The notes beneath the pieces are model-generated. The model made no database searches. It had not been told where the DNA came from and was given only the letters and a program-made list of their open reading frames with translations. 64,000 bases of DNA from contig OY730442.1 of assembly GCA_963422685.1 (NCBI GenBank), positions 2,695,847 to 2,759,846 on the forward strand, given 5' to 3'. Shown piece after piece: positions 1 to 64,000 of the stretch; within the stretch, counting starts at the first letter, position 1; every line of letters begins with the position of its first letter. The translations under genes and the position numbers were made by a program. The stretch comes from Arenicellales bacterium. Its GTDB lineage: Bacteria > Pseudomonadota > Gammaproteobacteria > Arenicellales > Poriferihabitantaceae.

Positions 1-294
1 TTTGTATCCAACCGAATTCTGGTGCCAATGATTAACGAGGCGATTTTTGCCCTGCATGAAGGCGTCTCCACCGCCGAGGCCATTGATGACATTCTAAAAT
101 TGGGTATGAACCACCCCATTGGGCCGCTGGCTCTGGCGGATTTGATTGGGCTGGATGTGTGCCTTGCGGTATTGGAAGTATTGCAGGACGGGATGGGTGA
201 CCCGAAATTTCGGCCATGTCCGTTGTTGAAAAAGATGGTGGATGCCAACTATCTCGGCCGCAAAACCGGAAAAGGATTTTATCAATATACCTGA
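1..294 (+). CDS. 3-hydroxyacyl-CoA / 3-hydroxybutyryl-CoA dehydrogenase, C-terminal part (5' end lies outside the window)
   Basis: The frame is open from nt 1 ([14 protein letters not shown]...). The tail ...[27 protein letters not shown]...[11 protein letters not shown] is the conserved 3HCDH C-terminal domain. Confidence 0.85.
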
Positions 295-313
295 ATACTG
301 TACGTAATCGCTA

Positions 314-1924
314 ATGCTGAAAGGTGGTTCGCTGGAAGAAATCCGCAATGGATTCAAATGGAATATTCCAGAGTTTTATAATATCGGTGTGGATGTCTGC
401 GACCGACTGGCGGCCACCTGTCCCGACCGGGTGGCGATCATTCATGACCATGGCGATTATCAGCAAACGTTCACTTACCAGCAGTTAAAGACCCGTTCCA
501 ATCAACTGACCAATCTACTCGCGGACTTGGGTATGAATCCGGGCGATCGGGTCGGGGTTTTACTCCCGCAAAACCCGTTTACAGCAATTTCCCACATCGC
601 CGTATACAAAATCGGCGGCATCGCGGTGCCATTGTTTACCTTGTTCGGCCGGGATGCGCTGCAATACCGTTTGCACGATTCTGCGGCCAGGATTGTGATT
701 ACCAATGCACAGGGCGCTGAAAAATTATCGGGCATTATTCACCAGTTACCGGCTCTGGCCCATATTCTATGTATCCAAAGTGATCAGTCGGGAACTATTG
801 ATCTGACCAGAGTAATGGACAACTACAGTGATGTTTGTCAGCCGTTAATGACCCGGGCGGATGATCCAGCGTTGATTATCTATACCTCAGGCACAACCGG
901 GAATCCCAAGGGTGCGCTGCATGCACATCGTACCCTGCCCGGGCATCTTCCCGGCGTGGAGATTAGCCATGATTTATTTCCCCGGCATGGCGACAAGATC
1001 TGGACGCCGGCGGACTGGGCCTGGATCGGCGGCCTGATGGACGTGTTAATGCCGGCACTGCATCATGGCATCCCCGTGGTATCCCGCCGTTTCGCTAAAT
1101 TCACCGGAGAGGCGGCCTTCGATTTGATAAATCGACATGGCATCCGCAATGCTTTTTTGCCGCCCACCGCGCTGAAGATGATGCGGGCCGTGAGTAAGGA
1201 AAAAAGCCGCATGGATAATCCCATGCGAACCATCGCCAGCGGCGGCGAAACGCTTGGTGCGGAGTTGCTGGTGTGGGGGCGAGAAACCTTCGGGCTGACA
1301 ATCAATGAATTCTATGGGCAAACCGAATGCAATATGATCGTGTCCTGCTGCGGGCGGCTGGTTCAACCCACTCCCGGCGTAATGGGGTTTGCTGTGCCAG
1401 GGCACGATGTTCAGATCATATCCGACGCCGGGGAAATTGTTCGAACCGGAGAAACCGGCAATATCGCGGTGCGGGCCCCGGACCCGGTGATGTTCCTGGG
1501 ATACTGGAATAATCCGCATAAAACCAACGAAAAATTTTCAGGTGACTGGATGCTGACCGGAGATAAAGGGGTCATGCAGGAAAATGGCGCGATAAAGTTT
1601 GTGGCGCGGGATGATGATGTGATTACTTCATCGGGATACCGCATCGGGCCGGGCGAAATCGAAGATTGCCTGCTCGGTCATGCGGCAGTGGAGATGGCCG
1701 CTGTGGTCGGCAAGCCGGATGCCATGCGCACGGAAATCGTAAAAGCGTTTATAAAATTGAGCCGGGGCTACGCGCCTTCCGAACAATTAATCGCGCAGAT
1801 TCAGCAACATATAAAGACCCGATTGTCTGCCCACGAATATCCCCGTGAAATTGAATTTGTTGATTCATTGCCGCAAACCACTACCGGAAAAATTATGCGT
1901 CGTTTGCTCAGAAATCGCGCTTGA
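314..1924 (+). CDS. AMP-forming acyl-CoA synthetase / ligase
   Basis: 536-aa ORF with the AMP-binding motif IIYTSGTTGNPKG, later YGQTE and GDxG...GR..D, and a C-terminal TTTGKIMRR. Substrate not assignable. Confidence 0.85.
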   Translation: MLKGGSLEEIRNGFKWNIPEFYNIGVDVCDRLAATCPDRVAIIHDHGDYQQTFTYQQLKTRSNQLTNLLADLGMNPGDRVGVLLPQNPFTAISHIAVYKIGGIAVPLFTLFGRDALQYRLHDSAARIVITNAQGAEKLSGIIHQLPALAHILCIQSDQSGTIDLTRVMDNYSDVCQPLMTRADDPALIIYTSGTTGNPKGALHAHRTLPGHLPGVEISHDLFPRHGDKIWTPADWAWIGGLMDVLMPALHHGIPVVSRRFAKFTGEAAFDLINRHGIRNAFLPPTALKMMRAVSKEKSRMDNPMRTIASGGETLGAELLVWGRETFGLTINEFYGQTECNMIVSCCGRLVQPTPGVMGFAVPGHDVQIISDAGEIVRTGETGNIAVRAPDPVMFLGYWNNPHKTNEKFSGDWMLTGDKGVMQENGAIKFVARDDDVITSSGYRIGPGEIEDCLLGHAAVEMAAVVGKPDAMRTEIVKAFIKLSRGYAPSEQLIAQIQQHIKTRLSAHEYPREIEFVDSLPQTTTGKIMRRLLRNRA

Positions 1925-2145
1925 TTATCTGCATTGCCCGTTCGCTTCCGGCCATTCTTTGCGTTGTAAATCTGCGCCCTGTTTCGGGGTTTGTAAATAT
2001 TGTTTGAGTTGACCCGGTCAAGTCGGTTTTTGTCTGGCAAGGCGAAGGGAGCGCGGTGTGGTCATTCCGTATAAGCGGGTGACATGGTTCTAATGTATTA
2101 GAGCAGTCTAGTTAAGAGATAATACTCAAACCTGGAGCAATTGAA

Positions 2146-2990
2146 ATGATTACAACAAAGAAGTACCTGAAAGAGAATTTAAGCTGGATGCCATTAGCTT
2201 GGTGCTGTACCAAAAGTACACCCGAGCCGAGGCGGCACGCAGTCTTCAAATCAACCCTGATTTGATTACCCGCTGGATACAAGAACACCAAGCCGACGAC
2301 TTAGGCCAAGCCTTTCGGGGTCAGGGTAAGCTGACCCCGCAGCAGAAGGAAGAGAATAAGCGCTTGAAACTGGAGAAAGAAGTGCTAAAAAAAGCGATGG
2401 TCTTCTTTGCCAGAGAAACGACGTGAAATACGCGTTTATCACCCAGCACAAGAAGACCTGACCACTTAGAGCTGATTGAAGCCGTCAAAGGCATTGCCAA
2501 AGCTTCCGATAATACTTAGGCCTTGAATGCGATGAGTTCCCCCGTTAGCCGCAATAAGGCCAGGAAATTGATGCAAGAAGCGGGCGTACAAGTCAAAAGC
2601 CGCAAGCAGTTCAAAGTCACGGCAAACAGTAACCATACCCAGCCTTTGTTTGACAATATATTGAACCGTGATTTTGCCCCTAAGGGCCTAAATCAGGCCG
2701 ATGTTCAGGATATGACTTACCTCTGGACACAACAAGGCTGGCTTTACCTGGCCACAGTGATTGACCTCTACCCAAGGCGTGTTGTTGGTTGGAGTATGAG
2801 TGCTGGAATGACGGCGCAGTTGGTTTGTGACGCATTAAAGATGGCAATCTGGCAGCGTCGTCCTGATGCGGGGCTCATCGTCCATTCTGACCGGGGTTCT
2901 CAATACGCGAACAAGGCTTACCACTTCGTTGGCAGCATGAATAGACCTGTAAGGATTGGTTTTCAAAGGGCTATTATCTCATAAGTTAAT
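2146..2990 (+). mobile_element. IS3-family insertion sequence remnant (orfA/orfB disrupted and 3'-truncated)
   Basis: orfA-like HTH (YTRAEAARSLQINPDLITRWIQEH...KRLKLEKEVLKKA) ends at an A7G slippery run (2387..2394). The orfB frame has stops, then an rve-core fragment (YLATVIDLYPRRVVGWSMS...HSDRGSQYANKAY) that stops short of the full domain. The 5' end is also frameshifted. Confidence 0.8.
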
Positions 2991-3074
2991 GGTTGGATTG
3001 AAGGGGAGTGTAAATGGCGGCTTATCCCAGTGAGGCCTACCGAACAAAATCATAAACTGACCCATAACTTGTTT

Positions 3075-3299
3075 CTAATCACCAATCGGCGGGGCCCATT
3101 TCTTCGCCATCTCATGCAGAGCCCGTTACAGTACCTTCATCACCGATTCGTCGTTGGGGAATGGCCGTCGGGTGTTGGTGAGTTTACGCAACGATGTATT
3201 CAACGATTCAATAGCATTCGGGGTGTCAATCACCTTGCGGACCGGCGGCGAGTAATCAAAGAACACGCTCAGTCGTTCCCGGTTATAAAGCTCAATATG
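3075..3299 (-). pseudogene. IS256-family (mutator-type) transposase, C-terminal fragment with an in-frame stop
   Basis: My reverse-strand translation reads HIELYNRERLSVFFDYSPPVRKVIDTPNAIESLNTSLRKLTNTRRPFPNDESVMKVL*RALHEMAKKWAPPIGD*. This matches the NAIESLN...R..FPN...K.LYLAL...KKW signature. In-frame stop at 3126..3128. Confidence 0.75.
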
Positions 3300-3871
3300 C
3301 TTTTGTTACGAGCATCAAGCCTGATGCCCAGGCCATGCGTACGGATACTAAATTGGGCTGGCTCTCAATTTCTTGCGTAAGAGCCAGGACTCCTGGTGCA
3401 TGACCCTCTGGCCAATTATCCTGGGGAAGTAAATCGTCGATGACGTAGATACCGCCGATTGGGAGCATATCAAGTACAAGCTCTAAATATGAAAACTTGC
3501 CTGGCCAGGCGTCCGCAAAAATGAAATCGTAGTACTGGCCTTCGTTCTTCTCAAGCCATGTGCCTCCATCTGCGCACACAAATTTAACCCGTGGGTCGTG
3601 ACCAAGATTTTAGTGCGATGCCTTGTGCTTCCGGATCGTTATCTACTGAGGTAAGCGTGGAGTTTCTATCCATCCCGCTGAGTATCCATGCGGCAGATAA
3701 GCCGATACCCGTACCAAGTTCCAGAAATTCCCCATTTGGTTTGGATGTGGATAGTGTTCTAAGTAATGATCCGGTCCTGGGATCAGATGCCATATCAAAG
3801 CCCATTGCCCGAGTATCGTTGATAATCGAATCAAGTGCTTCTGGATATTCGTAAATATAATGATCTTCCAT
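3292..3871 (-). pseudogene. Class I SAM-dependent O-methyltransferase split by a +1 frameshift in a homopolymer
   Basis: The two ORFs 3584..3871 (LELGTGIGLSAAW, SAM-binding motif I) and 3292..3579 (YDFIFADAWPGKF...GGIYVIDDLL) are halves of one gene. Removing one base from the T4 run at 3608..3611 gives a continuous ...GIALNLGHDPRVKFVCADGG... Confidence 0.75.
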
Positions 3872-3957
3872 GGTTCTCCTTGAGCTTTAACGCCCCGCAT
3901 TAGCGGCAAAGGGCGCGCGTAGCGGGCACTTTGTCCGACTGCATGCGCTTGTTATAT

Positions 3958-4116
3958 TTACCGCAACTCAATTTCAACAAAATGGAATTCGAAGTTATTT
4001 GCGTTAACCACATTATGCTCTATACCTTCTGGCCTGTAATACGAATGCCCAGCTTGCAGTTCAGCAATGCTATTACCTTTTGTGGTTTCAAGAAGCAAAT
4101 TGCCATTTATGGAGGA
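3958..4116 (-). pseudogene. Cupin-fold protein fragment (C-terminal half only)
   Basis: The reverse-strand frame reads ISSINGNLLLETTKGNSIAELQAGHSYYRPEGIEHNVVNANNFEFHFVEIELR*, which is cupin motif-2-like (G..........P.G..H...N). The upstream part is in other frames with stops, and there is no start codon. Confidence 0.35.
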
Positions 4117-4217
4117 AATTTACTATGGCATTTTAAGCATCACTGTCGCACTTCAAACTTGATACCAGGTGGCATATTCCTTTTTCCAGTGTGGCTGATT
4201 TTGGCCAATTCGTAAGT

Positions 4218-5078
4218 TCAGGATCGCGACCAAACCCGCGGGTATAGATCTGTTCCCGGGCGGTCACCCGGCTTGAGTCCGCGTTTTGTCATGATGGCGC
4301 TGTGATCCGGGTCCATCCCGCAGTTCCGGAACTTGATGCGTACGTCATCGCCCAGCCACTTGGTGGTAAAAACTCGCAAGTCGATGTCTTTATGCAGTCT
4401 GCCCGACCCGCCATGTATGATTCGGCTGTTGAAAACCACGCAGTCACCCGGTTGCATATCCCAGCTCACGACTCCAAAGCTTTCAGGATTGGCATCAATG
4501 TCAGGGAGTGCGGTTTCAGCCATGCCCGAGAAATCTACCTGATCAACCGCTGATTTGCCATCCGGATTCAGATCACCGAAGTTGTACTGGTAAAACACGG
4601 AGTCGAGTCGGTGAGAGCCCGGCACGTAGGCCAATGCGTTTTCTCGTTTGACCGGAACCAGCGGCATCCAAAACGTGCAAGTGTCATACCCCTCCACAGA
4701 CCAATAGGGCTCGTCCTGGTGCCAGGGCGTAGCAAACTGGCTACCCGGAGAGCGTACAAATACTGCATCGAAGTAGAAGTTGATATGTATCGACTTCATC
4801 AACTGGCCCGCAATTTGCGCGGCGGGCGAATCAAAAATAAATTGCCGGTACTCGTCAATACCCTGCCACGCCTGGCTATCCCAAAACATGGTACGTCCCT
4901 CGGTATCCCGATCCCACACACGAGAGCGGTCTGTTGGATTCTCGCAATTGGCGATCAACCCCTTATCCAGCAGATCAATCCATTTCAAGTCAAACAACTC
5001 CAGAAGCAGAACAACACCGTCTCGTTGATAGGTTGTAATCTCTTCTGATGTAATTGGACGGAGTGCATCACTGCTCAT
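4218..5078 (-). CDS. Phytanoyl-CoA dioxygenase (PhyH) family Fe(II)/2-oxoglutarate oxygenase
   Basis: 286-aa intact ORF with ATPWHQDEPYW (HxD iron ligands) and a distal IIHGGSG histidine, typical of the PhyH family. Confidence 0.75.
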   Translation of the reverse strand: MSSDALRPITSEEITTYQRDGVVLLLELFDLKWIDLLDKGLIANCENPTDRSRVWDRDTEGRTMFWDSQAWQGIDEYRQFIFDSPAAQIAGQLMKSIHINFYFDAVFVRSPGSQFATPWHQDEPYWSVEGYDTCTFWMPLVPVKRENALAYVPGSHRLDSVFYQYNFGDLNPDGKSAVDQVDFSGMAETALPDIDANPESFGVVSWDMQPGDCVVFNSRIIHGGSGRLHKDIDLRVFTTKWLGDDVRIKFRNCGMDPDHSAIMTKRGLKPGDRPGTDLYPRVWSRS

Positions 5079-5105
5079 AATAGTTTTATCTTAAAGATGA
5101 AATTT

Positions 5106-5411
5106 TTAAATACAAGATACCATCTCTCTACAATTGTCCACAAGGGGTATTATCCCATCTGCGGGCAATACGGTTGCTGGTGTTTCAAAACACCAATAAA
5201 TATGAATTGAGTTGCGTATCGCCGCTCCTAAAGCACTCATCTTGCTTTTTCCGCGCCGCGTCAAGCGCTGATACTGGGCTGCAATATCCGGGTTATACCG
5301 GGTGGCGACCAGCGCGGCCATGAACAGTTTCGCTCGTATGTGACTATTCCCGGCCTTCGAGATTCTCGCCCGACCGCTGACACTACTCCCCGACTCCATC
5401 TGTATCGGCAC
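5106..5411 (-). pseudogene. IS110-family transposase, C-terminal fragment
   Basis: ESGSSVSGRARISKAGNSHIRAKLFMAALVATRYNPDIAAQYQRLTRRGKSKMSALGAAIR matches the Transposase_20 (IS116/IS110/IS902) C-terminal domain. The N-terminal DEDD domain is absent. Confidence 0.75.
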
Positions 5412-5598
5412 CAGGCCTAAATACGCGGCACATTGCGAGACGTTTGTGAACCGACGAGCGACTTAATACACCGAGGGGACTTCTGAAAAGCGTCAAAAAC
5501 AATTGATATTGATAATTGCTGATTGATATTCGAGATTATCCTGTCTGCATTCGAGTTACTTTACGTTTCCAGTGCCCATTTCCATCCGTATTTCCCTA

Positions 5599-5730
5599 TT
5601 ACAGACGCACGCATTGTAGCGCCTGTAACTCTCTCCGGCACCAATACAGATTCGCCAGCGCAAATAGTGTAAAGAGCTGTGACGCATTTTTCTCGATTCC
5701 TCGGTAACGGGCTTTGGTATATCCCGAAAG
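5599..5730 (-). pseudogene. IS5-family transposase, extreme C-terminal fragment
   Basis: My reverse-strand translation reads SGYTKARYRGIEKNASQLFTLFALANLYWCRRELQALQCVRL*, the GY.K.RYRG..KN...LF.L.AL.NL tail of IS5-group transposases. The upstream part is degraded. Confidence 0.65.
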
Positions 5731-5879
5731 GCAGGCTCCCCCTTCGCCCAGGTGCGATTGCTTTTACCGTTGAATAAGTGAGCCGCTGGGCTGAGCTGCC
5801 TGCCGCGCCTCGCTTTACGATTGACCCGCCATGCTTAACTCTTTAACAGGCCTTTTGCTGATATTCCCTGACTGAATGA

Positions 5880-6160
5880 CTTCATCCGTTGGCGTCAATG
5901 CAGGTTCAGCCGCCAATTTCGTTCCAGCGGGTGCGCGAAATAACCCTGCTCAACCAGTTTTCGACAAACCGCACCGACTCAGTCCGGCAGGCCGCCCAGG
6001 CTGTGTTCGGCGGTCAGTTTCTTCGCGTTGTATCATAGCGGTAGCCGTAATGTTGAACCCGCCGTTTCAAGTCGTGAATCCAGCTTTCGGCATCCGCGTT
6101 TCCCAGTAAAGCCGTTTCTTCCGCTGGGTGAATAAAATCCGGGACATACCGCCCGCTGCC
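5880..6160 (-). pseudogene. AlkB-like 2OG-Fe(II) oxygenase, N-terminal fragment with in-frame stops
   Basis: RYVPDFIHPAEETALLGNADAESWIHDLKRRVQHYGYRYDTTRRN*LTAEHSLGGLPD*VGAVCRKLVEQGYFAHP follows the AlkB-family N-terminal pattern (...DLKRRVQHYGYRYDY...LP.W......L...G.F). It carries two stops and is truncated by the IS5 remnant. Confidence 0.6.
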
Positions 6161-6292
6161 CGCGAACGTCAGCCACCGCTCCTTGTGATGCAGACCCGAT
6201 AGCGGTGTGCTTGTCACCGTGTTGCAGGTTCTGCCGCATTCCTTGCATTGATACTGCCTGCCTGTTTGGGTGAATCGGCAATCTCTTTCCAA
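6161..6292 (-). pseudogene. IS1595-family transposase, N-terminal zinc-ribbon fragment
   Basis: CRFTQTGRQYQCKECGRTCNTVTSTPLSGLHHKERWLTFA resembles the IS1595/ISXO2 N-terminal Zn-ribbon region. It is fused in frame to the AlkB-like fragment inside ORF 6014..6292. Confidence 0.55.
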
Positions 6293-6359
6293 ATATCGAG
6301 CGCGTTTATGCTATTACCGCTTAGGCTATTACCTAGGGGATACGGTTACTGGCGGCCAG

Positions 6360-7208
6360 TTACGGTTTCTCGCCGCGCCGCAGGCGGGCTTCTATGTCAT
6401 CCAGGCACGGTATCAAATCGGCGATGCTGTCGATGACGTAGTGCGCGCCGCGTTGATACATGGTGGGGTAGATGCGATCACGGTGTTTTTGTTTGGCCGC
6501 TTCGGAATAGACATTCCACTGGTCCAGTTGGACCCCCACTTCATTACCGGAAATCGCCAGGCCGATCGCCCAGCACCCGGCATTCAGGCCTTCTTCAATC
6601 CCGGTCAGGGTGTCGTCGATTTTAACTACTGATTGCACGGGTGAAATATCCAGTTCCAGTAGGTTGCGCAATACCATATGCGGAAATGGGCGGCCGCGTT
6701 TTACATCGCCAGCGCCGAATGTGGCGTCGGGAATATAGCCCTGTCTGGCCGCATCCGCCTGGTTGATAGCGAGCATTCCTGGCAGATAGCCCGAAGTGGA
6801 GCCGATTTTATATCCACGTTTGCGGCATTCGACAATTACGTCCAGGGTGCCCGGGATCAATTGGGAATATTCCGACAGACAGGCCTCCTGCATGGGCACG
6901 AAGTCTGCAAACATTCGGTCCACGTCGGCATCGGTGGGCTCGACACCGTGTTTTTTCAGCCAGCGCCGACGCACGCCGGGAATTTCGCAAATCAAACCAA
7001 TATGAACTTTCTTGTGCGCACCCATGGGGATGCGCGCTTCCTCCAGACTGATGGGTACGCCCGCCTTCTCAAATACCTGGCAAAAAACCACCGCGGGCGC
7101 CATGCAGCCGAAATCCATGGTGGTTCCGGCCCAATCGAGGATAATGCATCGCAGTGGGCCGCGGTAAGCGCGGTTATAGGTAAATTCTCGTTCGTAGGTA
7201 AATTGCAT
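6360..7208 (-). CDS. phnX: Phosphonoacetaldehyde hydrolase (phosphonatase), HAD superfamily
   Basis: 282 aa. The N-terminus LRCIILDWAGTTMDFGCMAPAVVFCQVFEKAGVPISLEEARIPMG is the characteristic PhnX DxAGT nucleophile region with the cap lysine region. Length is typical. Confidence 0.85.
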   Translation of the reverse strand: MQFTYEREFTYNRAYRGPLRCIILDWAGTTMDFGCMAPAVVFCQVFEKAGVPISLEEARIPMGAHKKVHIGLICEIPGVRRRWLKKHGVEPTDADVDRMFADFVPMQEACLSEYSQLIPGTLDVIVECRKRGYKIGSTSGYLPGMLAINQADAARQGYIPDATFGAGDVKRGRPFPHMVLRNLLELDISPVQSVVKIDDTLTGIEEGLNAGCWAIGLAISGNEVGVQLDQWNVYSEAAKQKHRDRIYPTMYQRGAHYVIDSIADLIPCLDDIEARLRRGEKP

Positions 7209-7404
7209 TGTTGGGACGCTGCTGGTTAGGTGATAAAAGTGATCAGGCCATATAGCTTGTCACTGCAAATGACTGGCCCGGACCGGTGTAGGCGCACAGG
7301 TTATTGATAATATCATGCGCTAACAAATTGTTATTATTTATAGTTCGTATTGTCATGGTCAATAAAATGTCGTTTCTGTAAATTGTGCCCGAATAACCTC
7401 TTGT

Positions 7405-8412
7405 CTATTCAGACCAGCCAGAATAGTCATCCAGCTCGCTTTGCAGTTGCCGTTTGCGTTCGGGCCCAATAAATGCGGCATTGATCGCATTGTGTGAAAG
7501 TTGTATCAGGTCGGCTTTGCGCAAATTCAGGGAATCACTGACTGCGGCAAAATTTTCGTTCATGTAGCCGCCAAAATAAGCCGGGTCATCGGAATTAACC
7601 GTGACCATTAAGCCTTTGTCCAGCATCGTTTTCAAGGGATGTTTGCGCATATTTTCCACCACGCACAATCGCGTATTCGACAACGGGCACAGGGTCAAAG
7701 GCATTTTTTCCCGCACCAGTCTGTCCACCAGGGCCGGGTTCTGTAAACAGCTATTGCCATGATCAATGCGATTAACCTGCAACAAATCGAGTGCGCCGAT
7801 AATGTATTCGGGCGGCCCTTCCTCGCCCGCATGGGCGACACGGACATAGCCCTGGTTTCGCGCTTCGCGAAATACCTGTGCAAATTTTTCCGGCGGGTTG
7901 CCAAGCTCGCTGGAATCCAGCCCGATGCCGATAATTTTTTCCTTGTACGGTCGCGCCATTTCCAGCGTATCGAAGGCATCCTCCTGGTGCAGATGACGCA
8001 GCATACACATAATCACATTTGAACTCATTCCAAACGCCTGCTGTGCGGCTTGCAGCGCATTGCAGATGCCTTCAATGGCAGTTGCAAATGCGATGCCACG
8101 GCTGGTATGCCCCTGGGGATCGAAAAAGATTTCGGTGTGCCGAACATTTTGCCCATGAATGCGGCATAGATAGGCCCAAGTTAAATCGTAAAAATCCTGC
8201 TCGGTTTGCAGGACATTCATACCCTGATAATAAATATCAAGAAAATCCTGTAATTTTTTGAAAGAATAGGCTTTTTTGAGATCTTCAACCTCGCGATAGG
8301 GCAGGGTAATACCGTTGCGCCCGGCCAGTTTGAGCATCAATGCCGGTTCAAGCGTTCCCTCTATATGGCAATGCAGTTCGACTTTCGGCAGGTTTTGTAT
8401 AAAATTTTTCAT
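7405..8412 (-). CDS. Adenosine/adenine deaminase family metallohydrolase
   Basis: MKNFIQNLPKVELHCHIEGTL (HxH zinc motif), ...HAGE..., ...SDDP... The start was moved to the internal ATG at 8412, because the longer ORF start at 8484 adds a non-homologous 24-aa leader. Confidence 0.85.
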   Translation of the reverse strand: MKNFIQNLPKVELHCHIEGTLEPALMLKLAGRNGITLPYREVEDLKKAYSFKKLQDFLDIYYQGMNVLQTEQDFYDLTWAYLCRIHGQNVRHTEIFFDPQGHTSRGIAFATAIEGICNALQAAQQAFGMSSNVIMCMLRHLHQEDAFDTLEMARPYKEKIIGIGLDSSELGNPPEKFAQVFREARNQGYVRVAHAGEEGPPEYIIGALDLLQVNRIDHGNSCLQNPALVDRLVREKMPLTLCPLSNTRLCVVENMRKHPLKTMLDKGLMVTVNSDDPAYFGGYMNENFAAVSDSLNLRKADLIQLSHNAINAAFIGPERKRQLQSELDDYSGWSE

Positions 8413-8489
8413 GATCGGGTGTTCTAGCTTCCACCGCACTTTAGCTGTTTTTCCATCTGTTGGATAAACTGGCAACCGCAGCACGCCCG

Positions 8490-9371
8490 CTAACCAATTC
8501 GTTTTCCTTGTGTTCGTTCAGCATCCGGCTTCCAGTCAGGCGGTCTAAATATAAAACTCAGCGCGTCGCTGATGTTACGGGCCTGCCACACATCCTTGGT
8601 TATCTGCCAAAACTCGTGAATATTGATGATCACCGGATTCGACGTCCGAATCGGTGTGGTGATGCCATAAACAACCTTTCCATCCTCACTTTTATAGGTG
8701 CCAAACAAACGGTCCCATACCATCAGTATGCCGCCATAATTCTTGTCGTGATATTGTTTGTTGGAACCATGATGTACCCGATGAGCCGATGGGGTGTTAA
8801 AAAACCGGTCAGCCCAAGCGAGTTTGCCGATTTTCTCTGTGTGAATCCAGGTTTGATACAGCACCACAATGGATAAAGCGATGATGGTTTGAATGGCGCT
8901 GAATCCAACCAGCACCATCGGTACAAAAAACAGCCATTCTATGGCGCCTTCAATCCAGGCCAGTCGCAAGCCGGTGGTCAGATTAAATTCTGGCGAAGAA
9001 TGATGAACGCTGTGGTAGGCCCAAAGAATACGAACCCGATGTTCGCACCGGTGCATCCAGTAGTACGTCAAATCCGCCGCCAACAAAGCCATAATCCAGC
9101 TCCACCACGTTTCCTGAATTGTAGTAAAGGCAAAGGACTGGGTGATAAACAAGCCGAGCACGAATACCAGTCCATAAAGGGTTCGTTCAAGCAGATGATT
9201 TCCTGTGGCGATGGCGAAGTTAGCGGCTGATTCCTTAATGTCAGTGCGTTTTTTTATATAGAAGTCCCAGGCCGTTTCGCCAAGTATAACCACAAGAAAG
9301 GCCAACCCGATTATCTCCATCACCCGAAAGGAAGCGGAGAATGCGGCAAATTGCTGATCAATATAGTCCAT
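8490..9371 (-). CDS. Fatty acid hydroxylase / sterol desaturase family membrane di-iron oxygenase
   Basis: 293 aa with multiple TM segments and histidine boxes HRCEH, HSVHH and HRVHH. Confidence 0.75.
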   Translation of the reverse strand: MDYIDQQFAAFSASFRVMEIIGLAFLVVILGETAWDFYIKKRTDIKESAANFAIATGNHLLERTLYGLVFVLGLFITQSFAFTTIQETWWSWIMALLAADLTYYWMHRCEHRVRILWAYHSVHHSSPEFNLTTGLRLAWIEGAIEWLFFVPMVLVGFSAIQTIIALSIVVLYQTWIHTEKIGKLAWADRFFNTPSAHRVHHGSNKQYHDKNYGGILMVWDRLFGTYKSEDGKVVYGITTPIRTSNPVIINIHEFWQITKDVWQARNISDALSFIFRPPDWKPDAERTQGKRIG

Positions 9372-9519
9372 ATCGAATTTATCTTACTGTTTTCTGGAAT
9401 GAAATAAAGGCATCAGATGAAACTGGCGATATAAGTCAAATTAATCCAGCCCCATCAGCATCTTACAATCATTTCCGCGTTCCCGGCAGCGCATCGCCGA
9501 GCCGCAGTTTTCTCACCCA

Positions 9520-10221
9520 TCAGTCCATTATCAGCCTGCGTTTCGTACTGCGGTGCTCAATCCAGCGGAAAAATCCGATAATAATCCCGGCCAGACAGAG
9601 GTATATCCCGGCAACCAGCAGCAATGGTTCATAAATCCGATAAGTTTCCTGGCGCACCATACTGCCCACGCCATAAACATCGAAAACCGTTATGGTTGCG
9701 GCCAAAGGTATGGATTTGAGCGTTAATATGAATTCCCCGGCCAGCGTCGGCAAAACATTTTGCACTGCCCGGGGAAACCAGATTCGCCATAACAGGGTAA
9801 ATGGATTCATACCAAATGCGCGAGCGGCCTCAAGCTCACCCTTGTTGACACTCTTAAATGCCCCGCGCATGACTTCCCCGGAATAACCGGCCACACTGAT
9901 GGTAAATGCAAACACCGCATAAGGAAATGCATCCCGCAGTGCCGGCCAGATAAAACTCTCGCGTATGCCCGGAATAAACGGAAATATTGAACCTAGCCCA
10001 TAATAGATCAACCAGAGTTGGATCAGTAGTGGAGTGCCCCGGACCACGGTGCAAAACCCTTGCGCGCATAACGCCAGCGCTTTTGGGCCAGTGACCTGCA
10101 CCAGACCTACCGGGGTGGCCAGAATCATGCCGAAGGTGATGGACAAAATCAATAATTTGATCGTAATCCACAGGCCCTCGACAAATTTCGGCGTATATTC
10201 GGCGACCCAATACCATTCCAT
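9520..10221 (-). CDS. Polar amino-acid ABC transporter permease (HisM-like)
   Basis: 233 aa, BPD_transp_1-type with the EAA loop region ...GELEAARAFGMNPFTLLWRIWFPRA... Confidence 0.85.
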   Translation of the reverse strand: MEWYWVAEYTPKFVEGLWITIKLLILSITFGMILATPVGLVQVTGPKALALCAQGFCTVVRGTPLLIQLWLIYYGLGSIFPFIPGIRESFIWPALRDAFPYAVFAFTISVAGYSGEVMRGAFKSVNKGELEAARAFGMNPFTLLWRIWFPRAVQNVLPTLAGEFILTLKSIPLAATITVFDVYGVGSMVRQETYRIYEPLLLVAGIYLCLAGIIIGFFRWIEHRSTKRRLIMD

Positions 10222-10245
10222 AGCGAACAGACCTGCCGGAAAGTG

Positions 10246-10983
10246 CTATACAAGATCGGGCTGGCCACGTCGATATCGACGTTCCAGCAATCGGAACAAC
10301 GCATTGGAAATCAGGCTGACGCATAGATAAATACATCCAGCCGCCAGATAAAACATCAGATATTCTTTGGTCGCACCGGCCGCCTGCCGGGTGGTCAGGG
10401 CCAGCTCGCTCAGGCCGACCACGGCCAGCAGCGCAGTATCTTTGGTGACGATCAACCACAGATTGGCAAGGCCAGGTAACGCCAGTGGAATCATGGCGGG
10501 GATGATGATGCGGCGGTGTCTGGTCAGCCAAGACATGCCGCAGGCTTTGGCTGCTTCAATTTGCCCCACAGGCACCGCCAGCATTGCCCCGCGTATGACT
10601 TCTATGGAATACGCGCCTTGCACGAAACCCAGTACGTAGATTCCGGCCACCAGGGCATTGATATCCACCCGCGCATACCCTAGGGATTCCAATACCCCAT
10701 TCAACAAATCCGGTCCGGCATAAAACAGCAATAGAATCAGCACCAGTTCGGGTATGGCACGGCCGAGCGTGGTATAGATTTCAAATGACCAGCGCAGGAT
10801 TGGCCCGCCGTAAATTTTACCGAGTGCGCCACTCAGTCCAATCAACAGGCCAAGTGCATACGCACCGAACGCAATTTGCAGACTCAAACCCAGTCCTTGC
10901 AATAAATTGCCGCCCCACCCCGGCGGCGAAAAGGCGAGTAAATCCAGTCCTGAAGGCGTCACGGTAAAACCGGCCCAAGACAA
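10246..10983 (-). CDS. Polar amino-acid ABC transporter permease (HisQ-like)
   Basis: 245 aa with ...GQIEAAKACGMSWLTRHRRIIIPAM... (EAA motif). Adjacent to its sister permease. Confidence 0.85.
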   Translation of the reverse strand: MSWAGFTVTPSGLDLLAFSPPGWGGNLLQGLGLSLQIAFGAYALGLLIGLSGALGKIYGGPILRWSFEIYTTLGRAIPELVLILLLFYAGPDLLNGVLESLGYARVDINALVAGIYVLGFVQGAYSIEVIRGAMLAVPVGQIEAAKACGMSWLTRHRRIIIPAMIPLALPGLANLWLIVTKDTALLAVVGLSELALTTRQAAGATKEYLMFYLAAGCIYLCVSLISNALFRLLERRYRRGQPDLV

Positions 10984-11091
10984 AACCCAGCCTGTGAGCT
11001 ATTCAAGGCAGGCAGGATTTGCAGGGTTGAACCGGAACGATCATGCGCATTAACAATGACCGCTCCGGCCCAATCAATATAAGTTAATAAA

Positions 11092-11877
11092 TTATTCTCC
11101 GCCGTAAATGTCGAAGTTAAAATATCTCTCCGAAATGGCGTTGAAGGTACCGTCAGCGCGAATCTGCGCGATAGCCGCATTAAATCGCGCTTTCAGCTCG
11201 GTATCTTCCTTACGCATCCCGCCGCCAACACCCGGGCCAAACACCGCAACGTCGTTGAGTTCTCCGGCGATTTCACAACAGGCGCCGCTTTCACTATTGA
11301 GGAACGGCTGCATGGCCAGCGAATCACCCACCACCGCGTCCACCCGGCCGGCCACCAAATCCTGGTTATGCTCATCAAAAGTTGCATAGGTTTTCAGGCT
11401 CGCCGCCGTATCGGCATAATGCTTGGAAACATAGTTTTCATGGGTAGTAGAGACCTGTACACCGACAATCTTTCCGCTCACACTGGCGGGTGAACCATCA
11501 ATGCCGGCGCCTTTTGGCGCCACGATTACCGCAGGGGTGTTGTAGTATTTGTCCGAAAAATCGATGGTTTTCATGCGCTCCTCAGTGATCGACATGGACG
11601 ACACGATCACATCGAATTTTTTCGCCATCAGCGCCGGAATGATGCCATCCCACGCCACTTCGACCCACTCACACTGCTCGCCCATTGCGGCGCAGATTGC
11701 GTCAGCGATTTCAATCTCCCAGCCTTCCCATACACCGGACGCATTCTTTTCCGCAAACGGAGGATAGGGTTCAGCCGCAACACCCAGCTTAAGCGCGTAG
11801 GCATTCGAACCGAGCAAGCAGACCGCAAGCACGGCCCCGATCATTAACCGGGTAAAATTTTTCATAGTCGTTCTCAT
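11092..11877 (-). CDS. Periplasmic amino-acid-binding protein (SBP family 3)
   Basis: 261 aa with a signal peptide (MKNFTRLMIGAVLAVCLLGSNAYA) and a PBP2-type body (...DVIVSSMSITEERMKTIDFSDKYY...). The start may be the second ATG. Confidence 0.85.
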   Translation of the reverse strand: MRTTMKNFTRLMIGAVLAVCLLGSNAYALKLGVAAEPYPPFAEKNASGVWEGWEIEIADAICAAMGEQCEWVEVAWDGIIPALMAKKFDVIVSSMSITEERMKTIDFSDKYYNTPAVIVAPKGAGIDGSPASVSGKIVGVQVSTTHENYVSKHYADTAASLKTYATFDEHNQDLVAGRVDAVVGDSLAMQPFLNSESGACCEIAGELNDVAVFGPGVGGGMRKEDTELKARFNAAIAQIRADGTFNAISERYFNFDIYGGE

Positions 11878-11942
11878 GTTGAATAGTTTTAAATTAAAGT
11901 GTTAAAAAATCCGCGTTGATTAAATTTGATCAAAACCGGAAT

Positions 11943-12761
11943 CTAACCAACCGAGCGTACAAAATTGCGGCAGCGCTCGCTTTCCGCTTCCTTGAATACC
12001 CGCTGCGGCGATCCTTCTTCTTCCACTCGACCATTATGCAGGAATATCACATGGGATGAAACATTGCCGGCAAAATTCATCTCATGGGTTACCATAATCA
12101 TGGTTCGACCTTCTTCCGCCAGGTCGCGAATCACCTTGAGCACCTCGCCCACAAGCTCGGGGTCCAGCGCCGAAGTCGGCTCATCAAACAACAATGCGCT
12201 CGGTTCAATGGCCAGCGCCCGGGCGATGGCCACCCGTTGCTGCTGCCCGCCGGAAAGCACTGCCGGATACTGATTGCGTTTTTCCCATAACCCGACTTTT
12301 TGCAAAAGCGCATCGGCGCGTTCGATGGCTTCGCTTTTTTTAAGTTTTAAAACATGCACCGGCGCTTCGATTACATTCTGCAAAACAGTCATGTGCTCCC
12401 ACAGATTGAAACCCTGAAACACCATGCCAAGCTGGGTACGAATACGTTCGATCTGACGCATATTTACCGGCACCAGATCGCCGGTTTTGCTTTTCCTGAA
12501 TTCCAGTAATTCGCCATTGATCGAGATATTGCCCGAGGTTGGATTCTCCAAAAGATTAAGACATCGCAAAAAAGTGCTTTTCCCGGAACCGCTTGCGCCA
12601 ATGATAGACACCACATCACCCTCCCGGGCTCGCAGCGATACCCCTTTAATCACCTCAAGCGAACCAAATGATTTGTAGAGATCATTCACTTCAATCGTAG
12701 CAGTGGCTTCAATAGTAGCAGTGGATGCCGCAGCATCTTTGGTATCGTTCACAGCGCTCAT
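11943..12761 (-). CDS. Polar amino-acid ABC transporter ATP-binding protein (HisP-like)
   Basis: Walker A GASGSGKST, signature LSGGQQQRVAIARAL, Walker B LLFDEPTSALD, H-loop MVTHEM. Confidence 0.9.
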   Translation of the reverse strand: MSAVNDTKDAAASTATIEATATIEVNDLYKSFGSLEVIKGVSLRAREGDVVSIIGASGSGKSTFLRCLNLLENPTSGNISINGELLEFRKSKTGDLVPVNMRQIERIRTQLGMVFQGFNLWEHMTVLQNVIEAPVHVLKLKKSEAIERADALLQKVGLWEKRNQYPAVLSGGQQQRVAIARALAIEPSALLFDEPTSALDPELVGEVLKVIRDLAEEGRTMIMVTHEMNFAGNVSSHVIFLHNGRVEEEGSPQRVFKEAESERCRNFVRSVG

Positions 12762-12985
12762 TGGTCTTTATGGTCGGGCCTTGACGGTTGGCATTATACG
12801 GCTGGTTTAATGCAATACCGAAACATTTTTCACCCACCGCATTCCCCAGGGGCGCGATGCGTCGGGTTGCTGCACGATTTTGCAATATCAAACAGGAATT
12901 GTGGTGGCCTGAATGCACGGCGGGTTACAATCACCTGATTGATACGCTGTATTTCCGATTCACGTTTTGCCGGGAAGAACCTGAG

Positions 12986-14935
<1,950 letters not shown>

Positions 14936-14960
14936 ATATGAACCGTATACAGACAGAGAA

Positions 14961-16151
14961 ATGATCATGCAGAAAAAACAGGTTGTGGTGGCGAGTGGTG
15001 TGCGCACAGCGGTTGGCAGTTTTGGCGGTAGTTTAAAAAATCACAGTCCGGCCCAACTCGGCGCGGCGGTGGTTGCCGAAGCGGTTAGGCGCGTCGGCAT
15101 CAATGGGCAAGCCGTAGGCCACTGCGTCATCGGCCAAGTCATTCATACCGAAGCGCAGGATATGTACCTGTCCCGGGTGGTCGCGCTGCGCGGCGGGCTG
15201 CACCATAAAACGCCGGCGGTAACGGTTAATCGATTGTGCGGCAGCGGGATGCAGGCCATCGTTACCGCGGCCCAGCAAATACAACTGGGGATGTGTCATA
15301 CCGCAGTAGCGGGCGGCGTTGAAGTGATGAGCAGGGGCGGGTATGTGGCCACTGGCGCACGTTTCGGCAATCGTCTGGGCGATGGGAAATTGATCGACAT
15401 GATGCTGTCTGCGCTGCATTGCCCCATTGAACATTGCCATATGGGAATTACCGCAGAAAATATCGCGGAAAAGTGGGATATCAGTCGTGCGCAGCAGGAT
15501 GAACTTGCCCTGGTCAGTCATCAGCGCGCCCAGAATGCAATCGAACAGGGTTATTTCAAGTCGCAAATTTTGCCCATCGAAGTCAAATCCGGCAGGGACA
15601 GCATAATGTTTGCCCGGGACGAACACGTTCGCTTCGACGCCAGACTGGAAGATATGGCAAAACTGAAACCGGTATTCAAGCAGGACGGCACGGTTACCGC
15701 AGGCAATGCTTCCGGTATTAACGATGGCGCGGCGGCGGTGGTATTGATGGATAGTGAACACTGTGAATCTTTGCAGATAAAAGCCCGGGCGAAATTGATC
15801 AAATACGCTTATGCCGGGGTTGAACCCGGATACATGGGTATCGGGCCGGTGCCGGCGGTTGAAAACCTGTTTGCAGAAACTGAATTTTCGGTCAGGGATA
15901 TTGATGTCTGGGAAGTCAACGAGGCATTCGCCGCCCAGGCAATTGCGGTAGCGCGGGAGCTTGACATTCCTGCGGATAAACTGAATCCCAATGGCAGCGG
16001 CATCTCGCTGGGGCATCCGATAGGCGCAACCGGCGTGGTGATAACAGAAAAAGCCCTTTCCGAACTTGAGCGCACCGGCGGAAAATATGCGGTGGTCACC
16101 ATGTGTATCGGCGGCGGTCAGGGCATCGCGGCACTGTTTGAAAAAATCTGA
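14961..16151 (+). CDS. Acetyl-CoA C-acetyltransferase (thiolase II)
   Basis: 396 aa: VVVASGVRTAVGSFGGSLK, active-site NRLCGSGMQA, C-terminal ...NGSGISLGHPIGATG...CIGGGQGIA. Confidence 0.92.
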   Translation: MIMQKKQVVVASGVRTAVGSFGGSLKNHSPAQLGAAVVAEAVRRVGINGQAVGHCVIGQVIHTEAQDMYLSRVVALRGGLHHKTPAVTVNRLCGSGMQAIVTAAQQIQLGMCHTAVAGGVEVMSRGGYVATGARFGNRLGDGKLIDMMLSALHCPIEHCHMGITAENIAEKWDISRAQQDELALVSHQRAQNAIEQGYFKSQILPIEVKSGRDSIMFARDEHVRFDARLEDMAKLKPVFKQDGTVTAGNASGINDGAAAVVLMDSEHCESLQIKARAKLIKYAYAGVEPGYMGIGPVPAVENLFAETEFSVRDIDVWEVNEAFAAQAIAVARELDIPADKLNPNGSGISLGHPIGATGVVITEKALSELERTGGKYAVVTMCIGGGQGIAALFEKI

Positions 16152-16393
16152 AAATCTTCTGAAAATTCAGCCCGGGCACTCAATGGATTGCGGGCGCCTG
16201 AGCTTGCCCGGGTGATCGTAGGGGCCAATCCATTGAATCTTCCCCGCACGCAATTGAATATAATAAGGCGCCGTCCATTCATGGCGCGGATAACCAGGAG
16301 GTGCCCGGAAACATTCCCGGCTATAGTGCGGGTGAACGGGATGCACTGCCACAACAGGATATTATTTAGACAGCAGAAAAAGGCCTGACCATT

Positions 16394-17380
16394 ATGATTT
16401 TTGGAAAGAAACCCAAACCACAGACGACTTGCAGCCAAACCAGTACAACGACATCGGCGACGGACCGGCAAAGTATGGAAAACACGCGCATACTGTCCAG
16501 TCTGGCCCGGGATTACCTCAAAGAGAAAAAATCTCGGCGACGCTGGGGGCTATTCATAAAATTACTCGTACTGGGTTATATCATCGCCACAACCGTAGCC
16601 TACTTTGTCACCACCGACGAAATTATTTCCAGAGAACACACCGCAGTTGTGGAATTAACGGGCATTATTGGCGCGGACGCGGTATCGGCCAGCTCGATAA
16701 ACCGAAGTTTGACGAATGCTTTTGCCGCCGAATCTTCGGTTGCCGTGATTCTCAAAATCAACAGCCCGGGCGGGACGCCGGTACAAGCCGCGCAAATTAA
16801 TGCAGAAATTGGCCGCCTGAAGCGCCTCTATCCAGACAAACCGGTGTATGCCGCCATCACCGACATCTGCGCATCGGGCGGGTATTATATTGCGGTGGCT
16901 GCTGACCAGATTTTTGCCCATCCTGCGAGTATTATCGGTTCGATTGGCGTGCTGATGAATGGTTTTGGATTCGTTGAGGCAATGGACAAACTGGGAGTTG
17001 AGCGCAGACTGATTACGGCGGGAGAGAATAAAGGGATTCTCGACCCGTTCAGTCCGGTTTCACTGGCCCACGAATTACACGTAAAATCGGTACTGAATGA
17101 TGTTCATCAACAATTTATCGATGCGGTCAAGCAGGGAAGAGGGGCGCGTTTAAAAGATGATCCTGAATTATTCAGCGGATTATTCTGGAGCGGTGAAAAA
17201 GCCAGGAAATTAGGTTTGATTGACCAGTTCGGCAGCGCAAAACAAATTGCGCACGAGATCATCGGTGCAGAAAAGCTGGTTGATTACAGCTATCACCCAT
17301 CATTTATCGATTTATTTGCGCAAGGAATCGGGGCGTCCATCTCGAATACCATTATGGGCCGTGCTTTGCAGATACAGTGA
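16394..17380 (+). CDS. sppA: Signal peptide peptidase SppA, 36K type (S49 family)
   Basis: N-terminal TM (WGLFIKLLVLGYIIATTVAYFV), INSPGG, and ASGGYYIA carrying the catalytic Ser. The exact start is uncertain. Confidence 0.8.
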   Translation: MIFGKKPKPQTTCSQTSTTTSATDRQSMENTRILSSLARDYLKEKKSRRRWGLFIKLLVLGYIIATTVAYFVTTDEIISREHTAVVELTGIIGADAVSASSINRSLTNAFAAESSVAVILKINSPGGTPVQAAQINAEIGRLKRLYPDKPVYAAITDICASGGYYIAVAADQIFAHPASIIGSIGVLMNGFGFVEAMDKLGVERRLITAGENKGILDPFSPVSLAHELHVKSVLNDVHQQFIDAVKQGRGARLKDDPELFSGLFWSGEKARKLGLIDQFGSAKQIAHEIIGAEKLVDYSYHPSFIDLFAQGIGASISNTIMGRALQIQ

Positions 17381-17451
17381 TAGTTATATTCAAGTCATAC
17401 TTTTAAATTAGATTTTAACTATTTGATTTTCATTTTTCTTTTCTTAAATAT

Positions 17452-18612
17452 ATGACCGAAACAGAAAAAATCCTGGGCAAATTAATCGCTTATCCCACCG
17501 TCAGCCGGGACAGCAATCTGGAATTGATCCAATATATTGCGTCATATTTATATGGATTTGGCATCCAATCCGAGCTGACCTATAACGATGAAAAAACCAA
17601 GGCGAATTTATACGCCGTGTTTGGGCCCGGCAAGACCGGCGGGGTGATGTTATCCGGGCATTCTGATGTAGTGCCGACGGATGGACAGGATTGGACAGTG
17701 GAGCCATTTGCATTGCTGCACAGGGAAGACCGGTTATATGGGCGAGGTACAACAGACATGAAGGGGTTTATCGCGTCGGTTTTAGCCATGGTGCCCGCAG
17801 CCCTGGCACGTAATTTGACTCATCCTGTCCACCTGGCGTTTTCCTACGATGAAGAAATCGGTTGTGTTGGGGTTGGTCGGATGATTGAACTGCTTGCATC
17901 TGCACAGCAGCGGCCGGGTTTTTGTATCATTGGCGAACCAACGTCGTTACAGGTGGCCATCGCGCACAAAGGGAAAACCGGTGCTGTTTGTAGATGCCAC
18001 GGCGTTGAAGCGCATTCTGCTCTAGCAGCCAGTGGGTTAAATGCCATTTATCTGGCCACAGAAATGATAAACGCAATCCGCGATATTCAGCAGGGCCTCA
18101 TCGTCAACGGTATGCACGATGAGGACTTTGGTGTGCCGTATTCGACCCTCCATGTGGGCATTATTGAGGGTGGTACGGCATTGAACATTATTCCCAATGC
18201 GTGTGAATTTAAATTTGAAATCAGAAATTTGAAATCAGATGATCCGATGGCGATCATGGCGCGCGTGCGCACAGCGGGTAAGCGCATTGCAGACCGCTAC
18301 AAGGCTGATTTTCCCCGGGCAGGCATCGATATTGAAATATTCAATCAATACCCGGCGTTAGATACCGCAGCGGACGCGGAGGTTGTCGGTTTTGTCCAGG
18401 GACTGGTGGAAAACAAACCGCCGGTCAAACTGGATTTCGGAACAGAGGGAGGGTTGTTCCAGACGCGGTTGAATGTGCCCACAGTGGTATGCGGCCCAGG
18501 GTCAATGCGGCAGGGCCATAAGCCAGACGAGTTTATTTTGCAATCCGAGCTTGAACGCTGTGACAGGTTTTTGGCGGCTTTATTGGACCGGCTTTCTGAT
18601 CAGGGCCGGTAA
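17452..18612 (+). CDS. argE: Acetylornithine deacetylase-type M20 peptidase
   Basis: 386 aa: LIAYPTVSRDSNLELIQYI..., SGHSDVVP, RGTTDMKG, and the ...GEPT... metal ligand pattern of the ArgE/DapE family. Confidence 0.75.
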   Translation: MTETEKILGKLIAYPTVSRDSNLELIQYIASYLYGFGIQSELTYNDEKTKANLYAVFGPGKTGGVMLSGHSDVVPTDGQDWTVEPFALLHREDRLYGRGTTDMKGFIASVLAMVPAALARNLTHPVHLAFSYDEEIGCVGVGRMIELLASAQQRPGFCIIGEPTSLQVAIAHKGKTGAVCRCHGVEAHSALAASGLNAIYLATEMINAIRDIQQGLIVNGMHDEDFGVPYSTLHVGIIEGGTALNIIPNACEFKFEIRNLKSDDPMAIMARVRTAGKRIADRYKADFPRAGIDIEIFNQYPALDTAADAEVVGFVQGLVENKPPVKLDFGTEGGLFQTRLNVPTVVCGPGSMRQGHKPDEFILQSELERCDRFLAALLDRLSDQGR

Positions 18613-19301
18613 CCGAAAATAAAAGAATCCCCGATATAGACGAGATTATTGACGCGCTATTGTTGGCGCATCATCTGGTTGAGGTGAGCCGCCAGTTTAA
18701 TGCTGTGGTCAGTCAATCCGAAGTTGATGCCATTGCATTGAGTACGTATTGTGGTGCTGCGTTGACTTGATTTAGGGCCAACTGAAAGATGATCTGGTCG
18801 AAAATTGTCTATTCCAGTGATGACTGGTGGGCGGCTTAACCAGATTTCTAAAGGTTCTGAGTCCTCATTACCATTGGATGTTACCCCAGGGCTGGAAAAT
18901 CCGGACGCCATCGGCCCGCACTTTGCGACCACCGCCATCCTTATCCACGCTGCCGACGCAGTTGGATTGGGTCAGTAAATGGCTGGGTTAAAGAGTCGGA
19001 TAACAGGCTTGATGCTGAAATATATGCCACGTCGTGAGTGATGGGTTATCTGAATGCGATGGAGAAAGATCGCGATCAGCACTTCGGCGATGCGATGCAG
19101 GATTTATCAACCCCGGGAATTGAATCGCCAATGGCTGAATCACCATAAGGGCGCCGGTATGCCGGATATCTTGGCGCAGGGATTGGGCGATAGCGCGAAG
19201 ACTGGAAAATTCTGGTTGGCTGTCAAAGATTGCAGGGCAGAACGGGAGATTGGCAGGCGGTTAAATCCTGCAATGCGCAGAGGTTGTTGAATATGGATCG
19301 C

Positions 19302-19979
19302 TCACAGGTCGCCGGGCACGCCATAAGAAGGCGCACCAATCGGGTTAATCGCACGGGTCAGATAATCCTGCATCTGCGGTTGGTAGCGTGTCCAGATTTC
19401 CCGCAAACCAACCACCGCACAGGTATCGTGCCAGTCCACCCGCAAGTCCACCAACGGGAAAGGCTGTTTATCTACCACCAGCAGCGCCGCAGAATGTACC
19501 TCGCCCTGTTCACCACCGGCGTCCAGACCGGCTTGCAGTGCATTCAGTAATCGCTCGGCAAGATGGCAGTGGGTATGGGCTGTGAATGCCGCCGTCATGG
19601 CATCCGGCACGCCCTGATGCGATAACAGATTGCCCGCTGCGAGGCAATTTTTTTGCGTTGACTGAGAATGGATACCGAGAATATTGTCACCCGTGTGGCA
19701 GGCGATGTTGCCGGCATTATCTATCACCGCAAGTTGTCGAAATTCACCATGCTGCAAGCCATCCAACACCGCTGCCAGAGCCTGATTTGCGGATTTGCCC
19801 AGGGCCAGTTGATCCAGCAATGCCGGGCCCAGTGCGGGGTCGGTTATATTCTGGGTCGCCGCCGCACCCACCCCCGCTCTGGCATGGGGGCAGCGAGCAC
19901 CAACGCAAATACTTGAGGTGGTGATGGCTACTCCGAACATTCCTGTTTGTTCGCACCGACCAATGATTGAAAATGTCAC
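19302..19979 (-). CDS. DUF1028-family (Ntn-hydrolase-like) protein
   Basis: The N-terminus MTFSIIGRCEQTGMFGVAITTSS...ATQNITDPALGP is typical of DUF1028 (N-terminal MTFSI...). 225 aa. Confidence 0.65.
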   Translation of the reverse strand: MTFSIIGRCEQTGMFGVAITTSSICVGARCPHARAGVGAAATQNITDPALGPALLDQLALGKSANQALAAVLDGLQHGEFRQLAVIDNAGNIACHTGDNILGIHSQSTQKNCLAAGNLLSHQGVPDAMTAAFTAHTHCHLAERLLNALQAGLDAGGEQGEVHSAALLVVDKQPFPLVDLRVDWHDTCAVVGLREIWTRYQPQMQDYLTRAINPIGAPSYGVPGDL

Positions 19980-19983
19980 AGGA

Positions 19984-20403
19984 TCAGCTTGCAGGAATGA
20001 CTGCGGTGACTTCGATTTCCATCAGCCATTCCGGCCGGGCCAGTCCACTGACGATTAACCCAGTAGAAACCGGGTAGACGCCTTTCAACCATTTGCCGAT
20101 GGCCTGATAGACGTCATCGCGATAACGGCGGTCGGTAATATAAACCTGTATCCGGCAAATATGGCTGAGCTCTGAACCTGCTTCCAGCAGCAATTGTTCC
20201 ACATTTTTCATGGCTTGATCGGCCTGGCTGTAAGCATCCGCATCGACCAGGCTTGCAAACCTGTCAATTTCCTGACCGACTTGACCGCGCACAAAAACCA
20301 GGGTGCCGCTGGCTTTAACCAACTGGCACAAATCGTTATCCAGGTTTTGATCCGGGTAGGTCTGTTTGGTATTGAATTTACGGTAACGCTGATGTGTCGT
20401 CAT
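19984..20403 (-). CDS. RidA/YjgF/UK114 family (reactive enamine/imine deaminase-like)
   Basis: 139 aa with ...VFVRGQVG... and ...ARPEWLMEIEVTAV... at the C-terminus, typical of the RidA fold. Confidence 0.7.
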   Translation of the reverse strand: MTTHQRYRKFNTKQTYPDQNLDNDLCQLVKASGTLVFVRGQVGQEIDRFASLVDADAYSQADQAMKNVEQLLLEAGSELSHICRIQVYITDRRYRDDVYQAIGKWLKGVYPVSTGLIVSGLARPEWLMEIEVTAVIPAS

Positions 20404-20470
20404 ATTAATTACCCGAATAATTACCAGGATATCGGAGCGAAAAAATCGGTAATCGAATCAGCATAGGGCA

Positions 20471-21628
20471 TCACAGCGCCTTGCCATAAAGGTTTCGCGC
20501 CAGATACTGGGTGAACTCATGATTCTGCTGTTCAAGCCAGCACAACGGGCCAGGGCCGGACAAGGGGGAATGAACGCCTTTATACAGGCCCTCAATAACG
20601 AACCGATCTTCCTCATTGACCTGATCGAGGATGTCGCTGACCTCATTGATTAAAGTCTGCTTGTCTGCCGTGGCCGCCAGTACTTCCGGTGCTATCGCCG
20701 CGCCATACCGGATGTAAATCTGCCCGGTACCTTTCGGCTGTATCGAGATATACCACAGGTGGTCGGGCGCAAGAATATAAAAATGGTTTGGGAAAACGCC
20801 GATTAGAAAGGAAGTATTTCGCTGCTCCCCGGCCAGGTGCCGGTTATCTTCATGCGCCCGCCCGATGCGTGCGCCATAGGACTTGGTGAAAGTCTGGTAG
20901 GTAAAAGCCCGGTTCGGCGGATTTTCCGAAAATCGTGTTTCATCCACCGTCAAATGTTTGCCTACCGTGGTGCTGTGGGTAACGGGTAAATGATAGCCTT
21001 CAATAAAATTTTCTACCAATTGCTTCCAGTTCCCGGTCCAGACATAATCCTGTTGCACCACATTGACGTAGTCGGACATTCTATATTCGTGAACAATGTC
21101 ATACAGTTCTTGCAACTGGTCCTGCACCGGCGCGATATCCTGGTCCAAGGTGACATAAACCCAACCTTCCCAGACTTCACAACGAATTTCAGGCAAGACA
21201 AAATCTTTGACATTAAAACGGGGATTGTCGTGCATATGCGGTGCGCCGATCAGACGGCCCTGTATATCGTAGGTCCAGCCGTGATAGGGGCAGATGATTT
21301 TTTCACAGCTCCCCGAGTTTTCAAGCAGCCGCATCATACGGTGCAGGCAGACATTCGAAAATGCAGAAATCTCCCCGGATTTCTGGCGCATCACCGTAAC
21401 GGGCTGATACGCAAGGTGATGAGTCAGATAGTCACCCGGATTCGGGATTGAATCGGCCCGCCCGGCGCAGACCCATTGTTTGTAAAATATTTCCTTTTCT
21501 TCCAGGCGCAGGAATGCTTCCGAGGTATAGACTTCTTTTGGCAATCCGCTGGCCTGATTCAGCGGTTTTTCAGATAAATCCTTCAATTTATCCAGCAAAT
21601 CATCAAGTTGTGGTGACTTGTCCGACAT
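20471..21628 (-). CDS. Rieske [2Fe-2S] non-haem iron oxygenase, alpha subunit (GbcA/CntA/Stc2-like class)
   Basis: Rieske motif CLHRMMRL...CPYHGWTYD, and a catalytic domain with EGYHLPVTH. No reductase or beta subunit is adjacent. Confidence 0.8.
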   Translation of the reverse strand: MSDKSPQLDDLLDKLKDLSEKPLNQASGLPKEVYTSEAFLRLEEKEIFYKQWVCAGRADSIPNPGDYLTHHLAYQPVTVMRQKSGEISAFSNVCLHRMMRLLENSGSCEKIICPYHGWTYDIQGRLIGAPHMHDNPRFNVKDFVLPEIRCEVWEGWVYVTLDQDIAPVQDQLQELYDIVHEYRMSDYVNVVQQDYVWTGNWKQLVENFIEGYHLPVTHSTTVGKHLTVDETRFSENPPNRAFTYQTFTKSYGARIGRAHEDNRHLAGEQRNTSFLIGVFPNHFYILAPDHLWYISIQPKGTGQIYIRYGAAIAPEVLAATADKQTLINEVSDILDQVNEEDRFVIEGLYKGVHSPLSGPGPLCWLEQQNHEFTQYLARNLYGKAL

Positions 21629-22112
21629 GGCAATCCGACTGATTTATGGCAAAAGTATTGATAAATGAATGGTAACCATGCTATCGGTTTTTTAATTTTA
21701 TTGTCAATTGAACTGAACGGAACATGGTTAAAAACCGGAGCTTTTTATGACTGATTCTGTGGTCGAAAATAACCAGGCACCACACCATAATAGCAGTCTC
21801 CATGCGGTTTTAACAGATTATTAATGGCGGTTGTGTCGGCAGCAAGCAGAACTGCCCGCTTTTAGTTTCCGTATTGGTTCTGAAAACCGCAGGCCGCCCT
21901 TATGCTCCCCATGGCAGGCCTGTTTGAATTTCATCGACCTGCTTTTCTGTGGGTATTCTGTCCGCTTGATCATACTGAAATCTCCAGATAAACAAGGGGT
22001 ATAAACCGGATATATACGTACTGCCAACACCGCCGGTTCCCATGCGACCGGGTTTGCACGAACCCGAACACCATGATTTAAGCTATAACTTTATGGTGTA
22101 TATTTTGATGCA

Positions 22113-22153
22113 AATATAGTCTATTGACTAGGGTATGTACTTTATGGTATATA
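22113..22153 (+). promoter_or_regulatory. Putative sigma70-type promoter with an overlapping palindromic box (box 1) upstream of the tagged ABC/hydantoinase operon
   Basis: AATATAGTCTATTGACTAGG (22113..22132) contains the palindrome ATAGtCTAT and -35 TTGACT (22124..22129). An 18-nt spacer follows, then TATATA (22148..22153). A near-identical copy lies at 44306..44346 on the minus strand. Confidence 0.5.
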
Positions 22154-22270
22154 AACTCCTTCCTGTGAGAGGGGTATCCGTTGCAGTTCATTTCAATTTG
22201 GCCGGACGGAGTACTTTTCATACCACATTAGGATTACTACTAATTGAACATCCTACGTAAGGAGAATATT

Positions 22271-23446
22271 ATGACGACGAGAGAAACGTTTCGGCTGATT
22301 TTGTTTTTTACATTCTCGCTTGGTTTGTCCACTACGGCCTTTTCAGAGGGTCTCGATGAAATTCCTGCTGACACCCGCGCCAGGGTCTACAATCCTGACT
22401 TGATGGACCCGGCCCAGCCACTCGAAGCCAGCATCTACCGAAACTGGAAAACCGACCGCAAGCCGCCCTGGACCATTGGTTATGCAAGTACCTATGCGGG
22501 TAATACCTGGCGCAAGGGGGCGATGGCCAGGCTGCTGAGCGAAGTATTGCCCAAGTGGCAGGCGCTTGGCCTGGTTGATGACATTATCGTTACCCAGTCT
22601 AATCTGAAAGACTCGCTACAAATCCAGCAAATGAGACAATTGGTTGATCAGGGTGTGGACGCCATTATCATCTGCTGTTCAAACCCGACTGCGTTGAACC
22701 AGACAATCAAATACGCTTACGAAAAAGGGGTTCCAACATTTTCATTTACCGGTTACGTCACCTCGCCATACGCGATTAATTCGTCGGTGAATTACCACCA
22801 GGCCGGTTATGAAATCGGTCGATGGATGGCTGAAGAAATTGGCGAAAAAGGCAATGTGCTGGTTATCGAAGGCATCCCCGGGGCATCTGCATCGGATTCC
22901 CAGAATGCTGGCGTGCTGGATGGTCTGGCGCAGTCTCCTGATATAAAACTGGTCGGAAATATCGCACATATGTGGACATCACAAGTCGGTCAGGCTGAGG
23001 TTCAGAAGTGGCTGGCGACTCACCCGCAGCAGTTGGATGGCATCGCGGTACAATCATCTGGTGAGACGGGTGTGTTGCAGGCATTATTACAATCGGGCCG
23101 GGATATTCCGCCCATCTCCATTGGCGGCGAACTGGGCGCTTTGTGTTACTGGCGTAACAATCCGGATTACATCAGTGCCGCGATTCAGACCTGGCCTCCG
23201 GGGGATGATATTGAACTTGGCTGGAACATCATGATGCGCACCATGCAGGGCCAGGGGCCGAAGATTCAATCTATTCTGGTTCCCACTGTCAAGTCCAGTT
23301 TCGACGACATCAAGGCATTGCTTGATGAGAACTGTGACCGCAATTCAACCGATTGGCTGCATGTTGGCATTGATGTCTGGGGCGGAACGAATTACCTGGA
23401 TCAATTTTTTATGAATCCTGCGGACCCGGCAGATTACAAACCTTAA
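22271..23446 (+). CDS. CUT2-type (sugar-like) ABC transporter periplasmic binding protein, PBP1 fold
   Basis: AAGGAG RBS at 22259..22264, and signal peptide MTTRETFRLILFFTFSLGLSTTAFSEG. The body shows the Peripla_BP pattern (...VDAIIICCSNPTAL..., ...GNVLVIEGIPGASASD...). The ORF-track start at 22244 is less likely. Confidence 0.8.
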   Translation: MTTRETFRLILFFTFSLGLSTTAFSEGLDEIPADTRARVYNPDLMDPAQPLEASIYRNWKTDRKPPWTIGYASTYAGNTWRKGAMARLLSEVLPKWQALGLVDDIIVTQSNLKDSLQIQQMRQLVDQGVDAIIICCSNPTALNQTIKYAYEKGVPTFSFTGYVTSPYAINSSVNYHQAGYEIGRWMAEEIGEKGNVLVIEGIPGASASDSQNAGVLDGLAQSPDIKLVGNIAHMWTSQVGQAEVQKWLATHPQQLDGIAVQSSGETGVLQALLQSGRDIPPISIGGELGALCYWRNNPDYISAAIQTWPPGDDIELGWNIMMRTMQGQGPKIQSILVPTVKSSFDDIKALLDENCDRNSTDWLHVGIDVWGGTNYLDQFFMNPADPADYKP

Positions 23447-23481
23447 GATTTAGATAGCGTGAATAAATCAGTGCTGGAGTA

Positions 23482-25314
23482 ATGAATAGCGGAAACGGTG
23501 TAGTATTAAAGGGGCACGATGAAAGCATCTTCGGCGAACCGCCGGCGGTGCTTTCTTCGTTTGCGGGGGAGCTCTATGTCAAGGACGTACACAAGACGTT
23601 TGGCGTGACCAAAGCGCTGAATGGTTGTTCGTTCAGTGCAAATTTTGGAGAAATTCACGCCATTGTCGGCGGCAACGGCTGCGGCAAGAGTACGCTGGCC
23701 AAAGTGCTTTCCGGTGTCCTGCCGATGGACTCAGGCAAACTTTCAATTTTGGGTCATCATCCCACTTCACCCTCCGAAGCCCGCAATACAGGCATTGCAA
23801 CGGTATTTCAGGAAATCATGATTGCTGATCAAGCCACTATCGTGGATAACCTGTTTATCGGCGCTGACGGCTTCTGGACCAGGGCCCTATCGGCCAGAGA
23901 AAAGCGGGACAAAGCGCAGGTATTGATGAAGGAATTGACAGGCGGGGAGATGGACTTGCTCAGGCCAGCGGGCGATTTACCGCTGAGCATCAAAGCATGG
24001 ATTACCATTGGCCGCGCATTGTTGTGCGAGCCGAAGGTTTTAATCCTGGATGAATCATCAGCCGCGCTTGATTTCGATTCCACCGAACGTTTATTTACCA
24101 AAATGCGTGCACTGCGCGGTCAGGGCGTTGCAATCATCATTGTCACCCACCGCATAGCGGAATTAATCAGAATCAGCGACCGGGCCACCGTCATGCGTGA
24201 CGGGCGCGATGTCGGCGTTCTGGAAAAAAGTGAGATCACCGAACCAAACCTGTTGAGTCTGATGACTGGCAGGAATGACGCTACCGAAACCTCTGCGGAG
24301 CACGCGCACAGGACAGCGAGTCGAGAAGTGGTGCTGAAAACCAGCCGCTTAAAAGTGTGGCCCGAAAGCGACCCGATTGATTTTGCGATACTGAAAGGCG
24401 AAATCGTCGGCATTACCGGTCTAGATGGTCATGGTCAGGACGATTTTGTGCGCATTCTGGCCGGGATTGCACAGGCAAGCGAAGGATACCCCGAGATTAG
24501 GGCGGATGGCTCCAATGACTACGTTGCAATAAGAAATCTTGAACAGGCAAAAGACCACGGCATTGCATTCGTGTCCGGTGATCGAAAGCGTGAAGGCATT
24601 CTGCCCAACCTGAGCATATTCGAGAATTTATTGATTCCGTTGTACCGCAGCAATTCACGGCTGCCTGGGGTCAGGTTTATCGACTGGCAAGGGCTGTCAG
24701 ACGTGTTCGATTGGGAAGTGGGGCGGCTGTCGATTAAAACCGGCGCCCAATCCAATCTCATCACATCATTAAGCGGCGGCAATCAACAAAAAGTAATCAT
24801 CGGCCGTTCCTTTGCGTTACATCCGAAAATACTGATATTAAACGACCCGGCCCGTGGCATTGATGTGGACACCAAGCGCGACCTGTACAGGCACTTGCGC
24901 GAGTTTGCCAGCGAAGGGAATTCCGTGGTTTACATGTCCAGCGAACTGGAAGAATTTATCGGCTTTTGCTCCCGGGTTGTGGTGTTTCGCCACGGCAGTA
25001 TTTTTAAAACCTTTGTGGATGCGGATGTAGAGCCGGTTGGTATTTTAGAAGGCATGTTCGGCAGGGCCGGCGGTACGCAGCCATACACTGGCAGCAATCC
25101 GTCTGCCACCCGCAAAGACAGCGATAAGGGCAATAGCGCACAGCCGGCCACATTCCACTCTCCTTGCCGACAGAACGCGAATACCATCGATTCGCCTAAA
25201 CCACAACCTCTGACCGGCGATGACGTCTCCCATATCAGGATAGTGGATTTCGACCATGCTCCCGAACCGCTGACAACTGACCGCGGCAAGATGAAAATCT
25301 CTTACTTTGATTAA
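23482..25314 (+). CDS. CUT2-type ABC ATPase (two fused NBDs) with an 83-aa C-terminal linker plus conserved tail
   Basis: NBD1: GGNGCGKST, LILDESSAALD, IVTHR. NBD2: LSGGNQQKV, LILNDPARGIDV. The canonical fold ends near ...ILEGMFG (about nt 25062). A low-complexity linker follows, then LTGDDVSHIRIVDFDHAPEPLTTDRGKMKISYFD. Confidence 0.85.
   Translation: MNSGNGVVLKGHDESIFGEPPAVLSSFAGELYVKDVHKTFGVTKALNGCSFSANFGEIHAIVGGNGCGKSTLAKVLSGVLPMDSGKLSILGHHPTSPSEARNTGIATVFQEIMIADQATIVDNLFIGADGFWTRALSAREKRDKAQVLMKELTGGEMDLLRPAGDLPLSIKAWITIGRALLCEPKVLILDESSAALDFDSTERLFTKMRALRGQGVAIIIVTHRIAELIRISDRATVMRDGRDVGVLEKSEITEPNLLSLMTGRNDATETSAEHAHRTASREVVLKTSRLKVWPESDPIDFAILKGEIVGITGLDGHGQDDFVRILAGIAQASEGYPEIRADGSNDYVAIRNLEQAKDHGIAFVSGDRKREGILPNLSIFENLLIPLYRSNSRLPGVRFIDWQGLSDVFDWEVGRLSIKTGAQSNLITSLSGGNQQKVIIGRSFALHPKILILNDPARGIDVDTKRDLYRHLREFASEGNSVVYMSSELEEFIGFCSRVVVFRHGSIFKTFVDADVEPVGILEGMFGRAGGTQPYTGSNPSATRKDSDKGNSAQPATFHSPCRQNANTIDSPKPQPLTGDDVSHIRIVDFDHAPEPLTTDRGKMKISYFD
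25210..25311 (+). other. Shared C-terminal tail, copy 1 (on the ABC ATPase)
   Basis: LTGDDVSHIRIVDFDHAPEPLTTDRGKMKISYFD* aligns with the tails at 25842..25958 and 29989..30087. Confidence 0.8.
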
Positions 25315-25331
25315 CAGGCATTGAATAACAA

Positions 25332-25961
25332 ATGGCATCGAAAACAAATCAAAAAGCACCGGCGGATGGTCAGAACTTCACCGACCGCGATACAGTGCAT
25401 TTTGAAACGCTCATGAATTCGTTTGATGTCAATACCGGTGTGCATGCTGAACGCCAGGATGAAAACAAGGAATCACCACGAATGGCTGTCCCGGACGAAT
25501 TTCCGTATACCGGGAGCGATATCCTTGAGTTTCAAAAGTTGATGGCTTCCAGTAACGCACCGGGGAATATGCGCAATACCGGTCCACTGTCTAGTGGTAA
25601 AGTTTCAAATAACACCAGTTATACCGAGGATGACAACCATTTTTTCGATGCGTTAGGGTCATTCGACTGGAGAGCGGGCCCAAACGCCGGGACAACGAGC
25701 TCCGCCAATCCGCCAAAACGGCAGGCGCCAACACCCGACACCGTCAAGTATTCCCGGCAAGACCTGGAAATATTTGCCAGGTTAATGCCCGGCGCGGCAG
25801 GCAGCAGGGAGTACGCCACCAGTAAGCCCGATGCGGCGCCGATACATATTGATAGAGACGTTGGCCATATCAGAATTGTTGATTATGACAAGCAGCGGCT
25901 GGCCGATTCGAAGCGCAAAAATCGTCCGCATATCGACATGAAAATTCATTATTTCGACTAA
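25332..25961 (+). CDS. Low-complexity repeat protein with the shared C-terminal tail (candidate scaffold)
   Basis: 209 aa with no recognisable enzymatic domain. It has four in-register [FY][TS]xxDxxxFxxL[MG] motifs and ends in the same tail as its neighbours. In-frame conservation of the tail argues that it is a real CDS despite a weak RBS. Confidence 0.7.
   Translation: MASKTNQKAPADGQNFTDRDTVHFETLMNSFDVNTGVHAERQDENKESPRMAVPDEFPYTGSDILEFQKLMASSNAPGNMRNTGPLSSGKVSNNTSYTEDDNHFFDALGSFDWRAGPNAGTTSSANPPKRQAPTPDTVKYSRQDLEIFARLMPGAAGSREYATSKPDAAPIHIDRDVGHIRIVDYDKQRLADSKRKNRPHIDMKIHYFD
25377..25787 (+). repeat. Four protein-level short-motif repeats inside ORF 25332..25961
   Basis: FTDRDTVHFETLM (25377..25415), YTGSDILEFQKLM (25506..25544), YTEDDNHFFDALG (25620..25658) and YSRQDLEIFARLM (25749..25787). 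Spacing is 43, 38 and 43 aa. Confidence 0.8.
25842..25958 (+). other. Shared C-terminal tail, copy 2 (on the repeat protein)
   Basis: IHIDRDVGHIRIVDYDKQRLADSKRKNRPHIDMKIHYFD*. Confidence 0.8.
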
Positions 25962-25966
25962 CTCCC

Positions 25967-28063
25967 ATGCAGAAATCAACCCTGGGCACACAATACCGAC
26001 TAGGCATTGATGCGGGAGGCACCTTTACCGACTTTGTGCTTGCCGACCAGATGGCTGGCACGGTTAACATTTACAAAGCGTTGTCCACACCCGGCAATCC
26101 GACCGAAGCGATCCGGGACGGGTTGCAACTTATCTCGGAAGATTTGGGTGTCACAGCAAAAGATGTCATTTCACAATGCGATTTATGTATCAACGGCACC
26201 ACAGTTGGGCTCAACGCATTAATTCAGCACAAAGGGGCAAAGGTCGGCCTGATTACCACCGCAGGCCATGAGGATTCCATCGAAATACGGCTGGGTCACA
26301 AAGAGGACGGCTATCGATACGACCCTGAGTATCCCCCGGCGGTGATGTTGGTGCCGCGATACTTGCGGTGCGGTGTGCGCGAACGGGTTGTTTCCAACGG
26401 CAGGATCAAAACCGGGATGCAGGAGGAGGACGTCCGCGACGCTTGCCGAATGTTTCAGGAGGAGGGCGTTGAGGCGGTGGCGATTTCATTCATCTGGTCT
26501 GTGCTGAACCCGGCCCATGAAATCCGCGCGGCAGAAATCGTGCGTGAAATGCTGCCGGATGTGATCCTCACCGTGGGTAGCGAGCTCTACCCGCAAATAC
26601 GCGAATACACGCGAACCTCCACTGCCATCACCAATGCTTATCTTGCGCCGATTATTAAAACCTATGTCAATTCAATAGACAACTATTTCAATGAGCTCGG
26701 CGCGATCAATCCGGTTCGTTATTTTCAGTCCAACGGCGGCCTGGCCATTGGCCAGGCAATGACCGACCGGTCCGTATACGCAATCAATTCCGGGCCGGCC
26801 TCTGCCCCTCAGGCGGCCCTTGCGATATGTGCGCCTTTTGGTCACCGGAATGCCATCACCGTAGACATGGGTGGAACATCGTTTGATATTACCCTGGCCC
26901 GGGACGGTGTTACCAACCTCAACAAGAATATCGATTTTCTGCGTTACCGCATCGGCGTGCCGATGATTCAGGTAGAAACCCTGGGGGCAGGCGGCGGTTC
27001 AATCGGTTGGATCGATGAAATGGGGTTGTTACAAATGGGGCCGCAAAGCGCGGGATCAGATCCCGGTCCGGCCTGCTATGACCGCGGCGGCACCGAGCCC
27101 ACGGTGTCAGATGCAAACCTGGTTCTGGGTTATTTGAATCCGGCTGGTCTGGTCGGCGGCCGTCTGCCATTGAACTACGACAAATCCTGTCAGGTGATTG
27201 AAGAAAAAATTGCCCGTCCATTGAATATTTCAGTGGAAAAGGCCGCTTACGGTATGTTTACCATCGTCAATAACAACATGGTCAATGGCATTCGCCGGGT
27301 TTCCGTGGAGCGTGGATATGATCCGCGGGATTTCGTGCTGGTTGCGGCGGGCGGCGCCACCGGCGCGCATATAACCGCATTGGCAACGGAAATGGGTATC
27401 GATACTGTGATCGCGTCCAAACTGAGTTCTGGCCTTTGTGCATACGGACAGATTATTGCGGACGTCAAGTATAATTATATGGCGACCATTCCAGTGCGAC
27501 TGGAAGGCAATGAGACCTATGTCCGCATTAATGCGCTGTATGATGATATAGAAACCAGAGGCATCGATCATTTAAAGTCCGACGGTTTTGCCGAATCGGA
27601 CATCGATATCAAACGCAGCATGGAAATGCGTTATGTCGGGCAGATTCACGAATGTACCGTAGACATCGAATCCTTCGAGATCAACGCGCAGACAATTGAG
27701 CAGATTAAAAATGCGTTTCATGATCGCCACGAACAGTTATTCACCTATTCCGAGCGGCATAACCCGGTCGAACTGGTGAATATCGAAAGCACGCTCTATG
27801 GGCGGGTGGCGCGACCCAATCCGGCGGAACTTGACAGCGGCCCGGCAGTGGAGAATGCGCTAAGCGGACAGCGTGATTTGATTTTTTCCGATGATGCCAG
27901 ACCCGTCCGCGTGCCGGTTTATGACGGCGCAAAAATTGGCGCCGGCAGTCAGCTTACCGGCCCTGCGGTGGTTGAAGAAGAAACCGCGACCTACGTTATT
28001 CAGCCGGACTGGCAAATTGCGCTGCACAAAAGCGCATCATACGTGATTACCCGGGTGCGTTAA
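25967..28063 (+). CDS. Hydantoinase A / oxoprolinase family, ATP-binding subunit (HyuA-like)
   Basis: 698 aa: YRLGIDAGGTFTDFVL (ASKHA-fold phosphate-1), ...TVDMGGTSFDI..., ...LGAGGGSIGW... Typical of the Hydant_A_N and Hydantoinase_A domains. Confidence 0.88.
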   Translation: MQKSTLGTQYRLGIDAGGTFTDFVLADQMAGTVNIYKALSTPGNPTEAIRDGLQLISEDLGVTAKDVISQCDLCINGTTVGLNALIQHKGAKVGLITTAGHEDSIEIRLGHKEDGYRYDPEYPPAVMLVPRYLRCGVRERVVSNGRIKTGMQEEDVRDACRMFQEEGVEAVAISFIWSVLNPAHEIRAAEIVREMLPDVILTVGSELYPQIREYTRTSTAITNAYLAPIIKTYVNSIDNYFNELGAINPVRYFQSNGGLAIGQAMTDRSVYAINSGPASAPQAALAICAPFGHRNAITVDMGGTSFDITLARDGVTNLNKNIDFLRYRIGVPMIQVETLGAGGGSIGWIDEMGLLQMGPQSAGSDPGPACYDRGGTEPTVSDANLVLGYLNPAGLVGGRLPLNYDKSCQVIEEKIARPLNISVEKAAYGMFTIVNNNMVNGIRRVSVERGYDPRDFVLVAAGGATGAHITALATEMGIDTVIASKLSSGLCAYGQIIADVKYNYMATIPVRLEGNETYVRINALYDDIETRGIDHLKSDGFAESDIDIKRSMEMRYVGQIHECTVDIESFEINAQTIEQIKNAFHDRHEQLFTYSERHNPVELVNIESTLYGRVARPNPAELDSGPAVENALSGQRDLIFSDDARPVRVPVYDGAKIGAGSQLTGPAVVEEETATYVIQPDWQIALHKSASYVITRVR

Positions 28064-28065
28064 CC

Positions 28066-30090
28066 ATGCCGGAAGTCGATCCAATCACACTATCCGTGGT
28101 TCGCGGGATTCTGGAAACCACCCAGCGGGAAATGACCCTGGCGCTTGAAAAAACCGGGCGATCCAGCGTATTTAACCTGGCCCATGACTATTCCACGGCC
28201 ATGTTCAACGCCACTCCTGAAATGATCATGCAGGGCCAGGACATACCCATTCACCTGGGTTCGTTGATGCCTGCGATGAAAGCGGTGGCCGGTTATTTTG
28301 GCGACGACCTTCATCCAGGTGATTTGCTGCTGCACAACGACCCGGAATACAAGGGCAGCCATATTCTCGATATGTGCATGTACAAGCCGGTTTTTTATAA
28401 AGGCGAACACATATTCTGGACGGTATGTAAAGGACACCTGACCGATATTGGCGGGCCGGTACCGGCCGGTTACAACCCGGATGCCAGAGAGATTTACGCC
28501 GAAGGGCTGCGTGTGCCCCCCATCAAACTATGGGACAAGGGTAAGCCCCGGGAAGACATACTGAATATGCTGCTGACCAATATGCGGGCGCGGCGCGACC
28601 AGGAGGGCGATTTCAATGCCCTGATTGGCGCTTGTCAGGTTGGCGAACGCAATCTGCTTAATATGCTGGATAAATACGGTATTGAGCAAGTCCGGCTGTG
28701 CATTGATGAATTGCTGTCCATGGCGGACCGTCACATGCGCTCACTGATCAGGCAGGTGCCCGACGGCAGTTTCTCGGGCACCGCGATTCTGGAAGATGCC
28801 GGCCATGGTTTCGGCGACATAGAAATCACCGCGAATCTGACCATTACCGGCGACACCTGCCGGATTGATATCACCAGTCCACCCCAGGTGCCCTATTTCA
28901 TCAACTCCTATGAAGGCAATTCCTATTCCGGTGTGTATCTGGGAGTGATGATGTTTGCCCAGCTTCCGCCGCCATATAATGAAGGTCTGTACCGGTGCGT
29001 CACCGTAAACATGGGGGAAAAGGGGACATTGTGCAATGCGGCCGAACCGGCGCCCCACGTTAATTGTACAACTACCCCGATGGAAACCCTGACCGATGCA
29101 GTGCGTCTGGCCTTTGAGCAGGCCGCGCCAGACAAAGTGAGTGCATCATGGGGGCATACCAATGGCTGCAACATTGCCGGATGGGATTCACGAACCAATG
29201 AAGAATATGTCACTATGGTGCTGGCAACACTTATTTCTGGTGCCGGGGCGACTCCGCAACAGGACGGCTGGCATGCCTGTGGGCCGCAGTCCTGTTTCGG
29301 CGCGCTGACTTCGGGTGATGTTGAATTGCTTGAGCATTCTTATCCGATCATTATTCATCGTTACAATCTGATGACCGATTCCGGCGGTGCGGGAAAATTT
29401 CGCGGAGGGTCGGGAACCTGTTGGGAGGTTGAGCCGATGGATGAACCGATGACCTTCGTGATGTTTGGCGAAGGCCGTCGTTTACCGGCAATGGGTGCGG
29501 CGAACGCGCGCTCAACCATGATCGAGCCCAAAGTCGGTCGGGTCGAATTTACCCGGAACGGTAATGTCGAAATCGTTCGCAAAAACGTCATTGCCACCAT
29601 TCAGCCAGGCGAAACCGCAACCAATAAAAATCCGGGCGGCGGCGGCTATGGCGACCCGTTTGACAGGCCCATCGACAAAGTCATCCAGGATGTAAAAAAC
29701 CGGCTGGTTTCAATCGAAGGCGCTCGGGAAGATTATGGGGTTGTGATCAAGAATGCCGAAACCCTTGAGGCGGATAACCCGGCCACCACCGCGCTGCGCA
29801 GCAATCAATTGCGTCACAAAATGACTGCGCCTGCTGCCATTTCTGGCGCTGACCAGGCCGTTAAATTAGCTCCCGCACCGGTTTCATCGGTGAATATTGA
29901 TCGCCCTGGCGCGGGCGATGTGGCAACAAACCGCAAACCCGGTGACAGGGAGTCGTACAAACAGGGGGGCAACGCCGCTCCAAAACCGTTGACTGGCGCG
30001 GACGTGGGCTTTATTCGAATTGTTGATTTTGATAAACAGGAATCATCCGGCAGGAAAAATAAAAAGAATATGAAAATCCGCTATTTCTGA
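28066..30090 (+). CDS. Hydantoinase B / oxoprolinase family subunit (HyuB-like) with an approximately 88-aa C-terminal linker plus conserved tail
   Basis: DPITLSVVRGILETTQREM..., ...SGGAGKFRGGSG..., ...GGGGYGDPFDRP...REDYGVV is a complete Hydantoinase_B domain. It is followed by a Pro/Ala/Gly-rich linker and LTGADVGFIRIVDFDKQESSGRKNKKNMKIRYF. Confidence 0.88.
   Translation: MPEVDPITLSVVRGILETTQREMTLALEKTGRSSVFNLAHDYSTAMFNATPEMIMQGQDIPIHLGSLMPAMKAVAGYFGDDLHPGDLLLHNDPEYKGSHILDMCMYKPVFYKGEHIFWTVCKGHLTDIGGPVPAGYNPDAREIYAEGLRVPPIKLWDKGKPREDILNMLLTNMRARRDQEGDFNALIGACQVGERNLLNMLDKYGIEQVRLCIDELLSMADRHMRSLIRQVPDGSFSGTAILEDAGHGFGDIEITANLTITGDTCRIDITSPPQVPYFINSYEGNSYSGVYLGVMMFAQLPPPYNEGLYRCVTVNMGEKGTLCNAAEPAPHVNCTTTPMETLTDAVRLAFEQAAPDKVSASWGHTNGCNIAGWDSRTNEEYVTMVLATLISGAGATPQQDGWHACGPQSCFGALTSGDVELLEHSYPIIIHRYNLMTDSGGAGKFRGGSGTCWEVEPMDEPMTFVMFGEGRRLPAMGAANARSTMIEPKVGRVEFTRNGNVEIVRKNVIATIQPGETATNKNPGGGGYGDPFDRPIDKVIQDVKNRLVSIEGAREDYGVVIKNAETLEADNPATTALRSNQLRHKMTAPAAISGADQAVKLAPAPVSSVNIDRPGAGDVATNRKPGDRESYKQGGNAAPKPLTGADVGFIRIVDFDKQESSGRKNKKNMKIRYF
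29989..30087 (+). other. Shared C-terminal tail, copy 3 (on hydantoinase B)
   Basis: LTGADVGFIRIVDFDKQESSGRKNKKNMKIRYF*. Confidence 0.8.
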
Positions 30091-30099
30091 TTTGCAGAC

Positions 30100-32364
30100 A
30101 TGAGTGCGACCAATAGCCATCAATCAGCCACGGCGATCAGTATGACGGGTTCCAAAGAATCCGGCTCTGGCGCCAATACGTATCTAATGGTGCCGATGTT
30201 TATCTTTTTCGCATTACTGATTTTTGCTGTGATTCGAGGCCCTAACCTGATCTCTGGTTCGGGTATTGGCAGCGCAGTGATCGTGGTGGCGCCATTAATA
30301 CTGGCGACCTACGCTTTGACCATCATTGTTATGGCGGGCCGAGCGGGAGTGGATCTTTCAATCGGTCCGCTCATTGGCTTTATCAATGTGGGCATGATTC
30401 AGTTGTTTGCGGTCGGATTCATGGAATCGCCCATCGCCTTTTTCCTGTATGCCATGGGTGTGGGTATCGCCTATCAGGTATTACAGGGGTTGATTATTAT
30501 TTTTGTACGGGTACAGCCGATAATCGTTTCGTTGAGCGGCTATCTTACCCTAGTGGGTCTGAACCTCATTATCATGCCCCGGCCCGGCGGTGTGGCGCCG
30601 GACTGGATGTTCCCCTGGGGCAGTGGCACCACGATTTTTTCAGCGATGCTGGTAATACTGGTACTGGCCACCATCGCCTGGTACATCATCGCCCGATCGG
30701 CATTTTTCGGCCACTTGCGCTTGATGGGTTCGGATGAACGCGCAGCCTATACCAGCGGTGTGCGCATTAATCTGGTGCGTCTGGGGGCGCATGCAATCGG
30801 CGGTGTCTATGCCGGACTTGCGGCGATTGCGTTTACTTCCCTGATCAGTTCCGGTGACCCGACCCAGGGCACGACCTATACCCTGATGGCCGTAACCGCG
30901 CTGGTGCTGGGTGGTGCCAACCTCGCTGGCGGGCGCGGCAGCGCGTTTGGCTCCTTGCTGGGCGCGTTGAATATCTATTTGATCACTTATGTCCTGTCAA
31001 CCTTCAACTTCGGCATGGTGCAGAGCTTTGTCACCGATATGGCCTATGGAGTAATGCTGGTTGTCTCATTATTGATCAGCGTGGTCGTGCCGCACATGCA
31101 AAAGCATATACGCAACCTGTCACCCTTTATGTTCTTTGTGATACTGCTAACCATTACGCTTGGTGTGATTATTCATACCGCTATGGACCAGGTCATGCAA
31201 CCACTGGCCGGGGCATCGTCTTCATCCTTTGTCATACTGGCCGATGGTGGTGTCGCACAGGCAAGCGGCGCAGCGGCCGGGGCGTCCTATTCTCCGGGAA
31301 CCTATATTCTTTTTATCATCATCGGCATCGTTGCTGTGGCCTACGCATTGCGCGTGTTATTCAAATATCCTAAAACACCGATGATCGCTTTTATGGCCGT
31401 CATGGCCATCGCCGCGCTCGGTTTGATTTTCAATCCCGACTCCCCGGTCGAACCCAATGCAGCGACGATGGAGCAGACGGCGCCCAGTGAACTGGATGCG
31501 TATACGCCGACGTTCTTCGCTATGGAAACCGTGGATGCAGTTACCAATACGCGGGATGCCGCCAATCTGGTTGTTCATACCACCTACGCCATGCTCACCA
31601 TGATCGGCGTAGTATTACTGGCTTCATTGATCATTCTCGTTATGCTGCCCCAGGTCAGGGTTCGCATCAAGCGCATGGCCCTGGTTCTGTTTGCCGCAGC
31701 AGTCGCGGTGATTGCGGTGGGGGCGTTATTCTTTGAGGACTTCGAAAAGGGTTATTTGGCCAGCAATCTTTCCGGGGAAATATATGCGGTGATTTTAGTG
31801 GGCGTCGGTTTGTTCACGCTGACGGCGCCTTTGGTGCACAACAGGCTCAGTAATATTTCCAGTATATTTATCGTGCTGATCGGTGTGCTGGCGATAATTT
31901 CCGTATACTTTTTTACTGAACCTGCCGGCAATATGGATGACATCAGCGCCTCCGGCTCAGCAAGCGCTTCGCCTGTATTCGCATCGGCCGCAGAGTCGGC
32001 GCACCCTCCTGTGGCCGAATATGCCGGCCCGGTGCGAGTAAATGTGGATGCTCCCGGGATGGCGGTGCACACACAATTAGCATATTGCGCATTCATTATC
32101 GTGCTGCTGCATATATTTCTGAGCATCGCCATGGGTGAAAACAGCTTTCGCAGCTTCTGGCGCATCTGGTATATCCCCGTTCTGGCCGCATTGGTGTGGG
32201 GTGGTTTGTTTTATGCTATTGGGGTTGCGCTGTGGCAGATTGTCGCGGTGGCCGCTGTGGCCATACTTTCCGCCCCCAACGTTATGCATATTATCAGCAC
32301 CTACAGAAGCAAACAGGGCCGCGATATTTCGCTCAGCCGGATGGGCCATCATGACAGAGCCTAG
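30100..32364 (+). CDS. CUT2-type ABC permease (BPD_transp_2) fused to an approximately 415-aa extra polytopic C-terminal region
   Basis: Residues 30-335 resemble RbsC/AraH-type permeases (...MAGRAGVDLSIGPLIGF..., ...LGGANLAGGRGSAFGSLLGAL...). Residues 340-754 (nt 31117..32364) add many hydrophobic segments and Ala/Ser/Gly-rich loops with no family I recognise. Confidence 0.8.
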   Translation: MSATNSHQSATAISMTGSKESGSGANTYLMVPMFIFFALLIFAVIRGPNLISGSGIGSAVIVVAPLILATYALTIIVMAGRAGVDLSIGPLIGFINVGMIQLFAVGFMESPIAFFLYAMGVGIAYQVLQGLIIIFVRVQPIIVSLSGYLTLVGLNLIIMPRPGGVAPDWMFPWGSGTTIFSAMLVILVLATIAWYIIARSAFFGHLRLMGSDERAAYTSGVRINLVRLGAHAIGGVYAGLAAIAFTSLISSGDPTQGTTYTLMAVTALVLGGANLAGGRGSAFGSLLGALNIYLITYVLSTFNFGMVQSFVTDMAYGVMLVVSLLISVVVPHMQKHIRNLSPFMFFVILLTITLGVIIHTAMDQVMQPLAGASSSSFVILADGGVAQASGAAAGASYSPGTYILFIIIGIVAVAYALRVLFKYPKTPMIAFMAVMAIAALGLIFNPDSPVEPNAATMEQTAPSELDAYTPTFFAMETVDAVTNTRDAANLVVHTTYAMLTMIGVVLLASLIILVMLPQVRVRIKRMALVLFAAAVAVIAVGALFFEDFEKGYLASNLSGEIYAVILVGVGLFTLTAPLVHNRLSNISSIFIVLIGVLAIISVYFFTEPAGNMDDISASGSASASPVFASAAESAHPPVAEYAGPVRVNVDAPGMAVHTQLAYCAFIIVLLHIFLSIAMGENSFRSFWRIWYIPVLAALVWGGLFYAIGVALWQIVAVAAVAILSAPNVMHIISTYRSKQGRDISLSRMGHHDRA

Positions 32365-32376
32365 GCAAAAAATTAA

Positions 32377-33786
32377 ATGAAAAGAGCGACCTATTCATTT
32401 TACAAGTGGCTTGGTTGCATAATCGCCGCAATGGTTGCCGGGGTCAGCGCGATTCTAGGCTGGATAGATGGGGCACCCATGCAGCACATCGTGTTTTACG
32501 CTATGGCCATCTTCGCATTAATTCTTTGGGGATGGCATCACTGCTCGGTACGCTGGATATATCGATCAGACGAAATTGCGGTCAGCACCACGCAACACCA
32601 GCCGGATGCGGCCACCGGCCAGGCCGATGAAGAATATCAGCCAAGCTTTGTGCGTACACTGATTGCCGGAAACAAGAGCGGCGCATGGGGTTTGTTGGCG
32701 CTGGTTATCGCATTCATTGCCAGCGCATTCGTCGTGGATGATTTTTTTCAATGGCGCAATATCATCTCGGTACTGGTATTTATTGCCTTTATTATTATGG
32801 CCTTTATTCTCAATAAACGAATCAAGACCAACAAAAGCGCATTCATCGGCATCGTTGTATTGATCGGGCTGTTCGTGATTGGATCGCTGGTAGTTGAAGG
32901 TTTTCTGTCCATCCTGAACATCAAATCCATGCTGGTGTTTGCCTCGTTTCTGGGTTTGGCCTGTATCGGACAAACCCTGGTTGCGTTGCTGGGCGGGCTG
33001 GATTTGTCCATACCTTTTGTCATCGGTTCATCCAATATTGGCCTGATGTATTTGCTCACCCTGGGCACGCCGCCATGGATCGCATTTATCGCAATCCTGC
33101 TGGTCGGCGCGGGGATTGGTTTTATAAACGGCATGTTGAGTTTTCGTTTGCAGGGCCAGGCGCTGATCCTGACCTTGGGAGTCGGTTTTGCGGTTTCCGG
33201 CGGCACCCAGATTCTCACCAGCATCGGCACTGCATTCGGCGGTAATGTATTCGGAGTGGTGCCCAAATGGTTGTCTAATATCGCTGCCATGAATGGCGTG
33301 TTTTTCGGATTAGAGTTTCCGCCAGTGGTTATTATCTGGGTTCTCGCCGCAATTATCCTGATTATCGGATTGCGCAATACCATCTGGGGAAGGCATCTGT
33401 ACGCCCTTGGCGGCAGTCGTATTTCAGCAAAGCGTCTGTCCATATCGGAACGCGGTTACTGGGTCGGTATGTACAGCATCAGCGGCTGTGTATCGGCGTT
33501 CACTGGTGCCCTGCTGCTGGGATGGAGCGGCGGCGGATTTATCGGCGTAGGCGATCAATATCTATTCATGACCCTGGCGGCCGTAGTGGTGGGCGGCACT
33601 TCCCTGCTGGGCGGCTGGGGCGGTTATGGCTTCACCGTGATTGGTGTACTGGTTTTGCAAGTGCTGACATCATTTCTGGTCGGTATAGGGCTGGATTATG
33701 AAAGTCAGCAATTCGTATTCGGGTTGCTCATTCTACCCATGGTGGCATTGTATGCGCGCTCGCCGCATATACGCACACAGATCTAG
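32377..33786 (+). CDS. CUT2-type ABC permease with an approximately 150-aa extra N-terminal membrane region
   Basis: The C-terminal 320 aa are BPD_transp_2-like (...LLGGLDLSIPFVIG..., ...VVGGTSLLGGWGGYGFTVIG...). The N-terminal 150 aa (nt 32377..32826) hold about 4 hydrophobic segments and an acidic loop not seen in the control permease 44378..45421. Confidence 0.8.
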   Translation: MKRATYSFYKWLGCIIAAMVAGVSAILGWIDGAPMQHIVFYAMAIFALILWGWHHCSVRWIYRSDEIAVSTTQHQPDAATGQADEEYQPSFVRTLIAGNKSGAWGLLALVIAFIASAFVVDDFFQWRNIISVLVFIAFIIMAFILNKRIKTNKSAFIGIVVLIGLFVIGSLVVEGFLSILNIKSMLVFASFLGLACIGQTLVALLGGLDLSIPFVIGSSNIGLMYLLTLGTPPWIAFIAILLVGAGIGFINGMLSFRLQGQALILTLGVGFAVSGGTQILTSIGTAFGGNVFGVVPKWLSNIAAMNGVFFGLEFPPVVIIWVLAAIILIIGLRNTIWGRHLYALGGSRISAKRLSISERGYWVGMYSISGCVSAFTGALLLGWSGGGFIGVGDQYLFMTLAAVVVGGTSLLGGWGGYGFTVIGVLVLQVLTSFLVGIGLDYESQQFVFGLLILPMVALYARSPHIRTQI

Positions 33787-33876
33787 CCCCAGTACAAATC
33801 AGAATTTTTTCATGGATGTGGGGAAGTGCGCAGAGCCGCAACAATACAATAATAGTGAAGCTCTTAAATATGTGGA

Positions 33877-34284
33877 TCAACGGTATTCTGCCAGTAAATC
33901 GGCGATGCGCTTTAAAAATATTGCATGTTCGCTCGCTTCTTCAGAAGAAAAGGATTCCTTGAGGATTTTCACGGGTTGTCCGCGTACTCCCGGGCAGATG
34001 CCGATACGGTAGTCTTCATGCCGGCGTTTGCATACGGTTATGTACTTGCCTGCCATCGGTTGACGACGGAATTTATCCAGTACCGTGATTAAATCCTTAC
34101 TGTGTTCAATCGGCGGTCTGCCGTTTCCCGGAGGCCCGGCCACAGGATTCGCTTTATGTTCAGCGATCAGCCGGTTACGGGTTGCCGCGTCAGTCAGCAG
34201 GGGCAATACATGGGTCCGGGTGATGTAGTCGTCGGTGCTGGTGCGCCCCTGGTCAGTTTGCACGCCGGTTGGTTTATTTAGCAT
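33877..34284 (-). CDS. N,N-dimethylformamidase small (alpha) subunit-like protein
   Basis: 135 aa. ...AEHKANPVAG...LDKFRRQPMAGKYITVCKRRHEDYRIGICPG...FSSEEASEHAIFLKRIADL follows the pattern I recall for the DMFase small subunit (...F.MQP.FG.YYI...W..YRI...F.TEEEAMHAVFLRRI.D). It lies downstream of the large-subunit homologue. Confidence 0.55.
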   Translation of the reverse strand: MLNKPTGVQTDQGRTSTDDYITRTHVLPLLTDAATRNRLIAEHKANPVAGPPGNGRPPIEHSKDLITVLDKFRRQPMAGKYITVCKRRHEDYRIGICPGVRGQPVKILKESFSSEEASEHAIFLKRIADLLAEYR

Positions 34285-34323
34285 TGTTTCGCCTCATTTG
34301 TTCAAATATCTGCGCGGATCGGT

Positions 34324-34692
34324 TCAAGTACATCGACACGGCGCTGATTCGCCGCGCACTTGTTTGATGCGGCGCGCTTCACGCTGCGCCAGTTCCGGTG
34401 TGGGAAAGCGCTTGTCTGCAAATAATATGATTGGCTTTATCCGGTCCGCATTGAGTTGGCCCACACACCATTCTTTATCCGGTTTGGTGCATACCACCAT
34501 GTAGGCGCCTGGAATGGGGCCATAGCGCCGATTGTTCAGTACAAACAGGCATTCAGCCAAATTGTTAAGTTTATCCACGTCCAGTTGACTCAATGCGGCC
34601 ATTTCCAGCTCATTGGGCGACACCAATGCCGCTCCCATCACTTCTTTACCCTGGGGTCGTTGCATCATCGGCGGTGATTGATTGTCTGGCAT
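34324..34692 (-). CDS. Divergent paralogue of the DMFase small-subunit-like protein
   Basis: 122 aa. GAYMVVCTKPDKEWCVGQLNADRIKPIILFADKRFPTPELAQREARRIKQV aligns with GKYITVCKRRHEDYRIGICPGVRGQPVKILKESFSSEEASEHAIFLKRI of the neighbour. Confidence 0.5.
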   Translation of the reverse strand: MPDNQSPPMMQRPQGKEVMGAALVSPNELEMAALSQLDVDKLNNLAECLFVLNNRRYGPIPGAYMVVCTKPDKEWCVGQLNADRIKPIILFADKRFPTPELAQREARRIKQVRGESAPCRCT

Positions 34693-34731
34693 ATTTACTA
34701 TCGCCTGATCATTATAATTGCGGCTGGGTGA

Positions 34732-37089
34732 CTAGGGCAGGGGGCCGTCTTTGAGAAACCCTTTGATGGTATTTTCGAGAATACGGGAGACGTTATTGTT
34801 GTAGTTGTTATGGGAAAGACTGCCGCACCAGGAAAGTGAACCGGGTGCGAACAGCGCACCGTCGTTCGGAGTTTTATAATAAATCATGTCAGCGCGAACC
34901 TGTGGGTTTTCAGTGCCGCCGCCATAATAACCGCGGACGGAGAAATGTATCTCCTCGTTCACTTGCAGCATGAGATTGGTGTGGCCTTCGGAACGCGCCA
35001 GCAAATAGGCATTGTGCGGCGTACCGAATTCCAGATCATAACGATCAAGTTCAAGGCCTGCGGCGCCGCCGCCGACCAGACCAAAGTCTCCGATTATTTC
35101 ATCTTCGCCGACACCTTCGAAAATCCAGGCGCATTCTGGTCTCTTGCTGTCCGCTTCACGGCGGTAATACGAGGACACATCAAAGCCGTAAGCGGTAAAC
35201 GTCAATCCGCATACCTTGCTTGGTATGCGCCCGCGTGCCCGCCACATTCCACCGAACTTTCCATCAAAGGCATTATTATATTCGCCTGGATTTGCCGTCC
35301 ATGCCCGAGTGCCTGCCTCACCTTTGCGCACTTCGATAATATTGTCATTGTCCGGGTGGTATTCGCTGACCCAGTAAAATCCGTCCGCACCCAGATATAT
35401 CCAGCGTCCGCCTCCGAGTTGATAGGACTCGTAGGCGGCATACATTTTTTCCGACGTGTATTCAGGATGGCTGCCGGTCAACACCGTTCTATACCGATTA
35501 AGCATTCCCACCCCTTCGCGATGCAGATCTTCATCGGTATGCACATCAAAATCGAAGCCTGTTTGTTCCAGCCAGTCGGTGAGATGCAAATCGCCGTTAA
35601 GCTGCCATAACGATGGCGACAGCCAGTGACGATACTTGGGTCGCATATTCAATATCGGGCGCAGGCGCGATGAGTAGCATACGCCACTGCCGTCTGAGTG
35701 CAGCGAGTAGGTAGACAAGCCGTATTCCCTATGTTCATTCAAATACAGGTCTGAAGGGGACAACACCGGGACTTTGCCCGCCAGCAATTGCGCGACCACC
35801 GAATTGGTGCCCAGGTTGTCGTTGGAATACGCCATGTAACTGTTGGTCGGTAAAATCAACGCCAGTCTGGATGTGGTCGTGCCTTGGGGCGGGCGAACAA
35901 CAAACGGAATAAAATCTTCGGTATCAGCAGAATCATCGCCGCCGATACGTAACCGGGCGGCATAAACCCCGCTTTTCAAACCTTCCGGCACGGTAAATTC
36001 AAAATCCATGTCCCAGCGAGCATCGTCGATATCGTCGTCATGGAAATGAATCGCGCCGTATTCATCGGGCCGGTGATGGTAGACAATCTCATCCCCGGTC
36101 CAGTTGAAACCGGTCATCGCTCTGGCCGGCAGGTTGATCGCATGACCATTGAGTATGTTCGGCGAGGTGTCGATAATATAAGTGGATGCGATGTTTGTAG
36201 TGATATTGGCGTGGAAATCCCACGCGCCGACAACATCATTCCGCAGCTCCGCCGCACAGCCCTCAAAGCCCCGTGCCAGCGCCTCAATCTCGGATTTGGA
36301 CAGCGCTCGACGGCAGAGTCTGGGGCGGTCGATTTTGCCGTTATAGACATGGGTTTGCTCCGGCAGCTCGACGGGCTGAGTCGCTTCCCTGTAATGTGCG
36401 CCGAAAATTGCTCTACCCGATCTTTCCTGCAAAGTTGAGGCGGCCATCAGCAAAGGCGCATCATTTATGCCGGGGAGCATACTGTTAGTTGCTTCCACCA
36501 CAGCAGTGGTTTCATCTCCGGGATGCAACAGCGACATACCCAGGCCGCCATTGGTAGCGGTGACCACGGGTTCCTGATACAACGTGACTCGACCACTTTG
36601 TTCATCAAAAGTCGCCGCTGCCAAATACCAGACTTTGCGCATCAGTTTCTTGTCGCTGGACAGGTTCATTACCAGTCCCCTACCGTCGCCAATCTCCAGG
36701 CTCAGGCAACCGCTATGGTCTATAAATAATCCATACCCGCATTTATTCTGCTCTGTCCATTTGGTGAGAATACCCTGCCTGCCCTTATCCGGTGTGGTTG
36801 GAAAAATGTAGGCTTGCAGGGTAAAACTCTGGACATTCAGGCGCTCGTCCTGAGGAATGATGATATAGGAACCGCCGTGAATTCTCTGGTTTCTGCCCGC
36901 ATAGGTTGTGTTGCAGGACGCGGTGATTTCCTCTTCCTTGTAGCCCGGTCCTTGCGGGTTGGTGTCGCCGTGGATTAAACGAACAATATGCGCATCATAG
37001 GATTCCTGCTCCTCGGAATTCACATAGAACTTGATGTTATCTCCAGGACAAACAGAATACTTGTCACTGTATCCGGTAATTCGTAACAT
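34732..37089 (-). CDS. N,N-dimethylformamidase large (beta) subunit family amidohydrolase
   Basis: Blocks match my recollection of DMFase: MLRITGY...VRLIHGDTNPQGPGYKEEE, DARWDMDFEFTVPEGLKSGVYAA, GLSTYSLHSDGSGVCYSSRLRPILNMRPKYR, VLTGSHPEY, GLVGGGAAGLELDRYDLEFGTP and NNVSRILENTIKGFLKD. The start was set at the ATG at 37089, because the ORF-track start overlaps the upstream SSS gene. Confidence 0.8.
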   Translation of the reverse strand: MLRITGYSDKYSVCPGDNIKFYVNSEEQESYDAHIVRLIHGDTNPQGPGYKEEEITASCNTTYAGRNQRIHGGSYIIIPQDERLNVQSFTLQAYIFPTTPDKGRQGILTKWTEQNKCGYGLFIDHSGCLSLEIGDGRGLVMNLSSDKKLMRKVWYLAAATFDEQSGRVTLYQEPVVTATNGGLGMSLLHPGDETTAVVEATNSMLPGINDAPLLMAASTLQERSGRAIFGAHYREATQPVELPEQTHVYNGKIDRPRLCRRALSKSEIEALARGFEGCAAELRNDVVGAWDFHANITTNIASTYIIDTSPNILNGHAINLPARAMTGFNWTGDEIVYHHRPDEYGAIHFHDDDIDDARWDMDFEFTVPEGLKSGVYAARLRIGGDDSADTEDFIPFVVRPPQGTTTSRLALILPTNSYMAYSNDNLGTNSVVAQLLAGKVPVLSPSDLYLNEHREYGLSTYSLHSDGSGVCYSSRLRPILNMRPKYRHWLSPSLWQLNGDLHLTDWLEQTGFDFDVHTDEDLHREGVGMLNRYRTVLTGSHPEYTSEKMYAAYESYQLGGGRWIYLGADGFYWVSEYHPDNDNIIEVRKGEAGTRAWTANPGEYNNAFDGKFGGMWRARGRIPSKVCGLTFTAYGFDVSSYYRREADSKRPECAWIFEGVGEDEIIGDFGLVGGGAAGLELDRYDLEFGTPHNAYLLARSEGHTNLMLQVNEEIHFSVRGYYGGGTENPQVRADMIYYKTPNDGALFAPGSLSWCGSLSHNNYNNNVSRILENTIKGFLKDGPLP

Positions 37090-37117
37090 GGTTTTTTCCC
37101 CGAATAATCGCCTTGAA

Positions 37118-39058
37118 TTAATATTTTGAGCCACTGGCAACTCTTTCGATTTCCCGTTCTGGAACAGTGGACATCTCCATTTTGCAGGCCAGATACCAAA
37201 TCATGCCTACGCCCAGCGCCCACCAGATAATCTGCCATGCCCAGATCGATGGCATACCCAGATTCCAGGCCGGATATCCTGCATCGGGCTCACCGAAAAG
37301 TACATTGCCAAGCACCGCACCGGGACCGATCGCAAAAAACATCCACACCAGTACGATGACTGCGGCGACGGATTTTGACCAGCGTCTGTGTCTCGTCAAT
37401 GAACCGTATTCTTTAAGAAAATCGTGCACCTGGCTGCGTCGCGGCCGGTGCACATCGTTGCGCCCCATAGCCGAAACGATGAGGCAGACCAGGATATTCA
37501 AAAACATACCCCATGCGGCAGAATGTATGGTCCAGGGCCAACGCCCCCAGGGCAGCGAATCCGCTGCGAGCTTCTGCCCCAGAGGTTCGGTCATGACCAC
37601 AGCAATCAGACCGGCAATCAAACCCAGGGTGGCAGCCTGTCGCGTGATCCAGGGAAACCATGTCACAGCAAGCAGCGACGGCCACAGTTGAAACCCAAAG
37701 GCAATGGCAAGACTGCCAAGCAGTATGGTAGCTTCCATTGAATAGGTGGCGATCAGCATGGCGGCCAGAAATACCAGCCCGGTACACAGCCGACCCACCC
37801 GCTTTTGTTTTTCATGATTCGCGTCAGGCTGGATATAGCGTTTATAAATATCCCGGGTCAAAATACTGCCAGTGGCGGCCATAAATGCACCGGCCGTTGC
37901 CTGTAACGCCGCAATGGCACAGACTGCAAACACCCCTATTAGCCAGGGCTGTTTGTCACCGATCAGTTTTATGTAGTGCACTGCCAGGGAGTTTCTTTCA
38001 TGGCCAGCCAGTACGGGTAGTATCTGCGCGGTGGCGATGTCGGCTTCATTGACTTGGGCATTGGCGCCCAGCAAATGTGCGCTAACACCCATCAAGGTGG
38101 AAAATACAAGCATGATGATCCCGGCGCAAAACGCGGCCCCCCAAACTTGATGGATGACGAATCCGCGTGGCGACTGGCTTGCAAAGCCCCACATGGAAAT
38201 AGCGGGCGAAGCCTGAATTCCCATTATCGACATCATAAAAGTCAGGCACATGATGGCTGTCCAGGGGCCGCCAGAAGGCGATTCGACACCGATTCCGGCG
38301 GTCCATTGAATTACCCCCGGGATGGCAAAGTATCCCGGGAAATTTCCACCGCCTGAACCATTCGTATTGCCCCACAAGCCCGGCAAGTTCTGTGCGATGC
38401 GTGCCAGACCTCTGTTCAGAGAGTCGAATCCCCCGGCCGTTTCCAGGGCAAATGTGCCGAGTACAACCACGCCAAAGGCAAACAATACGCACTGTACCAC
38501 AGCGATTTTCGCCACAGCCTGCATACCCCCAGTGGTACAGTACAGCAATACGAAGCCCGATAATACCCACATGGCAGCGTCACGGGATATGGTTTGATCG
38601 GTCAACTCACCGATCAAAAACCCGGATGCACCGAATAGCATGGCGGCAAATGGCACACCGAACAACAGCGCGATACCGACGGATACGATACGCAGCGCAT
38701 TGCCGCCAAAATAGTCTGCAAACATTTCGCCGCACGTCATATATCCAAATCGTCGCCCCAGCATCCACTGGCGTTTGAGGAGTACCACACCCGCTAACGC
38801 CACGGCTATGCCGTAAAAGGATGTATTAACGAATTGAAAGCCATCACGAAATACTAAACCGGGGTGCCCCATAAACGCCCAGCCTGCCAAGGTCACCGCA
38901 GTGATGGCAAGAGAAAATACCCAGGGCGAAAGCTGTCGGCCGGCAAGAAAAAAATCGCTGGCGGTGTGTGCCCGACGCAGCGCACGGATACCCCAGAAGA
39001 AACAATATGCCCAGTAAAGCAGCAAAAACAGCAGCAGCCAGATGGTGCTGTGGGTCAT
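37118..39058 (-). CDS. Sodium:solute symporter (SSS) family transporter
   Basis: 646 aa, about 13-14 hydrophobic segments, with an SSF-type N-terminus (LLLYWAYCFFWGIRALRRAHTASDFFLAGRQLSPW). It ends 28 nt before the amidase start. Confidence 0.8.
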   Translation of the reverse strand: MTHSTIWLLLFLLLYWAYCFFWGIRALRRAHTASDFFLAGRQLSPWVFSLAITAVTLAGWAFMGHPGLVFRDGFQFVNTSFYGIAVALAGVVLLKRQWMLGRRFGYMTCGEMFADYFGGNALRIVSVGIALLFGVPFAAMLFGASGFLIGELTDQTISRDAAMWVLSGFVLLYCTTGGMQAVAKIAVVQCVLFAFGVVVLGTFALETAGGFDSLNRGLARIAQNLPGLWGNTNGSGGGNFPGYFAIPGVIQWTAGIGVESPSGGPWTAIMCLTFMMSIMGIQASPAISMWGFASQSPRGFVIHQVWGAAFCAGIIMLVFSTLMGVSAHLLGANAQVNEADIATAQILPVLAGHERNSLAVHYIKLIGDKQPWLIGVFAVCAIAALQATAGAFMAATGSILTRDIYKRYIQPDANHEKQKRVGRLCTGLVFLAAMLIATYSMEATILLGSLAIAFGFQLWPSLLAVTWFPWITRQAATLGLIAGLIAVVMTEPLGQKLAADSLPWGRWPWTIHSAAWGMFLNILVCLIVSAMGRNDVHRPRRSQVHDFLKEYGSLTRHRRWSKSVAAVIVLVWMFFAIGPGAVLGNVLFGEPDAGYPAWNLGMPSIWAWQIIWWALGVGMIWYLACKMEMSTVPEREIERVASGSKY

Positions 39059-39121
39059 ACTGGACTCCCATTGATCGAGTTGGCCATGTGATCAATACGC
39101 TTTGTGCACCGCGACAGCCCG

Positions 39122-39883
39122 CTAGACAATTTGTTTTGGGGCCTGGGGGACCCGGGCCCAGAATTTCGGGTCATGCCCATAGAATATTCGCGCCCCGGCT
39201 TTTTCCAGCTTGCGCAGCAGCAACAGCGAATCAAGCATTTGGCTGCGATTATGAACCAGATGCGGCAGGTGCAGATTGGTCAGAGTTTCTTTTAAGTAAC
39301 AGGCATCAGCGGATAATATGATGTCACCAGAATCCAGGCGAACCTTCAGTGACTGGTGACCCGGAGTGTGGCCGAAGGTCGGTAGAGTGACTATGCGCCC
39401 ATCTCCGAACAAATCGTGTTCGCCGTTGACTTTCTGCACCAGATGACCATGATCATAATCCGCAGGAGCGTAGCCATTGGCTTTAATACATTCCGGGGTC
39501 TGCCCTGCTTCCCATTCGCGTTGTTGAATAATTATTTTGGCGTTTGGAATCAATTCATTACCGCCCGTATGATCAAAGTGCAGGTGTGAGTTAACCAGGT
39601 ATTCGATTTTATTCGCTTCGATATCCAGTTGTTGCAGACGTGACTTTATGTCCTCGCCCTGACGAAATTCAACACTAAAAAGATCCGCCAGAAATCCTAT
39701 CCTGCTGCGTGGATCATGCTGGCAGTGGGGATGCAGCCCGGTATCGAACAACACCTGACCGCGCGGGTGATCAACCAGATAAGCCGGCACCGGGAACCGA
39801 ATTCTGCCGGCTTTGCCGGCAAGCATCATGTTCAGCCCGGAGGTCAGCCAGCCGCAGGTCATGGCGTATACTTTTATGGACAC
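39122..39883 (-). CDS. Metallo-beta-lactamase fold hydrolase (AHL-lactonase-like subgroup)
   Basis: 253 aa with NSHLHFDHTGGN (HxHxDH), followed by the ...GHTPGH... and ...GHD... metal ligands. Confidence 0.75.
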   Translation of the reverse strand: MSIKVYAMTCGWLTSGLNMMLAGKAGRIRFPVPAYLVDHPRGQVLFDTGLHPHCQHDPRSRIGFLADLFSVEFRQGEDIKSRLQQLDIEANKIEYLVNSHLHFDHTGGNELIPNAKIIIQQREWEAGQTPECIKANGYAPADYDHGHLVQKVNGEHDLFGDGRIVTLPTFGHTPGHQSLKVRLDSGDIILSADACYLKETLTNLHLPHLVHNRSQMLDSLLLLRKLEKAGARIFYGHDPKFWARVPQAPKQIV

Positions 39884-39938
39884 GCAACGCCCTGATTCTT
39901 GCTGTTACTATCGGTCTGCAAACGCAGTAACACCGTGG

Positions 39939-40793
39939 TTATCCGTCGGTGCGTTCACGAATGATACGCAGCGCCTCTTTAAGATAGACCCGAAACACAT
40001 CGTAGTTTTCGCTCATCGGAAAATGGCCAATATCGTCCATCTCGATATAGACTCCGCCCCGTATCCGGCGTGCGGTATTTTCGGTGGCCTCAGGGGGAGT
40101 GAGGTAATCGTAGGTGCCGGTCATCATGATTACCGGGCATTTTCGACCCTGGATGTTTTGCAGTTCATCGCGCAGGTCGTGGTCAACGGAATAAAAGTAC
40201 AGATCTCCTTTGAACGCTTCTGACCCTTGGGTGTAATAGTGCCAGGTCAGCCAGCGATCCATTTCCGGCGATTGCGGTGCCATTAAATCCCACACACCGC
40301 TGCCACAAACCTGGGCCGCATTGGCGTGCGGATGGCGCCACCAATCCAGATAAAATCCTGGCGCATAGTCAGCCGCTTCTACCGGGATCACTGCCTTGAA
40401 TCGATCTGGCCGCCGCAGTGCAAGTTGTAATGCGACATTTCCGCCAAATGATGAGCCCATAAAAATCGGCTCCTTCAGCTCCAGCGCGTCACATAATCTG
40501 AGTATGAAATTACAATAGTGATCGGCGGTAAGTTTATATTCCTGTTTCCACCACTCGGTGTTATGGGGCGGGTCTGATTTTCCATGTCTGGGCAAGTCGT
40601 AGGCAATGACGTTGTAATGTTTTGTGATTTCTGCGTCTTCAAGCAGACCACGCCACTGGTGATTATGGCATCCGGCAGTGTGTTGACAGATGAGCGGCTG
40701 TCCCCGGCCATTATGTAGATAGAACACTTTGTACTCCTGACCATCAACATCAATTGTTACGTAGCGGCCGGTAACGGGGGAATGTTTTACCAT
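39939..40793 (-). CDS. Alpha/beta-fold hydrolase
   Basis: 284 aa with the nucleophile elbow MGSSFGG and a C-terminal ...DDIGHFP... histidine. Confidence 0.75.
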   Translation of the reverse strand: MVKHSPVTGRYVTIDVDGQEYKVFYLHNGRGQPLICQHTAGCHNHQWRGLLEDAEITKHYNVIAYDLPRHGKSDPPHNTEWWKQEYKLTADHYCNFILRLCDALELKEPIFMGSSFGGNVALQLALRRPDRFKAVIPVEAADYAPGFYLDWWRHPHANAAQVCGSGVWDLMAPQSPEMDRWLTWHYYTQGSEAFKGDLYFYSVDHDLRDELQNIQGRKCPVIMMTGTYDYLTPPEATENTARRIRGGVYIEMDDIGHFPMSENYDVFRVYLKEALRIIRERTDG

Positions 40794-40845
40794 TTTTTTG
40801 TTCCTGGAAACGCTGTTTCAGTAGGGTTGTCTGGCGAGGTCTGCA

Positions 40846-41235
40846 TCACACGGGAACGCCGCTTTTGCGCAATAGTTCAAATTGCACGGTAAAATTACGG
40901 AGATTCTGCATAAGTACCAGATGATTACCCTCAATCTTCAGGTCCTTGCGAAAACTTGCCGACCAGATACCGTGATACATTGGTTTCGGCACAGGTTGGG
41001 AAAACTCCCGCCAGGTTGCCGCTGAGGCCCGCAGTGCGAAATCATACGCATCCAGCGGCCCGGGGTCCGTGTTAATATTTTTTATCTTGCCGTCGTGCAT
41101 TTCTATAATGAACCTGCAATCGGTCATGTCAAACATAAACGAGCAGGTGTAGTACTTCGCCATTGCGCCGATGGTTTCATCGCTATTTGTCAGGTTTGCG
41201 TACTTATCTGCCCAGGTTTTAGGGTCTTGCTTCAT
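40846..41235 (-). CDS. SCP2 sterol-carrier-like small protein (tentative)
   Basis: 129 aa. The pattern ...FMFDMTDCRFIIEMHDGKI...ALRASAATWREF...LKIEGNHLVLMQNL resembles SCP2 domains. Assigned from pattern only. Confidence 0.4.
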   Translation of the reverse strand: MKQDPKTWADKYANLTNSDETIGAMAKYYTCSFMFDMTDCRFIIEMHDGKIKNINTDPGPLDAYDFALRASAATWREFSQPVPKPMYHGIWSASFRKDLKIEGNHLVLMQNLRNFTVQFELLRKSGVPV

Positions 41236-41353
41236 AATTCAATATTCTTCAATAACGTGACTGACCGCTGGCTTGTGTGCGATCTGGCACCATTGGCAAG
41301 CCCTGGCCATCCCGGGAACATGTGTCAGCCTGAAAATCATTATTAACTGTTGT

Positions 41354-43399
41354 TTAACTATTCTGCGGCTTCCCGGCGGACTTTGTCGTATTCGACCGGG
41401 TTGATGTACTCTGATCGGTGATTTCCTTGTCATAGCCACCCAGAATATTGCTGATGTTACTGATCTCTCCTGGTGACATGCCGATTTCCTGCAACAGATT
41501 ATCAACAAATGGCATTTGTGCACGGTAACGCAGCGCCGAGTTCACAACGTTATCTGCCAGACTGCTGCCCGGCGTATCATCGCCTTTTCTTGGTCTATCC
41601 CCGCTGCCGCCAGCGCCCTGGGGATGTCCATCGCTGAATCCGGGCATCCCGTTGACTTCCAGAATCTTGATAGCGTCAATGTTCTGCATTGGTTTCACCG
41701 CTTCCCGGATGATGGATTCAAGATTGCTCGCCAGTTGCATACGCAATGCACTGCGGCGACTGGCGTCGCTGCGCATATTCTCTGCCTCATTAAGCTGTCG
41801 CTTGCCAGCCGCCTCTACTTCATAACGCAGCCTGGTCGCCAACGAAGCAAACTTTTCGGCCTGCTCCCGGTCTGCGGACGCTGTTTTTTCGGCTTTGGCC
41901 AGCGTAGTCAGTTGAATCGCTTCGCGCTCCACCTGCTGGGCGGCATGAATCAGCTCGACGGCTTTTTTACGTTCTGCAATTTCCAGTTCACGCACTGAAG
42001 CAACTTTCTCCTCAGCGTCTGCGACTTGAGCGTGCGCCTGTTGTTCTTCGGTATTTGCCTGCAACACTTCCAGCGATTTTTTGGTAACCGCCAGATTGCG
42101 ATCCTGCTCTTCTATCTGCAATATCTTGAGTTTTTCGATTTCCTGGGCTTTGGTCTTTCGCTCATTTTCGATTCGAATCGCGTCAAGATTCCGCTGTTGC
42201 ACTATTTGCGCTTTTTTCACTTCTTCCCGGGCGCGGATCTGTGCTTGTTCGCCTTCCTGAAAACGCACTGCTTCCTGGGTCACCACATCCGCTTTCTGCT
42301 TTGCTCTGCGCACCGCAATTTCTTCCTGCTGCTGTAAGTGTACAAATTCATTTTCTTTTGCGATTTCGAGCGATCGGATGTCCGCTTCCAGGTTCTTCTG
42401 TTGAATCTGGATTTCGGTTTCTTTTTCGATCTGGTTGCGTAATCTGCGCCGTTCTTCGATTTCCAGGGTTAGTTTGTGATCGCGCAATGAACGTTCAACA
42501 TCAACAGCCTGTTCATAGCAGATGCGTGCTTTTTCAATTTCTTCATCGGCTTTTATCTGCGCTTCTTCGGCCTTGCGCTCCTGGTTGGCGCGCTCCACAG
42601 ACATTTCGGTGCGTTCTTTGGCGCGCTGTTTTTCTATATCTCTTTGTTGGGCAAGACGAGAAAATTCACTTTCTTTTTCAATGCCCAGCGCTCTTTTTTC
42701 TGCTTCCAGGTTTTTGTTGCGAATCTGAATCCGGGTGTCCTGTTCAATGTCGTTGCGTTTTTTCTTGCGCAGTTCAATTTGCTCGGTCAATTGGGTGAGA
42801 CCTTCTGCATCAAACGCATTGGATGGGTTGAATACTTCCAGGGCGGCCTGATCCAGGCCGGTCAGAGAAACCGCTTCAAGCTCAAGCCCGGTTTGACCTA
42901 ATGAATCTTCTACCAGCGCTTTGACCGACTTGACATAGTCGCCCCGATGTTCCTGCATTTCGTCCATGCTCATCTGCGCCGCAACAATCCCCAGGGCATC
43001 GACAAACCGGCCTTCCACCAATTCACGCAGGCTTTCCGGTTCCAGCGTACGTTTTCCAAGCGATCGCGCCGCTGTGGATACTGCTTCCCGGGTCGGCGTA
43101 ACGCGCACATAAAACTCCGCCACCAGTTCAACGCGCATTCGGTTTCTGGTGATCAGGGATTTGTCGCCGCCGCGCCGGACTTCAATGCGTAATGTGCGCA
43201 TGCCCACGGTGGTTATATTATGGATAATCGGCAATACGAAGGCGCCACCGCTAATTACAACCTTTTCACCACCGAGGCCACTGCGCACAAACGAGACTTC
43301 TTTGGAAGAGCGACGGTATAACCAGTGTAATAGATAAACTACGATAGCAATCGCAAGCCCAATCAGGATGATTACCGCAATAATGTCTGCACCGGTCAT
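41354..43399 (-). CDS. Flotillin / SPFH (band 7) family membrane-scaffold protein, YqiK-like
   Basis: N-terminal TM (IIAVIILIGLAIAIVVYLL), an SPFH domain (...VVISGGAFVLPIIHNITTVGMRTLRIEV...), and a long E/K/Q/R coiled coil with a tandem ~100-aa duplication. AGGAG RBS. Confidence 0.85.
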   Translation of the reverse strand: MTGADIIAVIILIGLAIAIVVYLLHWLYRRSSKEVSFVRSGLGGEKVVISGGAFVLPIIHNITTVGMRTLRIEVRRGGDKSLITRNRMRVELVAEFYVRVTPTREAVSTAARSLGKRTLEPESLRELVEGRFVDALGIVAAQMSMDEMQEHRGDYVKSVKALVEDSLGQTGLELEAVSLTGLDQAALEVFNPSNAFDAEGLTQLTEQIELRKKKRNDIEQDTRIQIRNKNLEAEKRALGIEKESEFSRLAQQRDIEKQRAKERTEMSVERANQERKAEEAQIKADEEIEKARICYEQAVDVERSLRDHKLTLEIEERRRLRNQIEKETEIQIQQKNLEADIRSLEIAKENEFVHLQQQEEIAVRRAKQKADVVTQEAVRFQEGEQAQIRAREEVKKAQIVQQRNLDAIRIENERKTKAQEIEKLKILQIEEQDRNLAVTKKSLEVLQANTEEQQAHAQVADAEEKVASVRELEIAERKKAVELIHAAQQVEREAIQLTTLAKAEKTASADREQAEKFASLATRLRYEVEAAGKRQLNEAENMRSDASRRSALRMQLASNLESIIREAVKPMQNIDAIKILEVNGMPGFSDGHPQGAGGSGDRPRKGDDTPGSSLADNVVNSALRYRAQMPFVDNLLQEIGMSPGEISNISNILGGYDKEITDQSTSTRSNTTKSAGKPQNS

Positions 43400-43460
43400 A
43401 ATTTCATGCTCCTAACTTGTTCTGTCGGCGACCATTTTTCACTGAAAATAAATAATAATG

Positions 43461-44159
43461 TCATGAATTCACTCGCGAATCGTTTATTGCAGCCCGATAG
43501 ATCACGAAACCGAAGATAATTTTGTTCAAAAAATCCGCGAGGTTGTAGATGATATTCAAACTATTGGTATCCACACCACCGCCCAGGTGTTCGATAAAAT
43601 AGCCGAGCGGATAAATTGCCCAGCCGATGGTGACAATCAGCCGTAAGCCGTTAAACGCCAGATGGGTGGCGTCGTTTCCGCTGTGCGCATTAACCCGGCC
43701 AGCTTCGCCCATATACAACTCACCCAGAATATACAGCCAGCCAACCAGCCCAATCAGAAAACCAAGGGTGGCGCTCATATAACCCGCCGCGCCGAGAAAT
43801 TCGCCAATGACCATCACCAGTGAACCTATCAGCAGTCGCCAGAATAACGCTGTGGAAGCCCTGGTTACCGCAGTGAGCACCACATAAAACAGAACCACCT
43901 GCATTGGATGGGTAAGCACCCAGTCAATGTATCGCAAAATTATCGGGGCGGAACCTGTGTCCATCCACATCTCTTTGGTGTAGTGATAATGGATCGCGGA
44001 GACCAGCATGACTACACCCAGCAGTGTCATTGTTGTATGCCATCTACCGGTCACCTTATTTCTTTCCAACAGGAAAAAAATGGTCGCGCCGATCAGGGCT
44101 ATGGACAACAGCCAGAATGAACCGCCGACAACATCAGTGGGTAACAGCGTCTCGTTCAT
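43461..44159 (-). CDS. Microbial (type I) rhodopsin, proteorhodopsin-like, with Leu at the proton-donor position
   Basis: 232 aa, colinear with proteorhodopsin as I recall it: SFWLL..., IHYHY (His75 equivalent), RYIDWVLTHPMQVVLFY (Asp97 and Thr101 equivalents present, Gln at tuning site 105, Leu at 108), and IYNLADFLNKIIFG (Asp227 and retinal Lys231 equivalents). Confidence 0.88.
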   Translation of the reverse strand: MNETLLPTDVVGGSFWLLSIALIGATIFFLLERNKVTGRWHTTMTLLGVVMLVSAIHYHYTKEMWMDTGSAPIILRYIDWVLTHPMQVVLFYVVLTAVTRASTALFWRLLIGSLVMVIGEFLGAAGYMSATLGFLIGLVGWLYILGELYMGEAGRVNAHSGNDATHLAFNGLRLIVTIGWAIYPLGYFIEHLGGGVDTNSLNIIYNLADFLNKIIFGFVIYRAAINDSRVNS

Positions 44160-44305
44160 GAAATATCAAATGTCTTGTTTTATTTTTATAACTGATTTCA
44201 TCGGGATAGCCGGTGGATAAACGATTGATCCCTTTCCGCCGGGGCGGAATTTGCCAGATCTGCAATCAGGTTAATGCCACCCGCATCTGGCTTAATGACT
44301 GGCAA

Positions 44306-44346
44306 TATATATCATTAGTTATAGATCCTGGTCAATAGTCTATATT
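44306..44346 (-). promoter_or_regulatory. Putative sigma70-type promoter with a palindromic box (box 2) upstream of the rhodopsin-led block
   Basis: The minus strand reads AATATAGACTATTGACCAGG-15 nt-TATATA. This is identical at 18 of 20 positions to box 1, with the same spacing, and sits about 145 nt upstream of the rhodopsin ATG. Confidence 0.5.
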
Positions 44347-44377
44347 CTTAATACAAGCATATCCTAAAGTTATAATT

Positions 44378-45421
44378 CTAGGGCTGTTCGCTCATCGTCA
44401 GAATCAGTTGCTGGCGAAAATTGTCAGCAATAATTGCCACAATCAAAAGCATGCCGATGGCCACCATTTGCAGATAAGAGTTGATACGCAGAAGATTCAT
44501 GCCGTTTTGGACCAGGATGATGAATACTGCTCCCAGCACGACGTTTGAAAGACGCCCCACACCGCCGAACAGACTCACCCCGCCGATGGCACATGCGGCG
44601 ATGGAAAGCAGAGGATAATTTGCGCCGATATTGGATTCCCCGCTTTCGAGCCGCGCGGTCAGCAGCAAGGCCGCGATGCCGGTAATCACTGAAGAAATAA
44701 TGTAGGCGCCAAGCAGATAGAAGCGCGTATTGATTCCAGAAAGGCCGGCGGCCCGTATGTTGCCGCCGATGGCGTATAAATATCGCCCCATGGGTGTCCA
44801 GTTAATGAATATATACATCACAGCGATGCACAGTACGGTAATCCATACCGGCACGGCTATGCCGCCTATTTGACCGTAACCAAATACATTGGCGAATGAT
44901 TCCGGTACGCCATAGATCGGTGTTCCTCCGGTAATCGTCAGCGACAACCCAAATACGATGGACGACATGGCCAGCGTCATCACAAATGGTGGAACACGGA
45001 AAATTGCAACGCCGATGCCATTGATTGTACCGATACCTACACTGGCGCCAAGCCCGGCCAGACAACCAATAAACACGGATTCCCAGCCGGTGCCATAGCC
45101 GGACCACAGCGACACCATGGTCATTGATGATACGACAGATGTCATGGCCAGCATGACGCCAACCGAAAGATCCAGACCTGCTGTGAGCATGACCACCATC
45201 TGCGCCATCGCCACCAGAACCAGATAGGTGGACTGCCGGGAAATCCCGAACAGATTTCTCTCCGTCAGGAAATTTTCGTTAGTGAGTCCAAATCCGATTA
45301 CGGCGAGACCCAGAAACCAGGGCAACACTCCACCTTTTATAAATAATATGGATGCGGTTCGTTTTATTTTTACTACCGCACGTATTGATTTTTTATTCAT
45401 TAATGCACGCCTTTTGTTCAA
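44378..45421 (-). CDS. CUT2-type ABC permease (RbsC-like), ordinary size
   Basis: 347 aa of BPD_transp_2 (...LTAGLDLSVGVMLAM..., ...IGGVSLFGGVGRLSNVVLGA...). It has a 4-nt overlap with the upstream ATPase gene. Confidence 0.88.
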   Translation of the reverse strand: MNKRRALMNKKSIRAVVKIKRTASILFIKGGVLPWFLGLAVIGFGLTNENFLTERNLFGISRQSTYLVLVAMAQMVVMLTAGLDLSVGVMLAMTSVVSSMTMVSLWSGYGTGWESVFIGCLAGLGASVGIGTINGIGVAIFRVPPFVMTLAMSSIVFGLSLTITGGTPIYGVPESFANVFGYGQIGGIAVPVWITVLCIAVMYIFINWTPMGRYLYAIGGNIRAAGLSGINTRFYLLGAYIISSVITGIAALLLTARLESGESNIGANYPLLSIAACAIGGVSLFGGVGRLSNVVLGAVFIILVQNGMNLLRINSYLQMVAIGMLLIVAIIADNFRQQLILTMSEQP

Positions 45422-47034
45422 AAAAAATAATTCAGCAATGCCTGCTCTGTAAGGTTGTCCCGGGCCAGTTCAGTACACAGTTCACCACGGTGCATGACGT
45501 AGGCGCGGTGGGTTAAATTCACGATTTCCGACAAGTCGGATGAGATCAGCAAGACCCCGGCGCCGGCTTCGCACACATCCCGAATAAGGCGATATATCGA
45601 TGCCCGGGTACCGACATCAACCCCGACCGTGGGTTCATCGAGAATAAATAGCTTGACGTCTCGCACTAGACTCTTTGCCACCAGTACTTTTTGTTGATTG
45701 CCGCCCGAAAGATGTTCAAGCGATCTTTCAATACCAATCGGGTTCAGGCCCAATCGTCGCGCAACCTCGCCCACAATATCTCTCTCACTCCGCCGGTTTA
45801 ACAGCAGGCCGCTGGAAAATTTCGGCAATCCGAGCGAAGGCAGCGAAACATTTTCCCGAACGTTTTGTATCATTACCAGGCCTTCAACCCGTCTGTCGGA
45901 AGGTAGATACAACATCCCGCGATCCAGCATCGCACGGGGACTGAGATCGTTGATGCGCCGCGCACTGTCATAAACCGGATCATCCAGATACGCAATACGC
46001 CCGGTTCGTATTTTGTGCAGCCCAAAACACGCCCGACCAATTTCCGACTTTCCCGAACCTACGAGACCAGCAATACCAACCACCTCACCTGCGTGCACGT
46101 TAATCGACACATCACGGGCAACCTGATTGCTCAGGTTCAGCCATTTTATATCTAACAACAATCTGCCGGACTGCGTATTAATTTCTGGAAATATCTGTTC
46201 AATGCGGCGGCCGACGGTTAATTCCACCAGCTTTTCTTCGCTGGTGTCCGCAACGGACACCGTTGCAACCTGCCTACCATCACGCAAAATCGTAATTCGG
46301 TCGCTGATGCGGTAAATCTCATTGGTGCGATGGGTTATGTAGATGACGCCAATGCCTTCGTCCTTTAGCACTTCAATCATCGCATACAGACGATTCGCTT
46401 CATGCGCGGTCAATGAAGCAGTGGGCTCATCCAGAATCATGATAGATGGTTTGGTGCGAAAAGCCTTGGCAATCTCGACCATCTGCTGCTCTGCCCGGGA
46501 AAGGTGCATGACCTTTCTCTCGGGTATCAGCGCAAATCCCAGGCTGTTCAGTGTCTCACAGGCTCGCCGATGCAAACTGGCCTTGTCGAGAAACGGCCCG
46601 ACCAGTTGTTCGGAACCCAAAAATAAATTTTCCTCAACGGTGAGCTGGGGAATTAACGAAAACTCTTGAAATACTGCACTGATACCCAGCTCACGAGCGT
46701 GTTGAACCGAGCCAATTATCACTTCTTCGTCGTTCAGGAAAACCGTCCCTGAAGTCGGCCGAATAACTCCGGCAATAATTTGGATGAGTGTCGATTTGCC
46801 CGCGCCGTTTTCTCCAAACAAAGCATGCACCTCACCCGAACACACATCGAAATTCACGCGATCCAGCGCCAGAGTGTCGGGGAAATATTTGGAAATATTT
46901 TCAAGTCGCAGCAACGGTCTGGTGCGGGCTTTGTTCGGCTTCGATACCAAACCCTCCTGGTGGCGGATTTTCACACTTTGCTGCCTCTTGTCGGTTTGCG
47001 GGTGCTGTATAGTTGTTGATGCCAGCGCATTCAA
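45418..47034 (-). CDS. CUT2-type ABC ATPase (two canonical NBDs), no tail
   Basis: GENGAGKST / LSRAEQQMVEIAKAF / MILDEPTASL, and GLVGSGKSE / LSGGNQQKV / FILDEPTVGVD. It ends ...LLNYFF. Confidence 0.9.
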   Translation of the reverse strand: MNALASTTIQHPQTDKRQQSVKIRHQEGLVSKPNKARTRPLLRLENISKYFPDTLALDRVNFDVCSGEVHALFGENGAGKSTLIQIIAGVIRPTSGTVFLNDEEVIIGSVQHARELGISAVFQEFSLIPQLTVEENLFLGSEQLVGPFLDKASLHRRACETLNSLGFALIPERKVMHLSRAEQQMVEIAKAFRTKPSIMILDEPTASLTAHEANRLYAMIEVLKDEGIGVIYITHRTNEIYRISDRITILRDGRQVATVSVADTSEEKLVELTVGRRIEQIFPEINTQSGRLLLDIKWLNLSNQVARDVSINVHAGEVVGIAGLVGSGKSEIGRACFGLHKIRTGRIAYLDDPVYDSARRINDLSPRAMLDRGMLYLPSDRRVEGLVMIQNVRENVSLPSLGLPKFSSGLLLNRRSERDIVGEVARRLGLNPIGIERSLEHLSGGNQQKVLVAKSLVRDVKLFILDEPTVGVDVGTRASIYRLIRDVCEAGAGVLLISSDLSEIVNLTHRAYVMHRGELCTELARDNLTEQALLNYFF

Positions 47035-48264
47035 TCAGTCCACGGAAAATTTCGGTATCCACCCCGTCGGCGCCAGGGTTGTGGCGGTATTGAATTCTGC
47101 AACCGTCTCCGGCGTCACAATAATAAACGGAGGCTGGACGTGCTCAATCAAACGGCCGGTATGGTTAAATTCCGGCCGACCACCAGTGGCCATACCTTTA
47201 TTTTCCAGCAGCCTCACGGCCTGATCAATCGCGACCCGCGCCTGGGTGATCATTTGATCGGATGGCGCCATTGCAACGGCACCACGCTTCAGGAATATGT
47301 GCATACCCGGGGTGTAATAATACGCCACCAATTTGATTTGCTTTTCCAGATTGCGCTCCCTGATTGCGCCAACAGCACCTTCAATGGTGGTCGCCGTGCC
47401 AACGATAAAGTCGAGTTCGACATTTTCCCCGGAGGTCATCGTTTGCAAAATATTTTCGACTAATTCCAACTGTATGGCTTTACCGGTATCGCCCCACCTG
47501 GTCTCCAGTATCTCCACATCTGTACCCTCTACTGCTGCGTGGCAGCCCTTGTCGCCGGCAACCGACCAACCAGCGCCGGGCGGCCCGGGAAACCATACAA
47601 CCTTGACCCTGCCGGTTCTGGTTTGAGGCTGATCGACGACCCACTTGCATGAAACGTAGCCCATGCTATAGAAGCTCTGCAACGAATTGGCGTCCACCGC
47701 CGTGTTGATTCCCGTAATAATAACCACTACCGGAACGCCTTTTGCGCGAATCACATCGATTTGTTTGGCATTGCCGTCGCTGGAAATGGGCGCAATAACC
47801 AACGCTTCTGCGCCGTTGGCGATGCAGTCTTCAACCTGGTTTAGCTGCCTTTCCAGATTGGTATAACCGCCTGCCTCGACCAGTGTTATTTTTTGCCCGA
47901 GGCGTTTTCCTTCGGAAATAATGCCATAGGCAACACCGGCAAAGTAGGAGTCTTTCATGTGGGGGAAAGACACGCATATATGGTGTTTTTCTGCTACTTC
48001 GGCCAGCATCAACGGCACATAATCCACCAGGTCCAGCTTCGCTAACTGGTTTCGTGGATCTGTCCAACAGGTCACATCCCCATCCGTGCACGCAGGATTG
48101 TATACATGAATCCTGGTCGGCCACCACTGCGCATCCTGCGCCGATGCGGACAAAGTCAACATCATTCCTGCCAACAATATACCAGCCGGCATCGTTGTCA
48201 GAATCAATGGTAACTTTTTCACACTCTTGCTCTCCCGATATACATTTGATTTTATACTGAACAA
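47035..48264 (-). CDS. Periplasmic binding protein, PBP1 (sugar/TorT-like) family
   Basis: Signal peptide ...KKLPLILTTMPAGILLAGMMLTLSASAQD and a Peripla_BP-like body. The true start may be the GTG at 48222, preceded by GGGAG. Confidence 0.75.
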   Translation of the reverse strand: MFSIKSNVYRESKSVKKLPLILTTMPAGILLAGMMLTLSASAQDAQWWPTRIHVYNPACTDGDVTCWTDPRNQLAKLDLVDYVPLMLAEVAEKHHICVSFPHMKDSYFAGVAYGIISEGKRLGQKITLVEAGGYTNLERQLNQVEDCIANGAEALVIAPISSDGNAKQIDVIRAKGVPVVVIITGINTAVDANSLQSFYSMGYVSCKWVVDQPQTRTGRVKVVWFPGPPGAGWSVAGDKGCHAAVEGTDVEILETRWGDTGKAIQLELVENILQTMTSGENVELDFIVGTATTIEGAVGAIRERNLEKQIKLVAYYYTPGMHIFLKRGAVAMAPSDQMITQARVAIDQAVRLLENKGMATGGRPEFNHTGRLIEHVQPPFIIVTPETVAEFNTATTLAPTGWIPKFSVD

Positions 48265-48427
48265 CTCTCATTGCCGTATAGATTGGTTTGTCGGGTTTGC
48301 GAACGGATACACAGAGTCGGTAAACTATGCGGTGTCCGCCCGAGACATAATAACGGCATACAGGAATCAGTATCAGGCTATTGTCTGCACATAAATTCTT
48401 CTTCAACGCAATGATACTTTTAAAAAC

Positions 48428-49120
48428 ATGACAGGCACGGCTGGCGAAAAGGCAAAGGAACAATCCGGTTTACGAATTGTGATTGCCGATGATCACGCAT
48501 TGGTGCGGGGCGGGTTGGCATTATTGATCGATATGGCCTCCCCTGGCGCGGAAGTTTTGCACGCCAACAGCCTCGGGCAGGTAACCGATATTCTTTCGCA
48601 AAAAGGCGCAATTAACCTTTTGCTGCTGGATCTCATGATGCCGGGCATGGAGGGGGAGGCGGGTTTAAAAACCATTTGCAGCTCCTGGCCGGATGTGCCC
48701 GTGATCATTGTCTCGGTCAAAGAAGACATCCACTCCATTCGACAATGCCTCGCAGCCGGCGCGATGGGCTATCTCCCCAAGACCTCCAGATCCAATATTA
48801 TAGTCAGCGCCATTCGATTGGTACTGGAGGGCGGCATATACATTCCGCCGCATGTTTTGCAACTGGACAAAAGTCAATCAGATCATAATCTGAACCCCCC
48901 GGGGTCGGTGTCGGAAAACGCTTTGACCCGTCGGCAGCTACAGGTGCTTGAGCTTATCGAATCCGGCAAATCCAACAAAGCAATTGCCGGCGAGTTAGGG
49001 TTGTCCACGGGCACTGTGAAAATGCACGTTTCCGGGATTTTCAAAAAACTGAACATAGCAAGTCGTACCGAAGCAGTGGCCGTTTACTCCAGGTTAAAGA
49101 AAAGTATCGGGCAACCGTGA
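48428..49120 (+). CDS. Response regulator, NarL/FixJ (LuxR HTH) family
   Basis: REC domain (RIVIADDH...LLLLDLMMPGM...) plus a C-terminal LuxR HTH (LTRRQLQVLELIESGKSNKAIAGELGLSTGTVKMHVSGIFKKL). Confidence 0.88.
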   Translation: MTGTAGEKAKEQSGLRIVIADDHALVRGGLALLIDMASPGAEVLHANSLGQVTDILSQKGAINLLLLDLMMPGMEGEAGLKTICSSWPDVPVIIVSVKEDIHSIRQCLAAGAMGYLPKTSRSNIIVSAIRLVLEGGIYIPPHVLQLDKSQSDHNLNPPGSVSENALTRRQLQVLELIESGKSNKAIAGELGLSTGTVKMHVSGIFKKLNIASRTEAVAVYSRLKKSIGQP

Positions 49121-49142
49121 ATCTGGTCCTGTCTTGTGATGT

Positions 49143-51209
49143 TTATGACATGCCTGTGGAGTCGGCCTGAGAGCCGGGCCCGGGGGCTGTCATATGAGAA
49201 ATCAGTGCGCGCAGTCTGGCGGGTTGCACTGGTTTACACATCACCTGATAGCCCTGATTAGCGATGTCTCTTATGTGGCTTTCCTGTACATCTCCGGTAA
49301 CAATCACAGTGGGAATCGCATGTCCAATCATCAGTTGAACCCGACTGGCGACCTCAACTCCCTGGGTTCCGCCGGGTAATCGATTATCGGCAACAATGAT
49401 GTCAGGTGGTTTTGTACTTTGCTCTCCAACAATATCAATCACTTCATCCATGTTTCGACCTGTGACCACATGGCAGCCCCAGGATTCCAGGAGCTGCCGG
49501 GTCGCTTTCAAAACCTCCATATCATCTTCTATGAGCAGAACCCGTCTGCCCGATAAGCCATGAATCAGGTTTTCCAGGATGCCGGTTTCCGCCGCCTGAC
49601 CAGGCAGATTTTTACCGCCTGCAACCAATACGGCGAATCGCGACCCACTTCCAACCATAGAATCGCACTCGATTTCATGCGATAAGCACGCGGCCAGGCG
49701 TTTGGCGATGGCCAGCCCTAGCCCCAGACCCTTGCTTCGGTCTCGCTCCTCGTTATGGATTTGATGAAAATCTTCGAAAATGGCCAGGGTCTGGTCATCA
49801 GGGATTCCCCAGCCAGTATCCCAGACTTCAATTGAAATACTGCTGCCTCGCCGACGCACGCCAATCAATATCCGCCCTTGCCGGGTATAGCGTATGGCGT
49901 TTGACATGAAGTTGCCGAGAATTCGTTCCAGTAAAACCGGATCACTGCGTACCGATGCACTCGAAGGTATCAGTCGAAAATCCAGTTTCTTTTGTTTCGC
50001 GGCGGGTGCAAATTCCCGAAAAACCCGGCCCAGCAATTCCATAACGGGGAAGTCTTTATAACTGGGCTCTATCGCCCCGGCTTCGAGTTGCGAGACATCC
50101 AGCAGCGCACTCAGCAGTCGCGCCGTAGAGATGGAAACTGCATCGATGTCATCGACAATCGCCAGCGACTCTTGATCCACGGTTTTCTGGCGCAGCGCTG
50201 TTATGTACATCTGCATGGCATGCAGTGGCTGGCGCAGGTCGTGGCTGGCGGCTGCCAGAAACATGGATTTGGCCCGGTTCGCCTGCTCGGCTTCTTCTTT
50301 CGCGTCACGAAGGTCCTGGCCCTGGCGCCATAAATCGTGCTTTAACCGGTTGAAACTGCGGCCCATGCGCCCCAGTTCGTCCCGCCGCGCCATAAGCCCT
50401 TTTTCAAATTCAGATTCTTCGACCTGGAACATCGCGGTGAAAGCATTGATGGTGTCGGTGAGTAATTGCAAAGGCCTGGAGATGTTTTTTCTGATAATCA
50501 GCAGCAGCATCGCAATAAAAAAAATAACCGCGGCTAACAAGGTTAAAATGATAAAACCAGTCGCAATTCGCTTAACATAGACCGCATGTCTGATTGACTC
50601 TTGCCGTATTATTTCGAGCCGGGCGGTTAAATCTGCGAGTTTGTCCATCAATGTCATTTCGCTGCTTCGAATGTGCTCCAGAATTTCCAGTTCCATTGAA
50701 AATGAACGATCTTCAATTTGTTGCAGCAGATTGCGTACCAGCCGGTCATAAATTTGCGTCGCACGCCGCAGGCTAAAAAGCGCCTGCAATAGATCTTCGC
50801 TGTTCAAGGACAAGATATTTTCGTTCGCATCCTGCTGCACCACTGATTTTCGAATGAACTTTTCCGTGGACTCAATGCTTTTCTGTATTTCCTTCCCGCT
50901 ATCCAGATAACCCGAGCGCACACCGGGATTGATCGTGTCAATATGGTTGCCGTCGGCCGTTTGCGTAGCGCCAATGATAATTTCTTTGGTACTCAGGCGC
51001 TGATTCAATATCTGTGACCGGATATTTTCGATGGACAGGTGCAACGGCAAGGTAACTTCTGCGATCCGATCGACCTGGTCGCCAACATGGCGCAATTGTG
51101 AAATGGCAACAAGCGCCACGAAGCAAAACCCAACCACTTCAATCACAATCAAAGTAAATACTTTCTGATCCAGAGAAAATCGATTGAACGTTTTCTTTAT
51201 GCCCTGCAC
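49143..51209 (-). CDS. Hybrid sensor histidine kinase (TM-sensor-TM, HisKA, HATPase_c, REC)
   Basis: H-box FLAAASHDLRQPL, the N and G boxes (...GNFMSNAIRYT..., ...DTGWGIP..., ...GLGLGLAI...), and a C-terminal receiver (VLLIEDD...IIVADNRLPG). Confidence 0.88.
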   Translation of the reverse strand: MQGIKKTFNRFSLDQKVFTLIVIEVVGFCFVALVAISQLRHVGDQVDRIAEVTLPLHLSIENIRSQILNQRLSTKEIIIGATQTADGNHIDTINPGVRSGYLDSGKEIQKSIESTEKFIRKSVVQQDANENILSLNSEDLLQALFSLRRATQIYDRLVRNLLQQIEDRSFSMELEILEHIRSSEMTLMDKLADLTARLEIIRQESIRHAVYVKRIATGFIILTLLAAVIFFIAMLLLIIRKNISRPLQLLTDTINAFTAMFQVEESEFEKGLMARRDELGRMGRSFNRLKHDLWRQGQDLRDAKEEAEQANRAKSMFLAAASHDLRQPLHAMQMYITALRQKTVDQESLAIVDDIDAVSISTARLLSALLDVSQLEAGAIEPSYKDFPVMELLGRVFREFAPAAKQKKLDFRLIPSSASVRSDPVLLERILGNFMSNAIRYTRQGRILIGVRRRGSSISIEVWDTGWGIPDDQTLAIFEDFHQIHNEERDRSKGLGLGLAIAKRLAACLSHEIECDSMVGSGSRFAVLVAGGKNLPGQAAETGILENLIHGLSGRRVLLIEDDMEVLKATRQLLESWGCHVVTGRNMDEVIDIVGEQSTKPPDIIVADNRLPGGTQGVEVASRVQLMIGHAIPTVIVTGDVQESHIRDIANQGYQVMCKPVQPARLRALISHMTAPGPGSQADSTGMS

Positions 51210-51221
51210 CGTGTTTTTGCT

Positions 51222-54101
51222 TTATTCGGTTTTATCCTGTGTGGCATGATTTCTGCGATTGGCAGAGGCCGCTGGTAACAAAGCCCGCAAATATGCCCCG
51301 GTATAGGATTGCCTGACCCTGGCGACTTGTTCCGGTGTTCCGCTGGCGACGATTTCACCGCCGCCATCGCCGCCTTCCGGGCCCATATCCAGTATCCAGT
51401 CGGCGGTTTTAATCACATCCAGATTGTGCTCAATGACCAGAACCGTGTTGCCGTGATCGCGCAGACGGTGGAGTACGGTCAGCAATTGCCGGATGTCATA
51501 AAAATGGAGGCCGGTGGTGGGCTCATCCAGCACATACAGCGTTCGGCCGGTATCACGTTTTGACAGCTCTCTGGAGAGTTTTACCCGTTGGGCCTCGCCT
51601 CCGGACAGTGTGGTGGCGCTTTGTCCGAGCGTGATATATCCGAGCCCGACATCAAGCAGGGTGTCCAGTTTGCGCTTTATGACCGGTATGGCTGAAAAGA
51701 ATTCTGCGGACTCTTCCACCGTCATTTGCAATACTTCGCTGATATTTCTTCCCTTGTATCGAATATCCAGCGTTTCCCGGTTATACCGTTCGCCTTTGCA
51801 GACATCGCAGGGAACATAAATATCCGGTAAAAAGTGCATCTCCACCCGAATCAGTCCATCCCCATGGCAGGCTTCGCAGCGCCCTCCCTTTACGTTAAAA
51901 GAGAATCGCCCGGGTTTATATCCTCTGGCCCTGGATTCCTGGGTGTTGGAAAACATATCGCGAATGTGGGTGAATAATCCGGTGTAGGTTGCCGGGTTTG
52001 ATCTGGGTGTGCGGCCGATCGGGCTTTGATTGATCGAAATAATTTTGTCGAAGTGGTCAAGTCCGAAAATGGACGTATAGGGCTGTGGTTTTGCCCGTAC
52101 CAGATTTAACTGACCAGCGACGGCTGGATACAATGTTCCGTTGACCAGGGTGGATTTGCCAGACCCGGAAACCCCGGTTATACACGTGAGCAGGCCGACC
52201 GGAATTTTTGCATGGAGATTTTTCAGATTGTTGCCGGTGGCGTTTATTACTTCCAGAATGCGCTCCGGGTGTGGTGCAGTGCGGGTGGCGGGAACCGGAA
52301 TTTTTTCTTTTCCGCTCAGGAATGAACCGGTTATGGAGTCGGCATTGTTGATCACGGCGCCCGGCCCGCCCTGCGCCACAATCGAACCGCCGTGCTTGCC
52401 GGCGCCCGGGCCGATATCCACCACGTAATCGGCGCTGCGAATGGCCTCTTCATCGTGTTCCACCACGATAACAGTGTTACCCAGATCGCGCAGATGAAAC
52501 AAGGTTTTCAGGAGCCGGGCATTATCCCGTTGATGCAGTCCGATGGATGGTTCGTCCAGCACATACATAACGCCGACCAGACCAGAGCCGATTTGCGATG
52601 CCAGCCGTATGCGTTGGGCTTCTCCGCCAGACAATGTTTCCGCCGCGCGGGATAACGATAAATAATTCAATCCGACGTTGATCAAAAATCCGAGGCGGCC
52701 CTTGATTTCCAGGGCGATTTTTTGTGCGATTTCGGCCCGCCGACCGGTTAAATCGAGTTTTTCAAAAAAATCCAGGGTTTTGCCTACGGGCAGTTTTGTT
52801 AATCCGTGTATGGTTTGACCCTGGATAAATACATGCCGCGCGGCGCTTCGCAATCGGCTGCCGTTGCAGCTTCCACATACTTTTGTACTCATATATCGTG
52901 ATAAATCTTCCCGCGCGGCGGAAGATTCTGTCTCATGGTATCGTCGATTGTAATTGTTGATCACGCCTTCAAAGGCGTGTTTCTTTTCAAATTTACGCCC
53001 GGGACGGGTGTATACAAAATTGATTTGCTCGGCTCCACTACCGTAAAAAATAATCCGTTTGTGCTCGGCGCACAGCGATTGGAACGGCGCATCGATATCA
53101 AATCCATAATGCCGGGCCAGGCAGCAGAGCTGGGTGTAGTAATACGCGCCGCGGCGATCCCAACCGGGTATTGCGCCGGCGGATAACGACAGTCCGGCGT
53201 CGGTCAGAATGCGCTCCGGGTCAAAGAATTGTCGTATCCCGAGTCCGTCGCAATCCTCGCACGCCCCGACCGGGTTATTAAAAGAAAACAATCTGGGTTC
53301 CAGTTCATCCAGGCTGTAACCACAGTACGGGCAGGCAAATTTACTGGAAAACAGCAGGGTATGTTGAACCTTGTTGTCGGCGTCCAGCAGGGTTACTTTT
53401 GCGGTGCCATCGGTCATACTTAATGCAGTTTCAAAAGATTCTGACATACGCTGTTGATTTTCTTGTCGAACTGCCAGGCGATCAACAATGACGGCTATGT
53501 CGTGCTTATAGCGTTTATCCAGCCTGGGCGGATTGTCCAGTTCGCAGGTCCTGCCATTGATTATGGCCCGTATATAGCCCTGGGAATGCAGTTCCCCGAG
53601 CAACTGGTGAAATTCGCCCTTGCGGTTTTTAACCACCGGCGCGAGCAGCATCAGACGGGTTCCTTCGGGCTGCTCCATAATCTGATCAACCATCTGGCTG
53701 ATGGTTTGTGCTTGCAGCGTAACATCATGATCCGGGCATTTTGGATCGCCTATGCGTGCGAATAACAACCGCAGGTAATCGTATATTTCCGTTACCGTAC
53801 CCACCGTAGACCGCGGATTATGCGAGGAAGACTTTTGCTCGATACTGATGGCCGGCGACAGTCCTTCGATCATATCCACATCCGGTTTTTCCATCATCGA
53901 CAGAAACTGTCGGGCATAGGTGGACAGCGATTCCACATATCTTCTTTGCCCTTCGGCGTAAATGGTATCGAATGCCAAAGAAGATTTTCCAGAGCCGGAT
54001 AATCCGGTGATGACGATGAGTTTATCTCGGGGGAGGTCTAAATCCACGGACTTTAAATTGTGGGTTCTGGCCCCGCGAATTTGAATTTTATCGATAGTCA
54101 C
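51222..54101 (-). CDS. uvrA: Excinuclease ABC subunit A
   Basis: 959 aa: [48 protein letters not shown]..., two ABC modules and zinc-finger cysteines. Confidence 0.97.
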
Positions 54102-54219
54102 AGCAATCCGGTTTCAAAAAGCAAACCTGATACTATACGCGCCCATTGACTGTACAGAAATAATTAATTGCCGGTACGTCTGATGTATTGGAGCCAGGCT
54201 GCACGCACAGTTTAAAAAC

Positions 54220-55482
54220 ATGGATATGAAGCAAAGTACCCTGAACAGCCCCATGCTGCCCGCCGAGAGAAGGGCGGTATTTTCCCTGGCCGGCATTTTT
54301 TCCCTGCGTATGTTCGGTTTGTTCATGCTGCTGCCGGTGCTGGCAATCCATGCTGATGAGTTGCCGGACTCCACGCCATTACTGCTTGGACTGGCACTGG
54401 GTATCTATGGATTGACCCAGGCGCTGTTTCAAATACCGCTGGGGTTGTTATCGGACCGCATTGACCGCAAGCGCGTCATCGCTGGCGGATTAGTGGTATT
54501 TGCCCTGGGCAGCGTGATAGCGGCGTTGTCCGATTCCATTCATGGTTTGATTATCGGCCGGGCGGTGCAGGGAGTGGGTGCCGTTTCAGCGGCGGCTCTG
54601 GCGCTGAATGCGGATTTGACCCGGAATGAGCAGCGCACCAAGGCCATGGCCATCATCGGGATCAGCATCGGCTTTACTTTTTTGATGTCTTTAATCCTGG
54701 CGCCCGTGTTGCAAAGTCATATCCGGGTGAGTGGTTTGTTCTGGGTTGTCGCGGTGCTGGCGCTGGTGGCGATTGTGGTGCTGTATACCGTGGTTCCAGA
54801 CGCCAGGCCGGGCATGGATGATGATGAATCTGCCATCCGGCAGCGCTTGACCACCGCAGTAACAACCCCACAGCTAATGCAGCTTAATCTTGGCATCATG
54901 GTTTTGCATCTGGTTCTGACGGCCTTTTTTTTAGTCCTGCCAACGGTTCTGGTGACTAAAAGCGGGCTGGCGCTGCCCCAGCACTGGAAGTTGTATACGC
55001 CAATATTGTTGCTATCCGTGGTCGGAATGGCGCCGTTTGTTATGGCCGGAGCAAAACAGCAGAGCATAACCGGCGCTTATCGAACAGCCATTTTTTTACT
55101 CTTCATTTCATTCGCTGCACTGGTCATCCGTCCGTGGGGCCGGTGGATTGGAATTGATTCTGACTGGCCAGGGATGATGCTGTCGCTGGTTTTATTTTTT
55201 AGCGCCTTTAATGCGCTGGAATCCATTCTTCCGTCTTTGGTATCACAAATTGCGCCGGCTGCCTGCAAGGGTACGGCGATGGGGGTGTACAACACCTTTC
55301 AGTTCAGCGGGATATTTTTCGGCGGGTTGCTGGGCGGATTCATAGCGGGTGGTTATGGCAGTGCCGGGGTTTTTGTATTTTGTGGTGCGGCTGCGCTGGC
55401 CTGGTTAATCATGAGTTGTATTGCCGATAAATTTAAACTACCGGACTCCAGGGTTATCGAACAGGGCTGCAGCCCGGATTAA
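54220..55482 (+). CDS. MFS transporter
   Basis: 420 aa, 12 hydrophobic segments, and the MFS loop motif GLLSDRIDRKRV. Confidence 0.85.
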   Translation: MDMKQSTLNSPMLPAERRAVFSLAGIFSLRMFGLFMLLPVLAIHADELPDSTPLLLGLALGIYGLTQALFQIPLGLLSDRIDRKRVIAGGLVVFALGSVIAALSDSIHGLIIGRAVQGVGAVSAAALALNADLTRNEQRTKAMAIIGISIGFTFLMSLILAPVLQSHIRVSGLFWVVAVLALVAIVVLYTVVPDARPGMDDDESAIRQRLTTAVTTPQLMQLNLGIMVLHLVLTAFFLVLPTVLVTKSGLALPQHWKLYTPILLLSVVGMAPFVMAGAKQQSITGAYRTAIFLLFISFAALVIRPWGRWIGIDSDWPGMMLSLVLFFSAFNALESILPSLVSQIAPAACKGTAMGVYNTFQFSGIFFGGLLGGFIAGGYGSAGVFVFCGAAALAWLIMSCIADKFKLPDSRVIEQGCSPD

Positions 55483-55627
55483 ACTGGCTTGCCTGTCTGA
55501 TTGGCCGGTTGATAGAATGGAGCCGTTCAAGGGAATTGAGGAAGTGGGTATTTCCCACGGCAAAATGATGCTTTTCCCGAATAACGTCTAATTTTTTAAA
55601 CATACTCAGTCCTTAAGGAGATCAACA

Positions 55628-56107
55628 ATGTCAAGAGGTATTAACAAAGTTATACTAATTGGAAATCTCGGCCGCGACCCGGAAATCCGTTATACCGCCG
55701 CTGGCGCGGCCGTGGCGAATGTGACCATAGCCACCAGCGAATCCTGGAAAGACAAAACCACCGGCGAGCCACAGGAGCGAACCGAGTGGCATCGGGTGGT
55801 GTTCTTCCGCCGCTTGGCAGAAGTTGTCGGTGAGTATCTGAAAAAAGGCTCGCAAGTTTACGTCGAAGGCCGCCTGCAAACCCGCAAATGGCAGGACCAA
55901 AGCGGGGCAGACCGATACAGTACCGAAATTGTTGCCGACCAAATGCAAATGCTTGGCAGCCGGGGCGGCGGGAACGTGACTTCTAGCGATACCGGTTTTG
56001 CCTCGTCCGCACCGGCTGACAATCCATCTGACGCGGCGAACAGGGCCGCGCCCGCAGGCAAACCCGCTAGTGTCGCCGATGATTTTGACGACGATATCCC
56101 GTTTTGA
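55628..56107 (+). CDS. ssb: Single-stranded DNA-binding protein
   Basis: [23 protein letters not shown]...TEWHRVVFF..., a Gly/Pro-rich tail and the C-terminal DDDIPF. Confidence 0.97.
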
Positions 56108-56265
56108 TTGATCAGGACACCGTCCTGGCGGGAGTGAACGGCAGGTGAAAACATCAACTGTTGAGTTTTTTATAATTTCTGATTCGAGTTTATTTAGGCC
56201 GTGTGTTGTCATTGCCTTGATCAGGCTTATTCCGATACTGGTTTCCGACAGGCCGCAAATAGTCA

Positions 56266-56904
56266 ATGATTGATTTTAAACAACTCAGGCAACAATATTC
56301 TGACGCCGGAATCAGCAAGGATTCTGTTAGTAAAAACCCCTTTGACCAGTTCAGGCTGTGGTTTGATCAAGCGTTGGACTGCGGCATTGCAGAGCCGAAT
56401 GGGTTTAGCCTGTGCACGGTCTCCAATGACGCGAAGCCCAGCCAGAGAACAGTGCTGATGAAGTCCTATGATAAACACGGTTTTATTTTTTACACGAACT
56501 ACAACAGCCGAAAAGGCCGGCAATTAGCGGAAAATAACGCGGTATCCATGCTGTTTCCCTGGTATGAGCTACATCGCCAGATAAACATTGAAGGCACCGC
56601 TGTTCGAGTTGGCGCAAAACAATCAGCCGCGTATTTTCACTCCAGGCCCCGCGGCAGCCAGGTCGGCGCCTGGGCTTCGCGTCAAAGTGCGGTAATCGCG
56701 TCACGGCAGGCGCTGGTGAGGCAAAAGCAGGAAATAGAACATCGGTTCGGCGATGGTGAACTGCCTTGGCCTGATTTTTGGGGAGGCTATCGGGTGGAGC
56801 CTAGTCGATTCGAGTTTTGGCAGGGTCGAACTCACCGGCTGCATGACAGAATTATTTACAATCGATTAGATGACGACTGGGAAATCCAGCGTCTTTCGCC
56901 CTGA
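56266..56904 (+). CDS. pdxH: Pyridoxamine 5'-phosphate oxidase
   Basis: 212 aa: ...RTVLMKSYDKHGFIFYTNYNSRKG..., ...FEFWQGRTHRLHDRIIY... and the C-terminal ...RLSP. Confidence 0.93.
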   Translation: MIDFKQLRQQYSDAGISKDSVSKNPFDQFRLWFDQALDCGIAEPNGFSLCTVSNDAKPSQRTVLMKSYDKHGFIFYTNYNSRKGRQLAENNAVSMLFPWYELHRQINIEGTAVRVGAKQSAAYFHSRPRGSQVGAWASRQSAVIASRQALVRQKQEIEHRFGDGELPWPDFWGGYRVEPSRFEFWQGRTHRLHDRIIYNRLDDDWEIQRLSP

Positions 56905-57543
56905 CAGCGGAAAAAGAAATGGCTGAAAAAGTGCAGGAATTGCGCGTTTTCGCCGGCAGTGTTTTAGTCTGTAACTGTGGGATTGTGCGCTGTTGCAATG
57001 TTTCGACTGTAATTTCAAGGCTTTCCTGTGAAACCAGATCATCCCGGAGGCGTTGTTTTCTGGTTTGACCTCGACGTTATTCAAAATCCGTTCAGACCAT
57101 TCCGGTTTGTTGCTTGCCAACTCTTGTCGGCCTTATCCAGTAATGTTTCTGTCTGTTTCCCCAGCCCGGCTATCGTTCTGATATTTGTTATACTTATATA
57201 AAGTAACATATTATATAAATACTATATCCAATTGTAATTATTATAATTATTTTTCTTGTTCAATATTATCTCCAACCAGGACCGCGAGCATCTGAAAATT
57301 CAAAACAACTACGTTTTCTTATCCAAAGTGGGCAAAGGAAATGTGGAATAGTCATAGTGCAAGCAAACGGCCGGCTCGGAAGCTCCTGTTTGGTTGGTAA
57401 ATTATCTCTGTATGCCAATGACCGGAAAATCGATTAACGGGCGATTAATATTGCCGGTAACCGCAACTTGTTATCTATAAAGTCTTGTTATACCCTTCGC
57501 CGCGTTTGGGGGTCAGTGAGTGAGACAGCCGCAAAATTTCTGT

Positions 57544-57634
57544 GGAGAGGTGTCTGAGTGGTTGAAAGAGCACGCCTGGAAAGTGTGTATACGTGAATAG
57601 CGTATCGAGGGTTCGAATCCCTCCCTCTCCGCCA
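57544..57634 (+). tRNA. tRNA-Ser (anticodon GGA)
   Basis: Acceptor stem GGAGAGG/CCTCTCC, anticodon loop CTGGAAA, a long variable arm TATACG...CGTAT, T-arm GAGGG-TTCGAAT-CCCTC, discriminator G, and encoded CCA. Confidence 0.95.
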
Positions 57635-58230
57635 TGCAACCCGCATTCAATATTGCTGGAAAGTGGATTGATAAAAAACTCGCTCCCCTGCGCATTCCCC
57701 TCATTTTCAGTTAGAGCAAACGGAAATGCTCTGACACGGCGGGGACAGTTCCGCGCCTGCCGCCCGACATTTGCTTTCACTGACTCTCTCCATGATCGAA
57801 ATTCTCCGCGACTGATCTTGGGAAGCATACCCATCAAGCGCTGTTGCTGCGCTTATTTAATACATTTAAAACAATATATTATAGAATAGTTTTAATTTTT
57901 TAGATTACCATACTCATCGCCGCAAAATGTCACTGAAAAACTCTGGTTCAGATTGCCTTCATGATTCAATTTAATGGCTGGTTTCATGCGCTCATCTTTG
58001 TCTGGCATCGCATGAACCGCCTTACCCCGTCTGAAGATGAAAGATTAAGGATACGACCAGAAAAAGAACATATCAATTACATTGGGATAAAGTTCAAGAA
58101 GAAAGATAAAAACTTTATTCTGATTTACTTGCAGCGAGATTAATAAAAAATCCCGCATACTGGAGGTTTACCTGGCACTGATGAAGGCTGTACAAATCCG
58201 CCTTTTGGTGTGGATGGACTGGATGTCTGA

Positions 58231-58989
58231 CTATACAGCGCAGCCTAATATCAAAACCGCCATGCCGTCCAGCCGCGCCTTGGTCTTTTCCCAGCCGGGC
58301 ATTACCTGCTGCATCAGCCGGTAAAATCGCTTGCTGTGGTTGTGTTCGGCGATATGGCAAAGCTCGTGCAGAATCACGTAGTCGATACATTCGCGCGGCG
58401 CTTTCACCAGATGCGGGTTCAGCGTCAGCCGGCCATTGGGTGAGCAGCTTCCCCATCGGGTCTGCATGGTGAGGATGTGCAGCGGTGGTTTGTCGTCAAC
58501 CCACAGGGCCTGTTCCAGCATGGCGTCCAGGCGCCCGGTAAACATGTCTTTGGCACGGGTTTTGTACCAGTCGGTGAGCAGTTGTTGGACCCTGCCCGCC
58601 GATTTGTGGCGAACCCTTACCTCCAGCCGGCCGCGCAGCAGCTTGACGCCCTGAACCTCATCCGGCGCTTCGATCACCTTTAGCAGATATTGCTTCCCAA
58701 GGTAGTAGTGGCTTTCACCGCTGATATACTTGCGGGGTGTAATGTGCTCCAGTTGCTTGCGGAAGTCTCGCAGTTGCGCATAGATCCAGCGACCACGCTT
58801 TTTTACGGCGCTCAGTACCGCATCGTCGTTTACCTGTTCCGGGGCGGATACTGTAATCCGGCAGTCGGGATGCACCTTGATCAATACCCGATTCGTTCCC
58901 TGAATACGGGGCCAGCACTCAAAGGCGATGCGCTCATCGCCATAGGTAAAACTCATCATCCGTGCTGCCGGCTTAATGGGCGCATTCAT
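58231..58989 (-). CDS. DUF45 / YgjP-like zinc metallopeptidase (M48 family)
   Basis: HELCHIAEHNHSKRFY (HExxH). The start ATG at 58989 overlaps the hsdR stop in an ATGA. The ORF-track start at 59076 would lie inside hsdR. Confidence 0.8.
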   Translation of the reverse strand: MNAPIKPAARMMSFTYGDERIAFECWPRIQGTNRVLIKVHPDCRITVSAPEQVNDDAVLSAVKKRGRWIYAQLRDFRKQLEHITPRKYISGESHYYLGKQYLLKVIEAPDEVQGVKLLRGRLEVRVRHKSAGRVQQLLTDWYKTRAKDMFTGRLDAMLEQALWVDDKPPLHILTMQTRWGSCSPNGRLTLNPHLVKAPRECIDYVILHELCHIAEHNHSKRFYRLMQQVMPGWEKTKARLDGMAVLILGCAV

Positions 58990-61900
58990 GATGCACTCAG
59001 CCCCACACGGGTGATTTGTACAATCATCTCCACAACCTTCTTGGCCTGAGTGATGCCGCCGCCGATGGCTTTGCATTCCCTGAACATCATCGGCAGCAGT
59101 TTCTTGCGGATATCGGCTTCAATGTTTTGCGGATTGATGGAGTTTTCCGCCACGGCGGTTGCCACTGCGGCATCGACGGCAAAGGCGGCGGCTACCCATT
59201 TATCCTGTATCTGTGGGTCATTGATGGCAAACACTTGCGGCAGATTTTTCTTAAACACGCCAAAGTAAGCCTGGGCCTGGCGGTTGTCTGCAAAGGTATC
59301 GGGAATATCGTTCAGGCGGCGCGCCTGCACCTGGTCTTCAAACTCGCGGAACAGCAGGTATTGTTTCAGCGGGTGGTGAAATAATTTCTCTGCTTCTGCA
59401 ATGGCCTGACGCAGCAGTTTGGAGAAGGCTTCCCGGGCGTAAGGGTCAGCGCGCAGGTCTTGCTCAATTGTTCGGGTGATGCGGGTTTTGATGATGTCGG
59501 TTTCGTTGCGGGTTTTCTCCTCGCTCCAGTCTTCCGGTGCTGGCTGCTGACCCATCCCGATCAGGTCGTACACGCCATCGGGTTCTTTCACCTCAACCCC
59601 CACCACGTGCCTGTCCAGCAGTTTCTTCACCTGCTCGGCGTATTCGTCGTAGTTGATGCGCTCACCAGCATCCTGCTGTACCAACTGGCGCAGACCGGAG
59701 AACTGTTTAATCGTTTCTTTATAGTGGTTGCGGTCGCCGTCAGTAAAGCTCTTGTCTGCAAAGAAGGCTGCCGATTGCAGGGCCACTTTCAGGCAACTGG
59801 CGAATGTGGTCAGTGCTTCGTAGAAGTCTTCGCGCACCTTGAGGTGTACGTCCACCAGTTCACCGTTTTCCTCTTTAATACGGGGTACCAGCACCCGACG
59901 CAGTTGCTCGATGTCGTTCCTGTTCTTCACACCATCGAAAATCGCCCACAGATTCTTACAGAGCTGCGGCAGGCGTTTGTACTCGGTGCGCATCTGCTTG
60001 TAGAGGCCGGTAATATCATTGATGTCGTAACCGCCCTGGGTGCGGGAGGCGAGATCCTGATATTGCCGGATGGTGGTATCCAGCTCGGCCAGAATGCCGC
60101 GATAGTCGATCAGCAAGCCGAACTTCTTCTTGGGATGCAGGCGGTTGACCCGCGCAATCGCCTGGATCAGGCTGTGCTCCTTTAGCGGTTTGTCGATATA
60201 GAGTACGGTGTTCTTTGGTTCATCAAAGCCGGTCAGCAGCTTGTCCACCACAATCAGCAGTTTCAGGGCATCGTCTTGGTCGAAGCGCTCGATCAGGCGC
60301 CTGGTATAAGTCGGTTCGTCTTGTGAGCCGACGTTCTCCTGCCACCACCGAGTAACTGCCGGCACAGCCGCTTCATCCACGGCGGTATTACCTTCGCGAG
60401 TATCCGGCGGGCTCATCACCACAGCCGACTCAAACAACCCGGCCTCGTCCAGATACTGTTTGTACTTGACGGCAGAAGCCTTGCTGTCGCAGGCCAACTG
60501 GCCTTTTAAGCCGGCGTCGACGTTGTGCGCGAAGTGGTTGACAATATCCAGCGCAATCAGGCGAATGCGGTCGTCAGCACGGTATACCTGGCCTGTTCCG
60601 GCGAACTTGTGTTTCAGGTCGGCTTTTTGCTCGTCGCTCAGGCCTTCGGTAATACGCTCGAACCAGCGATCAATGGCCCGCTCATTCACGTCCAGGTCGG
60701 GAATGCGTTCCTCATACAGCAGCGGCGTTACTGCCCGGTCTTCCGCCGCACGCTGCATGGTGTAAGCGTGCACAATAGGACCGAACTTGTTAGTGGTTTT
60801 GTCATTCTTCAGCAACGGGGTGCCGGTAAAGGCCACAAACGCCGCATTGGGCAGCGCCTGCTTCATGCGGACGTGGTTTTCACCGCCCTGGCTGCGGTGG
60901 CCTTCATCAATCAGCACAATGATGTCAGAACCGGTATTCACGCACTCCGGCAATTTGGTAGCAGTATTGAATTTTTGAATCAGCGAAAAGATGATGCGCT
61001 CAGTGCCCTGGCCTATCTGTTCGGCCAGGCGTTTGCCGGACGTGGCCATCGCTGCCTGTTTGTCTTTTTTGTTGGACAACTCACCGCCGGAGGTAAAGGT
61101 CTTGCTGATCTGGTTTTCCAGGTCTACCCGGTCGGTAACCACCACAATACGGCACTGCCTGAGGGATTCGTGCAGAATCAGCGCCTTGCTCAGAAACACC
61201 ATGGTAAACGACTTGCCCGAACCCGTGGTGTGCCAGATCACACCACCTTCGCGACCCCCGTCCGGGCGTTTGGCATGGATGCGCTCAATCAGGCGTTTTA
61301 TGCCGAACACCTGCGGATAACGGGCCACAATCCTGCCGGCCTTCTTGTCGAACAGAGTGAAGTAGCGGGTCATCTCCAGCAGGCGGGCGGGTGACAGCAG
61401 ACTGATTAATATCTGATCCTGTCCGGTTACGGCCAGTTCACCTTCAGCGATTAGATTCTGGTACCAGTCCAGGTCCGCTGCTGGGCGGTGGCTGAACAGG
61501 TTATTGCTCTGATTTTCTGAAAGCTTTTGATTCTTTATAGCGTACATCTCGGCATCTAAAATGTCTTCTTCCCGCCAGGTTGCCCAGAACCTGGCCGGGG
61601 TGCCACAAGTGCCATAGCGACCTTCGTTGCCATTGATGGACAGCAGCAACTGGCTGTAGGCAAACAGCAGCGGGATTTCATCAGGGCGCTGATTACGCAG
61701 GCTTTGTGAAATACCTTCGTCAATCGTCGGGCCTTTTTTCGCATTGCCATCGGGCCGCTTGGCCTCAATCACCGCCAGCGGAATGCCATTGACAAAGCAA
61801 ACGATATCCGGCCTGCGCGTGCCCTGATATGAAGAGCCGGCACCACCAGAACGAGTAACGCGGAACTCTTCGGTAAACACAAAGCGGTTATTGCCCGGGC

Positions 61901-62282
61901 TCTGCCAGTCAATTACGGCAACGGTAGGGCTGGCTTTTTTGCCATCCACAAACTCCGTGACGGAAATGCCGTAGAGCAAATGGTTGTAGAGCTTCTCATT
62001 GGCCATCAGCAAACCTTCGTTCAGGGCCGGGCTGCATACCTCGGCGATCAGATTATCAATAGCTCTTGCGGATAGCGGGTACGCCCGTCCGCCAAAGGTG
62101 AAGGTGCGTTTTTCAAGCTCGGTACGCAGAATCTGACGCAGAACCACTTCGTCCTGCCTGCCGCCACGGGCGGCCAGAGCCTGTTCAGGAGAAAGGAATG
62201 ACCAGCCCAGATTGGTTAATAACGCCAGCGCCGGGAGCTTGGCGCTGTATTCTTCCTGGAATTTGGGTGTGTGTTGAGCCAT
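58986..62282 (-). CDS. hsdR: Type I restriction enzyme, R (endonuclease/helicase) subunit
   Basis: 1098 aa: the N-terminal HsdR_N nuclease region (...RPDIVCFVNGIPLAVIEAKR...), an SF2 helicase with TGSGKS and a DEGHRS (DEAH-like) box, and ...QAIARVNR... Confidence 0.92.
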   Translation of the reverse strand: MAQHTPKFQEEYSAKLPALALLTNLGWSFLSPEQALAARGGRQDEVVLRQILRTELEKRTFTFGGRAYPLSARAIDNLIAEVCSPALNEGLLMANEKLYNHLLYGISVTEFVDGKKASPTVAVIDWQSPGNNRFVFTEEFRVTRSGGAGSSYQGTRRPDIVCFVNGIPLAVIEAKRPDGNAKKGPTIDEGISQSLRNQRPDEIPLLFAYSQLLLSINGNEGRYGTCGTPARFWATWREEDILDAEMYAIKNQKLSENQSNNLFSHRPAADLDWYQNLIAEGELAVTGQDQILISLLSPARLLEMTRYFTLFDKKAGRIVARYPQVFGIKRLIERIHAKRPDGGREGGVIWHTTGSGKSFTMVFLSKALILHESLRQCRIVVVTDRVDLENQISKTFTSGGELSNKKDKQAAMATSGKRLAEQIGQGTERIIFSLIQKFNTATKLPECVNTGSDIIVLIDEGHRSQGGENHVRMKQALPNAAFVAFTGTPLLKNDKTTNKFGPIVHAYTMQRAAEDRAVTPLLYEERIPDLDVNERAIDRWFERITEGLSDEQKADLKHKFAGTGQVYRADDRIRLIALDIVNHFAHNVDAGLKGQLACDSKASAVKYKQYLDEAGLFESAVVMSPPDTREGNTAVDEAAVPAVTRWWQENVGSQDEPTYTRRLIERFDQDDALKLLIVVDKLLTGFDEPKNTVLYIDKPLKEHSLIQAIARVNRLHPKKKFGLLIDYRGILAELDTTIRQYQDLASRTQGGYDINDITGLYKQMRTEYKRLPQLCKNLWAIFDGVKNRNDIEQLRRVLVPRIKEENGELVDVHLKVREDFYEALTTFASCLKVALQSAAFFADKSFTDGDRNHYKETIKQFSGLRQLVQQDAGERINYDEYAEQVKKLLDRHVVGVEVKEPDGVYDLIGMGQQPAPEDWSEEKTRNETDIIKTRITRTIEQDLRADPYAREAFSKLLRQAIAEAEKLFHHPLKQYLLFREFEDQVQARRLNDIPDTFADNRQAQAYFGVFKKNLPQVFAINDPQIQDKWVAAAFAVDAAVATAVAENSINPQNIEADIRKKLLPMMFRECKAIGGGITQAKKVVEMIVQITRVGLSAS

Positions 62283-62325
62283 GGTAATTTTTCTTTAACC
62301 TTTGTTACCTGAGGTGCAGCATGAG

Positions 62326-63996
62326 TTATCGTTTAAGAACCGAGTTATTGTCAAAACCGGGCGGCAAGTGTTTGAAAATGTCTTTTTCTCCTGGCTTGGT
62401 CCTGAACTGGAATTCTCTCAAGGCAGCAATATCTACTTTCGTTGTCAGAACACTGGGGTTTTCACCACCTTTGACATAAAGCATGGTTTTGCTATCCGTT
62501 TTGGTGGGTCTCAAAACGCAAGAACCACCATACTGAGAGGTGTTTACCTGTACGGTATAGCAATGCAGATCCCTCACTATTGATTCAAGTATATGCTGGT
62601 AGTAATTGGTATCCTTATTCCAAACACAAGCAAAGAGCAGGTCGATTTCAGATCTGAAAAGCACTCTGTGGGTAATGTCGGACAATTCAAAACAGTTGTA
62701 GGTGGAAAAACTCACGCCCCGCCAGCTAACCTTATGATAGTAGGCTTTGGGCTTAATCGACTCGTGACCCGCTTCAAGCCTTAGCGAGTTAATCAGGTCT
62801 AGCTCGTCCGGTGCATAGTGGTTTTTAATACGAGCAAGAGCTGTACAAGACTTGTATTTGTTGGACACCTTAAACGGGAGCGCCTCAATCATCAGATTGT
62901 ATGCCACTTTGTTATCTACAACCCAATGCTCAAGCCCGAATACGATTGCGATTTGGTGCCTTCTTGCGAAAGCCAGCATAAATGGCAGCCAGCTAACAGG
63001 TATCGCGACTTCCGGCATAACCAAAATATCCACCTTTTCTTTGATGGTAGAGTTTAGGAGTTGATAAAGATTCTTTTGTCTCGTAAAGCTGACATTTGGT
63101 TTTTGGTCCGTGCGCAATGCTGCTTTGATATCATTTTCGCTTACAACCAGGTTGGCAATTGCCAGCTTAATCTTGTTTGTGTTTTCTTTTTTTCCTATAG
63201 AGTATTTTGCTTTAATTATCTCTTTTTTGGGGCCAGAAATCTTATTAAATTTGACGGGAAAGTCTTCGTAAAAATTTCGTTTTTTGTAATTTATAAGAGA
63301 ACATTTAAACCATCTATTAAGACTCTTATTCGATGTCAGATTGTGAGAAATATCGAACAACTGCCATTCGTCGTAGTGGATAAAACGTGGAGACAAATTA
63401 ACTTTATTATCATCCAGGCTAATATCTGACTCTGATATAAACGTAGCCTCGTCAGTCAAATCTCCCGTATAGTTAGAGTAGTTCGCCAGTGGCCAGGCAA
63501 CCAGGTGATGTCGGATTAGATTTGAAGCTCTAAAGTTCCAGGCAAAATTGTGAATGTCCGAGTTCCATTTCGTGATAAAACCCAATTTCGATTTTTTAGA
63601 ATGAAACGCCTTTCGAAAATTATCTCCATTGGAATCTGAATTATCCTGAGTAGGATCAGTAATATCAAGAAGACCAACTGATATAGCCAGAGACAAACGG
63701 TTGTAATGACTCAAATTACGTCGAAGCTCTCCTGTAAGAACGTCGAGCACGATGTTGCCTTCCAGCGTCATGCCACAGATTTTTTCTATCTCACCATCAA
63801 GGTATCGGAAAAAATCGTCAATAAAAGATCCCTCACTGGTGATCAAGGCGTACTGATAGACCTTTTCCCAAAGTCGACTATACTGGAGCGCATTTTGCCC
63901 TTTGAAAAAGCAAGCTAGTTGGGGAAGAACGGTATTTTTTTTGTTTAGCTTACATAGCCTGTGGGCGGTTATGTGGTTTGAAAGATACTTGACCAA
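62326..63996 (-). CDS. Hypothetical protein with a C-terminal carbon-nitrogen hydrolase (nitrilase-superfamily)-like domain. The 5' end may extend past the window.
   Basis: The C-terminal ~250 aa follow the CN-hydrolase order: KLAIANLVV, ILVMPEVAIP (Glu), ARIKNHYAP (Lys), TYNCFELSD (Cys), and YTVQVNTSQYGGSCVLRP. The N-terminal ~300 aa are unassignable. The gene is markedly AT-rich. Confidence 0.55.
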   Translation of the reverse strand: MVKYLSNHITAHRLCKLNKKNTVLPQLACFFKGQNALQYSRLWEKVYQYALITSEGSFIDDFFRYLDGEIEKICGMTLEGNIVLDVLTGELRRNLSHYNRLSLAISVGLLDITDPTQDNSDSNGDNFRKAFHSKKSKLGFITKWNSDIHNFAWNFRASNLIRHHLVAWPLANYSNYTGDLTDEATFISESDISLDDNKVNLSPRFIHYDEWQLFDISHNLTSNKSLNRWFKCSLINYKKRNFYEDFPVKFNKISGPKKEIIKAKYSIGKKENTNKIKLAIANLVVSENDIKAALRTDQKPNVSFTRQKNLYQLLNSTIKEKVDILVMPEVAIPVSWLPFMLAFARRHQIAIVFGLEHWVVDNKVAYNLMIEALPFKVSNKYKSCTALARIKNHYAPDELDLINSLRLEAGHESIKPKAYYHKVSWRGVSFSTYNCFELSDITHRVLFRSEIDLLFACVWNKDTNYYQHILESIVRDLHCYTVQVNTSQYGGSCVLRPTKTDSKTMLYVKGGENPSVLTTKVDIAALREFQFRTKPGEKDIFKHLPPGFDNNSVLKR

Positions 63997-64000
63997 CTCC

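Follow-up and report, generated by a model that had tools for sequence, protein, structure and literature searches.

Extended CUT2-Type Permeases in a Flotillin-Associated Rhodopsin Gene Cluster

Introduction

The stretch of DNA analyzed here (64,000 nucleotides, hereafter the window) encodes an ABC system whose two adjacent permeases, P1 and P2, carry large membrane regions beyond the CUT2 core. What are these regions, and what might they do? A sequence-only reading had suggested that they could form one additional membrane module, plausibly a receptor for the C-terminal tails shared by the neighboring proteins, or a second substrate-handling domain.

The window at ~22–51 kb is a flotillin-associated rhodopsin (FAR) gene cluster of the kind described by Haro-Moreno et al. 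2023, mSystems (PMC10308929). Table S2 of that study gives the two permeases 774 and 466 aa in SAR11 and 714 and 477 aa in Pseudothioglobus, in both cases with 20 and 14 TM, respectively, and flags both permeases as co-occurring in all three taxa. The words "ABC" and "permease" are absent from the main text, which does not analyze the extensions, tails, or motifs, and neither does a 2025 structure preprint. The 20 and 14 helices are thus already on record but were never discussed there.

Gene Context

The genes around the permeases are as follows.

22244..30090, + strand: upstream operon genes as a block (Pfam, NCBIfam, tails/motifs)
22244-23446, +: SBP (Peripla_BP_4; Pfam/NCBIfam)
23482-25314, +: tandem-NBD ATPase with disordered tail, 610 aa (Pfam/NCBIfam)
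25332-25961, +: 209-aa motif protein (motifs)
25967-28063, +: caprolactamase-like CapA (Pfam/NCBIfam)
28066-30090, +: CapB with tail (Pfam/NCBIfam)
33877..44159, - strand: rest of the FAR cluster as a block (Pfam, tblastn, blastp)
within 33877..44159, -: 135-aa and 122-aa proteins, orthologues of SAR11-cds06 and cds08 (tblastn/blastp)
34732-37140, -: DMFase-like protein (Pfam)
37118-39058, -: SSF symporter (Pfam)
39122-39883, -: Lactamase_B protein (Pfam)
39939-40793, -: alpha/beta hydrolase (Pfam)
40846-41235, -: SCP2-like protein, 129 aa (Pfam/tblastn)
41354-43399, -: flotillin (Pfam)
43461-44159, -: FArhodopsin (Pfam)
44378..51209, - (response regulator +): second CUT2 system and regulators as a block (Pfam)
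44378-45421, -: permease of this system, 347 aa (BPD_transp_2 at aa 57-329)
45418-47034, -: its ATPase (Pfam)
47035-48264, -: TorT-like binding protein (Pfam)
48428-49120, +: LuxR-type response regulator (Pfam)
49143-51209, -: hybrid histidine kinase (Pfam)

The genes at 33877..44159 are 61–82% identical to those of the published SAR11 cluster (blastp), and this set of genes also surrounds the extended permeases of Martelella, Hoeflea, and unrelated metagenomic lineages. The second CUT2 system had been taken as an ordinary control. Its permease does have 347 aa and neither addition, but it is not an unrelated control, being 67% identical to Pseudothioglobus-cds05. The gene set of the system matches cds05–cds09 of the published Pseudothioglobus FAR cluster, and on these sequence grounds the system itself belongs to the gammaproteobacterial FAR cluster.

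Permease 1

The layout of P1 is the following.

30100..32364, +: P1, ORF of 754 aa, CUT2 core plus 10-helix C-terminal extension
30100..31104, +: core, aa 1-335, 10 TM, BPD_transp_2 (Pfam, NCBIfam)
31117..31185, +: TM11, aa 340-362, first extra helix, common to all family members including those with a short extension
31186..31293, +: loop 1, aa 363-398, variable, Ala/Ser/Gly-rich, predicted periplasmic (loop counts, pLDDT < 50)
31294..32295, +: TM12-TM20, aa 399-732, orphan membrane domain (hydropathy, AlphaFold2 model)
31438..31569, +: loop 2, aa 447-490, acidic, variable, predicted periplasmic, with near-invariant E476 (loop counts)
31918..32064, +: loop 3, aa 607-655, Ala/Ser/Pro-rich, variable, predicted periplasmic, with the conserved end P644-x-R646-V-N (loop counts)
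32296..32364, +: conserved cytoplasmic C-terminal segment (..APNVMHIISTY..Q.RD..IS.W), K+R-rich (alignment)

The CUT2 match of this 754-aa protein is confined to aa ~27–335, as had been proposed: the NCBIfam ribose/YjfF/AraH permease models align only there, and PF02653 (BPD_transp_2) covers only aa 66–322, with 55.5 bits against a cutoff of 26.8. The hydropathy scan and the AlphaFold2 (AF2) secondary structure agree on a total of 20 helices, ten in the CUT2 core and ten further ones at aa 340–732, bearing out the many hydrophobic segments claimed for the C-terminal addition, while the single-chain AF2 model itself is of low confidence (pLDDT 59, pTM 0.45). A 754-aa protein on a 2.9-Mb contig (P0141) is 100% identical to P1. 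The first 400 aa of SAR11-cds18 (774 aa, 20 TMHMM helices) show 59% identity to P1 (blastp), and a 476-aa Martelella permease shows 64% identity up to aa 363.

Conservation in P1 is graded, with a mean top-residue frequency of 0.87 in the core, 0.62–0.75 in the extra helices, and 0.35–0.42 in the long loops. S341, P342, F346, and D363 are invariant in 70 P1-type sequences, and TM11 is kept in Martelella as well as in P0279, P0283, and P0299. Toward the C-terminus, P726 and H730 are invariant, and N727, I731, I732, T734, Y735, D742, I745, and W748 are found in at least 90% of the sequences. Within the extra helices, conservation falls mostly on G, P, F, L, and W, and on few polar residues.

Loop 1 ranges from 22 to 41 aa across the family (mean top-residue frequency 0.40; D+E 3.7 vs K+R 1.3), loop 2 from 33 to 72 aa (7.3 vs 1.2), and loop 3 from 44 to 110 aa (5.6 vs 2.7). 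E476 in loop 2 is kept in at least 90% of the sequences, and at the end of loop 3 P644 is invariant and R646 near-invariant. Both Ala/Ser/Gly-rich loops quoted in the sequence-only reading are present, at aa 370–400 and 613–637; they are the least conserved stretches of the extension and periplasmic by the positive-inside rule. On this rule, with the helices taken from the AF2 models and K+R compared with D+E for each loop, the three long acidic loops are predicted to face the periplasm. The cytoplasmic side would then consist only of short basic loops and the conserved C-terminal segment, a predicted exposure of four loops of 4–12 residues and a tail of ~22 residues.

Permease 2

P2 starts 12 nt after the stop codon of P1, and the extra regions, at the C-terminus of P1 and the N-terminus of P2, do adjoin each other in gene order.

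32377..33786, +: P2, ORF of 469 aa, 4-helix N-terminal extension plus CUT2 core
32377..32826, +: N-terminal extension, aa 1-150, helices 3-30, 35-61, 100-119, and 126-148 (AF2 secondary structure)
32524..32556, +: LWGWHHxSVRW motif, conserved, at the predicted cytoplasmic end of extension helix 2 (conservation)
32557..32667, +: disordered acidic loop, aa ~61-97, predicted cytoplasmic (pLDDT < 50 at aa 62-90)
32668..32820, +: extension helices 3-4, aa 98-148, tandem duplicate of core aa 151-201 (HHalign)

PF02653 matches aa 182–453 with 79.3 bits (Pfam), and the four N-terminal helices agree with the roughly four extra hydrophobic segments claimed for this 469-aa protein. The similarity to other FAR permeases includes the extension: P2 is 58% identical to SAR11-cds17 (466 aa, 14 TMHMM helices) starting at residue 1, and 59% identical, end to end, to a 457-aa Martelella permease. 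The single-chain AF2 model is of low confidence (pLDDT 67.5), with the first hairpin of the extension at pLDDT 80–85.

The residues G13, G28, F46, W51, W53, W60, and F123 are invariant in 53 P2 sequences, and the WGW of the motif recurs in Martelella (TWGWRF) and SAR11 (LWGWYHFSVRW). The acidic stretch noted before lies at aa 74–90, within a loop whose sequence differs between lineages. Both the conserved WGW..VRW motif and this ~35-residue loop are predicted to be on the cytoplasmic side. Extension helices 3–4 align with the first ~50 core residues over 51 columns (HHalign probability 81%, E 1.2e-5, 35% identity), from which we conclude that half of the extension is a duplication of core helices 1–2.

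Distribution and Origin of the Extensions

Neither extension has a Pfam, NCBIfam, or PDB sequence match, and the fold search with them gave no usable match, so that they are not a common known fusion partner. A profile of the P1 extension run against 1.84 billion representatives gave 87 matches; the complete ones are all P1-type permeases and the others fragments. The one match that looked like a stand-alone protein is in fact cut by a contig end. The P1 extension is thus an orphan domain, found only fused to P1-type permeases among these representatives. It resembles neither the permease core nor the P2 extension, and its two halves do not resemble each other.

Frameshifted or mis-assembled separate genes do not account for the extra regions. 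In almost all of the 27 species-genome loci that have the extension, one continuous reading frame runs through core and extension of P1. Intact ORFs of 714–793 aa are present in 23 of them; L025 has a frameshift within the extension, and L030 is a 934-bp fragment. A fragmented P1 also occurs in L038. At least 115 protein clusters of 714–817 aa cover at least 95% of P1, and the best 120 relatives of P2 are almost all 458–485 aa long (one has 430 aa), with 97–100% coverage. Chromosome-level assemblies, single-cell genomes, and a complete Pseudothioglobus genome are among the sources of the continuous long P1 ORFs. These comparisons support the extra regions as genuine, selected parts of both permeases, and we are highly confident that these accessory domains are real, conserved, and specific to FAR clusters.

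The P1 extension varies from about 3 to 10 helices, i.e., helix 11 followed by 2 to 9 more, with a low-complexity loop of variable length between helix 11 and the rest. The 10-helix form occurs in the window and in marine SAR11, HIMB59, SUP05, and Arenicellales lineages, and the short form in Martelella, Hoeflea, and L034/35; in P0271, P0279, and P0283 the loops are replaced by even longer repetitive Gly/Ser or Ala/Pro linkers. The P2 extension, in contrast, is constant across FAR-type clusters, and the two extensions, which had been read as a possible single module, are separable in evolution. In all FAR-type clusters examined, P1 has helices 11–13 or more, P2 has its extension, and the ATPase tail or a small protein bears a motif. 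The nearest non-FAR relative, on an R. tropici plasmid (permeases of 322 and 337 aa, ATPase of 519 aa), has neither extensions nor ATPase tail. This supports the view that the extra regions and the tails belong to the same system.

Proposed Role and Alternatives

In our best explanation, P1 and P2 are the two membrane subunits of a CUT2-type ABC importer forming a core part of the FAR cluster, and the extensions are accessory transmembrane domains defining a subfamily. As to their function, we infer that they may dock the importer to its partners in the cluster. We give this explanation as a whole, identity and role together, a little less than even chances, and the mechanism that follows is somewhat less likely still. 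The extra helices would transport nothing; they would enlarge the lateral membrane surface of the importer and serve as a docking or assembly platform. Such a platform could keep the importer in a complex or microdomain with the retinal-free FArhodopsin, the flotillin, and the SSF symporter, which are always encoded beside it. The tagged enzymes, the small adaptor, and the motif-bearing tail of the ATPase may gather on its cytoplasmic side. Membrane microdomains built by the cluster were also proposed, independently, by the FAR authors (PMC10308929).

In the extensions the helices and a few interface residues are conserved and the long loops are not. The partner genes stay constant while the P1 extension goes from about 3 to 10 helices, which argues against one fixed docking interface on helices 12–20. 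The gene-neighborhood support is correlative, and the lineages are not independent, since FAR clusters probably spread by transfer.

If the extensions instead docked the short motifs shared by the ATPase tail, the adaptor, and the catabolic enzymes, the enzymes would be tethered directly to the permeases. Motif A reads [IV][KR]I[IV][DE][FY]D; in the window it makes up a C-terminal hairpin that a terminal ..MKI.YF(D) strand closes. Motif B reads Y[ST]..D...F..LM. All clusters with extended permeases have motif-bearing proteins, and the non-FAR relative has neither. Elsewhere the motifs tag other enzymes (a carboxyltransferase in SAR11, the KipI and AttM N-termini in HIMB59), which implies that some common receptor must exist within the cluster. 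The invariant WGW..VRW and the loop of the P2 extension, predicted to be cytoplasmic, and the conserved cytoplasmic end of P1 would suit such a receptor. However, L032, L037, and L039 combine the long P1 extension with motif A only, the SUP05 loci and L029 with motif B only, and the window clade and SAR11 with both motifs, while the short one is accompanied by motif A (Martelella, Hoeflea, L034/35). The long extension is thus not tied to the tag type, and the predicted cytoplasmic exposure of the P1 extension is tiny. Motif A follows the SCP2-like/hydrolase/lactonase module better than the extension: L029 lacks the module at the syntenic position, no such module is listed for Pseudothioglobus, and neither has motif A. 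Several soluble proteins that are candidates as well (flotillin, the NBDs, the SCP2-like, 135-aa, and 122-aa proteins) are equally universal in the cluster. We regard the receptor role suggested for the extensions as unlikely.

A periplasmic function is rather unlikely too. Here the extra helices would mainly serve as anchors for the three long loops, acidic and of low complexity, and for a few periplasmic residues that are conserved. These loops and residues could catch the substrate-binding protein or set its orientation, or they could raise the concentration of a cationic or polar substrate close to the importer entry. The predicted location and acidity of the loops fit this, as does the position of the conserved polar residues of the extension, mostly on the periplasmic side, and the Gly/Ser or Ala/Pro linkers replace the loops with longer ones. 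Yet the loops are the least conserved in sequence and length, ten helices far exceed the needs of an anchor, the P2 extension has almost no periplasmic exposure, and the topology derives from the positive-inside rule only.

The conserved residues at predicted periplasmic positions (D363, E476, G551-Y552-L553, E560, P644, and R646) hint at a periplasmic role and are not explained by the docking model.

An extra pore or binding site formed by P1 helices 11–20, with or without the P2 extension, is quite improbable. Ten helices would suffice in size, conservation in streamlined genomes is strong, and several conserved charged residues lie close to helix ends. However, no transporter family or solved structure is detectably similar to the P1 extension, which also shows no internal-repeat or inverted-repeat signal, and the residues kept in the helix interiors are G, P, F, L, and W, not polar ones. 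Furthermore, orthologous systems with 53–64% identity in core and binding protein have anywhere between 3 and 10 of these helices. The suggested second substrate-handling domain thus finds no support, and a second translocation path in the extensions is unlikely.

That the extensions are an artefact or neutral baggage (a frameshift, mis-assembly, fused neighbor gene, or functionless insertion) is hardly credible and effectively refuted by the comparative data, because, despite the low-complexity, poorly conserved long loops and the occasional broken P1 copy (L025, L038), the ORFs are continuous in more than 100 clusters, invariant residues are spread over the extra helices, and genome-streamlined SAR11 has kept the extensions.

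Comparison with Known Systems

Like CUT2 importers (ribose/arabinose/galactofuranose type, TCDB 3.A.1.2; YtfT/YjfF, LsrC/LsrD), the P1/P2 system has two BPD_transp_2 permeases, whose cores match PF02653 and the NCBIfam RbsC, YjfF, AraH, and LsrC/D models, a tandem-NBD ATPase, and a Peripla_BP_4 binding protein. The differences are the 20 and 14 helices of the permeases compared with about 10 each, the 610-aa ATPase with its disordered motif-bearing tail, and the location among lactam-, lactone-, and amide-hydrolysing enzymes. The NCBIfam scores are far under every equivalog cutoff (e.g., 73 vs 398 bits), so that none of the known sugars is the substrate. The core weakly resembles the membrane domains of type II importers (PsaBC, HI1471, BtuC), with a Foldseek E of about 1e-2 for a medium-confidence model.

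In the maltose transporter, MalF has extra helices and a large periplasmic loop beyond the conserved permease core, which serve partner contacts and not translocation. The idea of lineage-specific extra TM helices and a large periplasmic loop on a conserved core is the same here, with no homology implied: MalF is of the type I (BPD_transp_1) fold, with no more than a few extra helices, whereas P1 combines a type II-like core with a 10-helix orphan domain and P2 has a separate 4-helix extension.

Compared with the FAR cluster of PMC10308929, the window comes from an Arenicellales/Poriferihabitaceae-like gammaproteobacterium, a group not treated there, and has the caprolactamase-like CapAB where SAR11 has PxpA and carboxylase/carboxyltransferase genes. 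The rhodopsin, the SCP2-like, 135-aa, and 122-aa proteins, P1, and P2 are shared by the two clusters, with 58–82% identity to the SAR11 genes.

Permease Architecture and Family Assignment

The two permeases are encoded by the following open reading frames:

30100-32364, + strand: permease 1 (P1), 754 aa, about 20 helices
32377-33786, + strand: permease 2 (P2), 469 aa, about 14 helices

Both proteins score above the gathering cut-off of 26.8 bits for BPD_transp_2 (PF02653), P1 with 55.5 bits and P2 with 79.3 bits, but the Pfam match is confined to aa 66-322 in P1 and to aa 182-453 in P2. The NCBIfam ribose-, arabinose-, and galactofuranose-type permease models likewise extend only over aa ~27-335 and ~150-460, respectively, which agrees with the claim of the sequence-only reading that only part of P1 is CUT2-like. 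The ATPase (23482-25314) contains two ABC_tran stretches and can be aligned over its whole length with the YtfR, XylG, and AraG models, while the binding protein (22244-23446) matches Peripla_BP_4 with 129 bits. By the PF02653 scores and these operon partners, P1 and P2 classify as permeases of a CUT2-type ABC importer. They fall below the cut-offs of the named sugar permease equivalogs (RbsC, AraH, YjfF/YtfT, LsrC/D, and MglC), the top scores being 73 bits for P1 and 81 bits for P2 versus cut-offs of 363-535, and neither has the canonical CUT2 size and topology of about 320-350 aa and about 10 helices.

The oversize of both frames, as well as the membrane character of the extra regions, stands as originally described. 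The hydropathy scan and the AlphaFold2 secondary structure both place ten additional helices at aa 340-732 of P1 and four at the N-terminus of P2 (aa 3-30, 35-61, 100-119, and 126-148), the latter matching the roughly four hydrophobic segments and the acidic loop (aa 74-90) noted before. The other low-complexity loops that had been pointed out are located at aa 370-400 and 613-637 of P1. The neighboring 347-aa permease (44378-45421) is indeed a plain BPD_transp_2 protein with neither addition.

Conservation of the Extensions

The extra regions could in principle be mis-assembled or frameshifted separate genes, a concern raised in the sequence-only reading itself. Of the 27 species-level genome loci with the extension, however, nearly all have the P1 core and extension in one contiguous frame; these loci belong to Arenicellales, Ca. 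Poriferihabitaceae, and Thioglobus/SUP05/Pseudothioglobus, with a complete genome among them. The P1 frame is intact, with 714-793 aa, in 23 of them; the exceptions include a frameshift within the extension (locus L025) and a 934-bp fragment (locus L030). In a full-length search with P1, at least 115 clusters, with proteins of 714-817 aa, cover 95% or more of the query; one of them is a 754-aa protein 100% identical to P1 on a 2.9-Mb contig. Almost all of the best 120 relatives of P2 have 458-485 aa (one has 430 aa), with a coverage of 97-100%. Homologues of the two permeases number more than 2000. The one-frame architecture across loci and clusters thus speaks against an artefact. The only candidate for a stand-alone extension (cluster P0009, 368 aa) was rejected, as this protein ends at a contig end.

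In a 70-sequence alignment, the mean top-residue frequency is 0.62-0.75 in the extra helices of P1 versus 0.87 in the core. The invariant residues of the extension are S341, P342, F346, D363, G400, T401, P517, F544, L571, F572, P577, Y603, P644, M678, F686, W687, G708, P726, and H730. The three long loops reach a frequency of only 0.35-0.42 and differ in length among the sequences (22-41, 33-72, and 44-110 aa). The P2 extension can be aligned over its full length with the orthologues of Martelella and SAR11 and carries an invariant WGW..VRW motif.

Some broken copies were encountered among the related loci: the frameshift of L025 (10031-11175), a split CapA in L011 (4752-6825), and a P1 reduced to a 150-aa C-terminal fragment in L038 (1-3011), from a MAG labeled Rhodobacterales but with SUP05-like sequence. 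These could be either sequencing errors or decay. In locus L006 (JBLHGU010000079.1), from a MAG labeled Parasphingorhabdus (Alphaproteobacteria), the core genes are 86-94% identical to the gammaproteobacterial cluster of the window, reflecting either mis-binning or recent transfer.

Origin of the Extensions

A common fusion partner of trivial role would be a simple explanation of the extra regions. Searches against Pfam, NCBIfam, and the PDB and with Foldseek revealed no known partner domain. Outside the cores, Pfam at E-values up to 10 and NCBIfam, scanned with the full-length permeases, gave only noise, and a PDB profile search with the extensions gave no matches. Foldseek against the PDB gave no meaningful match for P1, the model of which is of low confidence (pLDDT 59, pTM 0.45), and for P2 matched the core only, weakly. 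Searching all 1.84 billion representative proteins with a profile of the P1 extension returned only 87 matches, of which the complete proteins are P1-type permeases and the remainder fragments. At the level of sequence, the search shows the P1 extension to be an orphan domain of ten predicted helices that is found nowhere but on P1-type permeases.

A number of other origins were also considered for this domain. A degenerate second permease domain and a relationship to the P2 extension were both rejected on HHalign probabilities of at most 1%, an internal duplication on a probability of 1% between the two halves, and a fusion of the separate four-helix protein of 136-141 aa found in short-extension clusters on one of 0.5%. 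A fused copy of the neighboring rhodopsin-like gene shows no BLASTP similarity and is further opposed by locus L029 and the window, each of which has both genes.

The P2 extension has in part a recognizable origin. Its helices 3-4 (aa 98-148) align with core residues 151-201 with an HHalign probability of 81%, an E-value of 1.2e-5, and 35% identity, which shows that this segment arose when the opening ~50 residues of the core were duplicated in tandem.

The P1 extension varies within the family. Helix 11 is common to all relatives, including a 476-aa Martelella protein, with which P1 shares 64% identity ending at aa ~363. It is followed in various lineages by a low-complexity linker, sometimes with long Gly/Ser or Ala/Pro repeats, and then by either two helices (proteins of 446-579 aa) or about nine (714-817 aa). 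The long form of the high-GC lineages is divergent yet homologous to the marine form (hmmsearch E-values of 7e-26 for locus L037 and 4e-12 for L039).

Gene Cluster Context

The pattern is seen on plasmids of Martelella and Hoeflea, on which the genes after the extended permeases encode a rhodopsin-like protein, a flotillin, a small membrane protein, and an SSF symporter; this set is also present in unrelated metagenomic lineages. In the window, the following genes are found:

43461-44159, - strand: FArhodopsin (Bac_rhodopsin), 61% identical to SAR11-cds02
41354-43399, - strand: flotillin (Band_7 and Flot)
40846-41235, - strand: SCP2-like protein, 129 aa
39939-40793, - strand: alpha/beta hydrolase
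39122-39883, - strand: lactamase_B protein
37118-39058, - strand: SSF symporter, 646 aa
34732-37140, - strand: DMFase-like protein
34324-34692 and 33877-34284, - strand: two small proteins
44378-51209: second CUT2 system, with a single 347-aa permease, a 538-aa ATPase, a TorT-like binding protein, a hybrid histidine kinase, and a LuxR-type response regulator

By gene content and similarity, this is the flotillin-associated rhodopsin (FAR) gene cluster of Haro-Moreno et al. 2023 (PMC10308929). The rhodopsin and flotillin genes are adjacent on the same strand, 61 nt apart, and the accessory set is present, namely the SCP2-like protein, the hydrolase, the SSF symporter, the DMFase-like protein, the two small proteins, and the ABC system with its 20- and 14-helix permeases. 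The window proteins are 58-82% identical to those of the SAR11 cluster (PMC10308929 Table S2). According to the same table, the orthologous permeases have 20 and 14 TMHMM helices, with 774 and 466 aa in SAR11 and 714 and 477 aa in Pseudothioglobus, and are flagged as co-occurring in all three taxa. ABC transporters and permeases are absent from the main text of that paper, and likewise from a 2025 structural preprint. Taken together, the genomic comparisons show, at the sequence level, that the extensions are conserved, specific to FAR-type transporters, and linked to the other cluster genes. An apparent lack of rhodopsin and flotillin in the SUP05 loci was discounted, as the published Pseudothioglobus cluster has both genes beyond the 10-kb flanks inspected.

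The second CUT2 system, which had served as a control, is orthologous to cds05-cds09 of the published Pseudothioglobus FAR cluster: its permease is 67% identical to cds05, and cds06-cds09 correspond to its binding protein, ATPase, hybrid kinase, and LuxR regulator. The system may serve for sensing rather than for nutrient import.

The FArhodopsin of the window retains the retinal lysine (..NLADFLNK..), which is replaced by Arg in Martelella (locus L002, 11440-12141; ..ADFLNR..) and by Gln in locus L034 (8866-9570; ..ADLVNQ..); both lysine-less orthologues come, in this small sample, from clusters with a short P1 extension. The SSF symporter is long, its orthologues having 15-16 TMHMM helices (PMC10308929 Table S2), and adjoins the ABC genes in every lineage examined, directly after P2 in the SUP05-type loci.

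CapA and CapB of the window (25967-30090) score 1208 and 1103 bits, compared to NCBIfam caprolactamase equivalog cut-offs of 1000. Their role is taken in SAR11 by PxpA and a carboxylase/carboxyltransferase and in Alphaproteobacteria by the AttM lactonase, while the SUP05-type loci have no such enzyme. The enzyme module thus looks interchangeable around a constant transporter.

C-Terminal Tails and Motifs

The window has three C-terminal tails with G.IRIVD[FY]D and, after it, ..MKI.YF(D) in common, and these tails are kept across Arenicellales-type loci. Two patterns can be defined, motif A ([IV][KR]I[IV][DE][FY]D) and motif B (Y[ST]..D...F..LM), which occur in the following segments:

25200-25314, 25332-25961, and 29980-30090 of the window
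8845-9177 of locus L032
7232-7603 of locus L037
7372-7683 of locus L039

The carriers are the ATPase tail, CapB, and small disordered proteins built almost wholly of motif repeats. The 209-aa protein of the window has three copies of motif B by pattern search and a fourth, degenerate one by eye. In the SUP05-type loci and L029, 2-4 copies of motif B are placed in a C-terminal extension of the ATPase. L032 and L037 encode between the ATPase and P1 a small protein of 4-5 copies of motif A (5 in L032), and a similar protein in L039 has two by pattern and more by eye. In SAR11 the full tail is at the C-terminus of the carboxyltransferase, and in HIMB59 motif B is at the N-termini of a KipI-family enzyme and AttM. 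As the carriers vary across lineages, the motifs behave as portable tags of the FAR cluster. For the Martelella AttM lactonase (L002, 4500-5438), an in-frame upstream start gives MKIIEFDEKG.., a copy of motif A, and the annotated start at 4668 may thus be too short.

The motifs are distributed over the P1 forms as follows:

Long P1 extension, motif A only: L032, L037, L039
Long P1 extension, motif B only: SUP05 loci, L029
Long P1 extension, motifs A and B: window clade, SAR11
Short P1 extension, motif A only: Martelella, Hoeflea, L034/35

The long extension, occurring with A only, B only, or both, is thus not tied to the tag type, and a link between motif B and the long extension, which had been considered, is broken by the three loci of the first line. 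A closer correlate of motif A is the SCP2-like/hydrolase/lactonase module (SCP2-like protein at 40846-41235), and this co-occurrence may give a hint of the receptor for motif A. The module is absent between flotillin and SSF in L029 (13400-17600), which has motif B only, and Pseudothioglobus, also with motif B only, is listed without it. The features common to all lineages are limited to the P2 extension, helices 11-13 of P1, and some form of tag. Possible receptors for the tails are the cytoplasmic loop and motif of P2, the C-terminal segment of P1, flotillin, the NBDs, and small soluble proteins.

Predicted Topology

On family average, basic residues outnumber acidic ones in the C-terminal tail of P1 and in its short loops (12-13, 14-15, 16-17, and 18-19), and the reverse holds for the long loops (11-12, 13-14, and 17-18). 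These charges, together with the placement of the core C-terminus in the cytoplasm, lead to the prediction that the Ala/Ser/Gly-rich loops are periplasmic. The cytoplasmic side of the P1 extension would then consist only of loops of 4-12 residues and a conserved ~22-residue tail (..APNVMHIISTY..Q.RD..IS.W). For P2, a cytoplasmic location is predicted for the N-terminus, the WGW..VRW motif, and the disordered acidic loop (aa ~61-97).

Possible Role of the Extensions

The functional ideas attached to the extensions in the sequence-only reading are treated here as hypotheses. The best-supported reading at present sees in the extensions accessory membrane domains without a part in translocation, which would widen the importer laterally so that it can assemble with cluster partners in a flotillin-organized complex or microdomain. 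This fits the membrane-microdomain hypothesis of the FAR authors, made on other grounds (PMC10308929). The varying number of P1 helices argues against a fixed interface, and any physical contact with the partners is putative. The conserved, predicted-periplasmic residues D363, E476, GYL551-553, E560, P644, and R646 point to an additional periplasmic role.

A second translocation pathway, or the second substrate-handling domain proposed earlier, is unlikely because the extensions have no transporter homology and no repeat symmetry, and their conservation is mostly apolar.

A more far-reaching and rather doubtful version of the assembly reading is that the 14 extra helices form an interface that builds the ABC importer into a flotillin-scaffolded "transport metabolon", with FArhodopsin as a structural or regulatory subunit and catabolism recruited by the motifs. 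In such a metabolon, the motifs on the ATPase tail, the adaptor protein, and the interchangeable lactam-, lactone-, or amide-hydrolyzing enzymes would bring catabolism to the site of uptake, and the retinal-free FArhodopsins would acquire a concrete function.

The main value of the finding is the handle it gives on the function of FAR clusters, which are conserved in SAR11, HIMB59, and Pseudothioglobus, marine bacteria that have streamlined genomes and rank among the most abundant. Even if the extensions were structural padding only, they would correct the annotation "ribose transport system permease" and provide a diagnostic signature for FAR-type transporters. For ABC-transporter biology, an accessory membrane domain of this size would be unusual on a type II-like importer.

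The FAR cluster itself and the helix counts of its permeases, the latter in a published supplementary table (PMC10308929), were already known, and no published analysis of the extensions themselves was found in the searchable literature. What is new is a CUT2 importer with about 34 membrane helices rather than 20, bearing an orphan domain of ten predicted helices. With this architecture and its motif-tagged partners, the FAR transporter is no ordinary sugar importer. Its closest non-FAR relative examined, on an R. tropici plasmid, has permeases of 322 and 337 aa and a 519-aa ATPase.

Follow-up and report, generated by a model that had tools for sequence, protein, structure and literature searches.

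The last three genes of a nine-gene operon in the window, as the 64,000-nucleotide stretch of DNA analysed here is termed, probably encode a cytoplasmic, mononuclear-iron amidohydrolase of the N,N-dimethylformamidase (DMFase) family, the favoured substrate being a small N-substituted formamide or a short amide. Besides a catalytic large subunit and a canonical small subunit (smB), the enzyme would include an extra, truncated small-subunit paralogue (smA). A sequence-only reading had placed these genes correctly, all of its coordinates holding (minus-strand open reading frames in 33877-39058), but found no obvious context for them. The locus is in fact the published flotillin-associated rhodopsin (FAR) gene cluster, in which an N,N-dimethylformamidase and a sodium/solute symporter are named as common to SAR11, HIMB59 and Pseudothioglobus (Haro-Moreno et al. 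2023, PMC10308929 Table S2). The window enzyme is the 'dimethylformamidase' of those clusters, and what is added here to the published description is that three of the genes probably represent one enzyme.

The DMFase-like enzyme offers the most tractable way into the question, standing since 2023, of what the FAR cluster does. In textbooks, DMFase is known solely as a degrader of a man-made solvent. As a complete and strongly constrained relative belongs to the core of a cluster carried by some of the sea's most abundant bacteria, the family very likely has an ecologically weighty natural substrate. The nine genes of the operon, in order, are:

43461-44159, minus strand: flotillin-associated rhodopsin (FAR), which opens the operon (Pfam Bac_rhodopsin, 2e-34)
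41354-43399, minus strand: flotillin, with SPFH/Band 7 and Flot domains (Pfam Flot 2e-30, Band_7 1e-11)
40846-41235, minus strand: 129-aa SCP2-like protein, orthologue of SAR11-cds04 (tblastn orthology)
39939-40793, minus strand: alpha/beta hydrolase (Pfam Abhydrolase_1, 3e-22)
39122-39883, minus strand: metallo-beta-lactamase-fold (MBL) hydrolase, lactonase-like (Pfam Lactamase_B, 2e-20)
37118-39058, minus strand: sodium:solute symporter (SSS/SSF), 646 aa (Pfam SSF, 9e-28)
34732-37089, minus strand: large (catalytic) subunit, 785 aa, ATG start (Pfam, phmmer, alignment)
34324-34692, minus strand: smA, 122-aa third component (profile comparison, synteny)
33877-34284, minus strand: smB, 135-aa DmfA1 orthologue, last gene of the operon (6LVB_B match, AF2 fold)

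Large subunit and active site

The 785-residue protein, which has the length of nearly all large-subunit orthologues, was rightly assigned to the DMFase large subunit by the sequence-only reading. It matches the Pfam families DMFA2_C (PF20254, 4e-95) and Laminin_G_3 (PF13385, 5e-11), and its residues 3-785 align end to end with Paracoccus DMFase 6LVB_A (E 8e-192, phmmer against the PDB), with 44-45% identity to DmfA2 of P. aminophilus and Methylobacterium in the multiple alignment. The conserved blocks listed by the sequence-only reading are found in the 6LVB_A alignment (VRLIHGD.NP.GPGYKEE, D..RW..DFEFTVPEGLKS, GLSTY..H.DG.GV.Y.S..RPI.N.RPK.R, VLTGSHPEY and GLVGGGA.G.ELDRYDL..GTP), and the remaining block reads NNVSR in the window protein and NNVSK in 6LVB. 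The Tyr/Tyr/Glu iron site, which had been singled out for checking, is likewise conserved in the alignment to DMFase. The residues concerned are:

35827-35829, minus strand: Y421, putative Fe ligand (alignment to 6LVB)
35707-35709, minus strand: Y461, putative Fe ligand (alignment to 6LVB)
35461-35463, minus strand: E543, putative Fe ligand (alignment to 6LVB)
35467-35469, minus strand: H541, putative catalytic residue (His519; alignment)
35050-35052, minus strand: E680, putative catalytic residue (Glu657; alignment)
35383-35385, minus strand: Asp569, codon GAC, in place of Asn547 (alignment)
34942-34944, minus strand: F716, gate Phe (Phe693; alignment)

In Paracoccus, the iron-site, His519, Glu657 and Phe693 positions are essential or functionally assigned, mutation of His519 or Glu657 gives an inactive enzyme, and Asn547 is the proposed oxyanion and water-holding residue, N547A being inactive (PMC7686228). 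Among 89 aligned large subunits, the iron-ligand positions (Y399, Y440, E521), H519 and E657 are invariant (89/89) and F693 is kept in 87, the pocket comparison referring to the F693 position. The window protein therefore appears to be an intact iron-site relative of DMFase. Taking the Paracoccus enzyme as the model for these conserved residues, the mechanism would be hydrolytic: two tyrosinates and one glutamate would ligate an Fe(III) that activates water, with Glu680 as the base and His541 assisting, and a small amide would be cleaved into an acid and an amine.

Two positions differ. Tyr656, beside the catalytic Glu, is Leu in the window protein, and Leu or Val across the FAR-type clade. 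At position 547, where an N,N-dimethylformamidase sensu stricto (EC 3.5.1.56) has Asn, the window protein has Asp569; the alignment holds Asp in 58/89 sequences and Asn in 31/89. The residue switches between orthologues that are 86-88% identical, hence the exchange is likely tolerated rather than inactivating, and it was rejected as a disproof of activity. Such free alternation amounts to a test in nature of the oxyanion-hole role proposed for the residue. The large subunit also carries a 13-aa insert in domain II (residues 233-245), which is common to every large subunit of the three-gene type, and is missing from DmfA2 and the two-gene DMFases.

Small subunits and the three-gene unit

The small-subunit-like genes noted behind the large subunit are smA and then smB. 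The second is a true DMFase small subunit, as judged from sequence and predicted fold: it matches the small chain 6LVB_B (E 3e-7), shares 38% identity with Paracoccus and Methylobacterium DmfA1 across 95 aa, and its AF2 model (pLDDT 89) has a TM-score of 0.71-0.76 to 6LVV_B and 6LVB_B (probability 1.00). Sequence searches of the PDB, Pfam and NCBIfam gave zero matches for smA; its profile, when compared with that of smB and DmfA1 using hhalign, aligned over 71 columns with a probability of 96% (E 4.5e-9). The AF2 model of smA (pLDDT 84) had no significant Foldseek match in the PDB, the best having an E of 0.16, whereas the smB control recovered 6LVB_B, and the likeness between the two proteins is therefore limited to a C-terminal module. 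By its profile, smA is a truncated, divergent small-subunit paralogue, sharing only this module of helix, three-strand sheet and helix. Synteny and homology suggest that it is a physical part of the complex.

The full triad is present in 74/80 related loci, arranged as L-smA-smB in 20 and as smB-L-smA in 54; one or both small genes are missing from the other 6/80, most of which are cut contigs, such that all three genes occur in 74/74 related loci with enough sequence. Canonical dmfR-dmfA1-dmfA2 loci (L081, L083) lack smA, and the two-gene dmfA1-dmfA2 composition that defines the enzyme sensu stricto is replaced in the window by three genes in the order L-smA-smB. Hence the window enzyme is a three-gene variant. 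The sequence-only reading had overlooked the large gene and the two small genes as a unit, and no description of a three-subunit DMFase was found in the literature since 2021 that mentions the enzyme. The Paracoccus large subunit is inactive by itself. That the enzyme would be made from three genes, not one, tells experimenters what to co-express. In the FAR paper (PMC10308929), cds06 goes under 'inner-membrane translocator' and cds08 under 'hypothetical', neither being seen as an enzyme subunit, so one enzyme gene has been mis-annotated as a translocator in the sole paper on the cluster.

The FAR operon and its symporter

Orthology to the SAR11, HIMB59 and Pseudothioglobus FAR loci was established by tblastn, and all of the Table S2 companions are in the window: the SCP2-like protein, alpha/beta hydrolase, DMFase, SSS, lactonase-like MBL protein, and a LuxR-type regulator and hybrid kinase, as in Pseudothioglobus. 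Flotillin lies on the same strand as FAR and directly after it, 61 nt apart, and the two are syntenic in about 55 related loci. The 129-aa protein has no Pfam or NCBIfam match, is 75-90% identical across classes, and has an orthologue, SAR11-cds04, labelled as SCP2 sterol-binding superfamily by InterPro (PMC10308929 Table S2). No other gene of the cluster is as conserved as that for the alpha/beta hydrolase (82-96% identity from SAR11 to gammaproteobacteria), which weakly matches the NCBIfam model for 3-oxoadipate enol-lactonase, and the best NCBIfam model for the metallo-beta-lactamase-fold protein is AttM lactonase (1e-50), at 173 bits, below the 390-bit cut-off. Across the same Alpha- and Gammaproteobacteria loci, identity is 75-88% for the large subunit, 59-91% for FAR and 46-83% for flotillin.

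Intergenic gaps along the operon are 28-118 nt, and internal promoter- or terminator-like sites are not in excess. In a transcript search, the stretch was present in DNA-type runs only and absent from the listed RNA runs, hence gene spacing is the ground for proposing co-transcription. A 70-nt promoter/operator box, which has a second copy elsewhere, probably drives the operon:

44306-44374, minus strand: promoter/operator box, head of the minus-strand operon (core match, extended similarity)
22084-22153, plus strand: promoter/operator box, second copy, head of the convergent operon (core match, extended similarity)
22244-33786, plus strand: convergent HyuA/HyuB operon (SBP, ATPase, scaffold protein, caprolactamase-type HyuA/HyuB, two permeases)

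The minus-strand copy, which precedes the FAR start by about 147 nt, contains TATAACTTTA, the palindrome ATAGACTAT, a TTGAC -35-like element and TATATA. Its 38-nt core occurs twice in the window, at 22116-22153 (plus) and 44306-44343 (minus), with 0 occurrences expected from 100 shuffles; similarity between the copies extends past the core, with a common 10-mer, and three related loci (L002, L004, L005) likewise carry the core ahead of FAR. The convergent hydantoinase operon and shared promoter box described from the sequence are thus real. As the same box heads both operons, which also co-occur in relatives, they are likely co-regulated. The docking tail of the convergent operon (IRIVDFD...MKIxYF) is absent from the DMFase trio, the SSS, the MBL protein and the alpha/beta hydrolase.

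The ATG of the large subunit is 28 nt from the SSS stop, as had been stated, but the proposal that the enzyme is coupled to this symporter did not withstand comparison between loci: adjacency is lineage-specific, with triads lacking an SSS and SSS genes lacking a DMFase. The SSF domain (PF00474, 9e-28, residues 36-483) covers the membrane core, and NCBIfam matches were of superfamily level only: every equivalog for a substrate subfamily (PutP, PanF, ActP, MctP and others) scored far below its cut-off, PutP reaching 73 against 515 bits. An SSS is encoded within 10 kb of the triad genes in 55/80 loci; the 25/80 without one, some of them short contigs, include 12 full triads with no flanking FAR or flotillin and 5 Pseudothioglobus-type FAR clusters. 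Where present, it may be upstream, downstream or separated from the triad, depending on the lineage. In one FAR cluster (L090), the SSS keeps company with Fe-ADH, ALDH and acyl-CoA synthetase but no DMFase, an Fe-ADH also adjoins the SSS in SAR11, and SSS homologues with 45-53% identity stand alone in two genomes. The SSS is a member of the cluster, not a dedicated partner of the enzyme, which corrects the idea of a private importer. It may deliver the enzyme's substrate, although the link is weak; DMF and N-methylformamide are neutral, and should make a symporter unnecessary.

These observations bear on the unlikely reading of the triad as an acylase acting on a larger, charged N-acyl compound, such as an N-formyl or N-acetyl amino acid, or a beta-amino-acid or lactam-derived amide, with the SSS as its dedicated importer. 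The loci without an SSS, its shifting position, its company in L090 and SAR11, and its solitary homologues all weigh against such dedication, despite the 28-nt gap inside one operon, the proximity in 55 loci and the polar or charged solutes that are the usual SSS cargo. An N-acetyl-(R)-beta-phenylalanine acylase (8HUY, E 3e-129) does belong to the family and shares the catalytic residues, and the change of Tyr656 to Leu or Val in the FAR-type clade also counts for this reading, but the acylase has no Phe gate (Thr instead) and only large-subunit chains in its entry, whereas the window enzyme keeps gate and small subunit.

Substrate and comparison with known systems

The description of DMFase as a rare enzyme is accurate for characterised DMF degraders, but not for the family, which comprises 1269 large-subunit clusters at 50% identity (E<=1e-30) and is found in 4.5% of complete genomes (bioRxiv 2021.03.18.435917); a small subunit accompanies few of the large-subunit homologues (41 genomes against 924). 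SAR11 and other plankton carry the FAR-type clade in abundance, and peptides labelled as DmfA, from Alpha- and Gammaproteobacteria, are reported in Pacific metaproteomes (PMC9477243). Some close relatives of the large subunit (75-77% identity) are flanked by neither FAR nor flotillin. Among the neighbourhoods of non-FAR triads inspected, only that of Hydrogenophaga (L074) hints at a substrate, with two glutamine-synthetase-like genes and a GATase a few kb away on the opposite strand, and a P450 near the triad, which would agree with a role in amine release; the neighbours in L060 and L066 (GMC oxidoreductase, TonB receptor, GST and others) give no such hint.

It is less likely still that the enzyme is a genuine N,N-dimethylformamidase, with DMF or N-methylformamide as its physiological substrate and methylamines and formate passing into C1 and nitrogen metabolism. 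DMFase is the closest characterised relative, the true small subunit is present, and the Hydrogenophaga neighbours fit primary-amine assimilation. DMF and N-methylformamide arise when trimethylamine and dimethylamine are oxidised, and both methylated amines and formate are oxidised by SAR11, which this reading would accommodate. The retained Phe693 constriction is said to exclude larger amides, and N-methylformamide is kinetically preferred by the Paracoccus enzyme (PMC7686228). Against these points, identity to DmfA2 is 44% on a very long branch, the third subunit and insert are missing from DMFases, Asp stands at Asn547, methylamine-catabolic genes are absent from the cluster, and the cluster partners are lactam, lactone and ester hydrolases. 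The Km values of the Paracoccus enzyme (0.03-0.85, PMC7686228 Table 1), if assumed to be millimolar to molar, seem too high for oligotrophic seawater.

It is highly improbable that the triad is catalytically dead and plays a structural or regulatory part in the flotillin/FAR membrane platform, since the invariant Fe ligands, His519 and Glu657, the tolerated Asn/Asp change, the 75-77% identical relatives away from FAR and flotillin, and the lack of the convergent operon's docking tail outweigh the replacement of Asn547, the unusually strong sequence conservation, and the tight association with a retinal-free rhodopsin and flotillin, which the Pseudothioglobus triad directly follows.

A small N-substituted formamide or short-chain amide is therefore favoured, as a best guess from sequence, because the Phe gate is kept and the enzyme is closer to DMFase than to the N-acyl-beta-amino-acid acylase. 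No pointers to a formamide were found within the cluster, where the companions are lactamase-, lactonase- and esterase-like. A bolder proposal, which we regard as doubtful, is that the triad represents a hitherto unrecognised three-subunit class of iron amidohydrolase, in which smA may dock on the insert, and which is the main catalytic output of the FAR cluster, harvesting a natural formamide or amide. If true, SAR11, Pseudothioglobus and sponge-associated gammaproteobacteria would harvest a small N-substituted formamide or amide, candidates being N-methylformamide or DMF from methylamine oxidation, or a formyl-amine from lactam opening by partner enzymes, and there would be a first biochemical handle on the purpose of the flotillin-rhodopsin platform.

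The favoured amidohydrolase resembles the DmfA1/DmfA2 enzymes of Paracoccus sp. DMF, P. aminophilus and Methylobacterium sp. DM1 (6LVB, 6LVC, 6LVV; EC 3.5.1.56) in its three-domain large subunit, 2-Tyr-1-Glu iron ligands, His519, Glu657, Phe693, and homologous small subunit of similar predicted fold (TM 0.71-0.76). It differs in being only 44-45% identical, and in smA, the 13-aa domain II insert, Asp at 547 and Leu at 656. Canonical LuxR-dmfA1-dmfA2 genes are on plasmids of methylotrophs, with dmfA1 before dmfA2, whereas the window genes are chromosomal, in a marine FAR operon, with the small genes behind the large one.

The acylase (8HUY, 8I59, 8I5A; E 3e-129) falls in one fold family with the large subunit, to which it is about 42% identical over domain III, and shares the Tyr, Tyr, Glu, His, Asn and Glu positions, but acts on a bulky N-acetyl amino acid, has Thr where the window enzyme keeps Phe693, and its entry comprises chains A and B of one protein, without the small subunit that the window enzyme has. 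A further parallel is the plasmid pcAMD1 of Aminobacter niigataensis MD1, where LuxR, 157-aa, 804-aa and 130-aa genes share the small-large-small' order and domain II insert of three-gene loci; identity to the window is 57-58% for the large subunit, 40% for the upstream small protein and 30% for the downstream one (to smA). This locus, from a soil methylotroph, has a dmfR-like LuxR regulator but no FAR, flotillin or SSS, keeps Asn547, and falls in a separate paralogous clade.

Another close system is the SAR11/HIMB59/Pseudothioglobus FAR cluster (PMC10308929), with which FAR, flotillin, the SCP2-like protein and the alpha/beta hydrolase are shared, and whose SAR11 genes cds06 to cds09 are 64-76% (smB), 79-82% (large subunit), 58-66% (smA) and 43-46% (SSS) identical to those of the window. 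The order differs, being SSS then L-smA-smB in the window and smB-L-smA-SSS in SAR11, and caprolactamase-type HyuA/HyuB occupy the place of the SAR11 PxpA and biotin-carboxylase genes. Unlike the published FAR taxa, the host is a 2.9-Mb, 52% GC gammaproteobacterium, kin of Arenicellales/Poriferihabitaceae MAGs.

A dimethylformamidase-family enzyme within a rhodopsin cluster

Four consecutive minus-strand ORFs form the core of this region, and the sequence-only reading was correct in both their coordinates and their gene content:

37118-39058, minus strand: sodium:solute symporter (SSS) gene, Pfam SSF
34732-37089, minus strand: large subunit, 785 aa, ATG at 37089, Pfam DMFA2_C (4e-95) and a LamG-type domain
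34324-34692, minus strand: smA, 122 aa, ORF downstream of the large subunit
33877-34284, minus strand: smB, 135 aa, ORF downstream of the large subunit

The large-subunit ORF starts 28 nt downstream of the SSS gene, and its product belongs to the N,N-dimethylformamidase (DMFase) family. Among PDB sequences it matched the large subunit of the Paracoccus DMFase (6LVB_A) across its whole length (E 8e-192), with all the DMFase sequence blocks named in the sequence-only reading falling inside this alignment, and a multiple alignment put its identity with the DmfA2 proteins from P. aminophilus and Methylobacterium DM1 at 44-45%. The same-strand genes upstream encode a rhodopsin-fold protein, a flotillin, a 129-aa protein, an alpha/beta hydrolase and an MBL-fold hydrolase. 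The locus is the flotillin-associated rhodopsin (FAR) cluster of Haro-Moreno et al. 2023 (PMC10308929), and the large subunit, smA and smB (the triad) belong to the FAR operon. The sequence-only reading saw no obvious DMF link in the genome context, but the locus is no orphan: in the text and Table S2 of that paper, an N,N-dimethylformamidase and a sodium/solute symporter are common to SAR11, HIMB59 and Pseudothioglobus. The dimethylformamidase in the FAR cluster is already known at the level of annotation. In that table SAR11-cds06, orthologous to smB, appears as "inner-membrane translocator" and cds08, orthologous to smA, as "hypothetical", so the enzyme's subunit composition went unrecognised there. 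The literature searched contained nothing on the subunit composition, the corrected annotation, the Asn/Asp polymorphism or the uncoupling from the symporter.

The DMFase large-subunit family comprises 1269 clusters (50% identity, E<=1e-30), one of which takes in the whole FAR-type clade, and when 201 families of the bacterial class were sampled evenly, only five had any member. Close relatives of the large subunit (75-88% identity) were collected from 80 loci, one genome per species, with FAR or flotillin seen in about 55; in Pseudothioglobus the triad directly follows flotillin. Cultured carriers include Pelagibacter sp. Uisw_094, Pseudothioglobus sp. Uisw_041 and Njordibacter sp. Uisw_039. 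Neither FAR nor flotillin was present in the flanks of twelve full triads, among them those from a Hydrogenophaga MAG and from gammaproteobacterial MAGs of groundwater origin; some of these carry two triads. In the tree, FAR-linked large subunits formed one supported clade (SH-aLRT 95), within which alpha- and gammaproteobacterial branches were interleaved, and the true DMFases stood on a very long branch. FAR (59-91% identity) and flotillin (46-83%) were less conserved in the same loci than the large subunit (75-88%), the alpha/beta hydrolase (82-96%) or the 129-aa protein (75-90%). The alpha/beta hydrolase (39939-40793, minus strand), which retains this identity across this gammaproteobacterium, SAR11, HIMB59 and Hyphomicrobiales, exceeded FAR, flotillin and the DMFase-like enzyme in conservation; its best match was a weak one to 3-oxoadipate enol-lactonase, and no specific family could be assigned.

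Three contigs, binned as a Methanobacteriota archaeon (L040), Dehalococcoidia (L018) and Flavobacteriales (L020), carry large subunits identical or nearly so to SAR11 or gammaproteobacterial ones, that of L040 being identical to the SAR11 sequence at locus L038; the most likely explanation is mis-binning, not transfer between domains. The window's own genome, 98% complete, consists of one 2.90-Mb contig. Sequencing runs that contain the window include Hi-C libraries made in host-organism projects, and the nearest loci come from Arenicellales and Candidatus Poriferihabitaceae MAGs, which together suggest a bacterium living in symbiosis with a sponge or another marine invertebrate.

The enzyme had also been described as coupled to the symporter, which the wider sample does not bear out: no SSS was seen in 25 of the 80 loci, and its position relative to the triad varies. 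A homologue occurred in three other genomes of a 401-genome sample of the phylum, alone in two of them. The third, L090, has a FAR cluster without a DMFase, where genes for an Fe-alcohol dehydrogenase, an aldehyde dehydrogenase and an acyl-CoA synthetase come after the SSS. Hence it is the FAR core, and not the amidase, that the SSS accompanies. No substrate subfamily could be assigned to it from NCBIfam. This FAR cluster variant at L090 (G474:C33:149001-169000), whose genome has 63% GC and belongs to the same phylum, also encodes an SBP, an ATPase, two permeases, FAR (40% identical) and flotillin, with its SSS 32% identical; it suggests that enzyme modules can be exchanged around a core of FAR, flotillin and transporter. 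An Fe-alcohol dehydrogenase also adjoins the SSS in SAR11 (PMC10308929).

Active site and small subunits

In the Paracoccus DMFase, Fe(III) is held by Y399, Y440 and E521, activity needs each of H519, N547 and E657, and the pocket is narrowed by F693 of the neighbouring subunit (Arya et al., PMC7686228). The window equivalents of Y399, Y440, E521, H519, N547, E657 and F693 are Y421, Y461, E543, H541, D569, E680 and F716. Conservation of the Tyr/Tyr/Glu iron site, proposed earlier as a check, was found in all 89 sequences of an alignment combining the FAR-type clade, its paralogues, two true DMFases and the N-acetyl-(R)-beta-phenylalanine acylase 8HUY. The His (519) and base Glu (657) positions were likewise invariant (89/89), and the Phe (693) was kept in 87. 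The catalytic residue set of the large subunit is intact apart from one Asn-to-Asp change:

35383-35385, minus strand: residue D569 of the large subunit, equivalent of the essential Asn547

This position is Asp in 58 and Asn in 31 of the 89 sequences, and flips among orthologues each 86-88% identical to the window protein (Asp at locus L004, Asn at L005). The change is therefore tolerated, which suggests that at residue 547 a carboxyl group can do the work of the amide, such as holding the buried water.

The product of smB is a true DMFase small subunit: it matched 6LVB_B in sequence (E 3e-7), is 38% identical to DmfA1, and its AlphaFold2 model (pLDDT 89) matched the folds of 6LVV_B and 6LVB_B (TM 0.71-0.76, probability 1.00). 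By itself smA had no match in PDB, Pfam or NCBIfam, nor did Foldseek with its model find one in PDB. A profile of 33 smA orthologues nevertheless aligned with a 32-sequence smB/DmfA1 profile over the C-terminal 71 columns (96% probability, E 4.5e-9), and the smA model (pLDDT 84) shares a module of helix, three-strand sheet and helix with the smB C-terminal half, with the two long N-terminal helices of smB absent. An invariant WCVGQLxADR motif distinguishes smA from smB and DmfA1, which lack it. The smA C-terminus (34324-34350, minus strand) is a conserved Cys-containing tail, GE(S/A)xPCRCT, with PCRNH in Pseudothioglobus and PRRCT in SAR11.

Both small genes adjoin the large-subunit gene in every one of the 80 loci with enough flanking DNA, making smA a conserved third gene beside it. 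The order is smB-large-smA in 54 loci and large-smA-smB, as here, in 20; the remaining six, mostly cut contigs, showed only one small gene or neither. The small-large-small' order recurs in a paralogous clade at 57-60% identity, including the Aminobacter niigataensis plasmid pcAMD1. The three proteins would make one complex, binding iron and hydrolysing an amide.

A shared promoter box and the convergent operon

The previously noted shared promoter box is real, with two copies in the window, against zero expected by chance, one at the head of each of two convergent operons:

22084-22153, plus strand: ~70-nt box, copy 1, heading the plus-strand operon
44306-44374, minus strand: ~70-nt box, copy 2, heading the minus-strand operon that ends with smB

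Each contains TATAACTTTA, the palindrome ATAGNCTAT overlapping TTGAC, a conserved spacer and TATATA, and the box core also lies upstream of FAR in three relatives. The minus-strand operon has gaps of 28-118 nt and no excess of promoter- or terminator-like sites within it relative to shuffled sequence; the triad is probably transcribed from the box. The plus-strand operon, which converges on it at 33787-33876, encodes a binding protein, an ATPase, a scaffold protein, HyuA, HyuB and two permeases. It is reasonable to infer that both operons are co-regulated, plausibly via the adjacent LuxR-type response regulator (48428-49120) and hybrid kinase.

HyuA and HyuB (25967-30090, plus strand) score 1208 and 1103 bits against NCBIfam equivalog cut-offs of 1000 for the caprolactamase CapA and CapB, and hence a second enzyme named for a synthetic chemical lies in the putative regulon of the DMFase-like enzyme. 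The binding protein of the convergent ABC importer (22244-23446, plus strand) weakly matched TorT (TMAO-binding, 5e-10) and XylF (1.5e-11), with all its NCBIfam matches, sugar binders included, far below cut-offs.

Substrate and relation to characterised DMFases

The best candidate substrate is a short amide or a small N-substituted formamide, given the retained Phe gate, the small subunit and a sequence that resembles DMFase more than it does the 8HUY acylase. That this would be DMF itself is unlikely, given that the large subunit is distant from DmfA2, an extra subunit is present, the companions are lactam, lactone and ester hydrolases, and the cluster has no methylamine genes. In the Hydrogenophaga intermedia MAG (L074:3691-9438), genes for two glutamine-synthetase-like proteins, a class-I glutamine amidotransferase and a cytochrome P450 lie between two triads, one of them 75% identical and not part of a FAR cluster, the other paralogous. 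This gene set looks like a gamma-glutamylation route for an amine, and its glutamine-synthetase-like and amidotransferase genes would fit with the release of an assimilable amine. DmfA peptides from Alpha- and Gammaproteobacteria, of whichever DmfA clade, are reported for Pacific metaproteomes (PMC9477243).

On P. aminophilus pAMI2 and in Methylobacterium DM1, where the loci have been characterised, the order is LuxR-dmfA1-dmfA2, without smA, and DmfA2 lacks a 13-residue insert in domain II (window residues 233-245, YREATQPVELPEQ) that is common to all large subunits of the three-gene type. This insert is a candidate smA contact, its correlation with smA being phylogenetically a single event. 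The triad is a new three-gene variant of the known DMFase family, real and well constrained, inside a published cluster.

Follow-up and report, generated by a model that had tools for sequence, protein, structure and literature searches.

The window analysed here is a stretch of 64,000 nt from contig OY730442.1 of an Arenicellales bacterium. Its minus strand carries a gene for a 232 aa rhodopsin (positions 43461–44159; Pfam Bac_rhodopsin, 119 bits) and, downstream of it, a gene for a 681 aa flotillin (positions 41354–43399, minus strand) with matches to Pfam Band_7 (PF01145, 45 bits) and Flot (PF15975, 106 bits). They are separated by an AT-rich spacer of 61 nt (43400–43460), in which an AGGAG ribosome-binding site (43409–43413, minus strand) is situated 9 nt ahead of the flotillin ATG. 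The spacing, the common strand and the ribosome-binding site are as described in an earlier note on this DNA. The flotillin start is confirmed by the N-terminus of the protein, MT(x)GADIIA, which is kept in 40 of 40 homologous loci. The locus can be identified with high confidence as a flotillin-associated rhodopsin (FArhodopsin, FAR) operon.

The genes downstream of the flotillin gene form a block on the same strand (33877–41235). It consists of an SCP2-like gene (40846–41235, 129 aa), an alpha/beta hydrolase (39939–40793), an MBL-fold hydrolase (39122–39883), an SSS symporter (37118–39058), a DMFase-like large subunit (34732–37140) and, at its end, two small ORFs (34324–34692 and 33877–34284). 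The hydrolases, symporter and DMFase-like subunit were assigned by Pfam; the SCP2 match, at 13 bits, is under the Pfam threshold, and this assignment rests on the annotation in PMC10308929. None of the rhodopsin, flotillin and SCP2-like proteins has a model in NCBIfam. The block genes are syntenic in loci L002–L006 and L084 and in SAR11 loci. Upstream of the rhodopsin gene are the binding protein, ATPase and permease genes of an ABC importer (44378–48264, minus strand; Pfam), kept in L002–L004 and L089. They are followed by a LuxR-type response regulator (48428–49120, plus strand) and a hybrid histidine kinase (49143–51209, minus strand), both identified by Pfam. The regulator and kinase are present in L002–L004 and L008–L011 and are listed for the Pseudothioglobus FAR cluster (PMC10308929). 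The convergent operon, for whose tailed proteins the earlier note speculated that the flotillin may be a receptor, has genes for an ABC importer and for a hydantoinase/oxoprolinase pair. A search for the boundary of the FAR island in the 20 kb beside uvrA in four congeners that have no cluster showed no syntenic window gene other than uvrA, and hence no boundary.

The rhodopsin-flotillin pair was compared in 40 FAR loci, i.e., 39 loci of reference genomes whose rhodopsin shares 60% identity or more with that of the window, together with L084 from the same order. A flotillin gene is directly downstream on the same strand, at a distance of 15–108 nt, in all 40, and in none of 41 proteorhodopsin-type loci (identity of 55% or less); the adjacency is thus not due to chance. 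The pair was also found in five independent metagenome samples. Flotillins of ~690 aa from two rhodopsin-less genomes (G013 and G035) were rejected as FAR-type, as their identity is only 37–39%. The earlier note regarded the arrangement as undescribed; a downstream flotillin is, however, the trait by which FArhodopsins were defined (Haro-Moreno et al. 2023, mSystems, PMC10308929), and cryo-EM structures of such a rhodopsin, PsFAR, have followed (9r21–9r23; Kovalev et al. 2025, 10.1101/2025.04.29.651185), so the gene pair itself is nothing new.

Among solved structures, PsFAR (PDB 9r21, "flotillin-associated rhodopsin") is the best match to the window rhodopsin, with an ungapped alignment over residues 1–229 (E 6e-126). 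The diagnostic sites in the window protein are S54, H57, D79, T83, H84, L90, E120, D209 and K213. S54, D79, T83, H84, E120 and K213 are common to PsFAR, as is a D-T-(L/M) pattern in helix C, whereas all 41 proteorhodopsins in the site table have A54, V84, E90 and G120. The helix C motif (D79/T83/L90) reads DTL and not DTE, with no carboxylate proton donor; FArhodopsins are recognised by the replacement of DTE with DTT, DTL or DNI. The proteorhodopsin N-terminal leader is also missing, residues 8–228 aligning with 27–248 of blue proteorhodopsin 4kly. A tree of 46 sequences places the window protein inside a FAR clade with an SH-aLRT value of 99, beside the Ca. Poriferihabitaceae copies. Within the proteorhodopsin family, FARs make up a clade of their own, set apart from the proton pumps. 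A dN/dS of ~0.03–0.05, with synonymous sites saturated, shows strong purifying selection; with all 40 flotillins intact as well, the idea of a decaying relic was rejected.

In the cryo-EM structure of PsFAR, H84 and E120 fill the retinal pocket, and they block retinal binding experimentally; the protein is colourless, retinal is bound by the H84V/E120G double mutant only, and S54 stabilises the free lysine (10.1101/2025.04.29.651185). The window rhodopsin retains K213, D79 and D209, and also H57, a proteorhodopsin-like His that is lost in PsFAR. Since H84 and E120 are present, and since the retinal-synthesis gene blh is absent from the host genome, we infer that the window rhodopsin binds no retinal.

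In the flotillin, an N-terminal membrane helix (residues ~3–31) precedes an SPFH domain (~46–184), which a long coiled coil links to a Flot C-terminal domain (503–641). By domain, coiled coil and anchor it is a member of the SPFH superfamily, and it is the sole Flot-domain gene product of the genome. Its length of 681 aa is due to a duplication of 101 aa within the coiled coil (~203–303 and ~309–409; self-BLAST identity 45%, E 1e-27). An AF2 monomer model, of low confidence (pLDDT 64.8, pTM 0.30) and used for secondary structure and recognition of the SPFH fold only, shows the membrane helix at residues 3–31, the SPFH domain at 70–184 and helices over 195–567, with helix lengths of more than 200 residues. 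A sequence search of the PDB with the flotillin gave nothing at E ≤ 0.01. By Foldseek, the model is closest to the flotillin complexes 9l3g and 9bq2, and its best structural matches also include the cages of prohibitin, HflK/C and stomatin. SPFH cages are known to enclose client membrane proteins, e.g., FtsH, or aquaporin-1 in the case of stomatin. In the window flotillin, as in the eukaryotic flotillin-1/2 cage (9bq2, 9l3g) and the bacterial cages HflK/C-FtsH and QmcA-YbbJ, the SPFH domain leads into a long coiled coil, and a region for oligomerisation is present at the C-terminus. The window flotillin differs in having only ~21% identity and one N-terminal transmembrane helix, and its assembly into a cage is a prediction.

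A rhodopsin fold that does not bind retinal has a parallel in Rh-noK, lysine-less xanthorhodopsin-like proteins in which retinal binding has been lost in nature and for which a non-photochemical role is thought likely. Rh-noK proteins lost the lysine and are encoded in tandem with a working rhodopsin, whereas the FAR of the window has the lysine, a pocket blocked by side chains, and a flotillin partner.

One of the closest known relatives is the PsFAR system of Pseudothioglobus, and the window rhodopsin is 80–83% identical to the Pseudothioglobus/Thioglobus genomic copies (L008–L011). In both clusters the rhodopsin gene is directly followed by that for the flotillin, and a DMFase-like gene, ABC transporter genes, the LuxR regulator and the hybrid kinase are also present. 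Differences from PsFAR include His instead of Phe at position 57 and Leu instead of Met at position 90, and the spacer is 61 nt as against ~21–31 nt in Pseudothioglobus. Four genes of the window cluster go beyond those of Pseudothioglobus, namely SCP2-like, alpha/beta hydrolase, MBL and SSS, and in this it resembles SAR11. The order rhodopsin, flotillin, SCP2-like, alpha/beta hydrolase and DMFase is the same in a Pelagibacterales SAG (AG-390-L03, locus L035), where the hydrolase and DMFase are 85% and 78% identical to those of the window. The L035 rhodopsin, however, has an identity of only 61% and differs in its DTT motif and in F84/Q120; its spacer is 16–17 nt, and its genome, unlike that of the window host, has a proteorhodopsin and blh.

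A working model can be proposed for the two proteins. The rhodopsin would be a retinal-free, light-blind pentamer in the membrane. The flotillin, anchored by its N-terminal helix and with its bulk in the cytoplasm, would form an SPFH cage over a patch of membrane in which the FAR pentamer is a resident partner or nucleator. This patch may gather the two ABC importers, the SSS symporter and the amide/lactam-hydrolysing enzymes of the cluster. The earlier note's suggestion of a membrane patch organised by flotillin equals the published FArhodopsin hypothesis (PMC10308929) and can be kept in that form; physical association of the two proteins stays hypothetical, because the PsFAR surface has no obvious adaptation for flotillin binding (Kovalev et al., 10.1101/2025.04.29.651185). 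It has also to be considered that the retinal-free FAR is a small-molecule sensor or gated pore, with water-filled cavities in place of the retinal, and that the flotillin merely concentrates it. PsFAR does have water-filled internal cavities, a narrowed central pore of 10 angstrom and a flexible helix G (10.1101/2025.04.29.651185), conservation is very strong, and genes for transporters and a two-component system are in the cluster. Nevertheless, neither a ligand nor transport activity has been reported, and this alternative is considered unlikely.

With regard to expression, the model has the rhodopsin, the flotillin and probably seven downstream genes on one transcript that would start at a promoter immediately ahead of the rhodopsin gene, with the flotillin translated from its own ribosome-binding site. 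A promoter-like element is located at positions 44305–44340 (minus strand), 38 nt past the stop of the ABC permease gene. In it, TTGACC and TATATA are separated by an 18-nt spacer whose last letters are TGA (an extended -10 TG). The element occurs once in the window, with none expected from shuffled sequences. The upstream spacers of the window and of L002–L004 cannot be aligned except for one conserved block, which is this element; a promoter function is inferred from the sequence. In the spacer between the rhodopsin and flotillin genes (43400–43460), a consensus scan of the minus strand revealed no terminator-like or sigma-70-like sites. The predicted RNA fold of this spacer is weaker than that of shuffled sequences (-13.4 kcal/mol, compared with -18.0 kcal/mol on average for the shuffles; z = +1.55), which bears out the earlier observation that no hairpin terminator is present. 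Neither a terminator nor an independent promoter, either of which the earlier note took as evidence against an operon, is thus found between the genes. In the corresponding spacers of relatives, which vary from 21 to 83 nt, the ribosome-binding site alone is conserved.

These properties of the spacer argue against transcription of the two genes as separate units from an internal promoter, as does the position of the sole conserved promoter-like block upstream of the rhodopsin gene. Such an arrangement would fit an AT-rich spacer longer than the 16 nt of SAR11, and three probable RNA runs from the host gave only sense-strand pieces of 137–215 nt inside each gene, with no contig or read crossing the junction; it is nonetheless improbable. 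SAR11 metatranscriptome reads span both the rhodopsin and the flotillin genes (PMC10308929). Co-transcription of this conserved same-strand pair is very probable; direct support from host transcripts is weak. No terminator-like sites are present between the genes of the downstream block on the minus strand (33877–41235), and its seven genes are probably on the same transcript.

The host is a 2.9-Mb Arenicellales genome of ~51% GC, 98% complete and in a single contig, from a family of sponge-metagenome MAGs labelled Ca. Poriferihabitaceae. The FAR is its only Bac_rhodopsin match; a search of the genome for heliorhodopsins gave no match, but had no positive control and carries no weight. An alternative, implied by the earlier analogy to sensory rhodopsins encoded next to their partners, is a sensory-type light sensor with the flotillin as its signalling partner or transducer. 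In favour of it, the rhodopsin retains the retinal lysine K213 as well as D79 and D209, the counter-ions, it resembles sensory rhodopsins in having no proton donor, and a LuxR regulator and hybrid kinase are in the cluster. Against this, the pocket is occluded by H84 and E120, and PsFAR, which is closely similar, binds no retinal; the genome has neither blh nor a second rhodopsin, and the host family comes from sponge metagenomes. The adjoining genes, flotillin and ABC permease by Pfam, contain no Htr/MCP-type or ASRT-type transducer domain. The analogy does not hold on these grounds, and a light sensor is very improbable.

In its published distribution, FAR occurs in streamlined planktonic genomes, as a paralog beside a bona fide proteorhodopsin (PMC10308929). 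The host genome does not match this in either respect, and it differs in the same way from the Pseudothioglobus hosts, being larger, of a sponge-metagenome family, and without a proteorhodopsin paralog or blh. Assignment as a FArhodopsin is unaffected, since a co-resident proteorhodopsin is a feature of the published distribution and not of the protein. A FAR and a proteorhodopsin-type gene occur together in SAR11, Pseudothioglobus, Njordibacter and one Acetobacteraceae genome, and blh is present in three of four genomes with both; Ca. Njordibacter sp. Uisw_039 is a complete genome with FAR, proteorhodopsin and blh. A single rhodopsin is found in 12 of the 16 FAR-bearing genomes searched, and blh is absent from all 13 other FAR-only genomes, the completeness of most FAR-only MAGs not being established. 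The hypothesis of PMC10308929 that FAR tunes, or forms hetero-complexes with, a co-resident proteorhodopsin pump agrees with the genomes that have both and with the co-residence always seen in the SAGs of that study, but is scarcely tenable given the number of single-rhodopsin genomes, and is already refuted for the complete host genome, with no second rhodopsin, barring a proteorhodopsin on an unassembled replicon.

The FAR cluster is patchy in its distribution, being present in one of seven species of the genus and two of 25 in the family. Together with the tree, this points to horizontal transfer of the cluster; the high aa identity to alphaproteobacterial copies cannot date the transfer, as synonymous sites are saturated. 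Horizontal spread, on this reading, covers both planktonic and sponge-associated Alpha- and Gammaproteobacteria. In the host lineage, the module would act independently of light and of any proteorhodopsin. The reading proposed here is that FAR and flotillin constitute a light- and proteorhodopsin-independent device for membrane compartments, which spread horizontally with genes for amide/lactam uptake and hydrolysis and in which, in hosts of this kind, the retinal-free rhodopsin pentamer would be a structural client or nucleator of the flotillin cage. It is given an even chance of being correct.

New in this locus are its host, a 2.9-Mb Arenicellales genome of a sponge-metagenome family that has FAR as its sole rhodopsin and no blh, and the finding of the same state in 13 other genomes. 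FAR-only genomes without blh argue directly against the leading hypothesis of an assisting role for FARs with a co-resident proteorhodopsin in dim light, and favour a role unrelated to light. The range of marine FARs, until now SAR11, HIMB59 and Pseudothioglobus, comes to include host-associated bacteria whose genomes are larger, and Ca. Njordibacter sp. Uisw_039 may serve as an experimental model. Should the module indeed be independent of light and of proteorhodopsin, the published view, in which FARs carry proteorhodopsin phototrophy into dim light, would be overturned.

The rhodopsin gene (232 aa; positions 43461–44159, minus strand) matches Pfam Bac_rhodopsin with 119 bits, and the flotillin gene (681 aa; 41354–43399, minus strand) contains the Pfam Band_7 and Flot domains. 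They are separated by a 61 nt spacer (43400–43460, minus strand), in which an AGGAG ribosome-binding site (43409–43413, minus strand) is located 9 nt 5' of the flotillin ATG. This start is confirmed by the N-terminus MT(x)GADIIA, conserved in 40/40 homologous loci. RNA structure in the spacer is weaker than in its own shuffles (z = +1.55), and a consensus scan of the coding strand reveals no terminator-like or promoter-like site there. The earlier note, which described a 61 nt gap, an AGGAG and no hairpin, is accurate on the gene pair, and no terminator or independent promoter was found separating the two genes.

The top solved-structure match of the rhodopsin is PDB 9r21, "flotillin-associated rhodopsin" (FArhodopsin, FAR), ungapped over residues 1–229 (E = 6e-126). 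The name is that of Haro-Moreno et al. (mSystems 2023, PMC10308929), who found FArhodopsins in single-cell genomes of SAR11, HIMB59 and Pseudothioglobus, always with an adjoining same-strand flotillin gene and with DTE replaced by DTT, DTL or DNI. The arrangement, not known to the earlier note as described, is already published, with matching gene content, and the window locus is an added member that bears on the question of FAR function. The structure of the Pseudothioglobus protein (PsFAR) was solved by Kovalev et al. (10.1101/2025.04.29.651185). PsFAR does not bind retinal because H84 and E120 occupy the pocket, and the chromophore is regained only by the double mutant H84V/E120G (10.1101/2025.04.29.651185). 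The window rhodopsin has S54, D79, T83, H84, L90, E120, D209 and K213, both pocket residues among them; all 41 proteorhodopsins retrieved have A54, V84, E90 and G120. The proposed analogy to sensory rhodopsins does not hold.

The helix-B histidine conserved in proteorhodopsins is present in the window FAR as His57 (codon 43989–43991, minus strand). Position 57 is Phe in PsFAR and its nearest relatives (loci L007–L012). Most other FARs, SAR11 included, keep His, and therefore Phe57, the basis of the described PsFAR oligomer contacts, is a subclade feature. The deepest-branching flotillin-linked rhodopsin is in a Kiloniellaceae MAG (L038:6001–6690). Its V84, A120 and S90 are similar to the pocket residues of retinal-binding proteorhodopsins, and neither blh, the retinal-synthesis gene, nor a second rhodopsin was found in that genome. 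This protein may represent a transitional form linking proteorhodopsins to retinal-free FARs.

A synteny scan limited to one genome per species yielded 80 loci. Flotillin is present 15–108 nt downstream on the same strand in all FAR loci (L002–L040; rhodopsin identity at least 60%) and never in the proteorhodopsin-type loci (L041–L081; at most 55%). Genome G036, of the same order, has the full series of rhodopsin, flotillin, SCP2-like protein, hydrolase, MBL-fold hydrolase, SSS symporter and N,N-dimethylformamidase (locus L084). The pair also recurs in five independent metagenome or run assemblies (protein 89% identical), so the adjacency is not unique to the window genome. The gene content of the window cluster matches that of the Pseudothioglobus and SAR11 clusters, which encode a sterol-carrier-like protein, alpha/beta hydrolases, a sodium symporter, N,N-dimethylformamidase, an inner-membrane translocator, LuxR and a hybrid histidine kinase (PMC10308929). 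The convergent operon (22244–33786, plus strand) encodes an ABC importer with a binding protein, an ATPase and two oversized permeases (754 and 469 aa). It is interrupted by a HyuA/HyuB hydantoinase/oxoprolinase pair and a 209 aa protein that has no Pfam match.

Rhodopsin-flotillin spacers in relatives measure 21 to 83 nt, and the ribosome-binding site is their sole conserved element. Upstream of the rhodopsin, a 36 nt block (44305–44340, minus strand) is kept in the window and L002–L004 amid otherwise unalignable spacer. It consists of TTGACC, an 18 nt spacer ending in TGA, and TATATA, and is a putative promoter, possibly with an operator, of the rhodopsin-headed unit. No intergenic terminator-like site is found on the minus strand from 44159 to 33877; the unit may therefore extend through nine genes, resembling the proposal for SAR11 (PMC10308929). 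Metatranscriptome reads cross the rhodopsin-flotillin junction in SAR11 (PMC10308929). Three probable RNA runs of the window organism gave short sense-strand contigs within each gene and none that crosses the junction. Co-transcription, as first proposed, is well supported by inference from the spacer, the upstream block and the SAR11 reads, although the organism's own RNA contigs are all intragenic; separate transcription is unlikely. Contigs from these runs stop at 41604 and 43218 with unaligned poly-T, on the gene strand poly-A tails or oligo-dT priming within flotillin mRNA, which suggests that the fragments derive from poly-A-selected host transcriptomes. The Pseudothioglobus loci L008–L011 have a long inverted repeat, GAGTTTGGAYAACTG ... 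CAGTTGTCCAAACT, approximately 100–200 nt upstream of the rhodopsin. It is unlike the block conserved in Poriferihabitaceae-type loci and could be the preceding gene's terminator, or an operator.

The window genome has no Flot-domain gene other than that of the FAR-type flotillin. The AF2 monomer of this protein, of low global confidence, displays a membrane helix (residues 3–31), an SPFH domain and helices over 195–567; structurally it is closest to the flotillin-1/2 cage, prohibitin, HflK/C and stomatin. The protein exceeds ordinary bacterial flotillins by about 150 aa because of a coiled-coil tandem duplication of about 101 aa (residues ~203–303 and 309–409; 42175–42792, minus strand; 45% identity, E = 1e-27), which should give any cage formed a different height or width. 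Flotillins of about 690 aa without a rhodopsin are found in related Arenicellales (L082, G013:C1:1937693–1938034; L083, G035:C1:99006–99350). These are 37–39% identical to the FAR type, adjoin ABC ATPase-like genes and look like a second long flotillin type of the order.

The window genome (single contig, 2.9 Mb, 98% complete, ~51% GC) shares its family, within the order Arenicellales, with a MAG that carries the label Ca. Poriferihabitaceae; MAGs of this type originate from sponge genome projects. In the literature collection searched, no paper joins rhodopsin, flotillin and sponge. The cluster is patchy, present in 1/7 species of the genus and 2/25 of the family. In the FAR tree the window groups with Poriferihabitaceae copies, which adjoin the Pseudothioglobus clade; this group also includes nested copies from Rhizobiaceae and Hyphomicrobiales. 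Identity to these Alphaproteobacteria is 60% for UvrA, 87–88% for FAR and 92% for the hydrolase. The dN/dS of ~0.03–0.05, with saturated synonymous sites, reflects purifying selection, and the picture is one of old horizontal spread and strong constraint.

FAR would form a retinal-free pentamer that may reside in, or nucleate, a membrane patch that a flotillin cage would cap from the cytoplasmic side and that would collect the two ABC importers, SSS symporter and hydrolases of the cluster. The elongated cytoplasmic helix G and displaced helix E are possible contact sites, with no clear adaptation seen (10.1101/2025.04.29.651185). A less likely possibility is that FAR acts by itself as a ligand sensor or pore. 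A true photosensor is very unlikely. Partnership with a proteorhodopsin is excluded in this genome, which has one rhodopsin only.

The earlier interpretation was partly right, but the arrangement was already described and the sensory analogy fails. As well as a second rhodopsin, blh is absent from the window genome. A single rhodopsin is likewise found in G036 and in 12/16 other FAR genomes searched; blh is present in 0/13 FAR-only genomes searched and in 3/4 FAR genomes that also carry a proteorhodopsin-type gene. Marine FARs are said to be confined to three streamlined taxa, always with proteorhodopsin, and were proposed to complement that co-resident pump (PMC10308929). The window locus contradicts both the limit to three taxa and the constant companion, and is a helpful case for the question of FAR function.

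Follow-up and report, generated by a model that had tools for sequence, protein, structure and literature searches.

Flotillin-associated rhodopsins (FArhodopsins, FARs) were defined as a clade by Haro-Moreno et al. (2023, mSystems, PMC10308929), with DTT, DTL or DNI motifs, an N-terminal deletion, genetic linkage to flotillin and an AlphaFold-predicted loss of the retinal pocket as its traits, and with DTL as the motif type reported for the FARs of Pseudothioglobus. In that study an ALOHA FAR of the DTT type neither bound retinal nor transported ions, and the authors noted that FARs may use another chromophore or need a native lipid context. The surrounding gene clusters comprise transporters, a gene for an N,N-dimethylformamidase-like (DMFase-like) protein and hydrolases, to which the Pseudothioglobus type adds a LuxR regulator and a hybrid kinase (PMC10308929).

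The FAR of Pseudothioglobus (PsFAR) has since been solved at 2.5 Å (Kovalev et al. 2025, bioRxiv 10.1101/2025.04.29.651185). Supplied with retinal, PsFAR was colourless: K213, although present, makes hydrogen bonds to S54, D79 and D209 instead of a Schiff base, while H84 fills the polyene site of the pocket and E120 fills the site of the ionone ring. Retinal was regained only by the double mutant H84V/E120G, which absorbed at 498 nm, did not pump, and went through a slow, almost bistable photocycle; since only the double mutant regains retinal, either H84 or E120 alone suffices to block binding. The structure revealed cavities that are fragmented and filled with water, as well as flexibility of E120; the 2.5 Å map came with no report of ligand density, and the protein assembles into the same kind of pentamer as proteorhodopsin without an obvious adaptation for flotillin interaction, the assays having been performed in E. 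coli and detergent without its flotillin (bioRxiv 10.1101/2025.04.29.651185). The FAR papers also mention other retinal-free opsins, namely Rh-noK of Betaproteobacteria and lysine-less haloarchaeal opsins. By their description there, these resemble the protein examined here in having a rhodopsin fold without chromophore, but they lack the Schiff-base lysine, whereas our protein keeps the lysine and loses the pocket.

The window analyzed here, a 64-kb stretch of an Arenicellales genome, encodes one rhodopsin as an ORF of 232 aa including the start Met, the longest in its frame (Table 1). A preliminary description of this DNA, made from its sequence, had called the gene proteorhodopsin-like, and a Pfam match to Bac_rhodopsin (E = 2.1e-34) bears this out. 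The best sequence match in the PDB was PsFAR itself, deposited as 'flotillin-associated rhodopsin' (9r21; E = 6e-126, ungapped over residues 1-229, 80.8% identity, 44 substitutions), followed by Med12 blue proteorhodopsin (E = 4e-67), and phmmer scored 422 bits to 9r21 versus 230 bits to the best proteorhodopsin. An AF2 model built with 50 homologues (pLDDT 89.7, pTM 0.85) contained seven transmembrane helices, and its top structural match in the PDB was again 9r21 (TM 0.97, rmsd 1.1 Å), while the paralogous pump PsPR (9r22) reached a TM of 0.92.

Aligned by HMMER, the window protein and solved proteorhodopsins matched without gaps over helix C, and because D79 stands opposite the mutant Asn of 4kly, a D97N mutant of blue proteorhodopsin, the numbering offset from the window protein to proteorhodopsin is +18. 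The hand alignment in the preliminary description was thereby reproduced, and the codon coordinates it gave for D79, L90 and K213 proved exact, as did its reading of Leu at the proton-donor position (L90 opposite E108, a D-T-L motif), Gln at the spectral tuning site (Q87, equivalent to Q105) and an unusual His directly after the Thr (H84, opposite V102). Compared with the blue-absorbing proteorhodopsins Med12 BPR (4jq6) and HOT75 BPR (4kly) and with PsPR, all of which it matches in fold (TM 0.77-0.92) at 45-52% identity, the protein keeps the equivalents of R94 (R76, also located in the ORF), D97, T101, H75, Q105, D227 and K231, but has Leu for Glu108, His for V102, Glu for G138 and Ser for Ala54; ten further clade-specific positions differ, and proteorhodopsin genes have no flotillin neighbor. 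Sensory rhodopsins and donor-less pumps likewise have no carboxylate at the position of BR-D96 and PR-E108, but they bind retinal in an open pocket, and the window protein falls phylogenetically inside the proteorhodopsin family rather than within those clades.

The start codon is the first after a stop, with only two codons in between, which leaves no room for a signal peptide, as the preliminary description had noted. A missing signal peptide was rejected as a FAR-specific trait, because some genuine proteorhodopsins lack one as well, Med12 BPR (4jq6) being one example and the proteorhodopsin of the Arenicellales locus L041 another.

Table 1. Features of the FArhodopsin gene and its surroundings (positions counted from the first nucleotide of the window)
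Feature	Position	Strand	Basis or remark
uvrA, cluster border	51222..54101	-	domain matches
NahK/ErcS-like hybrid histidine kinase	49143..51209	-	domain matches
LuxR/ErdR-like response regulator	48428..49120	+	domain matches
Periplasmic binding protein	47035..48264	-	domain matches
ABC ATPase	45418..47034	-	domain matches
ABC permease	44378..45421	-	domain matches
Promoter/operator-like block GACTATTGACCAGGATCTATAACTAATGATATATAT	44305..44340	-	36 nt, within the 218-nt spacer upstream of the FAR gene
FArhodopsin gene, 7-TM opsin of the proteorhodopsin family	43461..44159	-	ORF, Pfam, 9r21 match, AF2 model
Codons S54 to H57	43989..44000	-	S54, FAR signature; H57, proteorhodopsin-type His75
Codon H57 (proteorhodopsin H75)	43989..43991	-	
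Codon D79 (proteorhodopsin D97 counter-ion)	43923..43925	-	invariant
Codon T83 (proteorhodopsin T101)	43911..43913	-	
Codon H84 (proteorhodopsin V102)	43908..43910	-	fills the polyene-chain site in PsFAR
Codon Q87 (proteorhodopsin Q105)	43899..43901	-	
Codon L90 (proteorhodopsin E108, proton-donor position)	43890..43892	-	third letter of D-T-L
Codon E120 (proteorhodopsin G138)	43800..43802	-	occupies the site of the beta-ionone ring in PsFAR
Codon D209 (proteorhodopsin D227)	43533..43535	-	
Codon K213 (proteorhodopsin K231, retinal lysine)	43521..43523	-	kept
Spacer from FAR stop to flotillin start	43400..43460	-	61 nt; TAGGAG Shine-Dalgarno-like motif before ATG
Flotillin gene, 681 aa	41354..43399	-	Pfam Flot 2.2e-30, Band_7 1.1e-11
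129-aa protein, no assignment	40846..41235	-	ORF
Alpha/beta hydrolase	39939..40793	-	Pfam/NCBIfam
MBL-fold AttM-like lactonase	39122..39883	-	Pfam/NCBIfam
Sodium:solute symporter (SSF)	37118..39058	-	Pfam/NCBIfam
N,N-dimethylformamidase-like (DMFase-like) protein	34732..37140	-	Pfam
Two small proteins, no assignment	34324..34692, 33877..34284	-	ORFs

The likeness to PsFAR extends from the protein to its surroundings. Both proteins belong to the same length class and begin at the same point of helix A, aligned from residue 1, and they are identical at S54, R76, D79, T83, H84, Q87, M116, E120, G137, Y183, P184, D209 and K213; in both cases flotillin lies directly downstream, and the cluster combines a LuxR regulator and a hybrid kinase with an ABC transporter and a DMFase-like gene. 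Residues named as part of the pocket or of the lysine environment are untouched by the 44 substitutions. Non-binding of retinal is extrapolated from a homologue whose differences include F57H and Y59H, both in helix B at the PsFAR pentamer interface, as well as S85P and M90L. S85P adjoins H84, the window protein having Pro85 as proteorhodopsins do, as opposed to Ser85 in PsFAR. The genomic settings differ as well: the host has 51% GC, on a contig of 2.9 Mb, versus about 35% GC for the Thioglobus loci from streamlined plankton, and those loci are without the alpha/beta hydrolase, lactonase-like and SSF symporter genes of the window cluster.

To place these residues in the wider family, one genome per GTDB species was scanned, yielding 80 loci from each of which the rhodopsin and its neighbors were extracted. 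Every flotillin-adjacent rhodopsin (40/40) had L, M, T, V, A or S in place of Glu90, and 39 of the 40 carried a residue other than Val at position 84, whereas all 41 rhodopsins without flotillin showed A54/H57/V84/E90/G120, the canonical proteorhodopsin (D-T-E) pattern. Residues were then compared across 86 sequences, comprising 42 flotillin-adjacent ones (the 40 loci, the window and PsFAR) and 44 proteorhodopsins. Position 84 was occupied among the FARs by F (22), H (14), R (4), I (1) or V (1), as against V in all 44 proteorhodopsins; position 120 was Glu or Gln in 41/42 FARs and Gly in 44/44 proteorhodopsins; position 54 was Ser in 39/42 and Ala in 44/44, respectively; and Glu90, present in every one of the 44 proteorhodopsins, occurred in no FAR. 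K213 was invariant throughout (86/86), and within the FARs examined D79, D209, R76, W80 and Y183 were invariant too. His57 was rejected as a distinguishing novelty of the window protein, being the majority FAR state (31/42, SAR11 included), with Phe57 of PsFAR representing the minority.

Eleven positions (27, 46, 49, 90, 117, 120, 124, 149, 190, 215 and 221) separated FARs from proteorhodopsins completely; at all eleven the window protein has a FAR-only residue, and at nine of them the majority FAR residue. A neighbor-joining tree of 67 distinct sequences recovered the FAR/proteorhodopsin bipartition in 200 of 200 bootstraps and placed the window protein with PsFAR on the FAR side. The aligned donor position is Leu, in agreement with the preliminary description. 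The protein thus combines a position in the separate clade with a downstream flotillin, a DTL motif, S54, a short N-terminus and the cluster context, and the occluded pocket typical of the family, defined by a bulky residue at 84 plus Glu or Gln at 120, or by Trp137, is present at the sequence level as H84 and E120. The D-T-E donor and the small residues at V102 and G138 that mark pumping proteorhodopsins are absent. Judged on these grounds, the protein is a member of the FArhodopsin clade.

Directly downstream lies a flotillin gene that had gone unmentioned in the preliminary description. Its product starts with a hydrophobic helix, which is followed by an SPFH/Band 7 domain, a long and charged region resembling a coiled coil, and a Flot domain. 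Each of the 40 FAR-type loci has an orthologue in the same place, immediately after the rhodopsin. A PDB sequence search returned nothing for flotillin or for the 129-aa ORF. In NCBIfam, neither the rhodopsin nor flotillin is covered by a model, and the same goes for the DMFase-like protein and the three small ORFs. A consensus scan detected no terminator-like site between the two genes (43400..43460), and this short, terminator-free spacer suggests that FAR and flotillin are probably co-transcribed.

The same consensus scan, applied to promoters and terminators across 40700..44500, yielded no informative site, its counts being those expected by chance. Alignment of the spacer upstream of FAR, by contrast in method, brought out a 36-nt block in which TTGACC, resembling a -35 hexamer, is followed about 18 nt later by TATATA; it is present as a single copy in the window and matched in 0 of 100 shuffles. 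The block recurs upstream of FAR in loci L002 (where it has a 1-nt indel), L003 and L004, whose spacers otherwise do not align with that of the window. We regard it as a plausible, putative promoter or operator for the FAR-flotillin transcript.

Beyond flotillin, a same-strand run of genes extends over 33877..41235, and the upstream part of the cluster spans 44378..51209; together with FAR, about 17 kb has the content of published FAR clusters. Gene order across the cluster is identical in three metagenome-assembled genomes (MAGs) of Ca. Poriferihabitaceae (L002-L004), and syntenic parts of the cluster occur in loci of Thioglobus, Njordibacter, Rhizobiaceae, Hyphomicrobiales, Acetobacteraceae and Pelagibacterales, and thus in both Alpha- and Gammaproteobacteria. 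The uvrA gene at the border is not adjacent in related loci.

The gene has been kept with little change in its protein. Between the window FAR and orthologues with 71-77% DNA identity dN/dS was about 0.03-0.04 with dS saturated, and identity to the Poriferihabitaceae orthologues reached 90-92% for protein but only about 72-77% for DNA. Because dN/dS is this low, the gene must be maintained under strong purifying selection, and a pseudogene reading was rejected on the same value.

Taking these lines together, we consider it quite probable that the gene encodes a FArhodopsin with no retinal, no pumping and no light sensing, whose product is a partner or cargo of a flotillin scaffold. That the protein most likely neither binds retinal nor works as a proton pump or photosensor is argued from homology, since its pocket and lysine-environment residues are identical to those of PsFAR; a role in a flotillin microdomain is suggested by the constant linkage to flotillin and transporters. 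Under this model, the protein is a proteorhodopsin paralogue that retains the 7-TM fold, K213, D79, D209 and R76 and, with L90, is without a cytoplasmic proton donor; its pocket would be filled by its own side chains, with H84 in the polyene site and E120 in the ionone-ring site. FAR would be transcribed from its own promoter with flotillin, and probably also with the downstream transporter and hydrolase genes, and the product, as a pentamer in the membrane, would be a partner or cargo for the flotillin scaffold and help in organizing or regulating a membrane microdomain that holds the transporters of the cluster. Both the pentamer and the scaffold or microdomain role are what we infer from these relationships.

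An alternative to which we assign a low probability is a role as 7-TM receptor, or binder, for a non-retinal ligand — a small molecule, a lipid or a carotenoid derivative — accommodated in the remaining water-filled cavities. The protein would then report to, or gate, the cluster's genes for transport and catabolism, with a signal perhaps passing through the NahK/ErcS-like kinase and the ErdR-like regulator. Published FAR papers have raised this possibility, and several features agree with it: in the buried polar network K213, D79 and D209 are invariant and S54 nearly so (39/42 FARs), PsFAR combines fragmented, water-filled cavities with a flexible E120, a hybrid histidine kinase and a LuxR-type regulator belong to the cluster, and a conserved operator-like block precedes FAR. 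However, the 2.5 Å PsFAR map has no reported ligand density, and many FAR clusters, among them those of Pelagibacterales and of L005 and L006, are without the kinase and regulator, whereas flotillin is always present. A known transducer is also wanting: no ORF in the window contains an MCP, HAMP or ASRT transducer domain, and the immediate neighbors of the rhodopsin are the ABC permease and flotillin.

Equally improbable in our estimation is the hypothesis of Haro-Moreno et al. that FARs form mixed oligomers with a proteorhodopsin encoded elsewhere in the genome, tuning or stabilizing the pump within flotillin microdomains. This would accord with SAG data in which FARs always occur alongside a D-T-E proteorhodopsin (PMC10308929), and with the similarity of FAR and proteorhodopsin pentamers.

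Residues at the protomer interface can be read in the same direction. H75 and W34 of proteorhodopsin make a cross-protomer contact, and with the +18 offset they correspond to H57 and to the invariant W16, both of which this subtype retains. Yet a tblastn search found no second rhodopsin, and hence no proteorhodopsin, within the 64-kb window, the closest relatives of the host are sponge-associated and light harvesting is not evident in them, and no hetero-oligomer has been observed. When a protein search was started from an Arenicellales proteorhodopsin, planktonic proteorhodopsins saturated its best 120 matches, none of which lay on the host contig.

The preliminary description had posed the choice between a donor-less pump and a photosensor, which amounts to saying that the protein binds retinal and works either as a pump with a slow photocycle or as a blue-light sensor tuned by Gln87. 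We consider this very unlikely. In its favor, K213, D79, D209, R76, T83 and Q87 are all present under strong purifying selection, the subtype keeps the proteorhodopsin-type H57 and P85, and opening the PsFAR pocket yields a 498-nm pigment with a slow photocycle, the other machinery being intact. Against it, both functions need retinal, and H84 and E120 are both present, which in PsFAR, an 81%-identical homologue, block the pocket and each alone prevent binding; even the PsFAR double mutant that binds retinal does not pump. Nor does a sensory transducer gene of known type adjoin the rhodopsin, and, as the preliminary description had also observed, no carotenoid or retinal biosynthesis domain (blh, crt) is found among window ORFs of at least 200 aa in the 64 kb. 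The expectation that loss of the donor brings slow kinetics and an absence of pumping holds for the engineered PsFAR H84V/E120G, and for that protein only. The question of pump or sensor already has a published structural answer, which is probably neither.

There is next to no probability that the gene is a decaying proteorhodopsin relic without a function of its own: the donor carboxylate and the pocket have indeed been lost, but a dN/dS of 0.03-0.04 at saturated synonymous sites effectively refutes it, the ORF is intact in every locus examined, protein identity stands at 90-92% versus about 72-77% for DNA, and linkage to flotillin has been kept across two proteobacterial classes.

The distribution of the cassette points beyond vertical descent. 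The nearest FAR clusters belong to Ca. Poriferihabitaceae (Arenicellales, Gammaproteobacteria), which have genomes of about 3 Mb and are known from sponge metagenomes (PMC12859430), and a host of some 3 Mb and 51% GC with sponge-associated kin differs from the streamlined plankton stressed in the 2023 FAR work. The affinity of the host to this family is tentative: it is read from the nearest FAR clusters and their shared gene order, and DNA identity to the Poriferihabitaceae MAGs is only 71-75%. FARs from alphaproteobacterial MAGs (L005 and L006; Rhizobiaceae and Hyphomicrobiales) are 86-88% identical to the window FAR, whereas those of gammaproteobacterial Thioglobus reach 80-83%. Because the alphaproteobacterial proteins are the closer ones, the comparison implies horizontal transfer of the FAR cassette between proteobacterial classes. 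Among catalogued plasmids there was no FAR, the best match being a proteorhodopsin-like protein at 42% identity, and none was found on catalogued phages.

A broader reading, which we put forward tentatively and judge to be unlikely, is that FAR and flotillin form a horizontally mobile, light-independent module for membrane organization rather than an adaptation of light-exposed, streamlined plankton. It would fit the sponge-related host of about 3 Mb and 51% GC, the alphaproteobacterial FARs at 86-88% identity, and the constant linkage to DMFase-like and transporter genes. If it is true, a flotillin microdomain for uptake and catabolism of a small nitrogen or carbon compound would have the opsin pentamer as its core or gate, and the H57/P85 subtype would keep a proteorhodopsin-like protomer interface.

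The FAR family has already been described, and what is new here is modest, residing in the host setting and the residue variants; the interest lies in the family itself and in what a retinal-free rhodopsin may do beside flotillin. To this the locus adds a cassette outside streamlined plankton, in kin of sponge symbionts, which crosses classes with very high protein conservation, and a variant that keeps the proteorhodopsin-like His57 and Pro85. It could guide the choice of constructs for studies of FAR-flotillin complexes, and it permits asking whether the FAR system needs light or a proteorhodopsin partner. One further observation sits uneasily with a purely structural role: conservation at the chromophore site in FARs exceeds what such a role would obviously need.

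The most constant companions of the flotillin-associated rhodopsin (FAR) are flotillin and a trio consisting of an N,N-dimethylformamidase (DMFase)-like gene and two small ORFs of 122 and 135 aa. Among the first 20 related loci, all those with enough DNA have the complete trio 3′ of FAR-flotillin, and the arrangement spans both proteobacterial classes. Neither the 122-aa nor the 135-aa ORF matched any family in Pfam or NCBIfam. Many FAR clusters share a further short ORF, of 129 aa, with strong conservation (E ~1e-65 to 1e-82), and searches with it against Pfam, NCBIfam and PDB returned zero matches. A 'sterol-carrier-like' gene has been mentioned for SAR11 FAR clusters, of which the 129-aa ORF might be the counterpart; an SCP2 domain was sought in the ORF and none was detected.

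On its other side, the FAR cluster adjoins an ABC transporter and hydantoinase/oxoprolinase block, whose two permeases are of unusual length (754 and 469 aa). Four related loci (L005, L006, L007 and L012) carry this block immediately upstream of FAR, and it is therefore probably part of a mobile FAR cassette.

Features in and around the FAR cluster and towards the window ends (window positions unless a locus is named)
Feature	Position	Strand	Remarks
Short ORF, integrase core (rve) domain	2523..2984	+	
Short ORF, IS110-family transposase C-terminal domain	5106..5411	-	
ABC transporter and hydantoinase/oxoprolinase A and B genes	22244..33786	+	
Small ORF, 135 aa	33877..34284	-	
Small ORF, 122 aa	34324..34692	-	
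N,N-dimethylformamidase-like gene	34732..37140	-	
129-aa ORF	40846..41235	-	directly 3′ of flotillin gene
Conserved promoter/operator-like block	44305..44340	-	5′ of FAR; also L003 9766-9799, L004 9927-9960
tRNA-Ser (GGA)	57544..57634	+	
Type I restriction enzyme R subunit (1098 aa) and 556-aa ORF	58986..63996	-	after tRNA-Ser

Within the two-component pair at 48428..51209, the hybrid kinase resembles the NahK/ErcS type (370 bits, slightly below the 400-bit cut-off) and the regulator shows ErdR-type likeness. The MBL-fold gene at 39122..39883 resembles AttM-type acyl-homoserine lactonases, at 173 bits and likewise below cut-off. The conserved block upstream of FAR contains palindromic GGTATATAT..CC-type half sites in L003 and L004, both Ca. 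Poriferihabitaceae loci, and may serve as a binding site for the LuxR/ErdR-like regulator of the FAR cluster.

Comparison across loci revealed variation at positions 84 and 120, the residues that block the retinal pocket in PsFAR. A flotillin-adjacent rhodopsin in a Kiloniellaceae MAG (L038, OFTM138; JAJFGJ010000036.1, ~9992-10684) carries V84 and A120, and thus neither blocking residue, with K213, S54, N57 and S90 present. The protein may be a FAR with retinal binding still intact, and a possible natural equivalent of the H84V/E120G mutant engineered in PsFAR. The FAR of a Gammaproteobacteria MAG (L013) pairs I84 with Q120, and R84 occurs in FARs of Lichenihabitans, Acetobacteraceae, Aestuariivirga and Rhodobacterales (L016, L017, L031 and L032), a charged plug not discussed by Haro-Moreno et al. 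(2023) or Kovalev et al. (2025).

Towards the window ends, the two short ORFs with rve and IS110-family domains look like insertion-sequence remnants. The stretch with tRNA-Ser (GGA), the type I restriction enzyme gene and the 556-aa ORF, which had zero family matches, shows a fall in GC to 43% at 62-64 kb and is possibly a tRNA-associated island.

Sequence searches also returned a 376-aa rhodopsin-family protein (P0064), encoded on a 2434-bp ENA contig and ~140 aa longer than normal. It scored very highly with the FAR and proteorhodopsin queries alike; possible origins are gene fusion, tandem duplication and chimeric assembly. As of 2023, FAR was known from no cultured organism or complete genome. 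The FAR-flotillin cluster is present in L012, the complete-chromosome record of Candidatus Njordibacter sp. Uisw_039 (NZ_CP159831.1), and its FAR is 72% identical to that of the window.
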